Below are positions 1 through 64,000 of a stretch of DNA of 64,000 nucleotides, one piece after another; the stretch's first letter is position 1, and every line of letters starts with the position of its first letter. The position numbers and the translations under genes are program-made. The DNA is from Candidatus Bathyarchaeota archaeon. GTDB taxonomy: Archaea; Thermoproteota; Bathyarchaeia; Bathyarchaeales; Bathycorpusculaceae. The notes beneath the pieces are model-generated. The model had not been told where the DNA came from. It was given only the letters and a program-made list of their open reading frames with translations, and searched no databases. Where the stretch lies: contig CAWABA010000005.1 in the NCBI GenBank assembly GCA_963780185.1, forward strand, positions 96,001-160,000, read 5' to 3'.

Positions 1-2
1 CC

Positions 3-215
3 GCCATCATCCTCAAAGACACAACAAAGTTTCCCCAAGCAAAACCCACCGTCTGGTTCGTTGTGGACAGCGTGCTGCAAGAATACAAGCGGCTTGGCGC
101 CAAAGGCTTAAAGTTCCTGTCGGAGCCCTTCGAGATTCACACGGGCATGGCAGTCGAGTTCGAAGACCCCTACGGCAACCGGCTAGGGCTAACGGATTAT
201 TCAAAAAAGAAATAG
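3..215 (+). CDS. VOC/glyoxalase family protein, C-terminal part (truncated by window start)
   Basis: Manual translation AIILKDTTKFPQAKPTVWFVVDSV...GLKFLSEPFEIHTGMAVEFEDPYGNRLGL; the F-x-D-P-x-G-N motif is typical of VOC folds. Confidence 0.75.
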   Translation, partial: AIILKDTTKFPQAKPTVWFVVDSVLQEYKRLGAKGLKFLSEPFEIHTGMAVEFEDPYGNRLGLTDYSKKK

Positions 216-426
216 CGCTTTTTTTGCCTATCTCAAGTGTCATTCAATAATTCGACAATGGCTTAATTTGCGACGGCTTACTCATTTTCCAAAATTTTCT
301 CGAAAATTGATTTCAACGGAGGCAGTTAATGTCTCGTTCTGTAAAACCAATGCAAGATTGGGGCATTCATAGAAAAAGTTGATTAGAAGTGAAAGCCATA
401 GATTTACTTCAAGGAGAAAATAGGGA

Positions 427-1601
427 TTGATGCTTTTCGATAGCATATGGCTCATATGGCTATTTGGCATCCCAATATACTACTCCTTGTTATATGAGAT
501 AATAAAATACAGGAAAGTTATGGTCAAGAAAACATTTGTTCCTATCAATCCAAAAAGAATGATTTTTCAGATAACTACGATAGGCAATATGGAGATTGTT
601 CAAGAGTCGATTGATAACATTAATCGGATATGCAAGGAAGTTGGATATGACAATTACAGGATAAATGTAGTTTCGGAAGTGAATGAAATTTTTAATGGTG
701 CAGTTACAATAACTGTTCCTCAAATTTATTCAACACCCAATAATGCAAAATACAAAGCTAGGGCATTACAATATGCGATAGAACAAAGAGAGAAAAACGG
801 AGAAAACACAGCTGATGTATGGGTATATCATCTTGACGATGAATCGATGATTACAAAGCAAGGTCTCTTATCAATTTAGACCACGCCGACAATAACCGGG
901 AGCCCATAGCAGAAGGATTAATCACTTATCCAAATAAAATGAATGTTGGAAGCAAATTAGTCAAATATTTAGACGCCGTAAGACCAACATTTTGTTATAC
1001 TTGCTGCGCAATGTTAAAATCACAAGGAAAACCTGATTGGTTACACGGCTCAAATCTACTTTTGAGGGCAGACGTAGAAAAAAATGTTGGTTGGGATTTC
1101 CCTGACACATGCGCAGAAGACAGCTTGTTTGGCTACGAAGCATACAAAAAATACGGAGGAATCTTTGGTTGGCACGGAGGAGTTCTCGAAGAACAGTCGC
1201 CATTCACATTTAAAGACTTTATTAAGCAAAGACAAAGATGGATAAAAGGAACATTTGAAAACTTGGGTAGAATGGGGATACGCGAAAAGGTCAAAACAAC
1301 CTATAGATTGACAAGTTGGTTTTTGGGGTCAGTAAGTTTTTTCACATTAATTCCTTCATTAATCATAAAACAGACATATTCTCAATATCTCATTCCGTTC
1401 TTCGTTTTGGACACAATTATTCTGTTTGCTGTTTATCAAATAGGGTTGGAAATGAACTTTGCTAAAGTTGGCAAGAAGCAAAGGATTTGTGAACACATCA
1501 AGATTTTTTTCGTTTCTCCCATTCTTTGGTTTCTAGAAGCAATTCCGATGGTGCTATATTTCTTCAAAAGAGCACCAAAATTTTATGTAATTGAAAAATA
1601 G
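427..1601 (+). CDS. GT2 membrane glycosyltransferase (egghead/Glyco_trans_2_3-like), split by a frameshift near 875
   Basis: ORFs 427-879 (KARALQY, HLDDES) and 939-1601 (GSNLL, AEDSLFG, QRQRW, C-terminal TM helices) form one GT2. Confidence 0.8.
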
Positions 1602-1849
1602 GCAATGCCTTTGACAAGCATCTTGAATTATTGTAACAGGTACTTACGTTGCAGCTTTAATACGTTCTAAACGCGCCTTAATTGCTATAATAATTTCTTG
1701 ATCTTGCTCAGTTTCTAAAGCTTCGAACGGTAATTTTTTAACAAGATTTTAAATACAGCTAGTAACATCAGGATTAATTGAGACTTGTTCATGGAAATGA
1801 AATCCCTTTCGAGGGCTTCCTTGATTTTTATAAGAGGAGGTGAACCTTC

Positions 1850-2221
1850 TTGAGTAGAAATGGAGTAATCGCCTTCACACTTTTGGGTTTAATTATTGGG
1901 TTAGCTGTAGGATACTCGATTTCAATAGCGGTACCGTTTCATTCTTCTGCGCAGAAACCAGCTATTTCTTTGAATTCAAATTCAGTCAAGTCAGGCGAGC
2001 AATTTACTGCCACTCTTACTGGTTTTCCAGCTAATACGGAAATCTACGGCTGGACAGTAAATCAGAATGTATCTGTATGTTTCACCGCAGGAACTACTGA
2101 CGCAAACGGTAAACTTGTCGTTTCAGCAAATGCGCCTCAAACAGTGGGAACATTACCCTTAGTTGCATGCAACAAAGCAGAAACCATCTGGGCGGCTACA
2201 GCTTTAACAGTGACTAAATAA
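1850..2221 (+). CDS. Hypothetical membrane-anchored protein with an Ig-like beta domain
   Basis: N-terminal hydrophobic helix, GGAGGTG SD upstream, beta-rich body. Confidence 0.65.
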   Translation: MSRNGVIAFTLLGLIIGLAVGYSISIAVPFHSSAQKPAISLNSNSVKSGEQFTATLTGFPANTEIYGWTVNQNVSVCFTAGTTDANGKLVVSANAPQTVGTLPLVACNKAETIWAATALTVTK

Positions 2222-2475
2222 AAAATCAATGCGCTTATTCTTGCAAAGTCACTTCTGCCTTTTTTCCGTAGCGGCATTTCTAAGCCTAATTATGTGTTTT
2301 GTTTGCATTACAGCAGGTCAGTGAGATTGATAGATACTGGCAGAAAGCAACAGCCAGAGAGACAGACCAACAGGAAGCGTACTGACAGACAACCCGATGG
2401 ATGCGCTTTCTCTAAGGAAACATCACAGAAAGAAGCGCTAAAGAGTCATGATAAGGTTTTTACCTGTTCCCTCGT

Positions 2476-4140
2476 ATGGTAACGCGACGCATCTTGCACC
2501 AAAAAAATGGACCTTGGTTTAACTCGTGGCCTGCACAAGTGCCAAAACACATAGAGCTCCCACAGGTTCCTCTCCAAGAAATCCTTCGCAAAAACGCCAA
2601 AGAATTTCCGCAAAAAACGTCCATATCTTATGGCGGGCGAGAAATCTCTTATATCCAGTTAGAATCGCTTTCAAATCAGTTTGCTATTTCTCTTGTAAAG
2701 TTAGGCGTGAAAAGGGGCGAATGCGTGGCAGTTTTTTTGCCTAACGTTCCCCAATTCATAATTGCGTATTTTGGGATACTTAAAGCGGGTGCGGTTGTTA
2801 CGGCGATAAGTCCGCTGTATCGGGAACGCGAGGTGGAGTATCAACTCAACGATTCAACCGCACAAACTATAGTGGCTCTGGATCTGCTTTATCCAGTTGT
2901 AGCGAAAGTTGAACAAAAAACCCAGTTAAAAAACGTCATTTTAACCGGTATGGATGAGTACTGTTACAAAAAAGTCCGCGCTGCAGATTTGCAGGGCACT
3001 TTCGGTTTCCAGGTTTTGCTGGAAAAAGCCCAAGACGGCGCTCCAGACGTGAAGTTGAACCCAAACGAGGATTTGGCGGCTTTGCAGTACACGGGCGGAA
3101 CCGCAGGAACAGCCAAAGGCGCCATGTTAACCCACACCAACCTGCTTTCAAACACGTTATCCTTTGCCGCTTGGATACAGGGCACAACCGCACAGGAAAC
3201 TTTCCTAACCACCCTGCCGCTGTTTCATATTTACGGCATGACCACCAGCCTGACTGTACCCGTCAGTTTAGCCTCAAAAATAGTTTTGATGCCAAGGTTT
3301 GAACCCGCCAAAGCCTTGGAAGCCATCCAAAAGCATAAGGTGACGGTTTTCTGCGGTGTTCCAACCATGTACTCAGCGCTTCTTGCTTACCCAGAGCTCG
3401 GAAAATACGATTTAACCTCGCTTCGCGTCTGCGTTTCAGGCGCTTCAGGCTTGCCGCCGCATACCCAAAAACAATTCATGCAGGTCACAGGAGGGCTGCT
3501 TGTTGAAGGCTACGGGTTAACGGAGGCTTCGCCCGTTACTCACTGCAACCCAGTTGATGTTACATTGCGTACGGTGAAGGTGGGCTCCATCGGTTTGCCC
3601 CTGCCTGACACAGAAGCCCAAATTGTCGATTTGGAAACAGGCAGCAAACCCCTTGCGGCGGGCCAAACGGGGGAGTTGGCTGTTCGGGGTCCGCAGGTGA
3701 TGAAGGGCTACTGGCGCAGACCCGACGAAACCGCTGCCGTGCTCCGCGATGGGTGGCTCCTTACAGGCGACATCGCCCACATGGACCGCGACGGCTACTT
3801 CTACATAACAGACCGCAAAAAAGACCTCATAAAAACCAACGGCTACAGCGTCTACCCCCGCGAACTCGAAGACGTCCTCTACGAGCACCCAGCCGTCAAA
3901 CTATGCGCGGTCGTTGGAAAACCAGACCCGCTGGCAGGCGAAATCCCGAAGGTTTATGTCGTACTGAAAGAGGGCACGACTGCTTCAGCTGAGAAACTGA
4001 AGGCATTTGTCAACGAAAAAGTGGCGCCTTACAAGGCAATCCGGCAGTTGGAGTTTAGAAAAGATTTGCCGATTAGTTCTGCAGGCAAAGTTTTAAGACG
4101 ATTGCTTAAAGGAGAAAGCGGCGTGAATTCAAGTTTCTAG
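2476..4140 (+). CDS. Long-chain fatty acid-CoA ligase (AMP-binding)
   Basis: QYTGGTAGTAKG P-loop, EGYGLTE, GWLLTGD, SSAGKV motifs. Confidence 0.92.
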   Translation: MVTRRILHQKNGPWFNSWPAQVPKHIELPQVPLQEILRKNAKEFPQKTSISYGGREISYIQLESLSNQFAISLVKLGVKRGECVAVFLPNVPQFIIAYFGILKAGAVVTAISPLYREREVEYQLNDSTAQTIVALDLLYPVVAKVEQKTQLKNVILTGMDEYCYKKVRAADLQGTFGFQVLLEKAQDGAPDVKLNPNEDLAALQYTGGTAGTAKGAMLTHTNLLSNTLSFAAWIQGTTAQETFLTTLPLFHIYGMTTSLTVPVSLASKIVLMPRFEPAKALEAIQKHKVTVFCGVPTMYSALLAYPELGKYDLTSLRVCVSGASGLPPHTQKQFMQVTGGLLVEGYGLTEASPVTHCNPVDVTLRTVKVGSIGLPLPDTEAQIVDLETGSKPLAAGQTGELAVRGPQVMKGYWRRPDETAAVLRDGWLLTGDIAHMDRDGYFYITDRKKDLIKTNGYSVYPRELEDVLYEHPAVKLCAVVGKPDPLAGEIPKVYVVLKEGTTASAEKLKAFVNEKVAPYKAIRQLEFRKDLPISSAGKVLRRLLKGESGVNSSF

Positions 4141-4574
4141 TGCTTGTTTTCATGATGTAATCCATAAATTTCTCGGCTTGTGGGCATATCTGTTGGTGTT
4201 TCTCGCATTATGTAGGATATGTTAACTTTTCTGGCGCCTAAATCTAGCAGGTTGAACGGCGTCATTACCATTATTCTTATGGCTAGGCTTGCTCCGATTA
4301 TTTCTGAAAAGCGTAGAAATAGCGACTGGTGCTCTCTTAATTGGTCCGCGGTGGCGTTTATTTCTTTGTTCTTCATTATAACGTCGACTAGGCATAAATT
4401 TCCACTGTTATCCCTTCCAATAATGTCAATCTTTGCCCTGCCTATTTGAAATTCCTTGAAAAGAACTTTAAAGTTTTTTTCTATCTTGTTTGGGTCGGCA
4501 TATATTTCATTAACAAAACTATATTTTGCTTTTTCCGCTTCAAACTCTAAAAATTGAGTTGTTAAATACGACAC
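4137..4574 (-). CDS. PD-(D/E)xK / NucS C-terminal-like domain protein
   Basis: KEFQIGRAKIDIIGRDNSGNLCLVDV resembles the NucS nuclease-domain core; the catalytic ExK is not conserved. Confidence 0.5.
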   Translation of the reverse strand: MSYLTTQFLEFEAEKAKYSFVNEIYADPNKIEKNFKVLFKEFQIGRAKIDIIGRDNSGNLCLVDVIMKNKEINATADQLREHQSLFLRFSEIIGASLAIRIMVMTPFNLLDLGARKVNISYIMRETPTDMPTSREIYGLHHENKH

Positions 4575-4746
4575 CCGATTCTAAATTTTATTCAGAATCT
4601 AACTCTACCTGTACGTACATATAAGTCCTGCGTAAAAAGAGATTAAAAAAAAGTCGACCAGCTCATTTGATGAGATTCGTTTAAAGGTTTAAACAATTTT
4701 ATCGAAGAAAACTTAATTGGTTTGCAGTTGAAGTTCTAATTAGAAG

Positions 4747-7040
4747 TTGGCTTTGTTGCGGGCTAAACTAAAGGTTACAGGTGTTGTTCAAGGGGTGGGT
4801 TTCCGCCCGTTCATCTATCGCATCGCGGTAGCGCAGGGTTTAGCAGGCTACGTACGCAACCGTGGAGATGCAGGCGTAGAAATTCTCTTGGAAGGCGACG
4901 CACAGAAAATTAAAGCCTTCACTCGTGACTTGACCGTGAAAAAGCCGCCTCTGGCGCAAATAGACAAAGTCACCTCAGTTACGCTTTCAGGCGCAAACGA
5001 GTATGTCGACTTCACGATTTTCAAGAGTTCCGAGGAGGCCGAGTTTTCAGGCTCAATTATCCCGCCTGACATCGCAATCTGCAACGAATGCTTAGCCGAG
5101 TTGCGAGACCCCAGTAACCCACGGTACGAATACTTCTTCATAACCTGTACCAACTGCGGCCCACGATTCACCATCATCGAGCGGCTGCCTTACGACCGCG
5201 AAAACACCACCATGCGCGAGTTCCCCCTGTGCGGCTTCTGCCAACGCGAGTACGACGACCCAGCGAACAGGCGTTTTCATGCGCAAACCGTGGCTTGCCC
5301 ACCCTGCGGACCCAAAGCCTACCTGACAACACGCGGAGGCGAACTCATCGACGCCAAAGACCCTGTGCGGGAGGCGGGGCGGTTGCTTTCTGAAGGCAAC
5401 GTGCTTGCGATAAAGGGGTACGGGGGATTTCATATTGCCTGCTCAGTGGTGCTGGATAAGCCTCTGAAGGCGCTTCGAGCAACGAAGCATAGGCGGGAAA
5501 AACCCTTTGCTGTCATGGCAAGGAGCGTGGAGGCGGCTAAAGGCTTCGTCGAAGCAAGTTCGAAGGAGCAGGAGCTGCTGCAATCCCCGATGCGTCCAAT
5601 CGTGCTGCTCAACAAGAACGAAAGCTACAATCTGTCGCCGCACGTTGCGCCTAACCTGCATAACGTTGGCGTCATGCTGCCATACACAGGTTTGCATTAC
5701 ATGCTCTTCGACAGGGTGCCTGACGCCGCGTTCGTGATGACCAGCGCTAACCCGCCCAACCAACCCATCGTATACGACAACGATGAAGCCCTCAAAGTGT
5801 TGGGCGGCACGGTGGATTATTTTTTGTTTCACAACCGCAAAATCGCCCATCGCTGCGACGACTCCGTTATGCGAGTCCACGGCAGCCGCCAAGTTTTCCT
5901 GCGTCGAAGCCGAGGATACGCTCCAGCGCCCGTACGGCTTAAGTCGAAGGCGAAGCGGTGCGTCGTCGGGCTTAGGCGGCGAACTCAATAACACCGCCAT
6001 GCGTGCTGCTTGACGACAAAGCCTTCATCAGCCAACACATCGGCGACGTCGAAAACGTGGAAACCCGTAGCTTCCTGCAAGAAGCCGCAAACCACCTCCA
6101 ACGCCTCACCAACTGCCACGCCGAAGCCGTCGTCTGCGATTTGCATCCCAAATTCACCACGACCGCCCTTGCGAAGGAGATGGCTGAGGCAGATGATTCG
6201 CCGCTTATCCAAGTTCAACATCACCATGCCCACGCCGCGGCTTTAATGGCTGAACACAACTTGGAAGAAGCTGTCAGCGTGGTCTGCGACGGGTACGGCT
6301 ACGGCTCAGACGGCGGCGCTTGGGGAGGAGAAATCCTGTTCTGCACGCGCGAGTCATCGAAGTTTAAGCGTCTGGGGCATCTGGAGCCTCAACCGCTGCT
6401 CGGCGGCGACGTGGCAAGCCGTTATCCGCTGCGTTTGGCTGCTGGAATGCTTGCAAAAGCAGGCGTCAAAGTTGAGCCTTGGCTGATGGAGAACAAGGCG
6501 CATTTGCCTTTCGGCGAAACCGAAGCCAACCTCATCCTCAACCAACTCGCCAAAGGCTCTGTGACGGTTGAAACTACGAGTTGCGGCAGGGTTCTGGATG
6601 CCGTCGCAGCCGTTTTAGGCGTCTGCTACGAGCGCAGCTATGAGGGGGAACCCGCGATGAAGCTGGAATCCGCCGCGATAAAAGGGAAAGACATCTTGAA
6701 GCTGAAGCCCTCTTTGCACGGTGAAACGCTGGATACCTCGCCTCTTCTTCGGCTGATTTTTGAACGCAAAGCCGATTTTTCCACCACAGATTTAGCTTAT
6801 TCCGCGCATTCTTATCTGGCAAGGGGCTTGGGGTCTTTGGCTGTTGAAAAAGCCACGGTTCTGGGTGTTAAAAGCATCGGTTTTTCGGGAGGCGCCGCAT
6901 GCAACCAAATCCTCGCCAAAGTTATGCGCAAAACCGTTGAGGATGCTGGGCTGCGTTTTCTGGTTCATGAAGCTGTTCCAGCGGGGGACGGCGGGGTTTC
7001 TTTTGGTCAGGCTGTTGTAGGCGGTTTTTCAAGGTTTTAA
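4747..7040 (+). CDS. hypF: Carbamoyltransferase HypF, split by frameshift(s) near 5975-6005
   Basis: GVVQGVGFRPF acylphosphatase domain, two CxxC Zn fingers, QHHHAH, GDGGVSFGQ. Confidence 0.93.
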
Positions 7041-7088
7041 ACCAATCTCTTTTTATCGCCCGAAAAACGCTATTTAAAGTTGATAGTT

Positions 7089-7310
7089 ATGTGTTTGGCT
7101 ATTCCCGCTAAAGTCATGACCCTTCAAGGCGAAAAAGCCAACGTTGATTTTGGGCAAGGCGTCCTAAGAGAGGTTAACGTGTCGCTTGTTGAAGCCAAAA
7201 TCGGCGACTACGTTTTGGTCCATGCAGGCTACGCTATCCAAATTATCGAAGAAGAAGACGCAAAAGAAACCATCGCCCTGTGGAACAGCATCCTTGAAGC
7301 TGGGCAATAG
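7089..7310 (+). CDS. hypC: Hydrogenase maturation chaperone HypC
   Basis: MCLAIPAKV start, DYVLVHAGYAI. Confidence 0.95.
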   Translation: MCLAIPAKVMTLQGEKANVDFGQGVLREVNVSLVEAKIGDYVLVHAGYAIQIIEEEDAKETIALWNSILEAGQ

Positions 7311-7331
7311 GCGGCAAGTTGAGGCGTCGGC

Positions 7332-8420
7332 ATGGCTCAAAACCTGAAGTTCCGAAACCCCCAGTTAGCCCAAAACATTGCTGAAAAAATCAAAATCTTA
7401 GCGCCTAAGGCTGGAAAAACCAAAATCTGCCACGTCTGCGGAACACATGAGTGGACAATCACGCATTTTGGGCTACGCAGTCTTCTGCCCGACAGCGTTG
7501 AAGTTATTGCTGGTCCAGGCTGCCCAGTCTGCATTGTTCCCGCGGCTGAAATCGATGAGGCGGTGCAGTTGGCGAAGATGGGTGTTGTGGTCACGTGTTT
7601 TGGGGACGTTTTGCGTGTGCCTGGCAGTGAAATGTCGCTTCTGGAAGCTAAAGCCGCAGGCGCCGATGTGCGAATAGTCTATGCGGTCTCGGACGCTGTT
7701 GAAATGGCTAAACATGAATCTGGCAAGCAGTTTGCTTTTTTCGCGGTTGGGTTCGAAACCACGGCTCCGTCAACAGCGGTGGAGGCACTTGGGAACCCGC
7801 CGAAAAACCTCAGTTTCCTCGTTTCTCACCGACTGATTCCGCCAGCGATGGATTTGCTGCTTGGCTTTAGCGAGTTGCAGATTAACGGGTTCATCGCGCC
7901 CGGTCACGTAAGCGCCATCATCGGAACCAAACCCTACGAAAAATTCCCAACTGTAAATCACATGCCCACGGTCGTGGCGGGTTTCGAGCCGCTGGACGTG
8001 TTGATGGCTGTCTACATGATTGTCAAGCAGCAAAGCGAAGGCGCAGCGCGGCTTGAGAACGAGTACCCGCGTGTGGTTAAGCCTGAAGGGAACCCGAAGG
8101 CTTTGGCGCTTATGGATGAAGCGTTCAAGGTTACAGGCGGCAACTGGCGGGGCATCGGCAACTTGGCAAACTCAGCCCTGCAACTACGCGAATGCTTAGC
8201 TGACTTCGACGCCCGACTCAAACACAACGTCCACGTAGAACACGGCAAAGACATCATCACCGGATGCAAATGCCACCTTGTAATCATCGGAAAAATCAAG
8301 CCCGACGGCTGCCCCCTATTCCTAAAAGCCTGCACACCCGAAAGACCCGTCGGCGCATGCATGGTCAGCAGCGAAGGCACCTGCAGAGTCTGGGCAAAAA
8401 ACGTTGCTGTCCAAGCTTGA
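7332..8420 (+). CDS. hypD: Hydrogenase maturation protein HypD
   Basis: CGTH, GPGCPVC, GFETT, PGHVS, GACMVSSEGTC. Confidence 0.95.
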   Translation: MAQNLKFRNPQLAQNIAEKIKILAPKAGKTKICHVCGTHEWTITHFGLRSLLPDSVEVIAGPGCPVCIVPAAEIDEAVQLAKMGVVVTCFGDVLRVPGSEMSLLEAKAAGADVRIVYAVSDAVEMAKHESGKQFAFFAVGFETTAPSTAVEALGNPPKNLSFLVSHRLIPPAMDLLLGFSELQINGFIAPGHVSAIIGTKPYEKFPTVNHMPTVVAGFEPLDVLMAVYMIVKQQSEGAARLENEYPRVVKPEGNPKALALMDEAFKVTGGNWRGIGNLANSALQLRECLADFDARLKHNVHVEHGKDIITGCKCHLVIIGKIKPDGCPLFLKACTPERPVGACMVSSEGTCRVWAKNVAVQA

Positions 8421-9873
8421 AGATGGCGCTTGCTGATTTTGCCTGTTAAACTCTGCGGTCAGAAAATCTGAAATCACAAGCTTTTTAAAAAAGTATGTGA
8501 ATAGAACTCAAAAATTCCAATGAAATCGCCGAGCGCAAAGCCATAACACTTCGCCGCGTTAGGCAAAAAACGTATCTGCAAAAATGAAAGAATCATCGAA
8601 AGAGTTCTTGTACGAATCCAAGGTAAACGCTATCCGAAATCAACGTGATTAGCAATTCGGCGTAAGAACTTGGGCAAATCCTAACCTGATCATATAGCTG
8701 GCTATGGCTACTTACAAAGACGAAAAATTCGAAGCTAAAGCGATTGAAACTTTTTGATAAACGAATCTGGATGGGTTAGCAGCTGAGAGCTAAAAAATAA
8801 AATTCAAGCAGATTTTCCTGAGCAATACGTAACCAAGTCAGAGGATACTTTGTATTTGATGAAACCTGAAGTTACACGGCTGACAGAAGTTTAGAAAGCG
8901 GGCTAAGGGACTTCAGACAAAATCGTATTAGAGGCAGCAATCACAAGTGGTTCTCTCAGGAGAGCGTTCGTATACATCCTGAGCGCCAAAGGCACCTTGA
9001 TTTCGACAGCTCTCCTTTCAGTTTCAATGAATATTTGCAGGCAAATGCACAAAGGCTGAGTACCATTAGGAGGATCAACAAGAAGTATCGTCGAAGTGAA
9101 GAGGCACTCCTGATATTATTGGCATAGAAAGGCGTCTTCCAGAGGTGAGATAATACGAACGTCAGATTGCTGAGAGTAATCTACCGTGAATAATTGAAAA
9201 CAGACATAATGGTCATCATTACAGCATGTGGAACTCAAGTCTTAGGGCCTACGGCAAGTGTCTTAATATCAAACACTGGGCGGGAAGTAACCTACAATAG
9301 CAGTTCCTGAGACGTTGAAATAACAGATGCAGAAGACAATAGAAAATACACTCGCTATATCGAGAATCTATCTAATATTTCTTCAGGAGCGGTTTTCCTA
9401 CAAACTGAAAGAGCAGTTTGATAACACCAAAAAAGCCTATGCGAAGACGCCCGTTTCTAACATTCGAGTTAGATCTAATCAAAGAACCTGGCAGAGCTGA
9501 TGGAAAACATCGTTTTACTTGAGCTGCTGAGCAATAAAGTACTATGAAAATGGTGGCTGGGAGCTCTACTTATTCAAATCACGGAGAGAAGTTGACCTTT
9601 TTTCTGAAATACGTTACAAAGTCTTACAACTTCAAGGTAAAGCTCAATCGCTTCCCGCAAATAATGCCCAGTGCTTCCTCCGCGTTTTTACCTTGGCTGG
9701 CTACATCCAGTTCAGGCGACCAAGCAATTTGCAGTTTTCCTTCTTTCCAGACTAATCGCATGAAAAAGTGATGCTTTCCGTCATGGCAACCCCACACAGT
9801 ATTCCCTCTAAGTTGTAAAAAGTAGCTTTATCCCGCAATGGAAAACCAATGCTAAACGAGCCGCCTCGCGGCT

Positions 9874-10940
9874 TTAGCAGATTCTTGGCACTGGGTCGCC
9901 GATGGGTCTTGCGATTATTCTTTTGCCGCCGACCTCGGTCTGCATCGCGACGCCTTTGAATTGGGCTGTGGCTTCGCCGATTATTTGCGCGTTTTTTCCC
10001 TCGTCTGTTTGCTTCAAAAACTCGAGGGCTTCCTGCGCTTTTTCTTTGACGACGCCGATTATGTATTTGCCTTCGTTCCCAACTTCCATAGGGTCCAACC
10101 CAAGCATGTCGCATGCCGTCTGGACGTCTTCTCGAATAGGCACCTTGCCCTCTTGAATCAGTATGCCGACTTTGGATTTTTCAGCCCACTCATTAAGCGC
10201 GTCAGCTAAGCCGCCGCGAGTCGGATCTTTTACAGAAATAACCCCCCCTATTTCCGCGAAAAGACGTTGAAGCATGCGGTTTAATGGTCTTACGTCGGAT
10301 TTTATTTCGCTGCCAAACTTTAGTCCCTGCTGAGCCGAAAGCACCGCGAGTCCGTGGTCGCCGATTGTTCCCGTTAAAATGATTTTGTCGCCTTCAGCCA
10401 AGTTGGAGTCAAGCGTCCAGCGGCGGCAACTTTGCGGTATTGCTTCGCGACTGGCATGTTGCTTTCCAACGCGGGGGTTCTTTTCCCGATTCCTGAAACG
10501 TTCATAACTAACCCGCCCAACGCGCCTTTCTCAACAACTTTCGTGTCGCCCGTCACTATGCCGACGCCCGCTTCGATGCAGGTGTCGCGCATGCTGTAGA
10601 GGATCCGCTCCAAATCCGCCAGCAGCAAGCCTTCCTCCAAAATAAACCCGCAAGCCAACGCGTAGGGTTGTGCTCCCATGGCTGAGATGTCGTTGACGGT
10701 GCCTGAAATCGAGAGGCGCCCGATGTCGCCGCCTGGGAAAAATATGGGTTTAACCGCGTGGGAATCGCTTTTGAAAACGATGTCGCCGATGACTGCGGCG
10801 TCATCCATGGCTTCCAGCGGTACTTCAGCATCGTTGCCTATGCCGCCGAAGGATTTGACGATGTAGTTTTTGACGAAGTTGTGCATGACTGTGCCGCCTG
10901 CGCCATGCAGCATCGTAATCTTCTCGTTTTTGCTTGACAT
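9874..10940 (-). CDS. hypE: Hydrogenase maturation protein HypE, split by a frameshift near 10400-10420
   Basis: HGAGG, FFPGGDIG, GTVND, GDTKVV, DPTRGG, C-terminal PRIC. Confidence 0.92.
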
Positions 10941-11029
10941 TTGCGCTTTGCATCCTAGTTTAACAACTCCAATAGCAAACAACTTAAACATAAACAAATC
11001 GCAGTTCCGGAAACGATTGTAGGCTGACA

Positions 11030-12150
11030 AAGTTCAATTATATCCACGCCAGCTTGGTCACCGGAGTATTCAATTTTCGCCGGTATCATGCCCAAATTGT
11101 GACATAGAATCCGTTGACCGCAGCTAGCCCACGTTAAGCCAGTTGTTGATCCAGCTTCCGACGATGGTCCCATTGGTATCGGTTACCGTCAATTGAGGTT
11201 CCTTCCATTGCGAATGCTGCCCCCACGCTCCAAACAGGGTAGTATAGAGAATTGATTGTGAGCCTCAGAAGGTGTAAGATTCTCATCCAAAACCTGCTGC
11301 AAGGTCAGGCCGCCTCGGGTGATCTCATCATCTGACGCCATTGCCCAATTCGCCGATACATTGGTTATCGTCTTGTTGTATTCCGTCGCAAACCGTTGAA
11401 TGATTGGTAAGGCGATGCTGAGAGCTTGTTCACGGGTGATATTTGTACAATTCAGCTGTGGAGTTGCCGTCGTTGTGTTTTGATTTGTCGTACTGTTTAA
11501 GCTTGTCTCAACGCGGAGGTCTTACAGCGGAAGACCAATGATGAGATTTGATGAAACCGAAAAAAGGGATAGCGAAAAATCGTAACAGCGATTCCAATTG
11601 CGATTGGGACTGAATAAGCTTAATTTTGTTAAAGATTACTTGGTTGTGGAGGAAGCCAGCCTCGAATCTTTTGCTTCAAATAATTCGTTTTCATGCTTTC
11701 ATCTCCGGCATCAGTTTCGTAAAAATGATGTTGGCAAGTTTTGCTGGCATGGATGGTTTGTCCGTTTTCTACTTCAAGATGCCTCTTTCTTTAGCCAGGT
11801 CGAGCAAATAGGCTTTGTGTTTGTCTGAGGAATTCTTTGTTTCTTACCTGTTCTGGATTGTCGTGCCAGTACCAGACTTTCACGCCAAAACTGGTGCTGT
11901 AAGTTACGATTACTTTGCGGTTGAGTGCAGGGTGATAGCCTACCAATATACCTTGGCGAACATCTAATTTTGTGACTTGAATATCGTTTACCTGCGGCGA
12001 CGCCCCAAAGTGTAGACGACAGTTTTGCTTCAGCTGTCAGACGCGTTTGGTTAACGTTCTGTCTGGTAGTTCTTCAGTCGTTGCCAGCTATGTCCAAGAC
12101 ACAGCTTTAAGCCTTGCGTGTTAAAACGTTCTCCAGAACACTGTTTTTTC
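11030..12150 (-). pseudogene. Two degraded genes: a cytoplasmic hypothetical followed by an IRGWLP-start membrane/secreted protein
   Basis: Reverse-strand fragments GILVGYHPALNRKVIVTYS / GVKVWYWHDNPE / PAKLANIIFTKLMPEMKA, then MKTNYLKQKIRGWLP and ITREQALSIALPII, broken by stops and frameshifts. Confidence 0.4.
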
Positions 12151-12641
12151 ATGTTATTAAGTAAAGTGGCGCTACGTTACATAGACGATGTTTGGCTAGA
12201 CATTTCCTTATTTATGAAATAGTAAAATGAATGTCAAATTTACCATACTTAAGGTTAACGGCAAACAAGCTATCAAGGTACGCGCTTACTGCTCGCCATC
12301 TCTTCTACGAGCAAAAGCATCACGCTGTATGCCTCAACACCAAATTTTCTCCTTCGCTTCATAATATAAGTGATTCATTAAATGGTATCTCAACTTTTCT
12401 GAGCAAATTGGTTTTTGATAAAAGAAAAGCGTTAGAAAACGTCGGCTATATAGGGCTATGAGGTTTTTTTGGGTAAACTATAAAAGGTAAATCGACTCAA
12501 CAGTTCATACACCTCACAGAGCCGAACTCTCCCTTTATTCAAGGGATTGCAAAACGTTAACTTAATCGAAACTTTGTGTTTTGATACGGAAAGCCATATA
12601 AATTGCTTTTACGTGTTTGAATGCGCATTGGAGATGTAAAA

Positions 12642-13127
12642 ATGCCAAAATGGGGATACTCAGTAATTGACGAAATGCTCAACGAAGAAAAAACAGCGAA
12701 AGCAAGCGGTAGAGAACTTAAAGTATCCCATAAAGCATCGCGTGAGGTTTGCCACGCCATTAAAGGCATGATGTTGAGCAACGCGAAGCAGTATTTGCGT
12801 GATGTTCAAGCTAAAAAGAGATCTATTCCTTACATGAGATATAACAAGAAACTTCCCCACAGGCATGGGCAAGTTAACAGTTTTTCTGGAAGATACCCGA
12901 TTAAAGCATGCGGCATAATTCTGGGTATTTTGCAGTCAGCTCAGGCGAACGCTGAAAACAAAAGTTTAGATGTGGACCGCTTACGCATCATCCACGCAGC
13001 AGCTTACCAAGGCATCAAACTTAAACGGTTCAAGCCGAGAGCACAGGGCACGTCTTCGCCGAAATTTGACACAACAACACACATCGAAATAGTGCTCGAT
13101 GAAAAACCAACCTCAGGAGAAAAGTAA
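12642..13127 (+). CDS. rpl22: 50S ribosomal protein uL22
   Basis: MPKWGYS, GRYPIKA, PRAQG, HIEIVL. Confidence 0.95.
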   Translation: MPKWGYSVIDEMLNEEKTAKASGRELKVSHKASREVCHAIKGMMLSNAKQYLRDVQAKKRSIPYMRYNKKLPHRHGQVNSFSGRYPIKACGIILGILQSAQANAENKSLDVDRLRIIHAAAYQGIKLKRFKPRAQGTSSPKFDTTTHIEIVLDEKPTSGEK

Positions 13128-13901
13128 ATGAGTATAGTCAAACGTTTCATCACCGAATCAATCAAAAGAACAGAAATTGATGAATTCTTACAGAAAAAAC
13201 TCGACCGCGCCGGATACGGTGGAGTAAACATTTCTAAAACCCCGCTTGGAACCCACGTAGTTATCTACGCGATGCGTCCAGGCTTAGTTATCGGCAGAGG
13301 CGGAGAAACAATCAAGGAACTTGCCTCATCGCTGGAACAAAACTTCAAAGTAACCAACCCACAAATTTCAGTTTCTGAAATTGAAGTTCCCGAATTCAAC
13401 GCCTACGTCATTGCATCACGTGTCGCCTCAGCGCTTCAACGAGGTGTTCACTTTAGGCGAGCTGGTTTTTGGGCGCTCAACCAAGTTATGGAAGCAGGCG
13501 CACTTGGCGCTGAAATAGTTATCAGCGGAAAACTTACCACTGAACGAGCCCGGTTCGAAAAGTTTCGTGCAGGCTACTTCCCACGCTGCGGAGAACCAGC
13601 ACTGGTTGCGATGAAAAAAGCTGAAGCTCACGTTCAACTTAAGCCAGGCATCATTGGAGTAAGAGTAAAAATCATGCCTCCAGACGCAGTATTCCCAGAC
13701 AGAATAAAAATTCTTACGGCAGCGCCAGCGGAAGAAACCGCGGCAGTTGCAGAGCAAGCCCCGCCAGCAGAGGCGCAGGAAGTTCAAACTGAACAGGAAG
13801 CAGAGGTTGCAGAAGAGCAAACCGTGCAGACAAAAGAGGTTCAGGATGAAGCGAAACCTGAGGCGGAACCCGAACCGAAAGCTGAGGAGGCAAAAGAGTA
13901 A
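13128..13901 (+). CDS. rps3: 30S ribosomal protein uS3 with an acidic C-terminal tail
   Basis: RPGLVIGRGG KH motif, GIIGVRVKIM. Confidence 0.96.
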   Translation: MSIVKRFITESIKRTEIDEFLQKKLDRAGYGGVNISKTPLGTHVVIYAMRPGLVIGRGGETIKELASSLEQNFKVTNPQISVSEIEVPEFNAYVIASRVASALQRGVHFRRAGFWALNQVMEAGALGAEIVISGKLTTERARFEKFRAGYFPRCGEPALVAMKKAEAHVQLKPGIIGVRVKIMPPDAVFPDRIKILTAAPAEETAAVAEQAPPAEAQEVQTEQEAEVAEEQTVQTKEVQDEAKPEAEPEPKAEEAKE

Positions 13902-14218
13902 TGGCGATAATTCGTCTTAAAGAAATTCAAGGCATGTCTTCAGACGACAGGTCAAAGAAACTTGTCGAATTACGTGCTGAACTCGCCCGCATAAAGACAA
14001 TGGTCAAAGCAGGCGGCGCAGTCGAAAACCCAACAAGAACACGCGAGATCCGCAAAACAATCGCACAGATACTTACAGTGGAAAACGAAATCAAACTCGG
14101 CATACGCAAAGGCGCTGAGAAAGTTGAGGAGCAGCCGAAGAAAAAAGCTGAGGCACCTGAGAAGGTAGAGAAGAAGCCTAAGGCTAAGAAAGACACCGAG
14201 GAGACTGCGGCTCAATGA
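13901..14218 (+). CDS. rpl29: 50S ribosomal protein uL29 with a Lys/Glu-rich tail
   Basis: ENPTRTREIRKTIAQILT; operon position. Confidence 0.92.
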   Translation: MAIIRLKEIQGMSSDDRSKKLVELRAELARIKTMVKAGGAVENPTRTREIRKTIAQILTVENEIKLGIRKGAEKVEEQPKKKAEAPEKVEKKPKAKKDTEETAAQ

Positions 14219-14496
14219 AAGTAACCCCGGACATTATCACTTACGAATTTATTGGTCGTAAAGGCTTCGTCGCCCAAAGCCCGCATCTAGATTACGTCGG
14301 CGTCGGCGGCAAAGTAATTGAGGAAACAAGAAACACCTTCACTTTCCTTGGCGAAGGTCTAAAGCGAAGCGTAATCAAGGAATCAGCCATCTTCAACTTT
14401 GATTTTGACGATGGCACAGTTGTTCAGATTGACGGTAAACTCTTAGTTGGCAGAACAGAGGACCGACTTAAAAAAAGCGTTAAGAGGTTATGGTAA
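14215..14496 (+). CDS. rnp1: Ribonuclease P protein component 1 (Rpp29/Pop4)
   Basis: GKVIEETRNT, IDGKLLVGRTEDRLK; conserved position between rpl29 and rps17. Confidence 0.9.
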   Translation: MKVTPDIITYEFIGRKGFVAQSPHLDYVGVGGKVIEETRNTFTFLGEGLKRSVIKESAIFNFDFDDGTVVQIDGKLLVGRTEDRLKKSVKRLW

Positions 14497-14816
14497 TGTC
14501 AATGACTTTTAAGCAACCTAAAAAAACATGTGACGACCGAAACTGTCCATTCCACGGAACTCTTGCAATAAGAGGACGTATCCTTGACGGCATAGTTCAC
14601 ACATCAAAAATGGATAAGACAGTCATAGTAGATAGAGAATTCCTGCAATTCGCCTCAAAATTCCAAAGGTACGAGCGAAGACACGGTCACATCCCATCAC
14701 ACAACCCACCCTGCATCGACGTCAAAGAAGGCGACCGAGTGAGAATCGCAGAGTGCAGACCAATCAGCAAAACCGTTTCATTTGTTGTTGTAGAAAAACT
14801 AGGAGAGGAAAAGTAG
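14496..14816 (+). CDS. rps17: 30S ribosomal protein uS17
   Basis: CDDRNCPFHG, ECRPISKT. Confidence 0.95.
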   Translation: MSMTFKQPKKTCDDRNCPFHGTLAIRGRILDGIVHTSKMDKTVIVDREFLQFASKFQRYERRHGHIPSHNPPCIDVKEGDRVRIAECRPISKTVSFVVVEKLGEEK

Positions 14817-14817
14817 A

Positions 14818-15258
14818 ATGGCGGCTAAAGCGAAACAGAGAGCACTCGTTGCAAAAGGAATGCTTTCACACGGAAACAAAATCAGTCGTGGCCTACTGTC
14901 AGGTTCAGAACTGCGTTGCGCCGATAACACTGGTGCACGTGTCCTGCGTTTGATCCAAGCCATGGGCTACAAAGGCAGGCTTCGACGTTACCCCTCAGCA
15001 ACGGTAGGCGACAAAGTCACCGTTTCAGTTAGGCAAGGGTCACCCGACATGAGGAAAAAGATTTTCCAAGCCGTCATTGTCCGCCAAAGAAAAACTTTCA
15101 GACGCGTCGACGGTGTCTGGGTACAGTTTGAAGATAACGCAGCAGTAATCATCACTCCTGAAGGCGAAATGAAAGGTTCAGAGATAAGAGGTCCAGTAGC
15201 GAGAGAGGCAGCTGAAAGATGGCCACGAATCGCAAGTGCCTCAAGTATCATAGTGTAG
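14818..15258 (+). CDS. rpl14: 50S ribosomal protein uL14
   Basis: CADNTGA, FEDNAAVI, GPVAREAA. Confidence 0.96.
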   Translation: MAAKAKQRALVAKGMLSHGNKISRGLLSGSELRCADNTGARVLRLIQAMGYKGRLRRYPSATVGDKVTVSVRQGSPDMRKKIFQAVIVRQRKTFRRVDGVWVQFEDNAAVIITPEGEMKGSEIRGPVAREAAERWPRIASASSIIV

Positions 15259-15268
15259 GTGCAAGATT

Positions 15269-16084
15269 ATGCAGAAGACAAAACGTGTAAAAAATCCGGG
15301 CAAACAAAGAAAGAGACTCTTTAACGCTCCTGCCCACATACGCCACAAGCTAATGTCAGCCCCGCTTTCAAGCGAGCTTGCTGCTTCAAGAGGCGCCAAA
15401 ACTCTTCCAGTCAGAAAAGGCGACACAGTTCGCATCATGAGAGGCGACAACAAAGGGTTCGAAGGCAAAGTTTCACGCGTCGCCCTAAAAGAATATCGAA
15501 TTTACATGGAAGGATTAACACGGGAAAAAGTCGACGGAACAAACATTTTCCTTCCAATCCACCCATCTAAAGTTCAGATAAGAAACCTCAACCTCGACGA
15601 CAAATGGCGGAAAGACATTCTTGCCCGAAAGAAAGAAGTAGAAAAGCCAGAAAAAGAAGCAAAACCGAAAGCCGCAGCGCCAAAGAAAGCCAAAGAAGCT
15701 CCAGCCAAACCAGAAGAAAAAATCGAGGAAGTCGAAGAAGAAGCCATGCCTGAAGAGAAAGAAGAAGCTCCCGCCGAAACAGTTCCAGAAGTTGAGGAAG
15801 CACCCACTGAGGCTCCAGCGGAAAAGAAACCACGCGCAAAGAAGCCTGCAGAGGCAAAAGCTGCAACCGAAAAAACCGCAGCTAAAAAAGAAGAAGTTCC
15901 AGAAGAAAAAGTAACCGAAGCCGCTCCAGCAATGAAAGAAAAGGCGCCTGCTAAGAAAGCAGCAAAGCCCAAGGCTGAAGCGAAGAAAACCGTTAAACCG
16001 AAAGAAGAAGCACCCGCCAAAAAGGCGGCGGCTAAACCGCGTGCCAAACCAAAAGCTTCCACGGAAGCTGAAGGAGGACAATAA
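15269..16084 (+). CDS. rpl24: 50S ribosomal protein uL24 with a ~150-aa K/E/A/P-rich extension
   Basis: KQRKRLFNAPAH, VRKGDTVRIMRG KOW, IHPSKV. Confidence 0.93.
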   Translation: MQKTKRVKNPGKQRKRLFNAPAHIRHKLMSAPLSSELAASRGAKTLPVRKGDTVRIMRGDNKGFEGKVSRVALKEYRIYMEGLTREKVDGTNIFLPIHPSKVQIRNLNLDDKWRKDILARKKEVEKPEKEAKPKAAAPKKAKEAPAKPEEKIEEVEEEAMPEEKEEAPAETVPEVEEAPTEAPAEKKPRAKKPAEAKAATEKTAAKKEEVPEEKVTEAAPAMKEKAPAKKAAKPKAEAKKTVKPKEEAPAKKAAAKPRAKPKASTEAEGGQ

Positions 16085-16086
16085 TT

Positions 16087-16851
16087 TTGGGTAAAAAAGG
16101 AAAAACTGCAAGATTGAAACGTAAGCCAGCTCCAAGATTCTGGCCAATTCACAGGAAAGAACTGCCTTGGATAGTGAAGCCCTCGTCAGGTTCACATTCA
16201 CTTGAAAGCTGTTTGCCTTTAACGTTGGTTCTACGAGACATTTTGGGCGTTGCACAGACACGCAAAGAAGCCAAGATGATTCTGTCAGAAGGCAAAGTGC
16301 TGGTTGACGGAAAAATCCGCAGAAAAGACGATTTCCCAGTAGGCTTAATGGACGTTATCTCAATGCCTACCGCTGACAAATACTATCGAGTATTGCCATC
16401 TCACAAAGGGCTAGTTTTGAACCCCATCAGCAAGGAAGAAGCAAACTTCAAGCTGCTACGCGTCGAAGACAAAACAACCGTTGAAAACGGCGTCCAAGTC
16501 GCGTTGCACGACGGAACAAACATGCTTGTGAAGCTTGCAGACCCCAAAAAATCCAACGAAGTCCCATACGAAACATTTGACATCCTAAAGGTTACCTATC
16601 CAGACAAACAAGTTGTGTCCACTTTGAAAACAAAGGAAGGAAACTTGGCTGTGATTACTGGCGGAAAAAACGCGGGCAAAAACGGCAAAATTGTTGAGAT
16701 AGAAAAAACCGAAGCAAAAAAGAGACGCCAAGCACTAGTAGTCATTGAAGACGCGAAAGGCATTCGTTACCAAACCATCATGGACTTCATATTTTCCATA
16801 GGCGAAACCGAACCAATCATAGGCTTAGTGGAGGTAAACGCAGTTGTCTGA
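16087..16851 (+). CDS. rps4e: 30S ribosomal protein eS4
   Basis: LKRKPAPRFWPI, FPVGLMDVI, ITGGKNAG. Confidence 0.95.
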   Translation: MGKKGKTARLKRKPAPRFWPIHRKELPWIVKPSSGSHSLESCLPLTLVLRDILGVAQTRKEAKMILSEGKVLVDGKIRRKDDFPVGLMDVISMPTADKYYRVLPSHKGLVLNPISKEEANFKLLRVEDKTTVENGVQVALHDGTNMLVKLADPKKSNEVPYETFDILKVTYPDKQVVSTLKTKEGNLAVITGGKNAGKNGKIVEIEKTEAKKRRQALVVIEDAKGIRYQTIMDFIFSIGETEPIIGLVEVNAVV

Positions 16852-17386
16852 GGATGAAGCAATAATTAAGAATTGGGAAGAGCATCCGATGCTTACACCC
16901 CGCATCGAAAAAGTCGTGGTTAACCTTAACGTCGGAAAATCAGGCGAACCCCTCGAAAAAGCTAACAAAGTACTAAAAGAAATCACCGGTCAAACCCCTG
17001 TCAAGAAAAAAGCAAAGAAAACCATCAGGGACTTCGGCATACGCGAAGGCGAATCCATCGCGGTTGTCGTAACCTTACGAAAGCAGGCAGCCATCGATTT
17101 CCTAAAGAAGGTCCTTCCCGTCGTGGACAACAAGGTCTCTAAAACAGCCTTTGATCTGCGAGGTAACTTTGCCTTCGGCCTCAAAGAACACATTGAAATT
17201 CCAGGCGTAAAATATGACCCTGAAATCGGAATCTTCGGCATGGACATATGCGTAACGGTTAATCGTGCTGGTCAACGGGTAAAGATTCGAAGGAAACAGA
17301 AGCAGCCTGTCGGCGCAAGCCACATGCTAACACCTGAAGAATCAATCGTTTTCATCAAACGAACATTAGGAGTAGAAATCGAATAG
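16844..17386 (+). CDS. rpl5: 50S ribosomal protein uL5
   Basis: [25 protein letters not shown]. Confidence 0.96.
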
Positions 17387-17403
17387 GCACAGAGGATGAA
17401 TGT

Positions 17404-17568
17404 ATGGGAAAAGAGCAAGTTAAGAAAGTGCGAAAATACGGCAAAGGTTCAAGACCCTGCGTAAGATGCGGCTCGTATGGACCAGTCATTCGACGGTACA
17501 ATTTATATTTATGTAGGCACTGTTTCAGGGAAGCAGCCCCGAAACTTGGATTCAAGAAATATGAGTAG
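17404..17568 (+). CDS. rps14: 30S ribosomal protein uS14 (Zn-binding); not in the ORF track
   Basis: Manual translation [54 protein letters not shown]. Confidence 0.95.
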
Positions 17569-17579
17569 GAGCTAAAAAC

Positions 17580-17963
17580 ATGGATACTTTAACGAATGGT
17601 TTGATAACCATCATAAACAACGAAATGCGAAATAAACGTGAATGCATAATTAGCCCTGCTTCTAAGCTTTTAGGGCGAGTCCTGCGCATAATGCAGCTGA
17701 ACGGGTACATAGGCGAATTCGAGTTCATCGACGATGGACGCCAAGGCAAATTCAAAGTTCAACTGCTAGGCAGAATAAACAAGTGTGGACCAATCAAGCC
17801 ACGGTACCCCGCCAAAGTAGGCGAATTTGAAGATTGGGAAAAGAAATACCTGCCATCCAGAGACGTCGGAATCATGGTTGTCTCAACATCCAAAGGCGTA
17901 ATCGCTCACAGAGACGCTGAAGAAAAGAATCTTGGAGGAAGGCTACTAGCCTTCGTATATTAG
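17580..17963 (+). CDS. rps8: 30S ribosomal protein uS8
   Basis: [22 protein letters not shown]. Confidence 0.96.
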
Positions 17964-17974
17964 AGGTGCAATTT

Positions 17975-18520
17975 ATGCGGCTTCCAGAAATATCAAAAAC
18001 GATTCAGGTTCCCGATAACGTAGACGTCAAAATGGACGGCAAAAAGATAAGCATCAAGGGCGCAAAAGGATCTTTAACACGTGACTTCACGTTTGCACAA
18101 ATCTCAATAGAAGGCGAAGGCAAAAACATCCGCATATGGGCAAAGTGGCCACGCAAAAAGGAAGCTGCTCTCGTAGGAACAATCCACTCACACATCCAAA
18201 ACATGATAACCGGCGTAACAAAAGGCTACCAATACAAGCTGAAAATAGTCTTCTCCCACTTTCCAATCACCGTGAAAGTCCAAGGCAAAGAAATCCTAAT
18301 CGAAAACTTCACTGGCGAACGAAGAGAACGCCGAATAAAAACCTTAGGCGACGTCAAAATCAAGATTGAACCCGACGACATCATCGTCGAAGGCGCCAAT
18401 CTGGAAGACGTAAGCCAAACCGCCGCCAACATCGAGCAAGCCACCCGCGTAAGAAACAAAGACCCCAGAGTTTTCCTTGACGGCATATACGTTTATGAAA
18501 GAAACGAGGGAGTAGCCTAA
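17975..18520 (+). CDS. rpl6: 50S ribosomal protein uL6
   Basis: NMITGVTKG, SHFPI, DPRVFLDGIY. Confidence 0.96.
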   Translation: MRLPEISKTIQVPDNVDVKMDGKKISIKGAKGSLTRDFTFAQISIEGEGKNIRIWAKWPRKKEAALVGTIHSHIQNMITGVTKGYQYKLKIVFSHFPITVKVQGKEILIENFTGERRERRIKTLGDVKIKIEPDDIIVEGANLEDVSQTAANIEQATRVRNKDPRVFLDGIYVYERNEGVA

Positions 18521-19203
18521 TGGCAACAGAAAAAACAGAAAAGAGACTTAAACTTTCACGCGAAGCTCTAAGACTTAGAGCACGCCAAAGAAACAAGAAA
18601 CCCTCCTTCGTGAGAGCTGAAAGCTGGAAATATGACAGATTCAGTTTAAGCTGGCGAAGACCCCGAGGATTAGACAACAAGATCCGCCGAAAAATCAAGG
18701 GTTGGCCGCCAGGTTCATGCACTGGCTACAAGGGTCCAAAAATCGCCAGGGGACTGCATCCTTCAGGTTACAGAGAAGTTATAGTTTTCAACGTTGCCGA
18801 CTTATCCAAAGTTGACCCCACCATTCAAGCCGCACGCATAGCACACACCGTAGGCAAAAGAAAACGCGCCACAATCATCGCCGAAGCCAAGAACCTTAAA
18901 ATCAAAATCTTAAACATCAAAGTTACCGCAGCGGTTGAAAAGAAAGAGGGCGAAGAAGAGCCAACTGAAGAAAACACTGGGGAGAAAACCTCCGAGGAAA
19001 TCTGGGAAGAGGCAACGAAAGAAGGAGAAAAGGAAGAAGCTTCCGAGGGTGAAGAGGAAACAAAAGAAGCGGAGACGGAAGAAGAACCAGAAGAAGCCGC
19101 ACCTGAAGAAGAAGTGAAAGAAAAGCCCAAGAAAAGCAAAACAACCAAGAAATCCAAGTCTAAAAAAGACACGGAGAAAGTTGAAGGAGAAGAAGAACAA
19201 TGA
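18520..19203 (+). CDS. rpl32e: 50S ribosomal protein eL32 with an acidic extension
   Basis: WRRPRGLDNKIR, RGLHPSG, IAHTVGKRKR. Confidence 0.94.
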   Translation: MATEKTEKRLKLSREALRLRARQRNKKPSFVRAESWKYDRFSLSWRRPRGLDNKIRRKIKGWPPGSCTGYKGPKIARGLHPSGYREVIVFNVADLSKVDPTIQAARIAHTVGKRKRATIIAEAKNLKIKILNIKVTAAVEKKEGEEEPTEENTGEKTSEEIWEEATKEGEKEEASEGEEETKEAETEEEPEEAAPEEEVKEKPKKSKTTKKSKSKKDTEKVEGEEEQ

Positions 19204-19655
19204 CTAACCTAACCAGTCAAAGGCGTTTAGCATCTCAAATCTTGAAAATCGGGAAAAACCGCGTATGGATAAACCCCGAATTTCTCGATGACGTTGAAGG
19301 CGCAATTACACGTGAAGAAGTTAGAAAGCTAATCCATGAAAGAGTTATCATTTCTATGCCTGAGGTAGGAGTAAGCAGGTCAAGAGCAAAAGTCATCCGA
19401 AGCAAAAAAGCCAAAGGCAGAAGAAGCGGACCCGGCTGCGTAACCGGAGCGGCACACGCAAAAGTAACCAAAAAAGAAGCTTGGATGATAAGGATTAGAT
19501 CTCTAAGACGCAAGCTTCGCGAGTTAAAGGCAGCCAGAACCATAACAGAAGAAACATACAGCCAATACTATCGTATGGCTGGCAGCGGCAGATTCCAGTC
19601 AATAGCTGAACTGGAACGTAATCTAAAAGCTAACGATTTATGGAGGAAACGTTAA
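19200..19655 (+). CDS. rpl19e: 50S ribosomal protein eL19
   Basis: QRRLASQIL, RVWINP, WMIRIRSLRR. Confidence 0.95.
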   Translation: MTNLTSQRRLASQILKIGKNRVWINPEFLDDVEGAITREEVRKLIHERVIISMPEVGVSRSRAKVIRSKKAKGRRSGPGCVTGAAHAKVTKKEAWMIRIRSLRRKLRELKAARTITEETYSQYYRMAGSGRFQSIAELERNLKANDLWRKR

Positions 19656-19656
19656 G

Positions 19657-20487
19657 TTGGCGAAAACAGGCCATTACCGAGTAAAATTAAGGCGCAGACG
19701 AGAAGGAAAAACTGATTACCAAGCACGCAAAGCTCTGGTATCTTCCAGAAAGCCTCGGCTTATCACACGCGCTTCACTAAAAAACATCACAGTACAAATA
19801 GCCCTTGCGAAACCATCAGGAGACGAAGTGTTAGCCGCAGCTAACAGCCGGGAACTAACCAAAACCTACGGCTGGAGAGCTCCAACAGGCAACATTTCAT
19901 CCGCGTACCTGACAGGGTATCTTTGCGGGTTAAAAGCGAAGGCTGCAGGCATAAAAGAAGCCGTCTTAGACATCGGCTTAACTGCTCCAACTAAAGGCGC
20001 CAAAGTTTTCGCTGCCCTAAGCGGAGTTGTGGATGCCGGCGTGGATGTTCCCCACAGCGAAGAAAAAATCGTTAAGGAACGCATGAAAGGCGAACACATA
20101 GCAAAATACGCTAAAAGCCTCGGCGTAGGCTCAGACGAGTACAACGCAAAATTCTCACAGTACATCGCTCAGGGTTTAGCTCCAGAAAAGCTTCCTGAAC
20201 ACTTCAGCAAAGTCAAAGCCGACATCTTAACCGTTTCAAAAGGCGGCAAAATCACAATCGAAGCACCAACCAAAAAAGCTCCAGTTGCCAAAGCTGCGCC
20301 AGCGAAAGTTCCCGAAAAAGTCGAAGAAGCCAAAGAGGAACCCAAAGCAAAAAAAGCCCCCGCAAAGAAACCAGCCGCAGCCAAGAAGGCTCCCGCTAAA
20401 AAAGCTGCAAAGCCAAAGGCTGCCCCGAAAGCAGCCAAGGAACCTGCCAAAGCAAAGGCAAGTAAGAAAGGTGGAAAGAAAGCATGA
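19657..20487 (+). CDS. rpl18: 50S ribosomal protein uL18 with a K/A/P-rich extension
   Basis: RRRREGKTDY, AYLTG, LDIGL. Confidence 0.94.
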   Translation: MAKTGHYRVKLRRRREGKTDYQARKALVSSRKPRLITRASLKNITVQIALAKPSGDEVLAAANSRELTKTYGWRAPTGNISSAYLTGYLCGLKAKAAGIKEAVLDIGLTAPTKGAKVFAALSGVVDAGVDVPHSEEKIVKERMKGEHIAKYAKSLGVGSDEYNAKFSQYIAQGLAPEKLPEHFSKVKADILTVSKGGKITIEAPTKKAPVAKAAPAKVPEKVEEAKEEPKAKKAPAKKPAAAKKAPAKKAAKPKAAPKAAKEPAKAKASKKGGKKA

Positions 20488-21131
20488 GTCAAAGGCAAGG
20501 ACGAGATAGACAAAGTAACCTGGAAGCATGGGTACCGAAAACCCGTTTGGGCAAACTAATCCAGGAAGGCAAAATAACAACGATAGAAGACGTCTTCCTA
20601 AGCGGCATAAAAATCTCCGAAGCCCAAATCGTGGATTCCCTGATTCCTGACCTACAGGAAGAAGTCATAAACGTTAACCTAGTACAGAAACAAACTGACG
20701 CAGGCGAAAAAAGCCGATTCAAAGCCATCGTCGCAGTAGGAAACAGAGACGGCTACATCGGGTTAGGCTCAGGAAAAGCCAGCCAAGTGCGAAACGCCAT
20801 CGAAAAAGCAGCCGCCAACGCCCGCCTAAACATCGTTCCAGTGAAACGTGGATGCGGAAGTTGGGAATGCGGATGCGGCAAACCACATTCAGTGCCTTTC
20901 CAAGTGGAAGGTAAATGTGGCGGAGTCCGAGTTATCATTGTGCCGGGACCCAGAGGCTTAGGTTTGGTTTCAAGCGAAGTAGCCAAAGTCATCTTGGGCT
21001 TAGCAGGAGTCAAAGACCTCTGGATGAGAAGCTACGGCTCAACAAGAACCGTGCCCTCCTACGCAGGCGCAATCTTCGACGGATTAAAGAAAACATACTA
21101 CTTGATTACTCAAGCAGACTGGGTGAGATAA
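20484..21131 (+). CDS. rps5: 30S ribosomal protein uS5
   Basis: WVPKTRLG, VQKQTDAGE, GCGSWECGC. Confidence 0.96.
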   Translation: MSQRQGRDRQSNLEAWVPKTRLGKLIQEGKITTIEDVFLSGIKISEAQIVDSLIPDLQEEVINVNLVQKQTDAGEKSRFKAIVAVGNRDGYIGLGSGKASQVRNAIEKAAANARLNIVPVKRGCGSWECGCGKPHSVPFQVEGKCGGVRVIIVPGPRGLGLVSSEVAKVILGLAGVKDLWMRSYGSTRTVPSYAGAIFDGLKKTYYLITQADWVR

Positions 21132-21132
21132 A

Positions 21133-21621
21133 ATGGCGCAGAAAAGTGAACCATGCAAATGCATCGTAGTCGTTAAAGTTCGGGGAACAGTAAGCGCACA
21201 GAAAGAAACACGAGAAACCCTAGAACTGCTCCATCTCTCGCACACTAACCACGCAATGCTCATCGACAGCCGCCCAGACTACCTTGGAATGCTGCAACGC
21301 GTAGGCAACTACGTAACCTGGGGCGAACCCACAGCAGAAGTCGTATCCGCCATGCTTCAGAAACGCGCGAAACTGGCAGGCGGCAAAAAACTCACCGAAG
21401 AATACATCCAAAAGCAAGGCTACAAATCCTTCGACGACTTAGCCGAAGCCATCATAAACTGCAAAGTCGCATACCAAAAACTACCCGACACACAACCCGT
21501 CTTCAGACTGCATCCGCCAAGCAAAGGCTACAAAGGCAAAACCAAGAAAAGCTTCAAAGCAGGCGGCGAATCAGGCTACCGCGGAGAAGCAATAAACGCA
21601 CTAGTAAAACGCATGATATAA
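21133..21621 (+). CDS. rpl30: 50S ribosomal protein uL30 (archaeal long form)
   Basis: YVTWGE, FRLHPPSKG, GYRGEAIN. Confidence 0.95.
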   Translation: MAQKSEPCKCIVVVKVRGTVSAQKETRETLELLHLSHTNHAMLIDSRPDYLGMLQRVGNYVTWGEPTAEVVSAMLQKRAKLAGGKKLTEEYIQKQGYKSFDDLAEAIINCKVAYQKLPDTQPVFRLHPPSKGYKGKTKKSFKAGGESGYRGEAINALVKRMI

Positions 21622-21733
21622 TCTGCGTTAATCATCATTTCCTTTTTGTTGTTGTTTTCTCTGGCAAATCTTAAATTCCAACGGTTATTATACACGTATG
21701 GCTAAGAGAAAGATTTGCGTTTGGGGTTCGTAA

Positions 21734-22282
21734 ATGAAAAAAACCACGATTATCGTTGAGGGCTGGATACAAAACATCGGCTACAGGACTTTCGTGAAAC
21801 AAGTTGCAGTGAACCTCGGCGTAAAGGGTCTCGTTAGAAATTTATCCAATGGAAAAGTTGAAATTTTCTGCGAAGCTGGCTCGTCGAAGATTGAGGAATT
21901 TGAACGGAAAATCAGTTACAAGGGAAAGAAGAATGATCCCTTGAGCGTATACGTTGAAAATTTGGCTGTTCATGCAGAAGGCGAAAAAGGATATCTTGGA
22001 CCTTGGAAGGAATACTCAGATTTCGAAATTGACTATGGCTTTGAAATTCAATCGCCCGTTGATCGTGCAATGCTAGAGAACTTGGAAAGCGGCAAGATTT
22101 TTGTCGTTTCATCGAACGATAAAATCAGTGCGTTGACTGATCAATTTTCTATGTTTAGGCAGGAAACGAACGGTAACTTTGGAAAAATGGAGGAAAAATA
22201 CGGGTCAATTTCTGAAGAAATGAAGAAAATGCGAACTGTGCTAGAAAAGCTAGCCGACGCCTACGTTGAACGCCAGAAATAG
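21734..22282 (+). CDS. Acylphosphatase-domain protein with a C-terminal coiled coil
   Basis: GWIQNIGYR, GLVRNLSNGKVE; tail KYGSISEEMKKM. Confidence 0.8.
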   Translation: MKKTTIIVEGWIQNIGYRTFVKQVAVNLGVKGLVRNLSNGKVEIFCEAGSSKIEEFERKISYKGKKNDPLSVYVENLAVHAEGEKGYLGPWKEYSDFEIDYGFEIQSPVDRAMLENLESGKIFVVSSNDKISALTDQFSMFRQETNGNFGKMEEKYGSISEEMKKMRTVLEKLADAYVERQK

Positions 22283-22311
22283 CGTCGAATAATGAGTTTT
22301 TTACAAGTGGC

Positions 22312-22473
22312 TTAGCGGCTTCCTTCGGGTTTTGGTCCAGGGTTGGGGTCAGGTTCGGGTTCTGGCTCAGGATTCGGTTCAGGGAAAGGGGTAGGCGGCT
22401 CCTCCGGCAAAACATACGCTTCAACCTGCCCACAAGAAAACGACACATCTAAAGTCAAACTTCTCAAAATCAA
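22312..22473 (-). CDS. Possible small Pro/Glu-repeat peptide
   Basis: Manual translation from TTG: ...YVLPEEPPTPFPEPNPEPEPEPDPNPGPKPEGSR*. Confidence 0.35.
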   Translation of the reverse strand: MILRSLTLDVSFSCGQVEAYVLPEEPPTPFPEPNPEPEPEPDPNPGPKPEGSR

Positions 22474-22609
22474 ACACCGATAATTGTATTGTTGCGTGTG
22501 TCTAAAAAACTAGCCGTTTGGACACAACAGAAATGTGTGCAACCAACTTTATCCAATTTCAGGATAAACCCAGTTAGAAAGCATGGGACGAGAAAGGCTT
22601 ATCTTTTTC

Positions 22610-24049
22610 TTAATGTGGAAGCATAACGGCTCCTACCCCTGAAGGAGGCATTCGCATGGTGTGTGCCACGGCTAGGGCTAGTGCCCAGGTCATGTCGTCA
22701 TGGCTATTCTGTGGATGGCTAAACTGTAGGTGCCCGTTTTTGGCGTAGGTGTATTGTTGCTCGTTCAGTTGCTGGCATAGGCGGTGGTGGTAGGGTATGG
22801 CTAGGCGGTTTTGTTCCATGGCGATTTTTAGGCTGCTGAGGAGTTCTTCTTTGGTTTGGATGGTGAATTTTATGCCTTCGACGTTGGTTAAGCCTTGGTT
22901 GTGCATTTCTTCAAGTATGGGTTCGCCGACGCCTGTCTGGTCTACGATGATGCGGTGGATGCCGTGGAGTTTCTGGTTTGCACGTACTAGGTGCCCTATG
23001 ACTTGGGTGTAGGGTGTGTCGAGGGGGAACTCGTAGAGGTAGATGAGTTTTAGGACGTCGTCTTCCCGTTTGAGGATGGCGATGACGCTGTAGTCTTGCA
23101 GTTTGCCGAAGTCGACGCCAGCGTAGTATTCTGCGTTGAAGAAGTCACGTTCAAGAGTTGGAGCCAACTCAACCCCCGACGCCTGAGCCAACTCAACGCA
23201 GCCGCGAATCAAGCTCTGGGGCAAGTAGCTGTTTAGGGCTTCAACGAACTCGGCTTCATACTCCATCAGATATTGCTCTTGAGTCATGTTTAGGCGCATT
23301 TCTTCCAAAAACTCCTTCGTCACCAGCGGGCACTCCTCCGACTTTACTTTGTGGATGCTGTATTTTGGGTTGGTGAAGGCTCGGTAGAAGAAGTGGTTTT
23401 TGTCCCAGGGCGTGCTGAGGAAAACCGCGTAGCCCTGCGTGGTTGTTAGCATGGGGAAGAGGACTTGGGTTATGACTTTTTCGCTGACCCAGCTGGCTTC
23501 GTCGCAGATTATCATGTTGGCGTTGTAGCCTCTTAGGCGATGTTCGCTGCAGGGCAATGCGATGATGCGGCTGCCGTTGTCGAATTGGACCAGCGTGTGG
23601 GTGACCCGTGCCAGTTTGCTTCTTAGCCGCGGCGAGGCGTAGACGAAGGACACGATGCGGTCAAACATTATCATGCTTTGGCGTAGGCTGGGGGCGGTGA
23701 TGAGCACGGTCATTTTGGGGTTGAGGTCGGCGAAGTGCAGGGCTTTCATGGCGATTGTAGTGGTTTTTCCTGTTTGCCTGCCCATGCATGCCACGATCCG
23801 TTTGCTCTTATCCTCCAAAAGATACGCCTGATACGGGTAAGGCTCCACTTCTAAAACTACTCTTGCGTAATCGACGGGTCCAGCTATCTGGACTTCTTCT
23901 TGGGCAATGATTTGTTTGACGGCCCATTCGACTTCTTCAAGCCTTCGAAACGTTCTTGCCTGCCGATAGCTGCGCCACCTGCGCTGTAAGCTCGTCAAGT
24001 TTCTTCTCAATCCTCTCCCATTTCTCATACCCCGCCAACAAAGGCGCAT
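22610..24049 (-). CDS. terL: Phage terminase large subunit, copy 1 (start uncertain)
   Basis: GRQTGKTT Walker A, IICDEA Walker B, STP motif, GVDFG and HDD nuclease residues. Confidence 0.88.
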   Translation of the reverse strand: MRLCWRGMRNGRGLRRNLTSLQRRWRSYRQARTFRRLEEVEWAVKQIIAQEEVQIAGPVDYARVVLEVEPYPYQAYLLEDKSKRIVACMGRQTGKTTTIAMKALHFADLNPKMTVLITAPSLRQSMIMFDRIVSFVYASPRLRSKLARVTHTLVQFDNGSRIIALPCSEHRLRGYNANMIICDEASWVSEKVITQVLFPMLTTTQGYAVFLSTPWDKNHFFYRAFTNPKYSIHKVKSEECPLVTKEFLEEMRLNMTQEQYLMEYEAEFVEALNSYLPQSLIRGCVELAQASGVELAPTLERDFFNAEYYAGVDFGKLQDYSVIAILKREDDVLKLIYLYEFPLDTPYTQVIGHLVRANQKLHGIHRIIVDQTGVGEPILEEMHNQGLTNVEGIKFTIQTKEELLSSLKIAMEQNRLAIPYHHRLCQQLNEQQYTYAKNGHLQFSHPQNSHDDMTWALALAVAHTMRMPPSGVGAVMLPH

Positions 24050-24374
24050 AATCCTTCGCCGCCTGGAAAATTATCCGAAGCCGCTCCAACGCCAACTTGT
24101 CAACTCTCTGTGTGCGGCATATTTGGTCGTAGGCGGTGCTGTACAATTTTACGATTCTATCGATGGTTAAAGCGTCGGCGGCGGGTTCCACGGGTTCGAC
24201 GGCGCTGGTGGTTTTAGCGGCGAGGAGTGCTTGAAACTTGATTTGCTTGCGGATGGCTTCATAGCTTCTGCTTGGGAGCTTGCCGCTAGCGTAGACCTCC
24301 TGAGCACCGAGTCCCTGCTCGATGAGTTCGCAAAGGACCTTGTTTTCTTCTTCACTCCAACGATTTCCACCCAA
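23937..24374 (-). CDS. Myb/HTH-like protein overlapping the terL start; candidate terminase small subunit
   Basis: RWSEEENKVL...RSYEAIRKQ HTH-like N-terminus, coiled-coil C-terminus, position directly upstream of terL. Confidence 0.55.
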   Translation of the reverse strand: MGGNRWSEEENKVLCELIEQGLGAQEVYASGKLPSRSYEAIRKQIKFQALLAAKTTSAVEPVEPAADALTIDRIVKLYSTAYDQICRTQRVDKLALERLRIIFQAAKDYAPLLAGYEKWERIEKKLDELTAQVAQLSAGKNVSKA

Positions 24375-24780
24375 AAATATTCCACCTGCAATCGGTTATT
24401 TACATATGTCACATGCATGAGTCATAGGTAAACATTATCGACAGCAATCCCACAAAAACGCAGCCACCGTTCCTCTCGACCTACGTCACTGTAGACACTA
24501 AACCGCTCACTTATTTGCTCCCAGAGGTTATAGACCAAAACTCTTCCATCAAACCCTGTCCTCTCTCCCTGACGAGATGAGCCGCTGGACTACTCGTAGA
24601 GGTAAAATATCTAATTCGGCAATAATCAAAGTTCCGAATACGCAGGCACCAAGAAAATCACCAAACATTCCATTAACAATTACATCAGGAAAAATATTGT
24701 TGTTTTGGTGAGCGGTTTTTCGATGTCTAACTATCACATCAACAGAGAAAACAGAAAGAATCAAAGGCACTCTTCGGTGG

Positions 24781-25488
24781 TCAAAGATTGGAAATTGTTA
24801 TGTTTAGCGGTGCTGTCTGAAAGTTTGGCGGTGTAGTCTGAATCGGGTATGGATTAGCATATCCAAGTTCGCCTATAATGTAGTACGCCCCAGATGGAAC
24901 TTGATTAAGTGGAGGAATTGGGGGTGTCATGTCGCTTTCTTGTGTCCAGATAAGATTTCGTGTATAGCTTTGGTTCGGAGCCAAAGTTACGTTCACGTCA
25001 TTAAGTGGATATGCTCCGAGTTCCCACATGTAAACTGCGTTGTTTGTGCTGTTGTAAACTTGGAAGTTGAAGTTTGAATCTCCGTTCTGATTGATGAAAT
25101 TTAGAGTTTGGTTGCTTACGTTTGTAATTTCAAAAGTTATTTCCACTTCCTCTCCTACCGCAAACGTGGTTTTATCTGCCATGAGCGCAATGGACAGTTG
25201 GAACCCGTTGGTTACGGCGCTCAACGCTGTGATGTTGTTATCCTCGCTGACGGTTTGATTCGGTTCAGTAGTTTGAAGTGGTGTCGGAGTAGGTGTTAGG
25301 TTTGGTTGAGGTGTTGAAGTTTGAAGTTGTTCACCTAACAGGGTGGTTGGAGCAGGGGTTGAACCATCTATCCCTGCGTTGAAAAAACCACTTGTAAAGC
25401 CCGCTACTATACCTATTAGAATTATTACTGTTACTAAAACAGCAATTCCAATATTTCTTTTAAAATGCAGGTTTTTCGGAGTTGACAA
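24781..25488 (-). CDS. Membrane-anchored protein with a Thr/Pro linker and a BsuPI/Ig-like domain
   Basis: N-terminal TM, PTPTP linker, NFQVYN...VYMW...TLAPNQSY. Confidence 0.6.
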   Translation of the reverse strand: MSTPKNLHFKRNIGIAVLVTVIILIGIVAGFTSGFFNAGIDGSTPAPTTLLGEQLQTSTPQPNLTPTPTPLQTTEPNQTVSEDNNITALSAVTNGFQLSIALMADKTTFAVGEEVEITFEITNVSNQTLNFINQNGDSNFNFQVYNSTNNAVYMWELGAYPLNDVNVTLAPNQSYTRNLIWTQESDMTPPIPPLNQVPSGAYYIIGELGYANPYPIQTTPPNFQTAPLNITISNL

Positions 25489-25613
25489 TTATCACTCGTC
25501 TCCTAGATATTATTACGTTAGGTCTACGAATTTACACATTATGGTTAAGCATTGCACTATCTTATAATTCTATAATTTAGAACACCAATTTCCAATTAAT
25601 TTCCGCTTGATTC

Positions 25614-25643
25614 TTGACTAAGCTTAGTCAAAGTTTCTTGACT
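25614..25643. repeat. TTGACT-N6-AGTCAA multi-box site, copy 1
   Basis: TTGACT AAGCTT AGTCAA AGTTTC TTGACT; overlaps the stop codon of 25628-26254. Confidence 0.75.
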
Positions 25644-26254
25644 GAGACCCTTCGATGTCTAACTATCACAGCAACAGAGAGCACAGCAAGAAGCAAGGGC
25701 ACAATCACCAACGCAGACAACTCAGGAACGGAGGTCATTGGGGTAACTGTTGGTGTTGAGGTATCTAACGCGGGGGTTGGAGAAGGAATAGGAGAGGTTT
25801 CATTGTTTATTGAGAAGTAGATTGTGTCAGCCCAGGTGGCGGTGTAGTTGCCGCTTCCAATGGGGGTTTCCTTGAATGGCGCTCCTGGTGGGTTCTCCCA
25901 GCTTAGGTAACCTGTTAGGTAAGCTCTCTCAAATACCGTTAATCGGTGCGAACCGTTAGTTAACATGGGAAGATGAATATTTCCCATATCCGTCAAAAAG
26001 ATTGGTTCTTCGCCGTTTCCATCGATGCTGTAGCTAAGTTCAATGGGCATTGCCACATTTGGGTCGAGGTTTGTGCTTATGGTTAATGTCAGATAATTGC
26101 AAGTGTAGGTTTCATTAAGGGGCGAGAACACTGTTACTCCTCCTGAAAAGTGTATGGGGCTGCCTGAGTCTGCTATTGCGGCGGGAATGCCCACTGCGAA
26201 TGAAACCGCTGTTGAGCAAAGAAGCAGCGTCATCAACGCATTTTTCAGCCTCAT
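25628..26254 (-). CDS. Secreted protein with a VPEL-TM-basic C-terminal anchor (PEF-CTERM-like)
   Basis: Signal peptide; ends SVPELSALVIVPLLLAVLSVAVIVRHRR. Confidence 0.7.
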   Translation of the reverse strand: MRLKNALMTLLLCSTAVSFAVGIPAAIADSGSPIHFSGGVTVFSPLNETYTCNYLTLTISTNLDPNVAMPIELSYSIDGNGEEPIFLTDMGNIHLPMLTNGSHRLTVFERAYLTGYLSWENPPGAPFKETPIGSGNYTATWADTIYFSINNETSPIPSPTPALDTSTPTVTPMTSVPELSALVIVPLLLAVLSVAVIVRHRRVSVKKL

Positions 26255-26400
26255 GTCGCAACACTCTGACGCAATCCAACGTCACGTTGAATTACACAAA
26301 ATGGGAGATATTACTCTTCGCAGGGAACAGTCTGTTCCTCGAAAAGAACAATTAAAACTATGCCCGAACAGGGATAGTTAAAGATTTTTAACTTATGTTT

Positions 26401-26580
26401 CTGGCGTCCTGAGCCTGAGGCGGGCAACTGTAGGAGGCGTCTAATTCCTGAAATGTATTATGTGCGTTCGCCTGAGTGAAGATGGGGAAGGCGGGGCTTG
26501 GACCAACTGTTGTTGAATCCCGCCGGCGGTGTCTGTTGTCAGGTTGACGGGAAGCCTTCCACGGAGAACTCTCCCCGCCA
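26401..26580 (+). ncRNA. Candidate structured ncRNA (unclassified; strand uncertain)
   Basis: GC-rich island with several hairpins and a three-arm cloverleaf closed by GGCGG/CCGCC ending in CCA. Confidence 0.35.
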
Positions 26581-26973
26581 AAAGCGCCCATACGCGACAA
26601 TAACTTTAACATAGGCACTATGTTGAAAGTCGCATCCGCCCATCCCAAATGGGCAGCCCACAACGCAATTCAAGCCCCAAACCAAAAAAGCAATCAAAAA
26701 CGCAAAAAGCCACGGGGGAAAGTCTCAACTTTCACCAAAACAAAAGTCTCAACTTAAAAATATCTGCAAAACCCAAAACAAAAAACCCAAAAAATAACCA
26801 ATCAAACCAAAAAACGAAAATATATAGACTATAAAACCGTCAATTAGGCATGCATTCGTCATTTTTGATGGAAAACTGCTTCAGGGAATCTGCTTGTTTT
26901 CTCTTCCTTTATGTGCGATATGTTTTATAGTTAGGAGTTTGAAATCCGTTAGGTATTGGAGGGGGAATGACAC

Positions 26974-27432
26974 ATGAGTGCAAAATGGCGTAGAAGCGCA
27001 AAACACCGTAAATGGCTAGATTTTAACGGCCAAACAGAGAAAACCAGCAAACCGAAAATGACCAGACCCGAACATGCTTACCGCATAAAAGCTATACCTG
27101 TTCCACCAAGCTTTCGACCATCCAAAAACTTTAGCGAACGCAAATTCCAAGAACAAAAACCACTCATAGACATACTAGAGGAAAACAGCTTCATAACGGT
27201 TGTAGCCGAAATCACAGGGTTTAATAAGGATACCCTCAAAATTCATGTGAAAGACCAGAAAATCACGCTGTCGGCAAAATCGAAAGACCGCAGATACTAT
27301 AAAAGTTTAAATCTGCCGAAGGTAGTGATTCCAGACGTCATGTACACCAAATTCAAGAACGGTGTACTGGAAATAAAGCTAAGAAAAGCTGAAACAGCAA
27401 TAAACAAAGAAGCTGACCAAAATGCCGCATAA
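26974..27432 (+). CDS. Hsp20/alpha-crystallin family protein
   Basis: PLIDI, VVAEITG, FKNGVLEIKL. Confidence 0.85.
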   Translation: MSAKWRRSAKHRKWLDFNGQTEKTSKPKMTRPEHAYRIKAIPVPPSFRPSKNFSERKFQEQKPLIDILEENSFITVVAEITGFNKDTLKIHVKDQKITLSAKSKDRRYYKSLNLPKVVIPDVMYTKFKNGVLEIKLRKAETAINKEADQNAA

Positions 27433-27835
27433 ACTAAGAAAAATAAGAAAATTTAGAGGCTCAAGAACGGTAGGCTACGGTAGGATAGGCCAGCACCGAG
27501 ACTCTGGGTCAAAAGGGCACCGAAAAGTTGGACGCCACAAACACTTGTGGAGCTACGTTGTAACCCATGAACCTGATTACTTCGGCAAAAACGGATTCAC
27601 ATCACCAAAAAGCCTTCACACCATAGACAACCCCATTAACCTAAGAAAACTTGAAGAACTCGCACAAACAAGCCAGCAAATTAACCTGACAGAATTAGGT
27701 TACACAAAACTTTTAGGTTCAGGAAAAATCACAAAAGCCTTAACTGTGCAAGTACCCTCTTACTCGAAATTAGCGGCGGAAAAAATCAAAAAAGCAGGCG
27801 GAGAAATCGTAGGCTCCCAAGTTAACGGAGAGTAA
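27422..27835 (+). CDS. rpl15: 50S ribosomal protein uL15
   Basis: RGSRTVGYG, YFGKNGF, KLLGSG, EKIKKAGG. Confidence 0.95.
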   Translation: MPHKLRKIRKFRGSRTVGYGRIGQHRDSGSKGHRKVGRHKHLWSYVVTHEPDYFGKNGFTSPKSLHTIDNPINLRKLEELAQTSQQINLTELGYTKLLGSGKITKALTVQVPSYSKLAAEKIKKAGGEIVGSQVNGE

Positions 27836-27844
27836 AGCTGCTAA

Positions 27845-29272
27845 ATGCCTGGAAGATTTCTCAGTCTCTTCAAGCCGATTGGACGAGTTCTACCCGAAAT
27901 CAAGAAGCCTGAGAGAAAAGTAAGCTTCAACGAGAAAATCTTCTGGACAGGTCTCACCTTAGTTATTTTCCTTGTAATGTCCCAGATCCCACTTTACGGG
28001 ATTTCATCATCCGTTTCCTCTTCATTTAGTCAACTACGAGTAATCTTTGCCTCTAACAACGGAACCCTAATGCAGTTAGGCATCGGACCAATCGTCACAG
28101 CTGGCTTAATTCTCCAGTTGCTTGCAGGTTCCTCAATTATCCAATGCGACATGTCAAACTCTGAGGACCGCGGCTTATTCACTTCCGCCAGCAAAGTGTT
28201 CAGCATCCTCCTCACAGGCATCCAAGCCGCAGCATACATCATAAGCGGCATGTTCGGGTCACTCACAGGCTCAACAGCGCTAATAATCTTCTTCCAACTT
28301 CTCGCAGCCGGACTCATGGTCATGCTTATGGATGAACTTATCCAGAAAGGCTGGGGTCTAGGCAGCGGAATCAGCCTCTTCATCATGGCAGGAGTAGCCC
28401 AATCAGTAGTTTGGGACATGTTTTCGCCGGCAACAGGATTGTTCATCGGATCACTCAACGCATACCTAAACCACGGTATCTCACTGGTAACTTGGATAGT
28501 TGGTCTTCGCTCCGGCGTGTACCCATCTTTACTAGGGTTCTTCGCCACCGTAGCAGCGTTCTTAATAGTTATCTATCTTAACGGAGTAAGAATTGAGCTT
28601 CCGATGAGTTACGCAGGCTACAAGGGATTCCGAAGTAGATACCCAATTAAACTGCTGTACGTGTCTAACCTGCCAGTTATCTTTGCGTCAGCGTTGTTCG
28701 CCAACGTTTACTTCTTCACACAACTGCTCTGGAGCCAAATGGGCAGCCCTCAACCTTCAGCACACAATCTCCTCTTCACGATAATAGGACAGTTTAACAC
28801 GACAGTTTCAAGTACCGGTGCCGCAAACGTTGCACCCGTAGGCGGACTCGCATACTTAGTGACCGCGCCAGCTAACATTCAACAGGTTGCCCTTGACCCC
28901 ATAAGAGCCGCTTGCTACCTAGGCATCCTCGTCGCCTTCTGCGCTGTCTTCTCCCTAATTTGGCTCGAAGTCGGCGGCTTAGGCCCAGCAAAAGTTGCGC
29001 AGCAACTCATGGATTCAGGCATGCAGATCCCAGGCTACCGCAGATCAGGAAGACCCATCGAAGCCGTCCTTAAACGTTACATCCCCGTAGTCACGGTACT
29101 CGGAGGCATCATCGTCGGACTCGTAGCGGCAAGCGCAGACTTCTTCGGCACCTTCGGAACGGGAACAGGCATATTGCTGTCAGTAGGCATCATCTACCAA
29201 TACTACGAACTGCTAATGCAAGAACGTGCCGCAGAAATGTACCCAGCCTTCAGAAGAATCCTAGGCGAATAG
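27845..29272 (+). CDS. secY: Preprotein translocase SecY
   Basis: GTLMQLGIGPIVTAG, GSGISLFI, YPIKLLYVSN, IPGYRR, GTGILL. Confidence 0.97.
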   Translation: MPGRFLSLFKPIGRVLPEIKKPERKVSFNEKIFWTGLTLVIFLVMSQIPLYGISSSVSSSFSQLRVIFASNNGTLMQLGIGPIVTAGLILQLLAGSSIIQCDMSNSEDRGLFTSASKVFSILLTGIQAAAYIISGMFGSLTGSTALIIFFQLLAAGLMVMLMDELIQKGWGLGSGISLFIMAGVAQSVVWDMFSPATGLFIGSLNAYLNHGISLVTWIVGLRSGVYPSLLGFFATVAAFLIVIYLNGVRIELPMSYAGYKGFRSRYPIKLLYVSNLPVIFASALFANVYFFTQLLWSQMGSPQPSAHNLLFTIIGQFNTTVSSTGAANVAPVGGLAYLVTAPANIQQVALDPIRAACYLGILVAFCAVFSLIWLEVGGLGPAKVAQQLMDSGMQIPGYRRSGRPIEAVLKRYIPVVTVLGGIIVGLVAASADFFGTFGTGTGILLSVGIIYQYYELLMQERAAEMYPAFRRILGE

Positions 29273-29450
29273 CATAATTTCGTTGTCTAACAAGGCTTTT
29301 CTTCTATTTTCCTAATTCTTGTTTTCTTAAATTGCTGTGACCGATGTTAATTTTGGGGTTTTAACACAAATCTTATAAGTGCTTTTTGCTAAGAGAAAGG
29401 TCAGAGCAAGGGCTCGATACTTTTGCTCAAAAAAGGAGAGAAAAGAAAAA

Positions 29451-32054
29451 ATGAATGTTTTTAAAAATAAAATAGCTATTGCAATCGCCACATTCTTAAT
29501 AATTCTGATGTTAACTCCAATGCTTATGGTACCTTCTGCTAGCGCACATACACCTGCATGGCAAATCACCACTTACGCGTGGTGTGCCGCTGCACCAAAT
29601 CCCTGCGGGGTCGGTCAGACAATGCTGATTTACGGGTGGCTTGACTTGGTAATACAAGGAGCACTTCTGGTCAACAACATTAGATTCCAAAACTATCAAT
29701 TCACGATTACAGAGCCCAACGGACAAAACGTAACAAAGACGTTTCCCACAGTCGTCGACTCAACATCATCACAATACTTCAGCTTCGTACCTGACCAAAC
29801 TGGAATCTACACAGTATACTTCAATTTCCCAGGCCAAGTCTACAATTACGGCGGCGCCTACCAAGGCGACTACTACACACCAGCCAGCGCAACAACAACA
29901 TTCACAGTCCAACAGAACCCAATCCCATCAATCTCAGCACCCCCGCTTCCAACTGCCTACTGGACCAGACCAATATACGCAACAAATGACTTAATGTCAA
30001 ACATTGCCTCAAACTGGCTCGGCGGCGCAGCCGTAGCTAATTCCTGGCAACAAAACGGAGCAGCACCCAACAGCGCCCACATAATGTGGACAAAACCCCT
30101 TGAATACGGCGGCTTAACAGGCAACAGCGTAACTCAAGCAGGCAACACAGCATTAGCAAACGATACAATACCCACGTTCTACTCAGGATTCTCATACAAC
30201 ACCCGATTCAATAGTCCAATGATTGTTGCAGGAGTCCTTTACTATCAAGAACCCAACGGAGAAGCTGGTTCAGGCGGACCCGAAGTTGCAGTTGACCTAA
30301 CTACAGGACAAACACTTTGGACTAGCACAACACTATACCCAACTAAAGCACAAATGGTCGACATCCAGATACCGAACCAAGAAGGAGTCGTCGGAGCCAT
30401 CTTATGGGTAACCGTCGGCACCACATGGGAGGCATTCAACGCTTTCACTCAGCAGTTCATGTTCAACCTAACAGGTGTTCCTTCAGGCACAGAAGTTTAC
30501 GACAACCAAGGCAACATACTGCGTTACGTCCTTAGCTACAGCACAACCACAAAATCCGGGTGGCTCGCATTATGGAACGACACCGCAGCAATGACAAGCC
30601 CGCTTAATGGTGCACCTGCAGGTTCAGCAGTCGCAGGCATCGCGTTCTTCCCAGTACCCAACGCTGCAGGATTCCAAATCAACGCAAGCGCACCTTACGC
30701 CTATTCATACAACGTAAGCGTCACAGCCAACTTAGTTGCAAACATTTCGCCAACCATCGTCGGGGTTATTCCTAACCAAGTAATCCTCGGATACAGCAGT
30801 GCTGTCGGCTTAACTTCGCAAGCGGCACCGAACACAAATCCATGGACAGTTTGGGCTCTAAGCGACGTACCAGGACAACAAGGACAACTCTTATGGCGTC
30901 AGGATTACCCAGCACCGCCCGGCAACCTCACTGAAATGATGGCGACACAGCCAATCGACCCAGTTACCAACGAGTGGACCATGACTTACTTTGAAACTGG
31001 ACAACGACTTGCCTACAGCCTAGCAACCGGAAAGCTAGTTTGGGGACCAAGTGCACAATCGCAATACGGATTCCAATACTACAGCGCAAGATCAGGACTG
31101 CCCGCATACGGCAACCTCTACGTATCAGGGTACGGAGGCGTAGTCTTCTGCTACTCAATGCTCAACGGCACACTGCTATGGACTTACGGCAACGGCGGAG
31201 AAGGCAACACCACCAACATGGGCAACAACGGACCATGGGGACTTTACCCAACACACGTCGCAGCTTTCGCCGATGGAAAAGTCTACACCATGTCAGGTGA
31301 ACACTCACCGAACACACCTCTCTACAAAGGAGAACTAGCTCGCTGTCTTGATGCCTTCACAGGAAAAGAAATCTGGACACTCTCAGACTGGTCAGCATCA
31401 GGACTCGGCACTTCTATGGCTCCAGTGGCAATTGCTGACGGATACTACACATTTGCCAACGCCTACGATGGCCAAGTGTATTGTGTCGGCAAAGGTCCAA
31501 GCGCCACAACCGTAAACGTGCAAGACAATGTTATCTCACTGGGAAGCAGCGTACTAATACAGGGCACAGTCATGGACATATCTGCAGGCACAAAACAAGC
31601 CACAGTAGCAGCCGATTTCCCGAAGGGCGTTCCCGCAGTATCAGACAACTTTATGGGCTTATGGATGTCCTACGTTTACCAGCAGCAGCCACGGCCAAAT
31701 AACGCAACCGGAGTAACCGTTAACTTGACAGTTTTCGACCCTAACAACAACACAGTAAACATCGGACAAGTAACCAGCGGCTCAAACGGCATGTTCACCA
31801 AAGCATACACACCCGACGTCCCAGGAGTCTACACCATCTACGCAACCTTCAGCGGCACAAACTCGTACTACTCATCATACTCAGAAACCTCAATCAACGT
31901 CGGACCCGCACCAGCAACAACCGCACCAACAGCCACACCGATGGGCAACGTAGCTACACAAACCACGCTCGAATACGGACTCGTCGCAATCATAGTCGTC
32001 ATAATCATAATCGGCGCAGTACTTGCAATCCTCACCACAAGAAAACACGCATAA
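29451..32054 (+). CDS. Large secreted PQQ-binding-like beta-propeller surface protein with a C-terminal TM
   Basis: Signal peptide, repeated D/S-x-x-TG-x-x-x-W blades, Thr/Pro linker, C-terminal TM; family abundant in Bathyarchaeia. Confidence 0.8.
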   Translation: MNVFKNKIAIAIATFLIILMLTPMLMVPSASAHTPAWQITTYAWCAAAPNPCGVGQTMLIYGWLDLVIQGALLVNNIRFQNYQFTITEPNGQNVTKTFPTVVDSTSSQYFSFVPDQTGIYTVYFNFPGQVYNYGGAYQGDYYTPASATTTFTVQQNPIPSISAPPLPTAYWTRPIYATNDLMSNIASNWLGGAAVANSWQQNGAAPNSAHIMWTKPLEYGGLTGNSVTQAGNTALANDTIPTFYSGFSYNTRFNSPMIVAGVLYYQEPNGEAGSGGPEVAVDLTTGQTLWTSTTLYPTKAQMVDIQIPNQEGVVGAILWVTVGTTWEAFNAFTQQFMFNLTGVPSGTEVYDNQGNILRYVLSYSTTTKSGWLALWNDTAAMTSPLNGAPAGSAVAGIAFFPVPNAAGFQINASAPYAYSYNVSVTANLVANISPTIVGVIPNQVILGYSSAVGLTSQAAPNTNPWTVWALSDVPGQQGQLLWRQDYPAPPGNLTEMMATQPIDPVTNEWTMTYFETGQRLAYSLATGKLVWGPSAQSQYGFQYYSARSGLPAYGNLYVSGYGGVVFCYSMLNGTLLWTYGNGGEGNTTNMGNNGPWGLYPTHVAAFADGKVYTMSGEHSPNTPLYKGELARCLDAFTGKEIWTLSDWSASGLGTSMAPVAIADGYYTFANAYDGQVYCVGKGPSATTVNVQDNVISLGSSVLIQGTVMDISAGTKQATVAADFPKGVPAVSDNFMGLWMSYVYQQQPRPNNATGVTVNLTVFDPNNNTVNIGQVTSGSNGMFTKAYTPDVPGVYTIYATFSGTNSYYSSYSETSINVGPAPATTAPTATPMGNVATQTTLEYGLVAIIVVIIIIGAVLAILTTRKHA

Positions 32055-32138
32055 ACCAAAAAAACAAAACAACATTTCCCTTTTTTTAATTTTTTTAAGC
32101 TCTTCTAAAAGTAAGCTTGCTTTCTGTGTTTTTGCCTT

Positions 32139-32549
32139 TTAGGGTTTGATTGTCCAGCCTTTCTTGTTTAGGATTTCTTGCACTGCGGGTAGGTCTTCTG
32201 CGAATCTGATGTGTCGGCAGCTGCTGGATTGGCAGTAGTCGCACCATACGCTTTCGGGTTTAAAGTAAACGTCTATTATTCTGCCGTTTGTTGTTTTGGT
32301 GGCTAGGGTTCGGTCGAGTATGCGGACTCCTTCTTCGTCTACGTTGAAGTGCTCCAGCGGAGGCTGGGGCGGCGGGGGCTGTGTGGCTTGGAGTTCTTCG
32401 AAGCGTTTTCTTATGGCTTCTTTTATGAATTCTGATCGGCTTTTGTATCCTCTTGTTCCGCGTTTGATGATTTGGTCTATTTCTTCCATTAGCTCTTTGG
32501 GTAGTCTTACGGTTGTGTAGTCGTCGCTGTTGGGTTCTTCAGAAGACAT
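32139..32549 (-). CDS. Ribbon-helix-helix regulator with a C-terminal CxxC...CxH metal-binding domain
   Basis: YTTVRLPKELMEEID...SRSEFIKEAIR; WCDYCQSSSCRH. Confidence 0.8.
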   Translation of the reverse strand: MSSEEPNSDDYTTVRLPKELMEEIDQIIKRGTRGYKSRSEFIKEAIRKRFEELQATQPPPPQPPLEHFNVDEEGVRILDRTLATKTTNGRIIDVYFKPESVWCDYCQSSSCRHIRFAEDLPAVQEILNKKGWTIKP

Positions 32550-32705
32550 GTTTGTCACTTGTGATTCATGTGTGAGTTATAGATTTAAGGTTTTTTGTTT
32601 ATACTTGTCGGATGCTGTGGGTTTGGTTTGCTGGCGTTTGAGCGTTTGCTGTTCGCAACGCCTATATGTGACCCACGACATGCATGTATCAACAGTGACA
32701 CAAGG

Positions 32706-32861
32706 ATGGCAAAAAAAGACTGGGTCACCGTAAAAATACCCAAACAACTCGCAACCCAAATCGACCAAACCCTCAAACACAAAAACCGCCCCCACCAATC
32801 CCGAGCCGAACTCACCCGCGAAGCCATCAAAGCCTACCTCGCAACCCTAAACCCCCAATAA
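32706..32861 (+). CDS. Small ribbon-helix-helix (CopG-like) protein
   Basis: MAKKDWVTVKIPKQLATQID...SRAELTREAI. Confidence 0.75.
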   Translation: MAKKDWVTVKIPKQLATQIDQTLKHKNRPHQSRAELTREAIKAYLATLNPQ

Positions 32862-32919
32862 CCCTGCCTCCCAGTGTCGCCTTCCTTTCGCCGCCTTTGA
32901 GTGGTGTCGAGTTGATTCT

Positions 32920-33147
32920 ATGCACAAAAAAAATACCCGAAAACTGCAGGAAAGAAAAATCCGCGGCATCATCCTTCGCGGCAGCTTCTACGACCGAGCC
33001 CTCGGCGAAGCCATCTCCAAGATGAATCGTGTCGACGTGTTGTCGGCGCTTGCGGAGCCTGTTGAGGTTCATTTGGTTCCTGATGTTGAGCGGGGCGAGG
33101 TTTTGATTGATCCTCGGGGTACGGGTAGTTTGCAGGGTTCGGGTTGA
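32920..33147 (+). CDS. Hypothetical protein of the viral-like operon
   Basis: 75-aa ORF in the operon between the RHH gene and the terS-like gene. Confidence 0.45.
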   Translation: MHKKNTRKLQERKIRGIILRGSFYDRALGEAISKMNRVDVLSALAEPVEVHLVPDVERGEVLIDPRGTGSLQGSG

Positions 33148-33214
33148 TTTTGGTTTCATTTTTACCTTTGGTTTTTGATGTAAAAATGGGGGTAGGGTCC
33201 CTTTTTGGTGGTGA

Positions 33215-33616
33215 ATGTTTATGCGTTATAGGTTAAGTCTTGAGAGTCGTGTCAATGTTCGCGTCTGCAAGATGCGCCGCATCTTCCATGTCGACACACA
33301 AAACACCCGCAAAAAACTCCTCATCCACCTAGAAGACCTCTTCGAAATCTCCAGCAACTACGCCCGCGGAAAAGTCACCCACATCACCGACGAAACAGGA
33401 AAACAACGCCTCCTAACAGTCGCCGAACGACAATTCTACGCAAAAATCTCCGCCTACATCGCCCAAATCATCAACAACCTCGCCAAAGGCATCGACGAAC
33501 GGCAAATCGACAAAGACCTCGACCAGCTGGAAGCCATGCTGAAAAAGACTGCTGCGGGCAAAGAGGGCGCTGGCAAGGTCGAGTTTGGAGTAGGTTGCCA
33601 GCATGGAGAGGTTTAG
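33215..33616 (+). CDS. Helical protein, candidate terminase small subunit (DERQIDKD gene)
   Basis: A copy of its 3' end (DERQIDKD) at ~49000 overlaps the terL2 start, implying ancestral terS-terL coupling; start may be 33272. Confidence 0.5.
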   Translation: MFMRYRLSLESRVNVRVCKMRRIFHVDTQNTRKKLLIHLEDLFEISSNYARGKVTHITDETGKQRLLTVAERQFYAKISAYIAQIINNLAKGIDERQIDKDLDQLEAMLKKTAAGKEGAGKVEFGVGCQHGEV

Positions 33617-34429
33617 AGCTGCTTTGCTTGCCTCACGCTTCTGCGGCGATAAAACAGGGTGGCAGCCACCAAAACGACAACCACAACAGACAATCCCATT
33701 ATTGCAGAATTCTCCCAGCCAAGACCAAACAATGAAAACGGCTGTGCGCTAGGATTGACCGAATCACTGCTAAGATTTATTATTTTCGTGGCGCTCCAAC
33801 CGCTGCTTTCCCCACTAAAAACATTCTGTTCCCCTCTCCCGCCCAATGGGGCGGGTGTAGTCTGGATGGTTGTATAATACCCTGAGAGCGCTTCTACTTG
33901 AAAATCCACTTGACCGTGGTCTAAATCGCCCCCGATCTTAACGGGGTAGTAATCAGAGCCGTTATTTCCGCTCAACCCATAATCTATTACAGTATATTGC
34001 GCATTTGGAGAAACTAAAGAAACCACTCCTCCTGACTCTTGAGTCAAAGAGTTGGAAGCCGTAACATAAATTCCTCCCAGAGAACTCGATATTTCAGTCC
34101 AAGCACCACCGAAATGCCCCTTGAACCGGACATTATAATTCAACCTTATGTTATTCCCACTTTGGTCTTGAAAATTGTTGAAGTTTTGGTTCTTTATTAT
34201 GACCTCTATTGAACGATTTTGTACATGATAACCTGCCTGAACCAACTCTGTCTTACCTGTGTAAGGATTGTTTGCATAAGTTGGTGAGATGTCGTAAGAG
34301 TGGTCAGAGTACTTCAAAGTAAACTCCGGAACAGAACGGCTTAGCTACCTCTGAACTTGCGGAGCTAGTCATCATAAGAATTGATAAAAAAAACATAGCG
34401 AGAAGCAGAATGCCACTAAACTTATCCAT
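33613..34429 (-). CDS. Secreted, C-terminally anchored surface protein (paralog family A), frameshift near the N-terminus
   Basis: Signal peptide from ATG 34429, SVPEFT, IKNQ, YNVRFKGH, QVDFQVEA, SGWS, C-terminal TM. Confidence 0.7.
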
Positions 34430-34691
34430 GCCGAGTATTTTATTTTTTTAATATATAAGATTTGCCTTTCTCGTACTAAAACCGTTGATTTCAAAATTTC
34501 TTCTGATTAAGGAAATACGAATTGCTCTGACGTAAAATTATAATGCCAAGTTGATGACCAAACATGTCAGAAAACAAAAAAATACGAAACAGCTTGAGTG
34601 GAGCTCGGCTGGCAGACTTTGGAAGCTCAATGGAGCATTCCATTATTAGCCATTTGGAAAATAGAAGTTTGAATCAAGAGGAGGTGAAAGC

Positions 34692-35885
34692 ATGACCGTT
34701 TATGCACCAAGATTTACAAAGGAACAGATAGTTGAGGGTATATGGGGTTGGACAGGCAGTTCTTGGACACCCGGTCTGACGTTCCTAGCTGGGCCCTCTA
34801 ATAATCGCCCAACCACTGCACCAGACATGACATTATGGTATGAAACAGATACCTCAACTCTATGGCAGTACCATAATAGTTGGTCAAATCTGTACGGTCC
34901 TGGCAATGAGGTTCCAACTTCAGGTAGCGATCCAAGCTCTTCATCTCTAGGAGCTTTTGTTAATAGATATGACCTTGGAGTGATTAAGGAATGCACCAAT
35001 ACCGCTGGTCCTGTCTGGATAAACATGGGATCAAATCAGGAGGGCTTGCCTACTGGTACTTTGAATACAAATCTACTTGCCGCCAATGGATACTCTGGGT
35101 TGGCATTTACTGATACGGATCAGAATCTGTCGGCGAATCTCTATCTTATACTAAGAGGTGACGGACCCCCTTATGACCCGTTATTAGCGACGGATCAAGG
35201 TCTGGTTGTCAAGAAGGACATTTCGGCTGGTGGAATGTTAGCCAGCAATCAAGGAATATTGGGTCTTGGTAGCGGATTTACTAGCGCGGATGAACCTCCG
35301 AAGATATGGCTAACTCACACTCAAGAACTTGGGAATCAAGACACGCTTTACCTCAAGCAACTTAACCTGACTACACCTGCGCATTTGGATTTGGGTAACC
35401 TGACTAGCCACGGTGTCATTACCCTCTCTGCTGAAAACGGCAATATTGCGATGCCCTACGCAGGCTGGATTCAGTTTGGCAACCTCACTTCTACGTCGTC
35501 AAAGATTAGCTGGGCGCAGGGAACAAGAAATTTCTGGTCGGCGTACGCAATAGAATTATGGGGTTGGAACCCAAATACCTCATCGTGGGAGGCCGGTACG
35601 TTGATTGCTAGCAACATTCAGGTTGACCATTTGGACAGTTGTACTGGCGCTGGCATAACATTCTTTGACCATCTAAATCTTACATCCCCTCTCTATCTTG
35701 GATACACCGATCAAAACTCTGTCTGGCATGGCGTCAAACTTTATGACTCAACAGGGTCATCTGGGTCAAATGGCCAGTTCTTGCAAGTCAACAGTTCCGG
35801 CTATCCACAATGGACAACTTGTACACTATCGACGTCCGCTCCTTCTCCGCCGCAGAACGGCAACATCTGGTTAACGCTACCTTGA
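34692..35885 (+). CDS. Tail-fibre/minor-structural-like protein, cassette 1
   Basis: Shares core TDQGLVVKKD...NQG...PPKIWLT...DTLYL...AHLDLGNLT with the S74-bearing fibres; GGAGGTG SD; ends SPPQNGNIWL. Confidence 0.6.
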   Translation: MTVYAPRFTKEQIVEGIWGWTGSSWTPGLTFLAGPSNNRPTTAPDMTLWYETDTSTLWQYHNSWSNLYGPGNEVPTSGSDPSSSSLGAFVNRYDLGVIKECTNTAGPVWINMGSNQEGLPTGTLNTNLLAANGYSGLAFTDTDQNLSANLYLILRGDGPPYDPLLATDQGLVVKKDISAGGMLASNQGILGLGSGFTSADEPPKIWLTHTQELGNQDTLYLKQLNLTTPAHLDLGNLTSHGVITLSAENGNIAMPYAGWIQFGNLTSTSSKISWAQGTRNFWSAYAIELWGWNPNTSSWEAGTLIASNIQVDHLDSCTGAGITFFDHLNLTSPLYLGYTDQNSVWHGVKLYDSTGSSGSNGQFLQVNSSGYPQWTTCTLSTSAPSPPQNGNIWLTLP

Positions 35886-35895
35886 GGAATGGCTT

Positions 35896-36879
35896 GTGGT
35901 AAATTACCAGTTGAACTACCTGAGGATCCGAATAGGGAGCTCTACTTATGCTCTCTGTTTGGTTTCTAACGGCAACGGGAACCCTAACATGGGCGGTATC
36001 CCTCATGTGCAAAGAGGCGGAACAACATACGACATCTATCTGGTTGAAACAAACGACCCCTATGCCAGTCCCGCGAGGATGCGAACAAGCGGCGGCACCA
36101 AAGCAATACGATATTTTACAGAATACCTCGATACTAGCCACGGCGACACCTCACACTCCGATGCCACACCGCACACTAACAGCGCCCACACTGACCACTC
36201 AAACAACATCCCGCACACAGACGGAATCTACTATAATGATGTAGCCCATTCAGATTTTACCTATTCAGACTTTAGCGATGTTCCCCATACTGATATTGCC
36301 CATCAGAACGCTGCTGCCCACTCCGATGTTGCCCACAATGATGTCAGCCACAGCGATCAAAGCAACCACACGAACTACGATGACTGGGCATATTATCAAG
36401 ACAGTTTCGGTGACTACCCAGACAGCCAATTCTACAGCGACTTTGATAACTACTCGGATGTCACTCACACCGATTCCGCGCACTCGGACCTAGGCGTCGG
36501 ACATACTGACTCCAACTCGCACACTAACTATACCGACTGGCCCTACTACCAAGATGACTTCGGTGACCACTCAGATAACGTCGGACCATACAGCGATTTC
36601 AACGACCACGCAAATACTGCGGGCGGCCACGGCGATTCCCCTCATTATGACGTCGCCCATTCCAACGCTGGAACATACAACGACTACAACGATTCCTACT
36701 TCCATCAAGATCTGTGGGGGCCACCGCACAGCGACATACCTCATAGCGACAACCCGAACTATTACGGCGACGGAGGCTACACTGACCATGAAGATGTACA
36801 CTCGGACTTCAGCAACCACAGCGACATTGCCCACGCAAATGGTTCACACTCCGACCACGAAGACGTTCCAACCTTCTAA
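35896..36879 (+). CDS. His/Asp-rich protein with ~50 [H/Y/F]-x-[D/N] motifs; putative radical-SAM substrate
   Basis: ~80-aa N-terminal domain, then HGD/HSD/HTD/YSD/FSD/YND repeats to the C-terminus. Confidence 0.8.
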   Translation: MVNYQLNYLRIRIGSSTYALCLVSNGNGNPNMGGIPHVQRGGTTYDIYLVETNDPYASPARMRTSGGTKAIRYFTEYLDTSHGDTSHSDATPHTNSAHTDHSNNIPHTDGIYYNDVAHSDFTYSDFSDVPHTDIAHQNAAAHSDVAHNDVSHSDQSNHTNYDDWAYYQDSFGDYPDSQFYSDFDNYSDVTHTDSAHSDLGVGHTDSNSHTNYTDWPYYQDDFGDHSDNVGPYSDFNDHANTAGGHGDSPHYDVAHSNAGTYNDYNDSYFHQDLWGPPHSDIPHSDNPNYYGDGGYTDHEDVHSDFSNHSDIAHANGSHSDHEDVPTF

Positions 36880-36900
36880 CGCGAAATTGAGGGAATTTAT

Positions 36901-37602
36901 TTGGACGAAGAAACTAGCCGCGAAATTCAAACAAGCATAAGCCAGTGTCTACCTAAAAACGCCAATGTACTTTTCTTAAGTTTGACGGGCAGCCGAGCTT
37001 TCGGGTGGGCTGCGGACTCGCAAGACTACGATGTACACGGCGTCTTTCTCTGCAATAACTACTGGGACTGGGTACACTCGGGAAAACAAAGCTTCGATAT
37101 CAACCTCTACGAATTCACCCACGTAGCATCTGACATACACAACCAGCATTTCGAGCAATTCATGAATTGGTCAAACCCCTTCTACGTCGACAGCAAATTT
37201 GACTTAGATGGCCTACTTCAATTTTGCACTCCCGAGGCAGTCAAACAAAAACAAGGAGACATCCAAGCGCAAATTAACCGATTCAAATTTGACCAGTCGC
37301 CCAGAACTGCCTTGCACGCTTACAGAATACTGATGATTCCGATTTACTTTCTGGAAAACAGCAAGTTTGAGCTAAACGTCTTCAAAATAAACGAAAAATA
37401 CAGCTTCGAACAGCTAAGCAAACTCAAAGACGCCTACAACATACCAGGCAAACCATTCGACATAACCAAAGTAAACGACGATTTAGACTATTTGCTCAAG
37501 CTGTATAATCAGATGCTTACCGTAAAAACAATTGGACCTGACCCATCAACAGCCAGTGAATGGATGAAAAACGTAAGGGCAAAATATGCAGGAGAAAACT
37601 AA
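36901..37602 (+). CDS. Pol-beta superfamily nucleotidyltransferase (PF10127/RlaP-like)
   Basis: LTGSRAFGWAADSQDYDVHGVF = GS...DxD motif. Confidence 0.75.
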   Translation: MDEETSREIQTSISQCLPKNANVLFLSLTGSRAFGWAADSQDYDVHGVFLCNNYWDWVHSGKQSFDINLYEFTHVASDIHNQHFEQFMNWSNPFYVDSKFDLDGLLQFCTPEAVKQKQGDIQAQINRFKFDQSPRTALHAYRILMIPIYFLENSKFELNVFKINEKYSFEQLSKLKDAYNIPGKPFDITKVNDDLDYLLKLYNQMLTVKTIGPDPSTASEWMKNVRAKYAGEN

Positions 37603-38869
37603 AATGACTATACTTGTCGTACCGAGCCTGAACTGCAACTTGCATTGTGGCTACTGTTTTGCACACGGATATGATTGGAACACCGCTACAACCTACAACC
37701 TTGAAGCCATGCTTGAATCAATGGAAACGCTGCATAATGAAACCAAAGGCGACAGCTTCTGCTTGCACGGCGGAGAATGTACTCTTATCAATAGAAGAGA
37801 CTTGGAAACTATTCTTAAAAAAATGTATGATTTGCAAGGCTGCTCATCTTTGCAAACGAATTGTTACAAAATAGACAATGACTTGGTTAGGCTTTTCAAA
37901 AACTACAAGACTTCAATAGGAGTTAGCATCGACGGCGATGGCTCCTTGAACGCTTTAAGAGGCTTTCCTGAAGACGAAGAAAAAAACAAGCAATACACAG
38001 ATCAAGTGCTAAACAACATTTTCACCCTCTACAAAGAGGGAATATCGGTGGGCCTCATAGTTGTTCTGACGAAGGTCAACGCTGACTCTGACGCCAAACT
38101 CGAAAGGCTGGTGCAGTTCATTCTGATGCTAAAAGGCCATGGAATCAAAGGCGGGCGATTCAACATTATGTGGAGCAACTATTCTGATAACAAGAAGTAC
38201 GAGTTGACTTCCGAAGAAGCTTCCCACGCATGGGTATACCTGTATGAACATCTCAAAAAATACAGCGACCTCCAATGGCAGCCTTTCCGAGAATTTACGG
38301 ATAACTTGCTGGGGTTCGGGCACTCAAGCTGCTCCTACGGAAAATGCGACTACTTCTGCACCAGCACAAAAGTGATCTTGCCCGACGGCTCATATGGGAA
38401 TTGCGACAGAACTCACCAGGAAGGCTCCACATACACAAGAGCTCAGATGTCATACGAAAGATATGAAGTTCTCAAGCAAACCGACTGCTGCAAATGCAAA
38501 TTCTGGGACGTCTGCTACGGCGGCTGCCCATCCGAAGGCCAAGACGGGGACTGGAGAAACAAAAGCAGATGGTGCAAACCCATATACGACATGTATTCTG
38601 CAATAGAAAGCGATCTCGAAGCCATGTTACCTAATGTAAAACTTATGGTTGACTATCAGGGAAACGAAGATTACTTTGACGCAATCAGAAAAGGAGCCAT
38701 GAACGAACCCTTCGAAAAAATGACCGCTACAACAGCCAACAACCCATCCAGCTGGCGTCAAGTATCCCTAAAGAAAAAACCTGCGGATCAGAACAAGCCA
38801 ACCAATAATCAACCTAAAGGGATGATACATGGCGACTTCACCAACAAGGGAGGAGACCAAAAATGTTAG
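37586..38869 (+). CDS. Radical SAM/SPASM domain maturase
   Basis: CNLHCGYC, LHGGE, GVSIDG, SPASM Cys set (CSYGKC, GNCD, CCKCKFWDVCYGGCP, WC). Confidence 0.9.
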   Translation: MQEKTKMTILVVPSLNCNLHCGYCFAHGYDWNTATTYNLEAMLESMETLHNETKGDSFCLHGGECTLINRRDLETILKKMYDLQGCSSLQTNCYKIDNDLVRLFKNYKTSIGVSIDGDGSLNALRGFPEDEEKNKQYTDQVLNNIFTLYKEGISVGLIVVLTKVNADSDAKLERLVQFILMLKGHGIKGGRFNIMWSNYSDNKKYELTSEEASHAWVYLYEHLKKYSDLQWQPFREFTDNLLGFGHSSCSYGKCDYFCTSTKVILPDGSYGNCDRTHQEGSTYTRAQMSYERYEVLKQTDCCKCKFWDVCYGGCPSEGQDGDWRNKSRWCKPIYDMYSAIESDLEAMLPNVKLMVDYQGNEDYFDAIRKGAMNEPFEKMTATTANNPSSWRQVSLKKKPADQNKPTNNQPKGMIHGDFTNKGGDQKC

Positions 38870-39816
38870 AAATTCAGCCATTCGTGAAGATCGCGTGGAA
38901 TGACAACGCAACAAAAAACCAATACTCCGATATGCTTGAAAAAGTCAAGAGGCTTTCGTTTGATGCAGAATACGAAATGGTAAAGCGCGGCTTAAGAAAA
39001 GCAAATGTTTACCATATGACCCCGAGGAACTTTGACGTGGAAATCGAGAAAATAACTAGAGACGGCTTGGTGTTTCTGCCGATGGTTAGAAGTAAATCGT
39101 ACAATGGATTCAGCCACAGACATTACCCGGTGAACGAGTTAGACTTCAACTGCTTCGTGTATGGCGTTGTAGCCCAGAACCTGGAGACTGCACAGAAATT
39201 CTGCGACGCCTCTAAAGTCGGCGATCACGTCACACAAGGAGAACTGCTCGGTTACCCTAAATGCTGCAGTGAAGCCTTCCAAAAGAACTGGGCGAACGGC
39301 GTTTTAGATCCCTGCTTCGAAGCTGCGATTAACACTAACTACTCTGTAAGATACCAAAACAAAGTGCTCGTTGAGGGAGATGGCTTAACAAATGTGATGC
39401 TGCGGTACTTCGGCGTAAAAGTAATCCCGTTCTTCCCTTGCAGTTACACTTGCGAAGAAGCTCTGAAGGTTGCTGACGTATGGTTTGACCTGATGAAATC
39501 AATGGATTCTGACGTTGCCGCTGTCGCCTTGGACTTGCTGAATCAACCCTTGACGTGGAGCCTCTACAAGCAAATCATCTACATCTCGACAACGCGGTTC
39601 AAAGGAATAGTCAACGGTTACGAGTGCGCTGACAGAAAGGACATAATTTGGAATGCAGAAAACAAAGAAACAAAAGAACTGCCGTTTCTAAAGCCGATTG
39701 AGGTAGAGTTACAAGGTGAATCTTCCATTCAACCTTTAAGTCCTCAAAAAACTGAAGCCAAACTGAAAACTTGCAAAAAACGCTCTTCAGATTTCGTTAA
39801 CCCTGCCAAAGAATGA
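38863..39816 (+). CDS. Cys-motif hypothetical protein (DUF483-like)
   Basis: GELLGYPKCCSEAF and PFFPCSYTC motifs; overlaps the rSAM stop. Confidence 0.6.
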   Translation: MLEIQPFVKIAWNDNATKNQYSDMLEKVKRLSFDAEYEMVKRGLRKANVYHMTPRNFDVEIEKITRDGLVFLPMVRSKSYNGFSHRHYPVNELDFNCFVYGVVAQNLETAQKFCDASKVGDHVTQGELLGYPKCCSEAFQKNWANGVLDPCFEAAINTNYSVRYQNKVLVEGDGLTNVMLRYFGVKVIPFFPCSYTCEEALKVADVWFDLMKSMDSDVAAVALDLLNQPLTWSLYKQIIYISTTRFKGIVNGYECADRKDIIWNAENKETKELPFLKPIEVELQGESSIQPLSPQKTEAKLKTCKKRSSDFVNPAKE

Positions 39817-39894
39817 TGTCAACATAGAAATCAACAACAAGAAACGAAAAAATCACTTTTTTACAAATAAATCGACTTGAAAGGGGGGATACGA

Positions 39895-40101
39895 ATGAGT
39901 GAAAAACAAGGAGCTACTTCTGCTCAAATGTCACCGATACCTCAGCACGTCGCTATGCTGAACCTGCGAATTAACGATATGATGACGCAGCTTAACACGG
40001 TTATGAAAGCGATTTTGGACGAGAACAACGCGTTAAAGCAGGAGAATGCTGAATTGAGAGCTAAACCGCAAACGGCAAGCCAGTCAACAAACAAGCAATA
40101 A
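39895..40101 (+). CDS. Small coiled-coil protein, copy 1
   Basis: QHVAMLNLRINDMMTQLNTVMKAILDENNALKQENAEL. Confidence 0.75.
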   Translation: MSEKQGATSAQMSPIPQHVAMLNLRINDMMTQLNTVMKAILDENNALKQENAELRAKPQTASQSTNKQ

Positions 40102-40260
40102 ACCTTTGGTTTGCTGAACAACCTTTTTTCTTTTTTCTTCATTTAGAGATTTTCAACTGATATTTCAATTGGAACTGACGAGCGTCAAATCGACAATGAC
40201 CTAGACACGCTGGAAGTGATGCTGAAGAAAACCGCGGCGGATGCGGCTGCGGGTTTGGAT
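40102..40260 (+). repeat. Junction repeat R1 (T-tract + GAGATTTTCAACTGATATTTCAAT + terS-like 3' fragment)
   Basis: Near-identical to 44902-45105 and 48922-49120; the distal part matches 33490-33560. Confidence 0.8.
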
Positions 40261-40283
40261 GTTGAAAGCCGCCATGAATAGGG

Positions 40284-41622
40284 TTAGACCTGTTTGGTTT
40301 GTTTTGCGTTTTTGCCGCGGTAGAACAGGGTGGCAGCCACCAAAACTACAACGGCGATAGTCAACCCCACAATCGCGATTTCCATCCAGCCAACGCCGAA
40401 AAGCACTCCTGTCTGAGTGTTTGGCTGCTGTGATGTTGCTGTAGAAGTTTGGGTTTGTGAAGTTGCGGGATGGCTGGGTTGGCTTGTTGTTTGGGGGTTA
40501 GGTGTTGGTATGGGCGCCTTCGGGTCAGGCGCGGCCTCTGTGTTTGGCGAGGTTAAGATCGGCGTAAACGTCACTGTGCCAACGTTGTAGTTGTCTTTGT
40601 GGTCGTAGATCGTCTGGTTGATTACTGAGAGGTCAGTTGTTCCCCACCAATTATTTATGGCAGTTACGTCGCCAGCCGTTGAACTGTAATTGCCCTGTTG
40701 CCCCAAGTAAATGTTGTATTGAGTGTTTTGTTCAAAATTGTTGTATACAATTGTCGGCGTTGGTGAACCAGCGTATGCGCCATTTGAATTATAGATGTTT
40801 ACGCCTATTGTGTCACTAGCAATTGTATTATTTTCAATTATGGGTTGTGAGTTTCCGTAAATGGCAATTCCGATATTGGCGGCATCGATTAAATTCCTTT
40901 CAATAACAGGTGTGCCTCCGCCAACGGCTATTACGCCCTGAGAAAAAGTTTGACCGCTAACGTGGTTATCAGATACGACAGCCCTGCTTGAGCTAAAAAG
41001 ACCAATAGCATATTGCCCCGAACCCACAAGGGTGTTATTGGTGATTATGGGTGAACCATCATTAACCGTTATTGGATTACTGATTGGATTACTGAGTCTG
41101 TTGCTGGAAATTACAGGTGAACCTCCGTTAACAGTTATGCTGCCAAAATCCAGATTTTGCGTTATTTTTGGAGACGCATTACTTACGATAATGGGAAAAT
41201 CACCTCCACTATATGCGTTTTCGATAATGCTGCCACTGCCAGTTTGCTCGTTCCAAGCGCTGCCTAGACGGGGTAAAAACAATTGATCCAGTATAAGAAC
41301 TATCTAGGGCTGTGGTGAATTGTATCCATTTGTTTGGATCGCCCTCTGCCTGTAGAGTGCCGTTCACAAGCAATGCGTATCCGTTTAAAAGTACTGAAGT
41401 TCCTGGCTCAATCTTAAGCGTTACACCCCTGTCCACAGTCACCGGACCTGATATGTTATATGGACTGTTGGTCTGTGTCCATGTCGTGTCTGAAGCGATG
41501 TCCCCCGTGACGGGCGTATAATGTGAACCTATCTGCGCAAACGAGGTGCAAGAAATACTAGCAAAAAACAACCCGCAAACTATGATAGCTATTAGTAAGA
41601 GTGTGTAGGCGGGTTTTTGCAA
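40284..41622 (-). CDS. Secreted right-handed beta-helix (NosD/pectin-lyase-like) protein with a C-terminal TM; frameshift near 41270
   Basis: WTQTNSPY, LKIEPG, SPxIxNN repeats, NNWWGTT; C-terminal TM like 33613. Confidence 0.75.
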
Positions 41623-41709
41623 TCTGTATCTCTCTTATTGGGAGTAAGCGGTTGTTTAGATAAAAGACTTGTGAATTTTCGGCGTTTTGAATCTACCCGG
41701 AGATTTTAG

Positions 41710-41800
41710 ATGAAGCAGCATCAGAGTTCGCGGTTGCGGCGGATGGTGGGGAGCCGTCGAGAAAGTTTGCGGGCGCCTGAATGGAGCTCACGCGAACGGT
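41710..41800 (+). pseudogene. 5' fragment of terminase large subunit
   Basis: MKQHQSSRLRRMVGSRRESLRAPE matches terL2 start MKQRQQTRLRRMVGSDQESQKAPE. Confidence 0.7.
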
Positions 41801-41816
41801 CCAATAATCGCTAACT

Positions 41817-41858
41817 TGTCAAGAAACCTTGACTTAAATCAGTCAAGAAAGTTTGACG
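41817..41858. repeat. TTGACT-N6-AGTCAA multi-box site, copy 2
   Basis: TGTCAA gaaacc TTGACT taaatc AGTCAA gaaagt TTGACG. Confidence 0.78.
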
Positions 41859-41919
41859 AATAACTTTTTATTGAGTGCAATGCTACTGGCATTTACTACT
41901 ACGAGGGGTTTAGATCGAT

Positions 41920-42642
41920 ATGGACAAACAGCGTAAAGGTTTGGCCTCAATCTTGATTCTTGTCGTTGCTATCTCATGCCTGACCTTATCGATGGTTAAA
42001 TTTGTAAATGCCCAGTCAGTACATGTTCCCGAATTCACGGTAAAATACGTATCTTCATCCTACAATACTACAGACCCGTATAAGGGGATAAGTCAGCAAG
42101 TTGACAACAACAGCATAGTTGTGTCCATCAAAAACAACCCGTTGTACTATCAAGGTCAACAGGCTATAATATACTACAATGTCACGACAAAAGGTCACTT
42201 TGAAGCAAATTGGACATATATCCTTACAATTGCTCTGAATCTAACTAATGGACCGCTATATCATCTTCCACAATCTCTTGAAACAAACTATGGATTAGCA
42301 TCATCAAACTCATCATATAAGGACATTGTCATTCCCGCGAACCAATATCAGCCTAATTCACAAATTGACTTCAGAGTTCAAGAACTTGAATTAAACTCGT
42401 CTCAAGTTACGATCTACCCACCTAACGGTGGCGACCCAAGCATTGAAACAGCTTACTATCTGGTAGGAACCAGTGACTGGAGCACGACTCAAACGGTAAC
42501 AGTACATGCAAGCTCTGCCTCGCCAACTCCTTCAATACCAGAAATCCCAACTTTAATCCCGCCTTTGTTACTTTTATCGATAGCTGCTGCTGCACTGCTT
42601 ATATTCAGGAAAGTTGGATCATCAGTGCCAAAGGTTTGTTAA
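41920..42642 (+). CDS. Secreted, C-terminally anchored surface protein (family A)
   Basis: Signal peptide, VPEFT, IKNNP, YNVTTKGH, QIDFRVQ, SDWS, IPE+TM. Confidence 0.75.
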   Translation: MDKQRKGLASILILVVAISCLTLSMVKFVNAQSVHVPEFTVKYVSSSYNTTDPYKGISQQVDNNSIVVSIKNNPLYYQGQQAIIYYNVTTKGHFEANWTYILTIALNLTNGPLYHLPQSLETNYGLASSNSSYKDIVIPANQYQPNSQIDFRVQELELNSSQVTIYPPNGGDPSIETAYYLVGTSDWSTTQTVTVHASSASPTPSIPEIPTLIPPLLLLSIAAAALLIFRKVGSSVPKVC

Positions 42643-43136
42643 GACTATCGTGCAGCAAACCTTTCATAGCTGCTTAGTCTCGAGCCAGGTGCAAGGCGAA
42701 TCAGCCAGTTGGTTTATTGAGAAATTTAAACCAATGGCTTTTGTATATTCGGACAGATTGAATGAGACGAGCGGTTTGAGTAATATGCTAACAATAAGCT
42801 GTACTTGTAGTTTCTTCAATTTTCACTTTAAAATATAAAGCATAAAAAAAAACAAACTTTTTATAAAATTCTGAGAAAAATCCTTTGACCTCTATCAACT
42901 TGTGAAGTAATTAATGTTTCTTCTCCAGGTCGAAAATATTCGGCCAATACGATTGATTTTCTGCGTTTTCAGTCGAATTATTTGTTTACAGTAACAAAGG
43001 AAATTGTAAAAAATTCAAAAAGTTTTTTGGTGAATAAGATGAACGAAAACCAACAACAAGATTGGGAATGCTTGATTGGAGTATTCCTGTTTAAAACGAT
43101 GGAAATTGAGAGCTTAATTAATCTGGAGGTGAAACT

Positions 43137-44676
43137 TTGAGTTACATTAACTTAGAAGTTACTAATCTTTTAACAATTGATAACACAATGAAGGTGAAGG
43201 ATTCACAAAATGGACAGTATGGATACGTAGCTATAACTGCCACAAATGGACCTGATACTAATAATCCAATTGCAACTTTAACGCTAAGCGATCTATGGGT
43301 TACCGATCAATTGTCAATAACTGCTCCTAACAACGGTTGGATTACATTAAAGGGCATAGATCTTGGCAAAGGACCAATAGTACAAATTAGTCAAGCAGTG
43401 ATGACTAAAAGTGACCTCATTGTCTACGGCCTCATAAACACCAGTACCAACCCTACGAAACTTTGGGGCGGAGGTGGTATAGCTATTGGTTATGGTTGGG
43501 TAGGCCATCCCCAAGGGGGATCACCACCTCTCATTTGGTTGACCGGCGCGTCGGAACCGTATCAGTCGGGCAACAGTTTTCCGTCAAGCGTGATTACCGC
43601 TGATGCGGGTGAACTGTTTAATCTTACTGCTACTTGGAGCGGATATTCTCCTGGCTACTACCTGTGGAACGGAAGTAACTGGATTCTTCAGCCGAGCGCT
43701 AGCGGGTTCTACGATACCTTGTTCTTGGTTCAGTATAACTCGTCTGGCATCGAATCGCCTGCTCATTTGGATTTGGGCAATTTGACTGCTCATGGCGGAA
43801 TGACGGTCAATGGGACTATAACCTTAAGCGGAATACCTATGATGAATTTTCAGGAATGTCCTGGCGATTACCTCGTAAAGGGCTCGAGAGGTCATCCAGC
43901 CTTGACTAATGCGACGATGACTCGCGTGTGGTTGGAAATCGATGATGCCTCACTTGTGGAGGGTACAACCGGGCCTGGAGCAAGCATACAATTCAATAAT
44001 AATGCCACCAACTACTGGGAAATTATTAACAGCGTTTACTGTGCAGCAAGTTGTATTCCAGCGTCTGACAACCTCGAGTTCTGGTATGACGGGCCAAATC
44101 CTGGCTCCAAATTCGCAATTTATGGCAATGGCGCTGTCTGGACAATGCACAACAAGATAGATGATGGCTCAGGAAACATGACTGTCAGCGGCGCCGTTTA
44201 TGTGGACTCTGGTCATTTTGTGAGTATGTCTTCTAATTCGAACATGTGCTTTGATGGTGGATCTAGTGCAAACTTTTACTGGCGATGTAACTATAACCTG
44301 CCTCAATTAAACAACTTCACAACCACAATGACTCTGACTCCGTGGGGCGATTTGTACATAATCGGAAGTTACTATAGCTGGTCATCGCAACGCAATAAGA
44401 CAAATATTATTTCAATGCCTGACGCTTCATGGATTTACAATCTAAGACCTGTAACGTTCGATTGGACCGATCCAAAGCGGGCTACAGCGCTAGGCAGGAC
44501 GATGGGACTTATCGCTGAAGAAGTCTACACAATCAATCCACAACTGAGTAAAGCTAGACGATGACGGGCAGCCTCAGGGGATAAACTACGGTTTGCTTTC
44601 AGTGCCGATTCTTGCAGAGTTGCAGAAGTTAAGGACAGAAGTTGACGCATTAAAAGCCAAATTGGCAGCCTCTTAA
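43137..44676 (+). CDS. Tail fibre with a C-terminal peptidase S74 intramolecular chaperone, cassette 2; frameshift near 44550
   Basis: SSQRNKTNI...LRPVTFDW...GLIAEEV, continuing LSVPILAELQKL in another frame. Confidence 0.75.
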
Positions 44677-44718
44677 ATCAGAAAACAAAGATTCAATGAT
44701 TCAGGAGGTGTCACAGAA

Positions 44719-44901
44719 TTGGCAGAACAGACAAACCCCCCAGGCTCTCCTGTCGTGCAGCATATTGGTGTTTTGAATTTGCGGATTAACGATATGATGT
44801 CGCAGCTTAACACTGTCATGAAGGCTCTGATGGAGGAGAACGCGTCTCTGAAGAAGGAGAACGGAGACCTGAAAGCTAAACAGCAAACAAGCAAGCAGTA
44901 A
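44719..44901 (+). CDS. Small coiled-coil protein, copy 2
   Basis: QHIGVLNLRINDMMSQLNTVMKALMEEN; GGAGGTG SD. Confidence 0.78.
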   Translation: MAEQTNPPGSPVVQHIGVLNLRINDMMSQLNTVMKALMEENASLKKENGDLKAKQQTSKQ

Positions 44902-45105
44902 GCAAGCGGCTTGCTAAGCAATCTTTTTTCTTCATTTAGAGATTTTCAACTGATATTTCAATGGGCACTGACGAGCCTCAAATTGACAAAGACATAGACA
45001 AGTTGGATGCTTTGCTTAATGAAACAGAGACAGCAAACACGGCTAAAGCGGATGTTGGGGAGCCGCCGAGACAGCCCAGGGGCGCCTGAATAAAGCTCCA
45101 ACGAG
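44902..45105 (+). repeat. Junction repeat R2 including terS 3' and terL 5' fragments
   Basis: Aligns with 48922-49120; terL frame stops at APE*. Confidence 0.8.
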
Positions 45106-45367
45106 CGCAACTGCGCCTGAAGCCGCTTGCTTTTCCACCCATGTTTTTGCTTCGGGCCAAGTTTGCAAGGTTGCCCCCTCCCACTTCGGCTTCGGCAAGT
45201 GCATCTGGATCTGTCGCATAGGCATGGCGAAAAAAACCATCCACCCGCGCTTTTCAGCTCCCATGCACTCTCCCGAAGCCTAAACCTCGAAAGCGGCTCC
45301 CCATTGCCCCAAAAATCATTGCTCAACCAGTTCAAAGGTATCGGAAAGTTGAAGGAGAAATGAACCC

Positions 45368-45583
45368 ATGGAAATCTTGACCGCCAAAGCTTGTTTTAAG
45401 AAGGCGAAGAAGCCTCGAAAAGACAAGTTTACCGTCACCTACGAGTACGCTTGGTCAGCAACCAACGATCCAGACGTTTTACAAACAGAGGAGTCATCCC
45501 AAATAAGCAATAACCTTGGTGTTCTAAGTCAAAATTTCTACACTATTGGAGTTAATTTTTCCTCTTCTCTCAAAAAATCATAG
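45368..45583 (+). CDS. Small hypothetical protein (TVTYEYxW family, copy 1)
   Basis: Paralog of 50468-50710. Confidence 0.5.
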   Translation: MEILTAKACFKKAKKPRKDKFTVTYEYAWSATNDPDVLQTEESSQISNNLGVLSQNFYTIGVNFSSSLKKS

Positions 45584-45753
45584 TCATAGGTGAACAAATT
45601 TGTACAAAACAAAATTAGAACAGAAAAATAGTTGGAATGGAATCAGTCGATTCCCACAAACTGATGGGGCTACCAAACAAATCAATGGACTGTTTGGGGT
45701 TTCATCTAAAACTGAGTATGCAGTATCAACGGCTTGGGAGATGAACTGACAAA

Positions 45754-48682
45754 ATGTCGCAATATCAAATCATCGGCGGAAACAGCAGTGGTCCCGGCTT
45801 ATGGTTTACCAGTTGGGGTTCAGTTTCAAGCTTTGGCAGCAACCTCGGCATTGGCTTAACGCCACAAACCCAAGGTCAAATGGTGCTTAACGGTGGCAGC
45901 GGCGGATTCATATTCGCAAATTCAGGAACTACAAAAGCCTCAATAGACGGCTCCGGAAACATGACGCCTATTGGCAGTGTACAGTTATCATCCGACTTTA
46001 GCCAAGCGGCTCTCAGTAGCCTTCAGATAATTGCGGATATTTACGGCTATGCAGGCGGCGTTTTCCTTGGCCCGACAATCACGTTACCTCACACGAATAG
46101 CTATACTGCGTTTGTCGATAGCTATAGTAGCTACCAATCAAATCTCTTTCTAGTAATGGATACAAATGGATACCCCACTACCCCGTCAAAATGGTCGCCG
46201 CTGATCGCAACAGATCAAGGTTTCATAGTAAAAAAGGACATTCAGGTTGGTGGTGCTTTTTTTAGCAGTCAAGGTGCAGTCAATCTAGGTGGGGGGGTTC
46301 ACATCTCAAATTGATTATCCTATGATTGCCCTAAATTATTACGGCGTCAACAGATTAAGTGGGAACGGTTCATACAATATCGCGGCTATTCCTCAGTATT
46401 CATCTCCGCCTTCAGGACAATCCGGTCAGGTCTATATAAATACAGGAAATAATCACCTGTATAAGTACAACAGCGGTTCTTGGCAGGACATGGGGCTGTC
46501 TTCTAACTTCAACAACAATTATGATACGCTATGGCTCAAGGGATCATCAGCTTCAACTCAGGCAACAGACTGGCCCTGGGCAAACTTGGAGCTTGAAAAC
46601 TTGACTGCTCATGGAAACATTACTATTTATGGCGCTCTTACAGTGGGCTCAAACCAGTCATTGACAGACGCTTATGGGCAGTCAAGCACGAGTTGCAAAG
46701 GGTATTTTCTGCAGTCGGACCCGACAAATGGCTATCCGAAATGGGTTTCGCAGTCGGCGACATGGAACGGCGGTACAGTAACTACAAATATAGAAATAAA
46801 TTGTGTACAACCCTACCTTGATTTGCTCTATGCAGGCTATGAAGAATGGGAAATCGGAATGATAACATCTGGAAGCACATCGCTTCAATTTGCTTACTCA
46901 AATCACAACGTCGTTATGACTTTAGATTACTCAGGTGACTTGACGCTTGCAGGCGCATTATCTACTACCGCCACCAACTTTCATCTTGCTCCAATATCAG
47001 GCGGCAATATTGGATTTACAAATTATGCTAAAAGCCAGTGGGGACTATATGTCACTGATGCTACTAACCCTACAGCGCACACTATGAATAACACATTAGA
47101 TGACGGCTCAGGTAACATGAGGTTTGCGGGTACTCTTAGTTTAGGTGGAACCCAAAGCAACATCGCCTACTCAGATGGTCTAACAGCTAGCGGTTTATGG
47201 AACATAGGCGGTAATTGGTTTACAAACTATGACGCGTCTTTTTTCCAAGACATGTTCAAGTTCAACCCTCCGATGCTCGCAGAATACCAGGATAGTGGCG
47301 GCTGGCACAGTACAAGCATTCCTTTAACTTTGTTTCTCGGAGAGCAACTGGGCGGATTTAACATTGCAAATGGCTGGCTGGGTTACCGTCTAACATGGAA
47401 CAACAACATGTATTCTTTTCTCGAAGCGCTTCTCATACACTATTCAACCCAAGGCAATTCAATGACTATGACACTGCAAACTTCCACGGACAATACCAAT
47501 TGGACAACTGTAACAACGATTTCAGGAATAAACAGCTGGCCTGGCTACACAGCATACAAGAAAGGCATAATGACTTACAGCCCTAACATATACATAAGAA
47601 TAATCTTCACTCCTGCATGGAACAACGGCAATGGCATAGAACTGTACAACATCAGATACATGGCAAGCTACCCATACAATTGGACTAACGAAAACTTCGC
47701 ACTTTACACATGGGATGCATACAAGAATGTAACATTCGGCAACGCTATAACATCTGGCGGCGACGTAATTATCCCTGGCTCCAACCATCTGTATTTTAAC
47801 GGTGGAACCACTTGCCTAAACTACTACAGTGGCTATGGAAATAATACCATAACAACAAGTGCGGACTTTAACGTAAACGGAAACTTGTACATGGCAGGTC
47901 AAATCAGCTTCTATCCCGGCAGCGGAAAGTATGCGTACTTAATTTGGTCCAACTCTTACGTCTTGACTTTAGGTGCCAACGGCGGACCATTCTATTACGG
48001 TGTCGGACACGATGGATACACAGGGTATTTCGGCGCGCTAGACTGCGGAGCGGTTTTCACCCAGTACATCAACCCCATAGGTTCGCTCAGCACAGTCACA
48101 CTAGGCGGCAACTTCACTGTTAATGGCAACATCTACTCTTGGAATGGCGGCGGTGGCGGAGGCTCTAACGGCGGCATATACCTTGACAGCTATGGGAACG
48201 TTCGCTTTGGCGGAGGCAGCGGCACTGGAGACCACAACTGGGTCACCTACTTTGGCAACACGATTCTGATGCAAGTCTGGAACAACGGCTATCTTAGCCT
48301 GCCACAAACATTGAACGGCAGCAACGTGCCCGTGTACTGTAACAGTAGCGGTACTTTGTATAAATCCAGCTCATCCATACGTTACAAGGAACGCATTCAA
48401 CCAGTTACCGACAGCTCGTGGATTTACACTCTGAAACCAGTTACGTTTTACTGGAAACAGGAAGAGCAAGCTCTTCGAGGCATCAACCAACAGATAGGCT
48501 TAATCGCTGAGGACGTCAACACTGTGCAGCCTTTGCTTACTTACATGGATACTCAGGGAAACATTGATGGAGTGTACTACGAAAAGCTCGCTGTGCCAAT
48601 AGTTGTTGAACTGCAGAAGCTCCGGGCACGGGTTGATCAACTGGAAAGTCAGCTCAAGCAAAAACCAGCGGCGGCAGCTTAG
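45754..48682 (+). CDS. Long tail fibre with an S74 chaperone, cassette 3; frameshift in the G-run near 46290
   Basis: Shared core domain; SSIRYKERI...LKPVTFYW...IGLIAEDV...LAVPIVVELQKL. Confidence 0.8.
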
Positions 48683-48729
48683 GAAGATCACTTGATTCTT
48701 GGCAACCAATGAAGCAGGAGGTGACTTAC

Positions 48730-48921
48730 TTGGCACAAGACAACTTACAGGCAGCTCCTGAAGGGCAGTCGCTCATGCAGCACATCGGCCTGTTAAACGT
48801 GCGCATTAACGATATGATGTCGCAACTTAACACTGTCATGAAGGCTCTGATGGAAGAGAACGCATCGCTGAAGAAGGAGAACGCTGACCTGAAAACTAAA
48901 AAACAAAATAGCAAGCAGTAA
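48730..48921 (+). CDS. Small coiled-coil protein, copy 3
   Basis: QHIGLLNVRINDMMSQLNTVMKALMEEN; TTG start after GGAGGTG. Confidence 0.78.
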   Translation: MAQDNLQAAPEGQSLMQHIGLLNVRINDMMSQLNTVMKALMEENASLKKENADLKTKKQNSKQ

Positions 48922-49120
48922 GCAAGCGGCTTGCTAAACAACCTTTTTTTCTTTTTCTTAAAATTAGAGATTTTCAACTGATATTTCAATTGGAACTGAT
49001 GAGCGTCAAATTGACAAAGACGTAGACAAGTTGGATGCTTTGCTTAATGAAACAGAGACAGCAAACGCGGTTGCGGCGGATGGTGGGCAGCGACCAAGAA
49101 AGTCAGAAGGCACCTGAAAA
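48922..49120 (+). repeat. Junction repeat R3, running into full-length terL2
   Basis: Same sequence as R1/R2. Confidence 0.8.
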
Positions 49121-50443
49121 AGCGCTTCCCCGCCCAATTGTGCCTGAAGACCCCGTTGTTTTTGCCCAAGAATTTTTCGGGTTTCAGGTCTATCCTTACC
49201 AGGCTGGCCTTCTTCGGGATCGGGCTAAACGTATCGTGGTTCGGTGGAGCAGGCAAGCAGGCAAAACCACCTGCATTGCTTTGCGTGCGATTTGGTTCGC
49301 GTGCGCCTACCCGAAGACGTTGACCTTGATTGTGGCTCCCACCCTCCGCCAAAGCATGATTATGAGCGACCGCATCCAAGACTTCCTCGGCAGCCTCCCC
49401 CAAGAAAAACGGTTGGCGCTGGTTGAGAGGATGCAGCGCACAACGATTCGTTTCCGCAACGGCAGCAAAATCGTCGCCTTACCCAACAGCCCCCAGCTGC
49501 TCCGAGGCTACACGGCGAACCAATGCATCTGCGACGAATCTGCCTTCTTCAAAGATGACAAACTCGTCTTCTACAACGTCCTGTACCCGATGCTGAGCAC
49601 CACTGACGGCGCACTATCGCGAGCAGCACGCCTTGGAGCAAAGACAGCGTTTACTACCGCATGTGCCAAGCCCCGGAGTTCAGCAAGCACACGATAACCT
49701 GCGAGGAAGTCGTCAAGGCGGGCTTAATCAAGCAGGGCTTCATCGATGAGATGCGGAGCCAGCTGCCGATTGACCGTTTTTTGCGGGAGTTCATGGCGGA
49801 GTTCGTGGAAGACATCGATGCGTGGCTAACCCAAAGCCTAATTGTGAGCTGCATCGACAGCCAACTGGCAACCTACGATTTCCAGGCGCAACCCACGGGC
49901 GAGTTTTTCGTCGGCGTGGATTTGGGAAAGGAGCAGGATTTCAGCGTTGTGTTGGTGGTTGAGAAGTTGGGTTCCCAGTTGCGGGTTGTCCATGTTCATC
50001 GGTTCCCATTGCACTCGGAGTACGCCTCTGTCATAGGCTACGTTAAGAGCCTGCAGGACCGCTGGAGAAGTATCCGCAGCGTCTACACGGACGTGACAGG
50101 TGTCGGCAACTACATAACCGAGGACATGAGCCACAGCGGCATCCAAGGCGTAACGGGGGTTGCGTTTACGGTGCAGTCGAAGGAGGAGATGGCGACGATC
50201 CTGCGGGAAAAAATGCGCTCAGGCGAAGTCAAAATCCCCTACGTACCCGCCAAACGCCTCGACGACGTGGATTTAACCGCGGAACTCAACGTAGAAAAGT
50301 ACATGCTTATGAAGACGGGTCACCTGCGGTTCAGCCACCCCGACGGCGCCCACGACGACGTCTTCTGGGCTACGGCGCTTGCGGTGCTGTCGGCGGTGCA
50401 GTCGCCGCTGCCGGGAAAAGGAGCAGCAATGCTACCCCACTAA
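49047..50443 (+). CDS. terL: Phage terminase large subunit, copy 2; frameshift near 49615
   Basis: SRQAGKTT, CICDES, GVDLG, HDD; ends GKGAAMLPH like copy 1. Confidence 0.87.
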
Positions 50444-50467
50444 ATTAACCCCCGACTTGGTGAAACA

Positions 50468-50710
50468 ATGATAAACTTAGAAATTCCAACCATTAAAATA
50501 TCTAAGAAAAAGCATAACGTTCGGTCTAAACAAGGCTCTACCGTCACTTACGAATATTCTTGGTGTGCAACCAATAATTCATATGTTTTAATGAACAACT
50601 GTAAGCGCTTCCAAATAAGAAATGGCAATGATGGGAATATGGCGAACCAGAATTCCTATAATGTTGCCGTTGTTTTTTCTAACATGGAAACGAGCCGCGA
50701 TGCATGTTAG
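50468..50710 (+). CDS. Small hypothetical protein (TVTYEYxW family, copy 2)
   Basis: TVTYEYSWCATN...QNSY matches 45368-45583. Confidence 0.5.
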   Translation: MINLEIPTIKISKKKHNVRSKQGSTVTYEYSWCATNNSYVLMNNCKRFQIRNGNDGNMANQNSYNVAVVFSNMETSRDAC

Positions 50711-50920
50711 TTAGCGTTAAGATATTTCCAGGTTTTCGATATTTCTCGCGTTTGTCCTAAAATCATGGTAATGGATTGATAAAATATGTTTAGAAAAAAA
50801 TCTTTAAACCAAGAAACTTCGAAGATGCTTTGCCCTTTCTTTGAGCGGAGCAAAATCTTCGAACAAGAAAGTTTGCCAATGCAAAATCTACAAAACACTA
50901 TATCGGTGAGGTGGTAACTG

Positions 50921-53523
50921 ATGACGATTACAAGAGTCCAAGGCAACAAAAAAGGAATAGCTGACAATAGCAGCTCCCTCAATATCACGCTGGATGCCAA
51001 CCCGATAAACGGCAACTTGCTTATAGCTGTCATCGGCACTTATGCAAGTTATCCTCCTAGCGTCAGCTCAATTTCACAATCAAACGTCTCGTGGACTCGG
51101 CAAGCTCAACGTTCCGACTCTTCGCTTCTGGGCAGAAATGTTGAAATCTGGGCTGGCGTCGTTTCCGCCAATGCTTCTTCAAGTTTAACGATCACACTTG
51201 CCAGTAGCGCTGATCCAGTCGTGGCAGACGTTTGCGAATACAGCGGTTTGGTAAGCAGCAATTTCTTGGATCAAATAGCAACAGCAGATAGCTGCTATAC
51301 AACAACCCTTGCAACGGGTACCACTACAAACACTTCGAATGCCAACGAGCTTTGGATTGGAGGTATATTTAATGTATGTGACGTCTGGAACGGAAACAAC
51401 GACTCATCTCCCACAAATGGATTTACGCTACTCGACGGCATTGGAAACTCTTCTAGTGGTGGAACAAAGAAGTCTGGCCTATCTGGAAAAGATTGTCTCC
51501 ACAACTGGAACTGCTTATTCAGGAGTCACTGGTGGTTCATATTCAACGTATGAAGCTTACGTTGGCTGCATTGCCACTTTTAAGGCGCCCGCAAGTGCTT
51601 CTAAGCTCGCCTTCACGGCAGGTGCTGGCCAATTGGTGGCTGCAGGCATAGTTTCCAGCGTGATTACTGTGCAAGTGCAAGATTCAAGCGGCAATCCTGT
51701 CACGTCAGGCGCCACGGTTGGATTGTCAACCTCTTCAGCGGGCGGTACATTCTATTCCGATGCAGCGGGCAACAACCAGGTTACGTCCATTACAATCTCT
51801 TCAGGGCAGAGCGCAGGTAGCTTTTACTACAAAGACACTACCGTAGGTATGCCAACCCTTACGGCGTCTTCAACAGGCTTAACGTCGGCTGCAACCCAGT
51901 TTTCCGTCAGTCAGTGGACTGCGGGGGTTGTTACCGGCGTTTCGGGCGGTGTGAAGATTTCAAGTTCAAATGCCTTGGTGCTTGATAGTTCGTACAGCCC
52001 AACGTTTGCAGGATCTACATTGACCGGCAATACTCCAACCCTATATCTACCTAGCAACATCTGGTGACGCTTCAATCGGATTTTTTGATGCATCAACTAT
52101 TAAGATGGGCTTGTGCTATTCCGCAGCCGGTGACTACCTCTATCTACGCGATCCTACCGCTCAACAAGATCTTCTTCAAGTTAGCCAGGATGGACAGTTA
52201 AGAATTCCCGTTCCAGGGAGCTCAGGTGGACTGTTACTCGGTACAGATGCAAGCCTTTACCAAAGTGCGGTTAATACTCTGGCTACAAGCGGCAACCTGA
52301 CAATTGCTGGAAATGCTACAGTTGATCACGTTTTGACTCTGCCGTGCCCAGTTAACGCTTACATCCCTGCTTATATTCTAAATATGGGTTGGCTCTGGCA
52401 CTATACGAGCGGCATATGGGATCCATCAGGCATGCCCATTGACAATACAACCAATTCATTAGTTCTACAGCATCCTACCCTTCTAGACCCTAATAACAAC
52501 AATCAGCCTTACTTCGCAGACTGGACACTAGCAATGATTGATAATAGCCCCAGAACAGATTATCCATACTGGCCTATCATGTATACGCATTCAGGCGTAA
52601 TGATACAGCGTGACCTCTCAGTCGGCGGCTTCGTATGTTCAAACCAAGGAGCGTTGGCCGCAGGACACGGTTTAAAATATCAAATGGACCCACCAAAAAT
52701 TTGGCTAACAGATTCAGGCACTTCGTTAGCCGATAACATATTATACGCACCCAGTGACCCCCAAAACCCAAAAGACCTTCAACTATACATCTGCAATACT
52801 GACCAGAATCCTTCCCGTCAACTTTACCACATTTATCAATACAGTGTGACTTTGGGCAGTTGGAGTGACCTTGGACCAATGAGTCAATTCCAAAGTCAAT
52901 ACTTCGACACATTGTACATACAAAAAGCCAATTGTAAATCAGCAGGAAACTTGAACGTAGCAAACATTACAATGGACGGTTACTCACGGATAACCTGGAA
53001 TACGCCTTCAAATACGGATTGGTATGATATTGGTAGTATACGTTTCAACAATACTTCAAACAGCTTAGGTATGGAATTCAAAGGAACCGTGCACGACTTT
53101 GATCTTGGTAGCCCCCCAGATCAGACCCTTTATCCAGTGTTGCAGATGAATTTTCTCGATCCAAGTCTCAATAATGGTTACACCACCACGCATGAGTTCG
53201 ACATGAATGGTAACATGCGTATCTGGGGCAATTTGTATTATGCCGGAAGTTTAGTTCCCTTTGACTCTATTGACGATTTTGCCGCATTAAGAACAATAAA
53301 AACAAAAATCGATGGAAATGGAAAGCCAATTCATGACCCTGCGACGCTGAAATTTCTCCAAGATGACAAGGGGCTTTTCTCATTGGGCGCATGTGTAGGC
53401 TGGGAATTGAGCATTGAGCAGAAGCTCCTTAGCGAAATTGACAGCCTCAAGGTAGAAGTCGCTGATTTGCAGTCTCAACTCAACGCCTTAAAGACAAGCA
53501 ATCAAAAGGGTGCGGTGAATTGA
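50921..53523 (+). CDS. Tail-fibre-like protein, cassette 4 (three ORF pieces, probably frameshifted; may be two genes)
   Basis: Ser/Thr-rich beta domains, Ig-like KLAF...ITVQVQD domain, shared core RDLSVGG...NQG...PPKIWLT...DTLYI, C-terminal coiled coil. Confidence 0.65.
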
Positions 53524-53524
53524 T

Positions 53525-53707
53525 TTGTCAAAGGAACAAAACGAAGCTTCTCCAGTCATGCAGCAAATCGGCATGCTAAACCTGCGCATCAACGACATGA
53601 TGACACAACTAAACGCTGTTATGAAAGCATTGATGGATGAGAACGCTGCTTTAAAAAAAGAGAACGCTGACCTAAAAGCTCAACAAGAGAAAACAACTAA
53701 GGCCTAA
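53525..53707 (+). CDS. Small coiled-coil protein, copy 4
   Basis: QQIGMLNLRINDMMTQLNAVMKALMDEN. Confidence 0.78.
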   Translation: MSKEQNEASPVMQQIGMLNLRINDMMTQLNAVMKALMDENAALKKENADLKAQQEKTTKA

Positions 53708-53873
53708 ATAGCTTGCAATTCCCTCCTTTTTTACGTTATATCTTTTTTAATGAATCCTGTTCTAAGACGATTTCTGTCCTCTCTTGCATTTTAAATTCAT
53801 CACAAGAGAAGAACTCTGCAGTTCAAAGCTTTTCCAAGAAAATACATTTACCCAATTCAAGTCATCGATTGTT

Positions 53874-53910
53874 AGTCAAAAACATTGACTTTATTCAGTC
53901 AAGAAACTTT
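53874..53910. repeat. TTGACT-N6-AGTCAA multi-box site, copy 3
   Basis: AGTCAA aaaca TTGACT ttattc AGTCAA gaaact. Confidence 0.78.
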
Positions 53911-53951
53911 TATGAAAAGCCTTTTATCCCCAATAACCGCTCAAGTAATGT

Positions 53952-54653
53952 ATGGGCAGAATTAGCAAAAGCTACTCATTGATTCTTATTGTTTGCTTAC
54001 TCGTCTCAAGTTTAATAATGATCAAATTGGCATTTGCCACATCAATAACCAAGCCATCAGTTCCGCAGTTCACCCTCAAGGTTATTGGTGTATCAGAGGT
54101 ACAAATCACAATTCAAAATCAACCCTTAGTCTTAACTATGAACAATGAATCGCTATACTATAATGTTAGAATCAAAGCACATAGCGAAGAGAACTGGACT
54201 GAGCAGTACGCTTATAATTCTTTAGACGACTCTACTTCAAAAGGTACTATTCCGTCGCAGTCAAATTCCCAATACACACTATTAAATTGTTCAGTAATTA
54301 GTTACCCTGAAAATACTCAAGTAGATTTTCAAGTAGAAGCTATGTATGGGGTTTATTCTGTACAAGAGCCTGCAAGCAAGGATCCTTTTGTTCCGGCATT
54401 TACCGAATTTAGCATTCTTGCAGATGGAGAAAGCGGCTGGAGCAATACTCAGACAATAAGTATACTCGTCAAAGTTTCCTTAAGCCCAACACCCACATGC
54501 ATCTCGCCTACTTCCACGCCGACTTTAACGTCTATTTCCAATTCCGAGCTTTTACTAACAACCACTATAACTCTTGTAGTTATTGCATTATTGCTGGCTG
54601 TGATTACTGTGCTATTAATTCTTCTTATGAGGAAACGAAAAACCATTATTTAA
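53952..54653 (+). CDS. Secreted, C-terminally anchored surface protein (family A)
   Basis: PSVPQFT, IQNQP, YNVRIKAH, QVDFQVEA, SGWSNTQT, TM+RKRKT. Confidence 0.75.
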   Translation: MGRISKSYSLILIVCLLVSSLIMIKLAFATSITKPSVPQFTLKVIGVSEVQITIQNQPLVLTMNNESLYYNVRIKAHSEENWTEQYAYNSLDDSTSKGTIPSQSNSQYTLLNCSVISYPENTQVDFQVEAMYGVYSVQEPASKDPFVPAFTEFSILADGESGWSNTQTISILVKVSLSPTPTCISPTSTPTLTSISNSELLLTTTITLVVIALLLAVITVLLILLMRKRKTII

Positions 54654-54705
54654 AAGCAGACCTTTTCGCACGATTGAGTGTATAGTTGCTCAAGTCACAG
54701 TTCTT

Positions 54706-54747
54706 AGTTAAGAAACATTGACTTTATTTAGTCAATAAACTTTCAAC
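54706..54747. repeat. TTGACT-N6-AGTCAA multi-box site, copy 4
   Basis: AGTTAA gaaaca TTGACT ttattt AGTCAA taaact; in direct repeat with copy 3. Confidence 0.78.
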
Positions 54748-54794
54748 GCAAAGCCTGCATTTCCAAAATTATCGGTAACTGGGTGTATTTCGAT

Positions 54795-54995
54795 ATGAGT
54801 TTTGTCGGTAAAAAAATCAGCGGAAGCTTCCAAAAACTTCAAGCAAGGCTTGGTTTTAAAGCGGAGAGGCAGGTGCCGCCTGACGTTGCCAAGCGTCAGG
54901 TCGAGGAGGAGGTACCTTTTAGCTGGCGCAAGGACGAGATGCTTAATCTGCCACTACTACCCCGCCTACGACCTTCAAAAAGCCGGTCAGCTTAG
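54795..54995 (+). pseudogene. Truncated 5' gene fragment, possibly portal
   Basis: Protein-like for ~50 aa then degenerates; the portal guess rests only on position after terL. Confidence 0.3.
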
Positions 54996-55084
54996 TCGTC
55001 TTCAAATCCAGCTATTGTTAGAAGGCATAAAGTTAATTCGGAAAATTGAAAAATAAAACATCTGTAAAAACAGGAAATTTAGTT

Positions 55085-55462
55085 TCAGCTCACAGCCTTC
55101 TTTACGAGAGCTGATATCTTCGCCTCATCAGCGGCAGTCAACTCTTTCACCGCAAATGACGTTGGCCACATGGTACCTTCGTCAAGATGCGCCTCGTGCA
55201 TGAAGCCGAATGTCGCGTATCTCGTCTTAAATTTTTCTGTGCTTTGGAAGAAACAGACGATCTTGCCATCCTTGGCGTAAGCGGGCATCCCGTACCAGAG
55301 TCTCGGATTAAGCGCCGGTGCACTGGCTTTGATGATAACATGGAGCCTCTCAGCTATAGCGCGATCCGATCCCTGCATTGCGGCGATGTTCGCGAGTACG
55401 GCGCTTTCATCATCCGCCTTCTTTGCCTCCTGCTTGGTTGTCTTTTTGTCCTCGTCAATCAT
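55085..55462 (-). CDS. DUF1801 (YdhG-like) protein
   Basis: [19 protein letters not shown]...RYATFGF...MWPTSFA. Confidence 0.85.
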
Positions 55463-55521
55463 ACAATTAACTCACATTTTGAACTTTATATATTTTTAAA
55501 AACCCCTATGGAAGTCGCGTT

Positions 55522-56888
55522 ATGAGTGCTAATGTTGAGTTTAATATTACAGCGTTTGACCAGGCGTCAAGCGTCTTCGAAGATGTCGGCAGCAGCGCCA
55601 CTGAATGTTTCACAACCGTTGAGTCGGGGGCGTCGCAGGCAGCGGAGAGCGTAGGCTCTTCAAGTACCCAAATCACGTCGGCTGCAGAATCCAGCAGCGG
55701 AGGGTTCACAAAGAACGCGTTAGCCATGAATACCGCTGCGCTTTCAGCCGCGGGACTGGCTATGGGAATCAGCGGCATAGAGAACGCTGAGGTTACACTT
55801 GACCGCGCCCACGTGACTGTTGAGAAAGACACCAACGCCGTCACATCCGCCCAGAACGCCTACAACAAAGCCGTCGCAGAATATGGTCCAAATAGCAAGG
55901 AGGCTCAAGACGCAGCTGACAAGTTGAAGGCAGCCCAAGACGCGTTATCTGTTGCACAAGAAAGAGTCAGTGAAGCCCAACGCAACATGAACAACACCAT
56001 CGTGATGAGTTCGCTGCAAATCATCCCAGGCGTAATCGGCGCCTTCACCAGCCTCAACATGGTTTTCTCAACCTACCCCGCGCTTGCAGGTGCCGTAACA
56101 GCTGCCACAGGGGCAGTCAGCACAGCCATGGATTTCTTAGCAGCCAACCCAATAATCCTCGTAGTCGCCGGCGTAGCCGCCCTTGCAGTTGGACTCTACG
56201 AAGCCTACGAGTACTGTACCCCCTTCCGTGAGGCAATCAACGCGGTCGGCGGCGTGCTTGGAGGCGCTTTCAAAGCCGCGTTAACCGCAGTTTCAGACGC
56301 TCTTCACTTCCTATGGAATGACGTTTTCAAGCCGTTCGGGGAGTTTCTAGCGGCAGTTTTCGTGAGGCTTATTTGAAGCCGCTGGAGGCTGCTTGGAGCC
56401 TTTTAGGGGCGGGGCTTGGCGCTCTTTGGCATGGATTTCTTGAGCCTGTCGCGGAGTTTTTCAAAGGGGTTTTCGCTGAAGCATTCACCTTCGTTATGGC
56501 TCCCATCGAGGCTTTTGAGTCGGCGATAAGCAAGGTCGCAAACGCCGTGAAGCCTCTAACCGACATCGTCGGCGGACTCAGCAACGCACTCAAAAACTTG
56601 TGCTTCGCGCATGCGGCTCCGGCGGCTGAAGAATTCAACAGGCAGGTTTCCAGCAGCATCGAGCTTTCGAACAGTTTGACTCAGAAGCTGGATCCTTTGA
56701 AGCAGGGGTTGTTGGGTGTTTCAGGCAGCGCTGGAAGTGCAAGCGTGAATGGTTTAAACAGCGGAACACAGCACATCACGGTTAACCCAACAATTAACAT
56801 TGGCAAGATCGACAGGACAACAGGTCTGGGGGACGTGATTAACGCGGTCAATCAGGGTACGGCTCAAGCGTTGTCGAGGCGGTTCTGA
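55522..56888 (+). CDS. Short tape-measure-like protein; frameshift near 56370
   Basis: ITAFDQAS start, Ala-rich coiled coil, AANPIILVVAGVAALAVGLY, W/F-periodic helices, ITVNPTINIG tail. Confidence 0.7.
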
Positions 56889-57277
56889 TGAGTTGGCAAA
56901 TATCTTCTGGGCCGACAACGGTTACTTTTCCCGTGAACCCACAGAACATTACGGATGAGAACCCGATTGTTGAATCCGATTTTCAGGTTGAGAGCCAGCA
57001 AAGTGTGGTTGTCAGCGAGGGACTGGATGTGCGCACTCTGACGCTTAAGGGCTTCTTTTACGCGTCTGGACAAACCAAAGCCAACCTTGATACGAACTTT
57101 TGTGGTCCATTGCTGAGCCTAAATCGAAAAGAGGTCGCTCTCAGCAGCCCAACAGCCAGGTACAACGGCAACTGGGTTCTCATTGTTAAGAGCCTCGAGG
57201 AAAAGGCGGAGGGCAACCTGCAACGGTATTCCTACACGCTTGTCTTAAAGCAAGGCGCAACCTTCGTCATCCTATAA
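56888..57277 (+). CDS. Putative tail/baseplate-proximal protein
   Basis: Overlaps the TMP stop; FPVNPQNI...RTLTLKG...YSYTLVL pattern. Confidence 0.5.
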   Translation: MSWQISSGPTTVTFPVNPQNITDENPIVESDFQVESQQSVVVSEGLDVRTLTLKGFFYASGQTKANLDTNFCGPLLSLNRKEVALSSPTARYNGNWVLIVKSLEEKAEGNLQRYSYTLVLKQGATFVIL

Positions 57278-57635
57278 ACCACTCAAGCAGACTTTCGCTC
57301 CGTCTTTACGAATTTTTTCTATTAGAATATAGATTCTCTATTCACAGTTCTCAAATATGCCAAGGGCAATACGTTAAGTGTTAACGTTTGAGGAGATGTC
57401 AGGTTTGGTTGAAGTCGAAATCTTCCTTACGATCAGTTTAGTATACAGCTTATGCGCCTACGTGGCTTACCGTTTCAGAAGCTGAGTACGCCCTTCTAAG
57501 AACGCGCTCAGATGGGCAAGTTAAACTGCGAGGCAGCAGGTTTCGTTTTGCGTTTTTTCTGTCGTTCCTTTTCGTTTGGGTGCTTACTGGGAAACTGGTT
57601 TGTTGTACGAATAGATAGAATCGGATGTGTGAACT

Positions 57636-57820
57636 ATGGTTAGTTGGCAGTTTCAGTACTGGAACGGGTCAGGCTGGGTTAATTTTGCAAACGCGCAAAT
57701 CGACCATATCCTAGAAGAGCTTAGCAGCGTCGGCGGCCAAGAAGAACTCGCCTTCGCCTTGCCTAACACATCGGCGAACCGAACCATCGTGCAAGCTTTG
57801 CCTTACGTGCAGTGCCTCTT
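57636..57820 (+). CDS. N-terminus of a putative minor tail protein, cut at the junction
   Basis: Archaeal-composition ORF that runs into unrelated sequence at ~57821. Confidence 0.45.
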
Positions 57821-57860
57821 CGCAATTTTTATGTACGTCTTCTTCTTCGCTCATTACATG
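57821..57860. other. Chimeric junction, Nanopore-adapter-like
   Basis: GCAAT...ATGTAC...TTCGCTCATTAC resembles ONT adapter AATGTACTTCGTTCAGTTAC; genes on both sides are truncated; GC jumps. Confidence 0.7.
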
Positions 57861-58678
57861 ATGTTGTGCAGGAAGGCGCCGCGCGATTTGACCGCCTTGT
57901 TGACTTCAACGAGGTGCTTGTCGTTGATCCCGGGGATCATCACCGAGTTGACCTTGCACAATATGCCGCGTTCGGTCAGCATTTCGAGGCCGCGCAACTG
58001 GTGATCGGTGAGGATCTGCGCCGCTTCAATGCCGGTGATGCGCTTGTGCTTGTAGAAAATCCACGGATAGATTTTCGCGCCGACTTCCGGATCGACCATG
58101 TTGATGGTGATGGTGACGTGATCGACGTTGAAGCTGGCGATGGTGTCGACATGTTCGGGCAGGGCCAGACCATTGGTCGACAGACACAATTTAATGTCCG
58201 GCGCGGTCTGGGAGATCAGCTCGAAGGTCTTGAACGTCTTGGCCGGATTGGCGAGCGGATCGCCGGGGCCGGCGATGCCGAGCACCGTCATCTGCGGGAT
58301 GGTGCTGGCGACGGCGAGAACCTTTTTCGCCGCCTGTTCCGGCGTCAGCTTTTCGCTGACCACGCCGGGACGCGATTCATTGGCGCAATCATATTTGCGA
58401 TTGCAGTAGTTGCATTGAATGTTGCAGGCGGGCGCCACCGCGACATGCATGCGCGCATAATGGTGGTGCGCTTCTTCGCTGTAGCAGGGATGGTTCTTGA
58501 CCTTGTCCCAGATTTCGGGAGGCATGTCCTCCGGCCCATCGCTGGAGCCGCAGCTTGGCTTGGCGGTTCCGCCAGACGTCGTGCCGCAACCCTTGTGTTC
58601 GGCGACCTGCTGCATGACAGCTTCGAGATCGACTTCGGAGCCCTTGGCGCCGTTTTCATGATGTGCCGATAAATCCAT
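57857..58678 (-). CDS. nifB: NifB radical SAM domain, 3'-truncated at the junction
   Basis: [40 protein letters not shown]. Confidence 0.93.
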
Positions 58679-58713
58679 TTCCGATCCTCGCGTTAATGAC
58701 CTGCGCATAAGTT

Positions 58714-58729
58714 AGCAACGCATATGCCA
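58714..58729 (-). promoter_or_regulatory. Sigma-54 -24/-12 promoter of nifB
   Basis: TGGCATATGCGTTGCT (GG-N10-GC) on the minus strand. Confidence 0.85.
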
Positions 58730-58791
58730 CAAAGAGCGCCAATTATTATTCATTATATTTCAATTGGTTATGCGCTTGTTTAACTCTGTCT

Positions 58792-58846
58792 TGTCGGCTT
58801 GCGCACAGAAAACCGCGGCGGTTTTCTCCCTGTTGCAAAGCCGACA
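58792..58846. promoter_or_regulatory. Two NifA upstream activator sequences
   Basis: TGT-N10-ACA at 58792-58807 and 58831-58846. Confidence 0.8.
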
Positions 58847-58871
58847 CGTCCATTGTCGCAGCGCAAAACGG

Positions 58872-58895
58872 AGAAGGGAGCCGAGGCTCCCTTCT
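58872..58895 (-). terminator. Hairpin terminator after the SIR2-like gene
   Basis: AGAAGGGAGCC-GA-GGCTCCCTTCT inverted repeat. Confidence 0.6.
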
Positions 58896-58921
58896 GATTT
58901 TTCATTGCCCGATCGGAAACG

Positions 58922-59789
58922 TTACCCTGCGATGAGGATTTCGCTGGCGCGCTCCAAAGGCAGGGCGATCGGCACGATATTCTGGGTCGCCAGGAAACGG
59001 CGTTCGTTCAGGGTCAGTTTTTCAGGCTGGACCACCGCGTAATGCGGCGCAGCGGAACGCTTGCTGACTTCCGCGCATAGGTGCGCAGCAATTGATCGTG
59101 GAAGCGACAGCCGATGAACAGGAAGCTGCGCTCGGTGCGGCGATCCTTGACCACGTCGGGGATCGGCGTCTGAATGTCGATCTCGGTCAGCACTTCGACA
59201 TAATCGGCGTCGGAGATGAGGAAGTTTTTGGCCGGATCGACGCCGCCATGCGGCTTGTACAGCACCGTCTTCCAGCCTTCGGCGTCGGCGCGGGTCGCCT
59301 CTCCGCCATTGGCGTCGTAAAAGCGATACCAGCGGTCCTCGCTGAGGCCGGAACGGGTGATGCCCTGGATTTCCCCCAGTCGCTGCGCCCGGCCAGCGCC
59401 TTGCGCGCGCCGCCGTCATACCAGGTATCGACAATCAGCGGCAGCGGCAAAGTCGCCAGATGCTGAAGCAATGGCGTCGGCTCGACTGCCGGCGCGAAAG
59501 CCTCGTTCATGAGCTTGGTCACCGTCGAGCGATGCTTGAAGCTTTCGATATGCTGCGCCGCCGCCCAGGGGTTGCCTTTGGCGCGCCGCGGCAGCGCGAC
59601 CTTGGAGCCGAAATAGGCCGCCAGTTCTTCCGGCGTCATCGGAATCGTCGGCGACGTCAGTTGCGCCAGGCCGGGGCCGATATAGGGAATGATCGTGCCG
59701 CCGCGCAATTGTCGCGCGAGGCCGGCCAGCAGGGTTTCGGCGTCAGTCGGGGACAGGAAGTCCTGATCGAGCAGCGGCGCATTCATCAT
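58922..59789 (-). CDS. nif-associated SIR2-like protein, two frameshifts
   Basis: IIPYIGPG, LIVDTWYD, LYKPHG, SDADYVEVL, FLFIGCRF. Confidence 0.8.
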
Positions 59790-60007
59790 TCAGCCTCCTC
59801 GGCCTCGGCGCGTTTCTTCGCTTCGACGGTAATCGGCAAACGGGTGTCGGCGGCGAGCGCCGGCAGGTCCAGCACCCAGCCATTGGCGATCTTGATCCAG
59901 CCGCCCCACAGGGTTTCGAATTCCGATTCGACGATCGGCTCCTCGAGATCCTTCTTGGGGACATAAATGCTAAGACCGGACTCTCCGCGACGGATCATGA
60001 TCTTCAA
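59786..60007 (-). CDS. nifT: NifT/FixU
   Basis: YVPKKDLEEPIV, WGGWIKIANGW, LPITVEA. Confidence 0.9.
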   Translation of the reverse strand: MKIMIRRGESGLSIYVPKKDLEEPIVESEFETLWGGWIKIANGWVLDLPALAADTRLPITVEAKKRAEAEEAE

Positions 60008-60122
60008 ATTGCAATTCCTTCGATGGCGCCGATTGGCGAATGACGCTCCCCAAAAGCAGGAGAGCAAAGGGCGGCGCCGCGCGGCTTGCCGGCGCGGGAT
60101 TTTGCGAGCCTACCGGCAGGCG

Positions 60123-60317
60123 TCAGGCCTTGACGCAGGTTCCGGGGACCGGGCAAACCTCGTCGCACTTGGCGTGGTCGAAGTGTCCCTCGCATTCCGT
60201 GCACTTCTTGGGGTCGATGATGAAAGTGTCACCCTTCATCTTAATCGCCGCGTTCGGACATTCGAACTCGCAAAGGCTGCAACCGGTGCAGCTTGAAGCG
60301 ATGATCTTGTAGCTCAT
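60123..60317 (-). CDS. fdxN: nif-associated 2[4Fe-4S] ferredoxin
   Basis: [12 protein letters not shown] and CTECEG...CDEVCP. Confidence 0.88.
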
Positions 60318-60394
60318 CGAAAAATCTCCTCATTCAACCGCGTTCGCGACTTGGACGGGTCGGCCCGTCAGCGCTCGAACGACGCTTTCTGTCG

Positions 60395-60410
60395 AGCAAG
60401 GCTCATGCCA
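60395..60410 (-). promoter_or_regulatory. Sigma-54 promoter of fdxN-nifT
   Basis: TGGCATGAGCCTTGCT on the minus strand. Confidence 0.82.
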
Positions 60411-60501
60411 GCAGCGAAATCGGGTTTTTCTTGAAACCCCGCTCCCGCTTTGCACGTTTCGTAACCGTCCGCGTTTGGATTGCGACAACAGCGGGAGCGA
60501 G

Positions 60502-62200
60502 CTAGAATTTCTTGATCGGGATGCGATGCTTGACGAGCGCATAGGCGATCTGGCGGGGCGTCAGATTGAGCAGGCGCGCGGCCTTGGCCTGCACCCAGCC
60601 GGCTTTTTCCATCGCATCGATGAGCTTTTCGCGCTCCGGCCCGGACCCGCGCCCTCGAACGCCGCCGGAGCGGCTCGGCGGCGCGGCCTCTGGCGGCGCC
60701 GGCGTGTCCGGCATGAAGTCGCGCCACAAGGTGGAGGAGAGACAGGAATCGTCGCTGCAGGCGAAATCCGCATCGCCGATGACGTCGGCATGCGACAGAA
60801 CGGCGGCGCGGCGCACGCAATTTTCCAGCTCACGCACATTGCCGGGAAACCAGCAGCCTTGCAGCCGGCGCAGGGCCGCCGCGGACAGCTCTTTCCGCGC
60901 GCCATTTTCTTCATTGAAGCGGCGGAGGAATTCCTGCGCCAGCAGCCCGATGTCCTCGGGACGGTCGCGCAGCGGCGGCAGCAGGATCGACACGACATTG
61001 ATGCGATAATAGAGATCTGCGCGGAAATCGCCGCGCTCCACCGCCCTCTCGAGATTCCGGTTGGTGGCGAAGACGAAACGCACGTCGACCTTGACCGTCT
61101 GCGATCCGCCGACGCGCTCGAACGCGCCATCCTGCAGGACGCGCAGCAGCTTGGCCTGAAAGGCGGGCGAAATGTCGCCGATCTCGTCGAGGAACAGCGT
61201 GCCTGTGTGGGCGCGTTCGAAACGTCCCTTGTGTTGGCCGCGCGCTCCGGTGAACGAGCCCTTCTCATGACCGAAGAGTTCGGATTCGAGCATGGTTTCC
61301 GTCAGGGCGGCGCAGTTGAGACGGATGAAGGGGTCATTCTTGCGCGGCGACAAATCGTGGATGGCGCGAGCGAATAATTCCTTGCCGGAGCCGGATTCGC
61401 CGCGCAAAAGCACGGTCGTGTGGGTGCGCGCGACGACGTTGATCTGGTTGAACACCGCGCGCATCGCCGGACTGGCGCCGACGATCCCGGTCAGCGCTGC
61501 TCGCCATGCAGGGCTGGTTGTCGCGGCGCCTCCTTTTCCAGCCGACGCTGCTCTTCCATCAGCCTTTCGCGATCGCGCGTGACAATGTCATAGAGACGCA
61601 GGGTCTGGCCGATCATCGCGCCGATCATCGTCAGAAAGCGGGCGTCTTCCTCGCGCGCGGGGTCGCCTTCCGCTGAGGCGCGTTCGACGAGCACGACGCC
61701 GATAACACGGTCCCGCTGCTCGATCGGCGCGCCGATCAGGGCGATCGGCCCCTCGCCCAAGGCGCTCCCGGCCAGCCGGCCAACAGGGGATCTTTCGTCG
61801 CATCGCCGACAATGAAAGCCCGCCTCGTGGCGACAAGGCGTGTGGCCAGGCTTTTGGGCAAGCTCTGGAAATGGGCTTTCGCGTCGCCTTCGCCCCAGCC
61901 GGAGCCGACGGCGGCGGTCGCGCGGCCGGCGTCGTCGATCAGCACGATCAAGCCCCGCCGCATGTCGACGAAGCGCGACAGCGCGGTCAGGACGCTCGAC
62001 AGCACCGCTTCGAGCCGCCCCGGCGACGCCAGGATTTTCGAGATTTCGTAAAGTCCCTGCAGCGCCTTTTCCGCGCGGCCGACGTCGCCGACATCGGGCC
62101 CGGCTCGCGATCCAGACATGACGGCGCAGGGCTTCAAAACCGTTTCCGATCCGATTCCAGCGGATCGGGGATTGGCCATTGATGCGTTACCGTCACGCAA
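60502..62200 (-). CDS. nifA: NifA activator (GAF-AAA+-HTH), split by two frameshifts
   Basis: [41 protein letters not shown] linker, [13 protein letters not shown]. Confidence 0.9.
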
Positions 62201-62573
62201 ACCGATGTTCCACTTCGCTTGAAAAACGCGTCAGACGATCTTCAACGAGTTCGAGCGACACGAAATTGCTGGCCGGCTCCGGCTTGGGCGCCACCGCCTC
62301 CTGGTGCACCTTGAACAGGCGCTCCTGGATCGGCGTGGAGGCGACGAAATCCTGATAGGCCTGTTCGAGATGCTCGCGGCACAAAGCCTTGATCTTCGCG
62401 TCGTCCAGCCCCTCGAATGCGCCGTCGACTTCGCTGCCCTTCAGATATTGTCCCATGCGCCGCAGGATATGCAGACGCGAAACCTGGACCACCGTCGGTT
62501 CGAAAGGCAAGTCGAGATAGTTGAAGAAATCCTCCGCCGAAGACAATCTTCCGAGTTCCTGCAACACGCTCAT
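62193..62573 (-). CDS. nifW: Nitrogenase-stabilising protein NifW
   Basis: LSSAEDFF, RLHILRR, AYQDF, FKVHQ. Confidence 0.9.
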   Translation of the reverse strand: MSVLQELGRLSSAEDFFNYLDLPFEPTVVQVSRLHILRRMGQYLKGSEVDGAFEGLDDAKIKALCREHLEQAYQDFVASTPIQERLFKVHQEAVAPKPEPASNFVSLELVEDRLTRFSSEVEHRFA

Positions 62574-62597
62574 TGATTCAGCCTCTCCATTTGATTT

Positions 62598-63341
62598 TCA
62601 GTCTCCGCCGCCAAATCTCCCGAACGAAGCTTTGGCGCGGCCCTGCATGTGATTGATGCGCGCTTCCAGGAAATCGACGCGGTCGAGCAGGATCGACAGC
62701 ACTTCGCCGACCGGATCGGCGATGAGATGATGATCGAGATTGATGCGCCCCCCGGCCCCGCCGCGCCGCAAGGGTTCGCGCACGATCCGCGCCGGAATGC
62801 CGACCGCCGTCACGCCCGGCGGCACATCCTCGACAACCACCGAATTGGCGCCGATCCGGGCGCCGGCCCCGACCTTGATCGGGCCGAGGATTTTCGCGCC
62901 CGCCCCCACGAGCACGCCGTCCTCGATGGTCGGATGGCGCTTGCCCGCCGACCAGCTGACGCCCCCCAGCGTGACGCCATGATAAAGCGTCACATTGTCG
63001 CCGACTTCCGCCGTCTCGCCGATCACCACGCCCGCGCCGTGATCGATGAAAAAATTGCGGCCGATGGTGGCGCCGGGATGAATGTCGACATTGGTCGCCA
63101 ACCGCGCGAACCACGACAGAAACCGCGCCGGGAATTTGAAACCGGAGCGCCAGAGCCTGTTGGCGAGGCGATGCCAGATGATGGCGTGCACGCCCGGATA
63201 GGTCAGCAGGATTTCAACGACATTGCGCGCCGCGGGGTCGCGCGCCTTGACGCAACCGACATCGTCGCGCCACAGGCGCCACAGGCCGGGAAGCGCCGGT
63301 CTGGCGGCGTTTCCTTCGATGGGCGCGGCGGCAGTCGTCAT
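62598..63341 (-). CDS. cysE: Serine O-acetyltransferase (nifP-type)
   Basis: [27 protein letters not shown]. Confidence 0.93.
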
Positions 63342-63378
63342 GGCGTGAGCCTCGGAGCCTGATCCCGGAAAATTTAAG

Positions 63379-63669
63379 TCAGTGGCCGGGCTTGAAGCCC
63401 ATGGGCACGGGAATGACGCGGACGAATTCGCCGAGCTTTTCGATCATCTTGGCCTGAATGCCTTCCAGCGTCGCGCTGGCCAGCTTGCAGAACACGCAGG
63501 CGCCCGTGAGACGCACATTGATCTTGTTGCCGTCGACCGAGATCAACTGGCAGTCGCCGCCATCCCGAACGAGATTGGGGCGGACCTCATCGATAACCTC
63601 GTTGATCAGCTGGAGACGCTGGGCTTCCGACGTCGTGGCGGCTTTGGTTTCCAACACTTGAGTCTGCAT
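63379..63669 (-). CDS. NifU C-terminal (Nfu) domain protein
   Basis: [17 protein letters not shown]. Confidence 0.85.
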
Positions 63670-63725
63670 GGTTTCGCCTCGTCAAATAGAAAAAGTTAAC
63701 GCCGAAAAACTCAACCCAAGCTGAC

Positions 63726-64000
63726 TTAGCCAAAACTCTTGCCGCAGGAGCAGGAGTGGGTCGCGTTGGGATTGTCGAAAGTGAAGCCGGCGCCTTCGAT
63801 AGCGACGACGAAATCAATGGTGATCCCGGCCAGAAGCTCGCGGCTGCCCAATTCGACGAAGACCTTGACGCCGTCGCGCTCGACCACGTCGTCATGCTCA
63901 TCGGCGGTCTTGACCAGACCCATCAGATATTTGTTGCCGGCGCAGCCGCCCGTCTCGACTTTGAGGCGCAAGCCCTCGACGGGCTCGGACGCGCCCTTGA
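63726..64000 (-). CDS. iscA: HesB/IscA Fe-S assembly protein (5' end outside the window)
   Basis: GGCAG, FDNPNA, CSCGKSF. Confidence 0.9.
   Translation of the reverse strand, partial: KGASEPVEGLRLKVETGGCAGNKYLMGLVKTADEHDDVVERDGVKVFVELGSRELLAGITIDFVVAIEGAGFTFDNPNATHSCSCGKSFG

What the first reader, a model, noticed from the sequence alone, without database searches (positions are those of the whole stretch)
34692..40101. Virus-associated radical SAM/SPASM cassette with a 50-motif HxD/YxD substrate, inside a tail-fibre module
Seen: a tightly packed operon of fibre-like gene > His/Asp repeat protein > nucleotidyltransferase > rSAM/SPASM > Cys-motif protein > the coiled-coil gene that directly follows the fibre in the other three cassettes. 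The four extra genes therefore sit inside the fibre module. Known: anSME-like rSAM/SPASM three-residue cyclophane-forming enzymes (triceptide maturases) cross-link an aromatic residue (W/F/Y/H) to the residue two positions on, including YxD- and His-containing motifs. Inference: an archaeal virus or virus-derived particle may install dozens of cyclophanes on a structural or adhesin protein instead of making a small RiPP. No protease or transporter gene is present, which fits a non-exported protein substrate.
Basis: partly seen in the sequence, partly recalled or inferred. Interest (0 to 1): 0.92.

Follow-up and report, generated by a model that had tools for sequence, protein, structure and literature searches.

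The report
Radical-SAM cassette modifying virus fibre repeat protein
An archaeal genome carries, inside a virus-type fibre gene cluster, a radical-SAM enzyme with an unknown partner protein next to a protein made of about fifty His/Tyr-x-Asp triplets; the same gene set sits in the tail genes of many phages, so it probably chemically modifies a virus structural protein.

Summary
Window 34692-40101 is a tight six-gene operon: fibre-like gene, a 327-aa protein with 53 [HYFW]x[DN] triads, a pol-beta nucleotidyltransferase, an anSME-like radical SAM/SPASM enzyme, a DUF483 Cys-motif protein, and a coiled-coil gene. The coiled-coil gene has three paralogs, each directly after a fibre gene.

New here: the core is a conserved three-gene module, repeat protein + rSAM/SPASM + DUF483. 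Among 97 related loci (70 clusters), DUF483 is adjacent in 66 of 70 and an Hx[DN]-rich ORF in 60 of 70. Only 2 such ORFs lie further away. The module is common in viral contigs and occurs in cultured Thermus phages (Cumys, phiMa), directly after baseplate and tail-fibre genes. In many phages the repeats form the C-terminus of 600-1400-aa tail proteins.

A complex model supports rSAM-DUF483 binding (0.84, best control 0.00). Natural fusions exist with rSAM and with PqqD. The nearest known enzymes are cyclophane-forming peptide maturases and anSME, but no curated family cut-off is met.

Best reading: a two-subunit maturase cross-links aromatic-x-Asp/Asn triads on a fibre-associated protein. The chemistry is untested. 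The only paper found notes the module and guesses DNA modification. I rate it a new variant of a known kind, of high interest.

The parts
34692..35885 (+). Fibre-like gene (397 aa), first gene of the operon
   Evidence: ORF. Local similarity (44-46% over 51-63 aa) to the fibre-type genes at 43137, 45754 and 52105. No Pfam, NCBIfam or PHROG hit. Atlas look-alikes are all viral clusters at 0.89-0.92, a lead only.
35896..36879 (+). Repeat protein (327 aa): ~75-aa N-terminal part, then ~250 aa with 53 [HYFW]x[DN] triads. Proposed substrate.
   Evidence: Motif counts and shuffles. Same triad rule in 70 candidate substrates from other loci. It is the only true HxD-rich frame among 15,570 frames of the genome. 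The AF2 model has no confident fold (pLDDT 44).
36901..37602 (+). Pol-beta superfamily nucleotidyltransferase (233 aa), an accessory gene
   Evidence: PF10127 RlaP E 1.3e-5, residues 19-55 only; phrog_388. Homologs sit beside the module in L002 (65% identity) and L041 and in L102 (read by eye).
37586..38869 (+). Radical SAM/SPASM enzyme (427 aa), anSME-like
   Evidence: CX3CX2C at C17/C21/C24. The SPASM cysteines align with those of anSME 4k36. Best NCBIfam hits are DynA, AmcB and anSME, all below cut-offs. phrog_1802 E 8.5e-26.
38863..39816 (+). DUF483 Cys-motif protein (317 aa), proposed partner subunit of the rSAM
   Evidence: PF04467 27.2 bits. Conserved H85, H122, C134, C135, D149, C193, C197. 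AF2 pLDDT 86.6 with no PDB fold match. Complex model 0.84 against best control 0.00. Natural fusions to rSAM and PqqD.
39877..40101 (+). Small coiled-coil gene that closes the fibre cassette (an ATG at 39896 is the likelier start)
   Evidence: Three paralogs after the other fibre genes. Weak YabA/ZapB coiled-coil hits. A homolog precedes the rSAM in L003 and L101.
40124..40139 (+). T-rich tract after the last gene, a possible archaeal terminator
   Evidence: Read directly from the sequence; function inferred.
43137..44901 (+). Paralogous cassette 2: fibre gene with Peptidase_S74 chaperone domain (43137-44564) plus coiled-coil gene (44719-44901)
   Evidence: PF13884 E 1.7e-7; coiled-coil paralog at 65% identity.
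46289..48921 (+). Paralogous cassette 3: 797-aa fibre gene with S74 domain (46289-48682) plus coiled-coil gene (48709-48921)
   Evidence: PF13884 E 4.9e-8; PHROG tail-fibre hits; coiled-coil paralog at 62% identity.
52105..53707 (+). Paralogous cassette 4: fibre-like gene (52105-53523) plus coiled-coil gene (53525-53707)
   Evidence: Local similarity to the operon's fibre-like gene and a coiled-coil paralog at 62% identity.

Best explanation
The operon carries a member of a widespread, uncharacterised protein-maturation module embedded in a virus-type fibre cassette. The module has three genes: an aromatic-x-Asp/Asn repeat protein, a radical SAM/SPASM enzyme, and a DUF483 protein. Proposed mechanism follows. 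The rSAM and the DUF483 protein form a complex (modelled, not measured). The rSAM cleaves SAM and abstracts a hydrogen from the beta-carbon of the Asp/Asn at position 3 of each triad. It then joins that carbon to the aromatic ring (His, Tyr or Phe) at position 1, as triceptide and daropeptide maturases do. The bond would be C-C, or C-N for His, with a loss of 2 Da per triad. Repeated over about 50 triads, this would turn a disordered 250-residue tail into a rigid, protease-resistant and possibly metal-binding rod. That rod would then be used together with the upstream fibre-like protein and the downstream coiled-coil protein. The NTase is an optional later step. What is shown: the gene content, the triad statistics, the conserved three-gene linkage, and the tail-module context in phages. 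What is inferred: the enzyme-substrate relation, the type of bond, and the structural role.
For: (1) Linkage. 97 loci found through the rSAM collapse to 70 clusters at 90% identity. A DUF483 gene lies within 2.5 kb on the same strand in 66 of 70, an Hx[DN]-rich ORF in 60 of 70, and both in 56 of 70. There are 75 rich ORFs near the enzyme genes (240,436 aa of ORFs) against 2 further away (291,256 aa).
(2) Triad rule in 71 candidate substrates. 92% of 2,298 His are followed by x[DN] (D 77%, N 15%). 88% of 2,302 Asp have an aromatic residue at -2. The middle residue varies (S 23, T 19, G 12%) and so do the flanks. This is the aromatic1-X2-X3 architecture described for triceptides.
(3) Enzyme. The radical SAM motif is present and all SPASM cysteines align with anSME 4k36, full length, E 3.4e-29. 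The second-best PDB hit is the triceptide synthase ChlB. For 30 of 30 family members the best NCBIfam models are DynA, anSME, AmcB and TIGR04083; YhhB matches 29 of 30.
(4) Partner. The complex model scores 0.84 against a best of 3 controls of 0.00. That mark was reached by 58 of 80 solved complexes and 2 of 110 mismatched pairs. Runs agree in at least 74% of contacts and partner pLDDT is at least 77. My own alignments were used, so those calibration counts hold only roughly. The interface includes the family-invariant D322-W323-R324-N325. DUF483 has no solved relative, so the pass is not recall of a solved complex. Of 10 long DUF483 proteins examined, 3 are fused to a rSAM domain and 2 to PqqD, the peptide-recognition domain of RiPP pathways.
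(5) Context. In Thermus phage Cumys the order is baseplate genes, tail collar fibre, a hypothetical gene, a 343-aa HxD-repeat protein, rSAM, DUF483. L039 runs tape measure, phrog_8610, an 869-aa protein with a C-terminal HxD array, rSAM, DUF483. L025 has a 1,791-aa tail fibre and L019 a tape measure plus tail protein just upstream. 23 of 70 candidate substrates are 600 aa or longer.
(6) In the window's own genome the repeat protein is the only true HxD-rich frame.
Against: No chemistry was or can be tested here. The rSAM scores 26-81 bits against curated models whose cut-offs are 300-650, so it belongs to none of the characterised cyclophane families. I saw no characterised triad with Asp at position 3 in the papers read. 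His/Asp-rich repeats could simply bind metal. 51 of 70 rSAM homologs carry two or more Hx[DN] triads in their own C-terminal tail, and phage phiLo has 9 such triads with no separate repeat gene; the simple enzyme-plus-separate-substrate picture does not explain this. AF2 gave no fold for the repeat protein (pLDDT 44), so a rod-like product is conjecture. In the window I found no capsid or portal gene, one of the two terminase genes is split, and the operon's fibre-like gene is only locally similar to the clear fibre genes. A functional virion or particle is therefore not shown. The closest archaeal relatives (L002, L003, L104) have only short triad patches on 406-565-aa proteins.
Confidence: 0.6

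Rival explanations
1. Same enzyme-substrate pair but different radical chemistry at the triads. Options include epimerisation of a residue (no mass change), another modification of the Asp beta-carbon, or a modification of His without ring closure.
For: The enzyme is below every curated cut-off, so its function cannot be transferred from any family. Its best full-length structural relative is anSME, which oxidises rather than cross-links. DUF483 is fused in some proteins to methyltransferase (4 of 10) or glycosyltransferase (2 of 10) domains, which hints at further chemistry.
Against: The strict pairing of an aromatic residue with Asp/Asn two positions on, with a free middle residue, is what a 1-3 cross-link predicts. 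A single-residue modification does not require it. The middle Ser/Thr is not conserved, which argues against anSME-type oxidation of that residue.
Confidence: 0.22
2. The repeat protein is an unmodified metal-binding fibre or surface protein, and the rSAM/DUF483 pair does something else. The Thermus phage paper suggested DNA modification.
For: His and Asp are classic metal ligands. The authors of bioRxiv 10.1101/2024.08.14.607894 (passages read) note rSAM and DUF483 homologs near deazapurine DNA-modification genes in some cyanobacteria. From recall, T4 long tail fibre tips bind iron through HxH motifs.
Against: The repeat gene travels with the enzyme pair in phages, archaea and bacterial chromosomes: 60 of 70 clusters, against 2 distal rich ORFs. 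DUF483 is fused to PqqD peptide-recognition domains. The enzymes carry the same triads on their own tails. No DNA-modification family was found in the operon.
Confidence: 0.06
3. In this genome the cassette is a decaying remnant of an integrated virus and is no longer used.
For: A terminase gene 9 kb downstream is split in two. No capsid or portal gene was identified. The cassette is rare in the genus: the rSAM was found by DNA in 1 of 30 same-genus genomes (G410), and that copy is N-terminally truncated.
Against: All six ORFs are intact and tightly packed, with a ribosome-binding site and a T-rich end. All catalytic cysteines and the partner-interface residues are kept. Four fibre and coiled-coil cassettes are intact.
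Confidence: 0.12

Closest known systems
Triceptide synthases (3-residue cyclophane-forming enzymes: XyeB, GrrM/OscB, FxsB, YhhB, HaaB, HtkB, ChlB, MicB)
   Same: anSME-like radical SAM/SPASM enzyme encoded next to a substrate with repeated aromatic1-X2-X3 triads, His-containing triads included. AmcB, YhhB, GrrM, XyeB and FxsB models are among the NCBIfam hits. ChlB is the second-best PDB hit.
   Different: Scores are far below all cut-offs. Position 3 is Asp/Asn. The substrate is a 200-1400-aa protein with 6-130 triads, not a leader-core peptide with 1-3 motifs. There is no protease, although all characterised triceptides are said to be cleaved before the first motif. There is an obligate DUF483 partner. 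The context is a virus tail module.
Anaerobic sulfatase-maturating enzyme (anSME, PDB 4k36)
   Same: Best solved relative over the full length, with all radical SAM and SPASM cysteines aligned. It also acts on a protein rather than a small peptide and abstracts a beta-hydrogen (from established knowledge).
   Different: TIGR03942 scores 69 bits against a cut-off of 349. There is no sulfatase gene nearby, and I saw no (C/S)xPxR motif when reading the repeat protein (no pattern search was run).
Daropeptide maturases DynA, DarE, DarW
   Same: DynA is the top NCBIfam model for 30 of 30 family members. From recall, DynA makes a Trp-to-Asn beta-carbon bond and a His-N-to-Tyr beta-carbon bond across three residues, so both a position-3 Asn and a His cross-link have precedent.
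   Different: 80.6 bits against a cut-off of 450. The products of those enzymes are 7-8-residue antibiotics.
His-Xaa-Ser system (HxsA with rSAMs HxsB and HxsC, plus HxsD)
   Same: A His-x-residue repeat substrate next to radical SAM/SPASM enzymes.
   Different: 0 HxS triads here. HxsB scores 26 bits against a cut-off of 370. Only one rSAM is present, and the partner is DUF483.
'rSAM module' of Thermus phages Cumys and phiMa (bioRxiv 10.1101/2024.08.14.607894, also PMC11437467)
   Same: The same three genes in the same order: a protein of unknown function (which I find to be an HxD-repeat protein), rSAM (31-32% identical to the window's) and DUF483. This is the same module.
   Different: The paper (passages read) does not mention the His/Asp repeats or a protein substrate, and it proposes DNA modification. 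The window's version is archaeal, has an added NTase, and sits between a fibre-like gene and a coiled-coil gene.

Membership tests
Radical SAM superfamily | CX3CX2C cluster motif in a radical SAM core | tested here: met
   C17, C21, C24 nearly invariant in 30 sequences; PF04055 45.9 bits against cut-off 29.5.
SPASM / anSME-like subgroup | C-terminal cysteines for two auxiliary Fe-S clusters | tested here: met
   C249, C254, C273, C301, C304, C310, C314 and C330 are conserved. In the profile alignment they lie opposite the cysteines of anSME 4k36.
Triceptide synthases (3-CyFE) | Adjacent substrate with aromatic1-X2-X3 motifs | tested here: met
   53 triads in the neighbouring gene; same rule in 60 of 70 related clusters.
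Triceptide synthases (3-CyFE) | Reaches the curated score of a characterised family (XyeB, GrrM/OscB, FxsB, YhhB, AmcB) | tested here: not met
   27-69 bits against cut-offs of 310-450. Proxy only: a sequence-similarity network with reference sequences could not be run.
Triceptide synthases (3-CyFE) | Aromatic-to-beta-carbon bond, loss of 2 Da per motif | not testable with these tools
   Needs mass spectrometry and NMR.
Triceptide RiPP pathway | Short leader-core precursor released by a protease | tested here: not met
   327-aa protein; no protease or transporter family in the operon. Related substrates reach 1,421 aa.
Anaerobic sulfatase maturase | TIGR03942 equivalog score and a sulfatase substrate | tested here: not met
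   69 bits against cut-off 349; no sulfatase family in the six genes.
His-Xaa-Ser system | HxS repeats and paired rSAMs HxsB and HxsC | tested here: not met
   0 HxS; TIGR03978 26 bits against cut-off 370; a single rSAM in the genome at this locus.
Prokaryotic viperin (pVip) | Viperin-type rSAM without a SPASM domain | tested here: not met
   PADLOC pVip and NCBIfam viperin hits cover only residues 16-170. The protein has a full SPASM domain.
DUF483 (PF04467) | Pfam gathering score | tested here: met
   27.2 bits against cut-off 25. 3,039 representative clusters match the family profile at E<=1e-3.
Thermus phage rSAM module (Cumys, phiMa) | Repeat or unknown protein, then rSAM, then DUF483, in one direction next to tail genes | tested here: met
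   The order is the same in the window, apart from the inserted NTase.
Phage tail fibre with S74 intramolecular chaperone | Peptidase_S74 domain at the C-terminus | tested here: inconclusive
   Met for the fibres at 43137 and 46289. Not met for the operon's own fibre-like gene, which shares only a 51-63-aa stretch with them.

The most novel reading that the evidence does not exclude
Tailed viruses of bacteria and archaea use a dedicated two-subunit radical-SAM maturase (rSAM/SPASM plus DUF483) to install tens to more than a hundred three-residue His/Tyr-to-Asp cross-links in the tip or accessory protein of their tail fibres. That would be the first radical-SAM modification of a virion structural protein, and by far the most heavily cross-linked ribosomal product known. 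The same chemistry would be reused by some bacteria on Tat-exported lipoproteins.
Probability: 0.45. Interest if true: 0.9.

Novelty: new variant of a known kind. Interest (0 to 1): 0.8.

Why it matters
Radical SAM/SPASM maturases are known for small antibiotic-like peptides and for a few enzymes' cofactors. A conserved module that targets whole structural proteins of viruses would open a new area in several ways.

- It would extend RiPP-type chemistry to virions.
- It would give DUF483 a function; the family has at least 1,497 representative clusters at E<=1e-10.
- It would explain a gene set that phage genomics has so far labelled hypothetical or 'arylsulfatase regulator'.
- It offers cross-linked His/Asp arrays as possible heat-stable, protease-resistant or metal-binding materials.

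It is directly testable, because cultured, harmless Thermus phages (Cumys, phiMa) carry the module. The DNA-modification guess in the only paper that mentions it would also be revised.

Tried and rejected
- **Fold of the DUF483 model.** Foldseek against the PDB gave no match at E<=1e-3 (best 0.084, TM 0.14-0.23). A profile search of PDB sequences gave none below E 0.18. No function could be transferred.
- **AF2 model of the repeat protein.** With a 25-row alignment the model had pLDDT 44 and pTM 0.17. It is unusable, and no fold search was made on it.
- **Pfam and PHROG on the repeat protein and the fibre-like gene.** Nothing was found.
- **Atlas look-alikes.** They only repeated DUF483 and viral hypothetical clusters.
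- **Rfam and tRNA scans of the window.** Nothing was found.
- **PADLOC.** Only generic pVip hits to the rSAM core, rejected as family membership.
- **Expression.** No RNA holder was listed for the operon.
- **phmmer of the single rSAM against the PDB at E<=1e-10.** It found nothing, so the alignment was used instead.
- **Similarity network with reference 3-CyFE, HxsB/C and anSME sequences.** It could not be run because I had no reference sequences from a tool. NCBIfam scores over 30 members served as a proxy.
- **Literature.** Searches found no paper that links HxD repeats, DUF483 and a radical SAM enzyme, apart from the Thermus phage preprint. Subscription journals are largely not covered. 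Supplements were closed, so the prophage loci of that preprint's figures were not seen.
- **Limits of the locus counts.** ORFs were called by my own script (first ATG/GTG/TTG to stop). The 'rich' threshold (6 or more Hx[DN], 5 or more within 60 aa) is arbitrary. Loci were found through rSAM-specific peptide patterns. Only 80 of 134 viral relatives were kept. IMG/VR includes proviruses; L004 and L027 carry the rSAM and DUF483 genes at identical coordinates with identical scores, so they may be one sequence filed in both collections.
- **Rows not in the 97-locus count.** L001 (own locus), L099/L100 (phage records) and L101-L105 (fetched later) were left out.

Full report
**What is in the window.** The window is G000:C5:96001-160000 of a 2.75-Mb, 13-contig genome. 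It carries cellular genes: HypF, HypD, an AMP-binding enzyme, ribosomal protein L15, SecY and Hsp20. The two closest named records for the rSAM are Candidatus Bathyarchaeota MAGs. Between 34692 and 40101 lie six same-strand ORFs, packed with gaps of 10-60 nt or overlaps of 7-17 nt. A strong ribosome-binding site precedes them and a T-rich tract follows. Their families are:
- no family for the 397-aa first gene or the 327-aa second gene;
- a pol-beta nucleotidyltransferase (RlaP, N-terminal motif only);
- Radical_SAM;
- DUF483;
- a coiled coil.

**The repeat protein.** It has 23 HxD, 15 YxD and 4 FxD triads, and 53 [HYFW]x[DN] triads in total. 31 of its 32 His are followed by x[DN], and none of 2000 shuffles came near these counts. 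The first ~75 residues are not repetitive. Of 15,570 stop-to-stop frames of 60 aa or more in the whole genome, four pass my Hx[DN] criterion. The other three are HxN-type, and I read them as off-frame readings of low-complexity DNA. So this is the only true HxD protein of the genome, and it lies beside the only copy of this rSAM.

**The fibre setting.** The 74-aa coiled-coil gene has three paralogs (62-65% identity). Each lies directly after a fibre-type gene at 43137, 46289 and 52105, and all four are confined to this window of the genome. Two of those fibres carry the Peptidase_S74 intramolecular chaperone domain of phage tail fibres and hit PHROG tail-fibre families. The operon's first gene shares only a 51-63-aa stretch with them. 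So the four extra genes do sit between a fibre-like gene and its coiled-coil gene.

The neighbourhood holds an intact terminase large subunit at 22610-24049 (-) and a second one split into 49035-49697 and 49661-50443. I identified no capsid or portal gene. The region is therefore virus-derived, but I cannot say it encodes a working particle. By DNA search, 1 of 30 same-genus genomes (G410) has the rSAM and DUF483 genes, and that rSAM copy is truncated. The rSAM protein was not found at E<=1e-20 in 400 other genomes of the phylum. Fibre and coiled-coil cassettes do occur in relatives.

**The enzyme.** The rSAM starts almost at once with CX3CX2C (C17, C21, C24), and no PqqD or RRE domain was detected. 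Eight further cysteines are conserved across 30 homologs. In a profile alignment they lie opposite the auxiliary-cluster cysteines of anSME 4k36, which is the best solved relative over the full length (E 3.4e-29). Next is the triceptide synthase ChlB (E 1.4e-17, N-terminal half). NCBIfam ranks DynA, AmcB, anSME, TIGR04083 and YhhB first for the window's protein. For 30 of 30 (YhhB 29 of 30) family members the same models match, always far below the curated cut-offs. The family is thus an anSME-like SPASM enzyme nearest to the cross-linking peptide maturases, but it is a member of none of the curated families.

**The module elsewhere.** The large protein database holds 68 relatives, 27 of them at 54-79% identity. 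One carries an automatic 'anaerobic sulfatase-maturating enzyme' label and none has a specific functional name. Scans returned:
- 17 loci from species genomes (Bathyarchaeota, Firmicutes, Chloroflexota, a Halomicrococcus plasmid, Actinobacteria, cyanobacteria, Nitrospira, Armatimonadota, Thermodesulfobacteriota);
- 134 relatives in IMG/VR viral contigs, of which 80 were kept.

After collapsing the 97 loci to 70 clusters at 90% rSAM identity, the counts are as follows:
- a DUF483 homolog lies within 2.5 kb on the same strand in 66 clusters;
- an Hx[DN]-rich ORF lies near the enzyme in 60 clusters (upstream in 51, downstream in 12);
- both are present in 56 clusters;
- only 2 rich ORFs occur in the more distant parts of the same loci, against 75 near the enzyme genes, for similar amounts of ORF sequence.

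The ten clusters without a rich ORF include the two Bathyarchaeota MAG loci, whose neighbouring 406- and 520-aa proteins carry short triad patches. They also include several loci cut by contig ends, or loci whose rSAM itself has 4-8 triads in its tail. A third archaeal-clade locus from a metagenome (L102) has rSAM, DUF483, a 234-aa protein with 46 triads, and the NTase, in that order.

**The triad rule.** In the 71 candidate substrates, 92% of 2,298 His in repeat regions are followed by x[DN], and 88% of 2,302 Asp have an aromatic residue two positions before. The middle residue and the flanks vary, and the commonest spacing is five residues. What is conserved is a three-residue unit of aromatic, any, Asp/Asn. 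This is the format described for triceptides, in which an aromatic ring is joined to the beta-carbon of the third residue. Characterised His motifs there are HAA, HNR, HTK and HAS (paper PMC11499958, about the first 10,000 of 23,700 characters read; PMC12912966, passages).

**Virus context.** tblastn against 50,697 phage records found three cultured Thermus phages. In Cumys the annotated order is tape measure, baseplate proteins, tail collar fibre, a hypothetical gene, Cumys_13, 'rSAM protein', 'DUF483-domain protein'. Cumys_13 consists of three 'GSxWIEGxxLxYLD'-like hairpins followed by about 250 residues of HxD triads.

In the four IMG/VR loci whose neighbours I scanned with PHROGs, the repeat protein follows one of these: a tape measure plus phrog_8610 (L039), a tape measure plus tail protein (L019), a 1,791-aa tail fibre (L025), or a virion structural protein (L041).

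Candidate substrates fall into several classes:
- 23 of 70 are 600 aa or longer. Of 7 large phage repeat proteins tested, 4 share a phrog_8917 body with the triad array at the C-terminus.
- 17 of 70 have the hairpin-type N-terminus.
- 7 matched a twin-arginine-like pattern; I set aside L051 as a chance match, and 2 of the 7 also have a lipobox-like motif. The remaining 6 come from species-genome contigs with bacterial record titles.

The module is therefore mostly a phage tail-module feature, with cellular offshoots.

**The partner.** DUF483 homologs keep H85, H122, C134, C135, D149, R181, Y182, C193, C197, W207 and W232, so a four-cysteine metal site is plausible. The AF2 model is confident (pLDDT 86.6, pTM 0.80) but matches no solved fold. 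A complex model of rSAM with DUF483 passed: score 0.84, best of 3 controls 0.00. That mark was reached by 58 of 80 solved complexes and 2 of 110 mismatched pairs. Runs agree in at least 74% of contacts and partner pLDDT is at least 77; my own alignments were used, so the calibration counts hold only roughly. The interface joins the SPASM region 257-298 and the invariant D322-N325 of the rSAM to the N-terminal strand and last sheet of DUF483.

A profile search of 1.84 billion representatives found 3,039, 1,497 and 682 DUF483-like clusters at E<=1e-3, 1e-10 and 1e-30. Of 10 long forms examined:
- 3 are fused to a radical SAM domain;
- 2 to PqqD;
- 4 to methyltransferase domains;
- 2 to glycosyltransferase family 2;
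- 1 holds a LAGLIDADG insertion.

The rSAM and PqqD fusions argue for a peptide- or protein-modifying complex and against a DNA-modifying one.

**What remains odd.** 51 of 70 rSAM homologs carry two or more Hx[DN] triads in their last 90 residues. In the archaeal clade the tail reads like HGDxxHGDxxxHGD and often ends in Cys. Phage phiLo has 9 triads on its rSAM tail, a DUF483 gene annotated as methyltransferase, and no separate repeat gene. Self-modification, a pseudo-substrate, and a docking element are all possible.

The NTase is found in the window, L002, L041 and L102 only. A nucleotide-derived group added to a cyclophane His has a precedent in minviopeptin, where ADP-ribose is added by an unrelated enzyme. 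So a nucleotidylation step after cross-linking is conceivable but untested.

**Literature.** Only one paper in the searchable library couples DUF483 with radical SAM: the Thermus phage preprint 10.1101/2024.08.14.607894. It describes a conserved three-gene 'rSAM module' in Cumys, phiMa and prophages and suggests an unknown DNA modification. It does not mention histidine, aspartate or a repeat substrate. Other searches found nothing on point.

**Verdict.**
- I put about 0.85 on the rSAM-DUF483 pair modifying the repeat protein, and about 0.6 on the full statement with a three-residue aromatic-to-Asp/Asn cross-link.
- The system is a new variant of a known kind: a SPASM maturase with a new partner, a new substrate class and a new biological setting.
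- It is widespread rather than unique to this archaeon.

Noticed in passing
window 22235-26837, with terminase at 22610-24049 (-): An intact terminase large-subunit gene lies in a ~4.6-kb segment between the end of the ribosomal-protein operon and Hsp20/L15/SecY. In same-genus genome G403 the two flanks are about 330 bp apart, so this looks like an insertion. A 69%-identical copy is on contig C6 of the same genome.
   Followed up: partly
window 49035-49697 and 49661-50443: A second terminase large subunit is split into an ATPase ORF and a nuclease ORF that overlap, probably by a frameshift. Homologs at 70-73% DNA identity occur in 5 of 30 same-genus genomes (G417, G416, G414, G403, G408).
   Followed up: partly
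window 58001-64000: G+C jumps from about 0.45 to 0.60-0.64. This stretch has almost no DNA match in 30 same-genus genomes. It may be foreign DNA or a chimeric join in the assembly.
   Followed up: no
rSAM homologs in alignment A1; L100 7001-8449 (phage phiLo): Most rSAM homologs carry HGD-type triads on their own C-terminal tail (51 of 70 clusters with two or more). phiLo has 9 triads and no separate repeat gene.
   Followed up: partly
proteins P0136-P0266: DUF483 occurs fused to radical SAM, PqqD, methyltransferase, glycosyltransferase-2 and DUF364 domains. One copy holds a LAGLIDADG insertion.
   Followed up: partly
L007, L009, L011, L012, L015, L018: Versions on species-genome contigs with bacterial record titles encode 109-487-aa HxD-repeat proteins with a twin-arginine-like signal, two of them also with a lipobox. 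This suggests export of a cytoplasmically modified protein.
   Followed up: partly
L003 14324-15841: In a Bathyarchaeota MAG chromosome the rSAM/DUF483 pair lies about 4 kb from a 505-aa ORF that I read as a tyrosine-recombinase-type integrase (by eye; no family search run), among small regulator-like genes. This would fit an integrated element.
   Followed up: no
window 4747-5991 and 6003-7040: HypF domains are divided over two adjacent ORFs: acylphosphatase, zinc fingers and YrdC in the first, the Kae1-like part in the second. This may be a natural split or a sequencing break.
   Followed up: no
window 29379-32054, 33613-34317 (-), 40284-41282 (-), 41920-42642: Several predicted surface proteins with a C-terminal membrane anchor surround the cassette, one with a PQQ-like propeller and one with a NosD-like beta-helix. 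The propeller gene has many paralogs across the genus.
   Followed up: no
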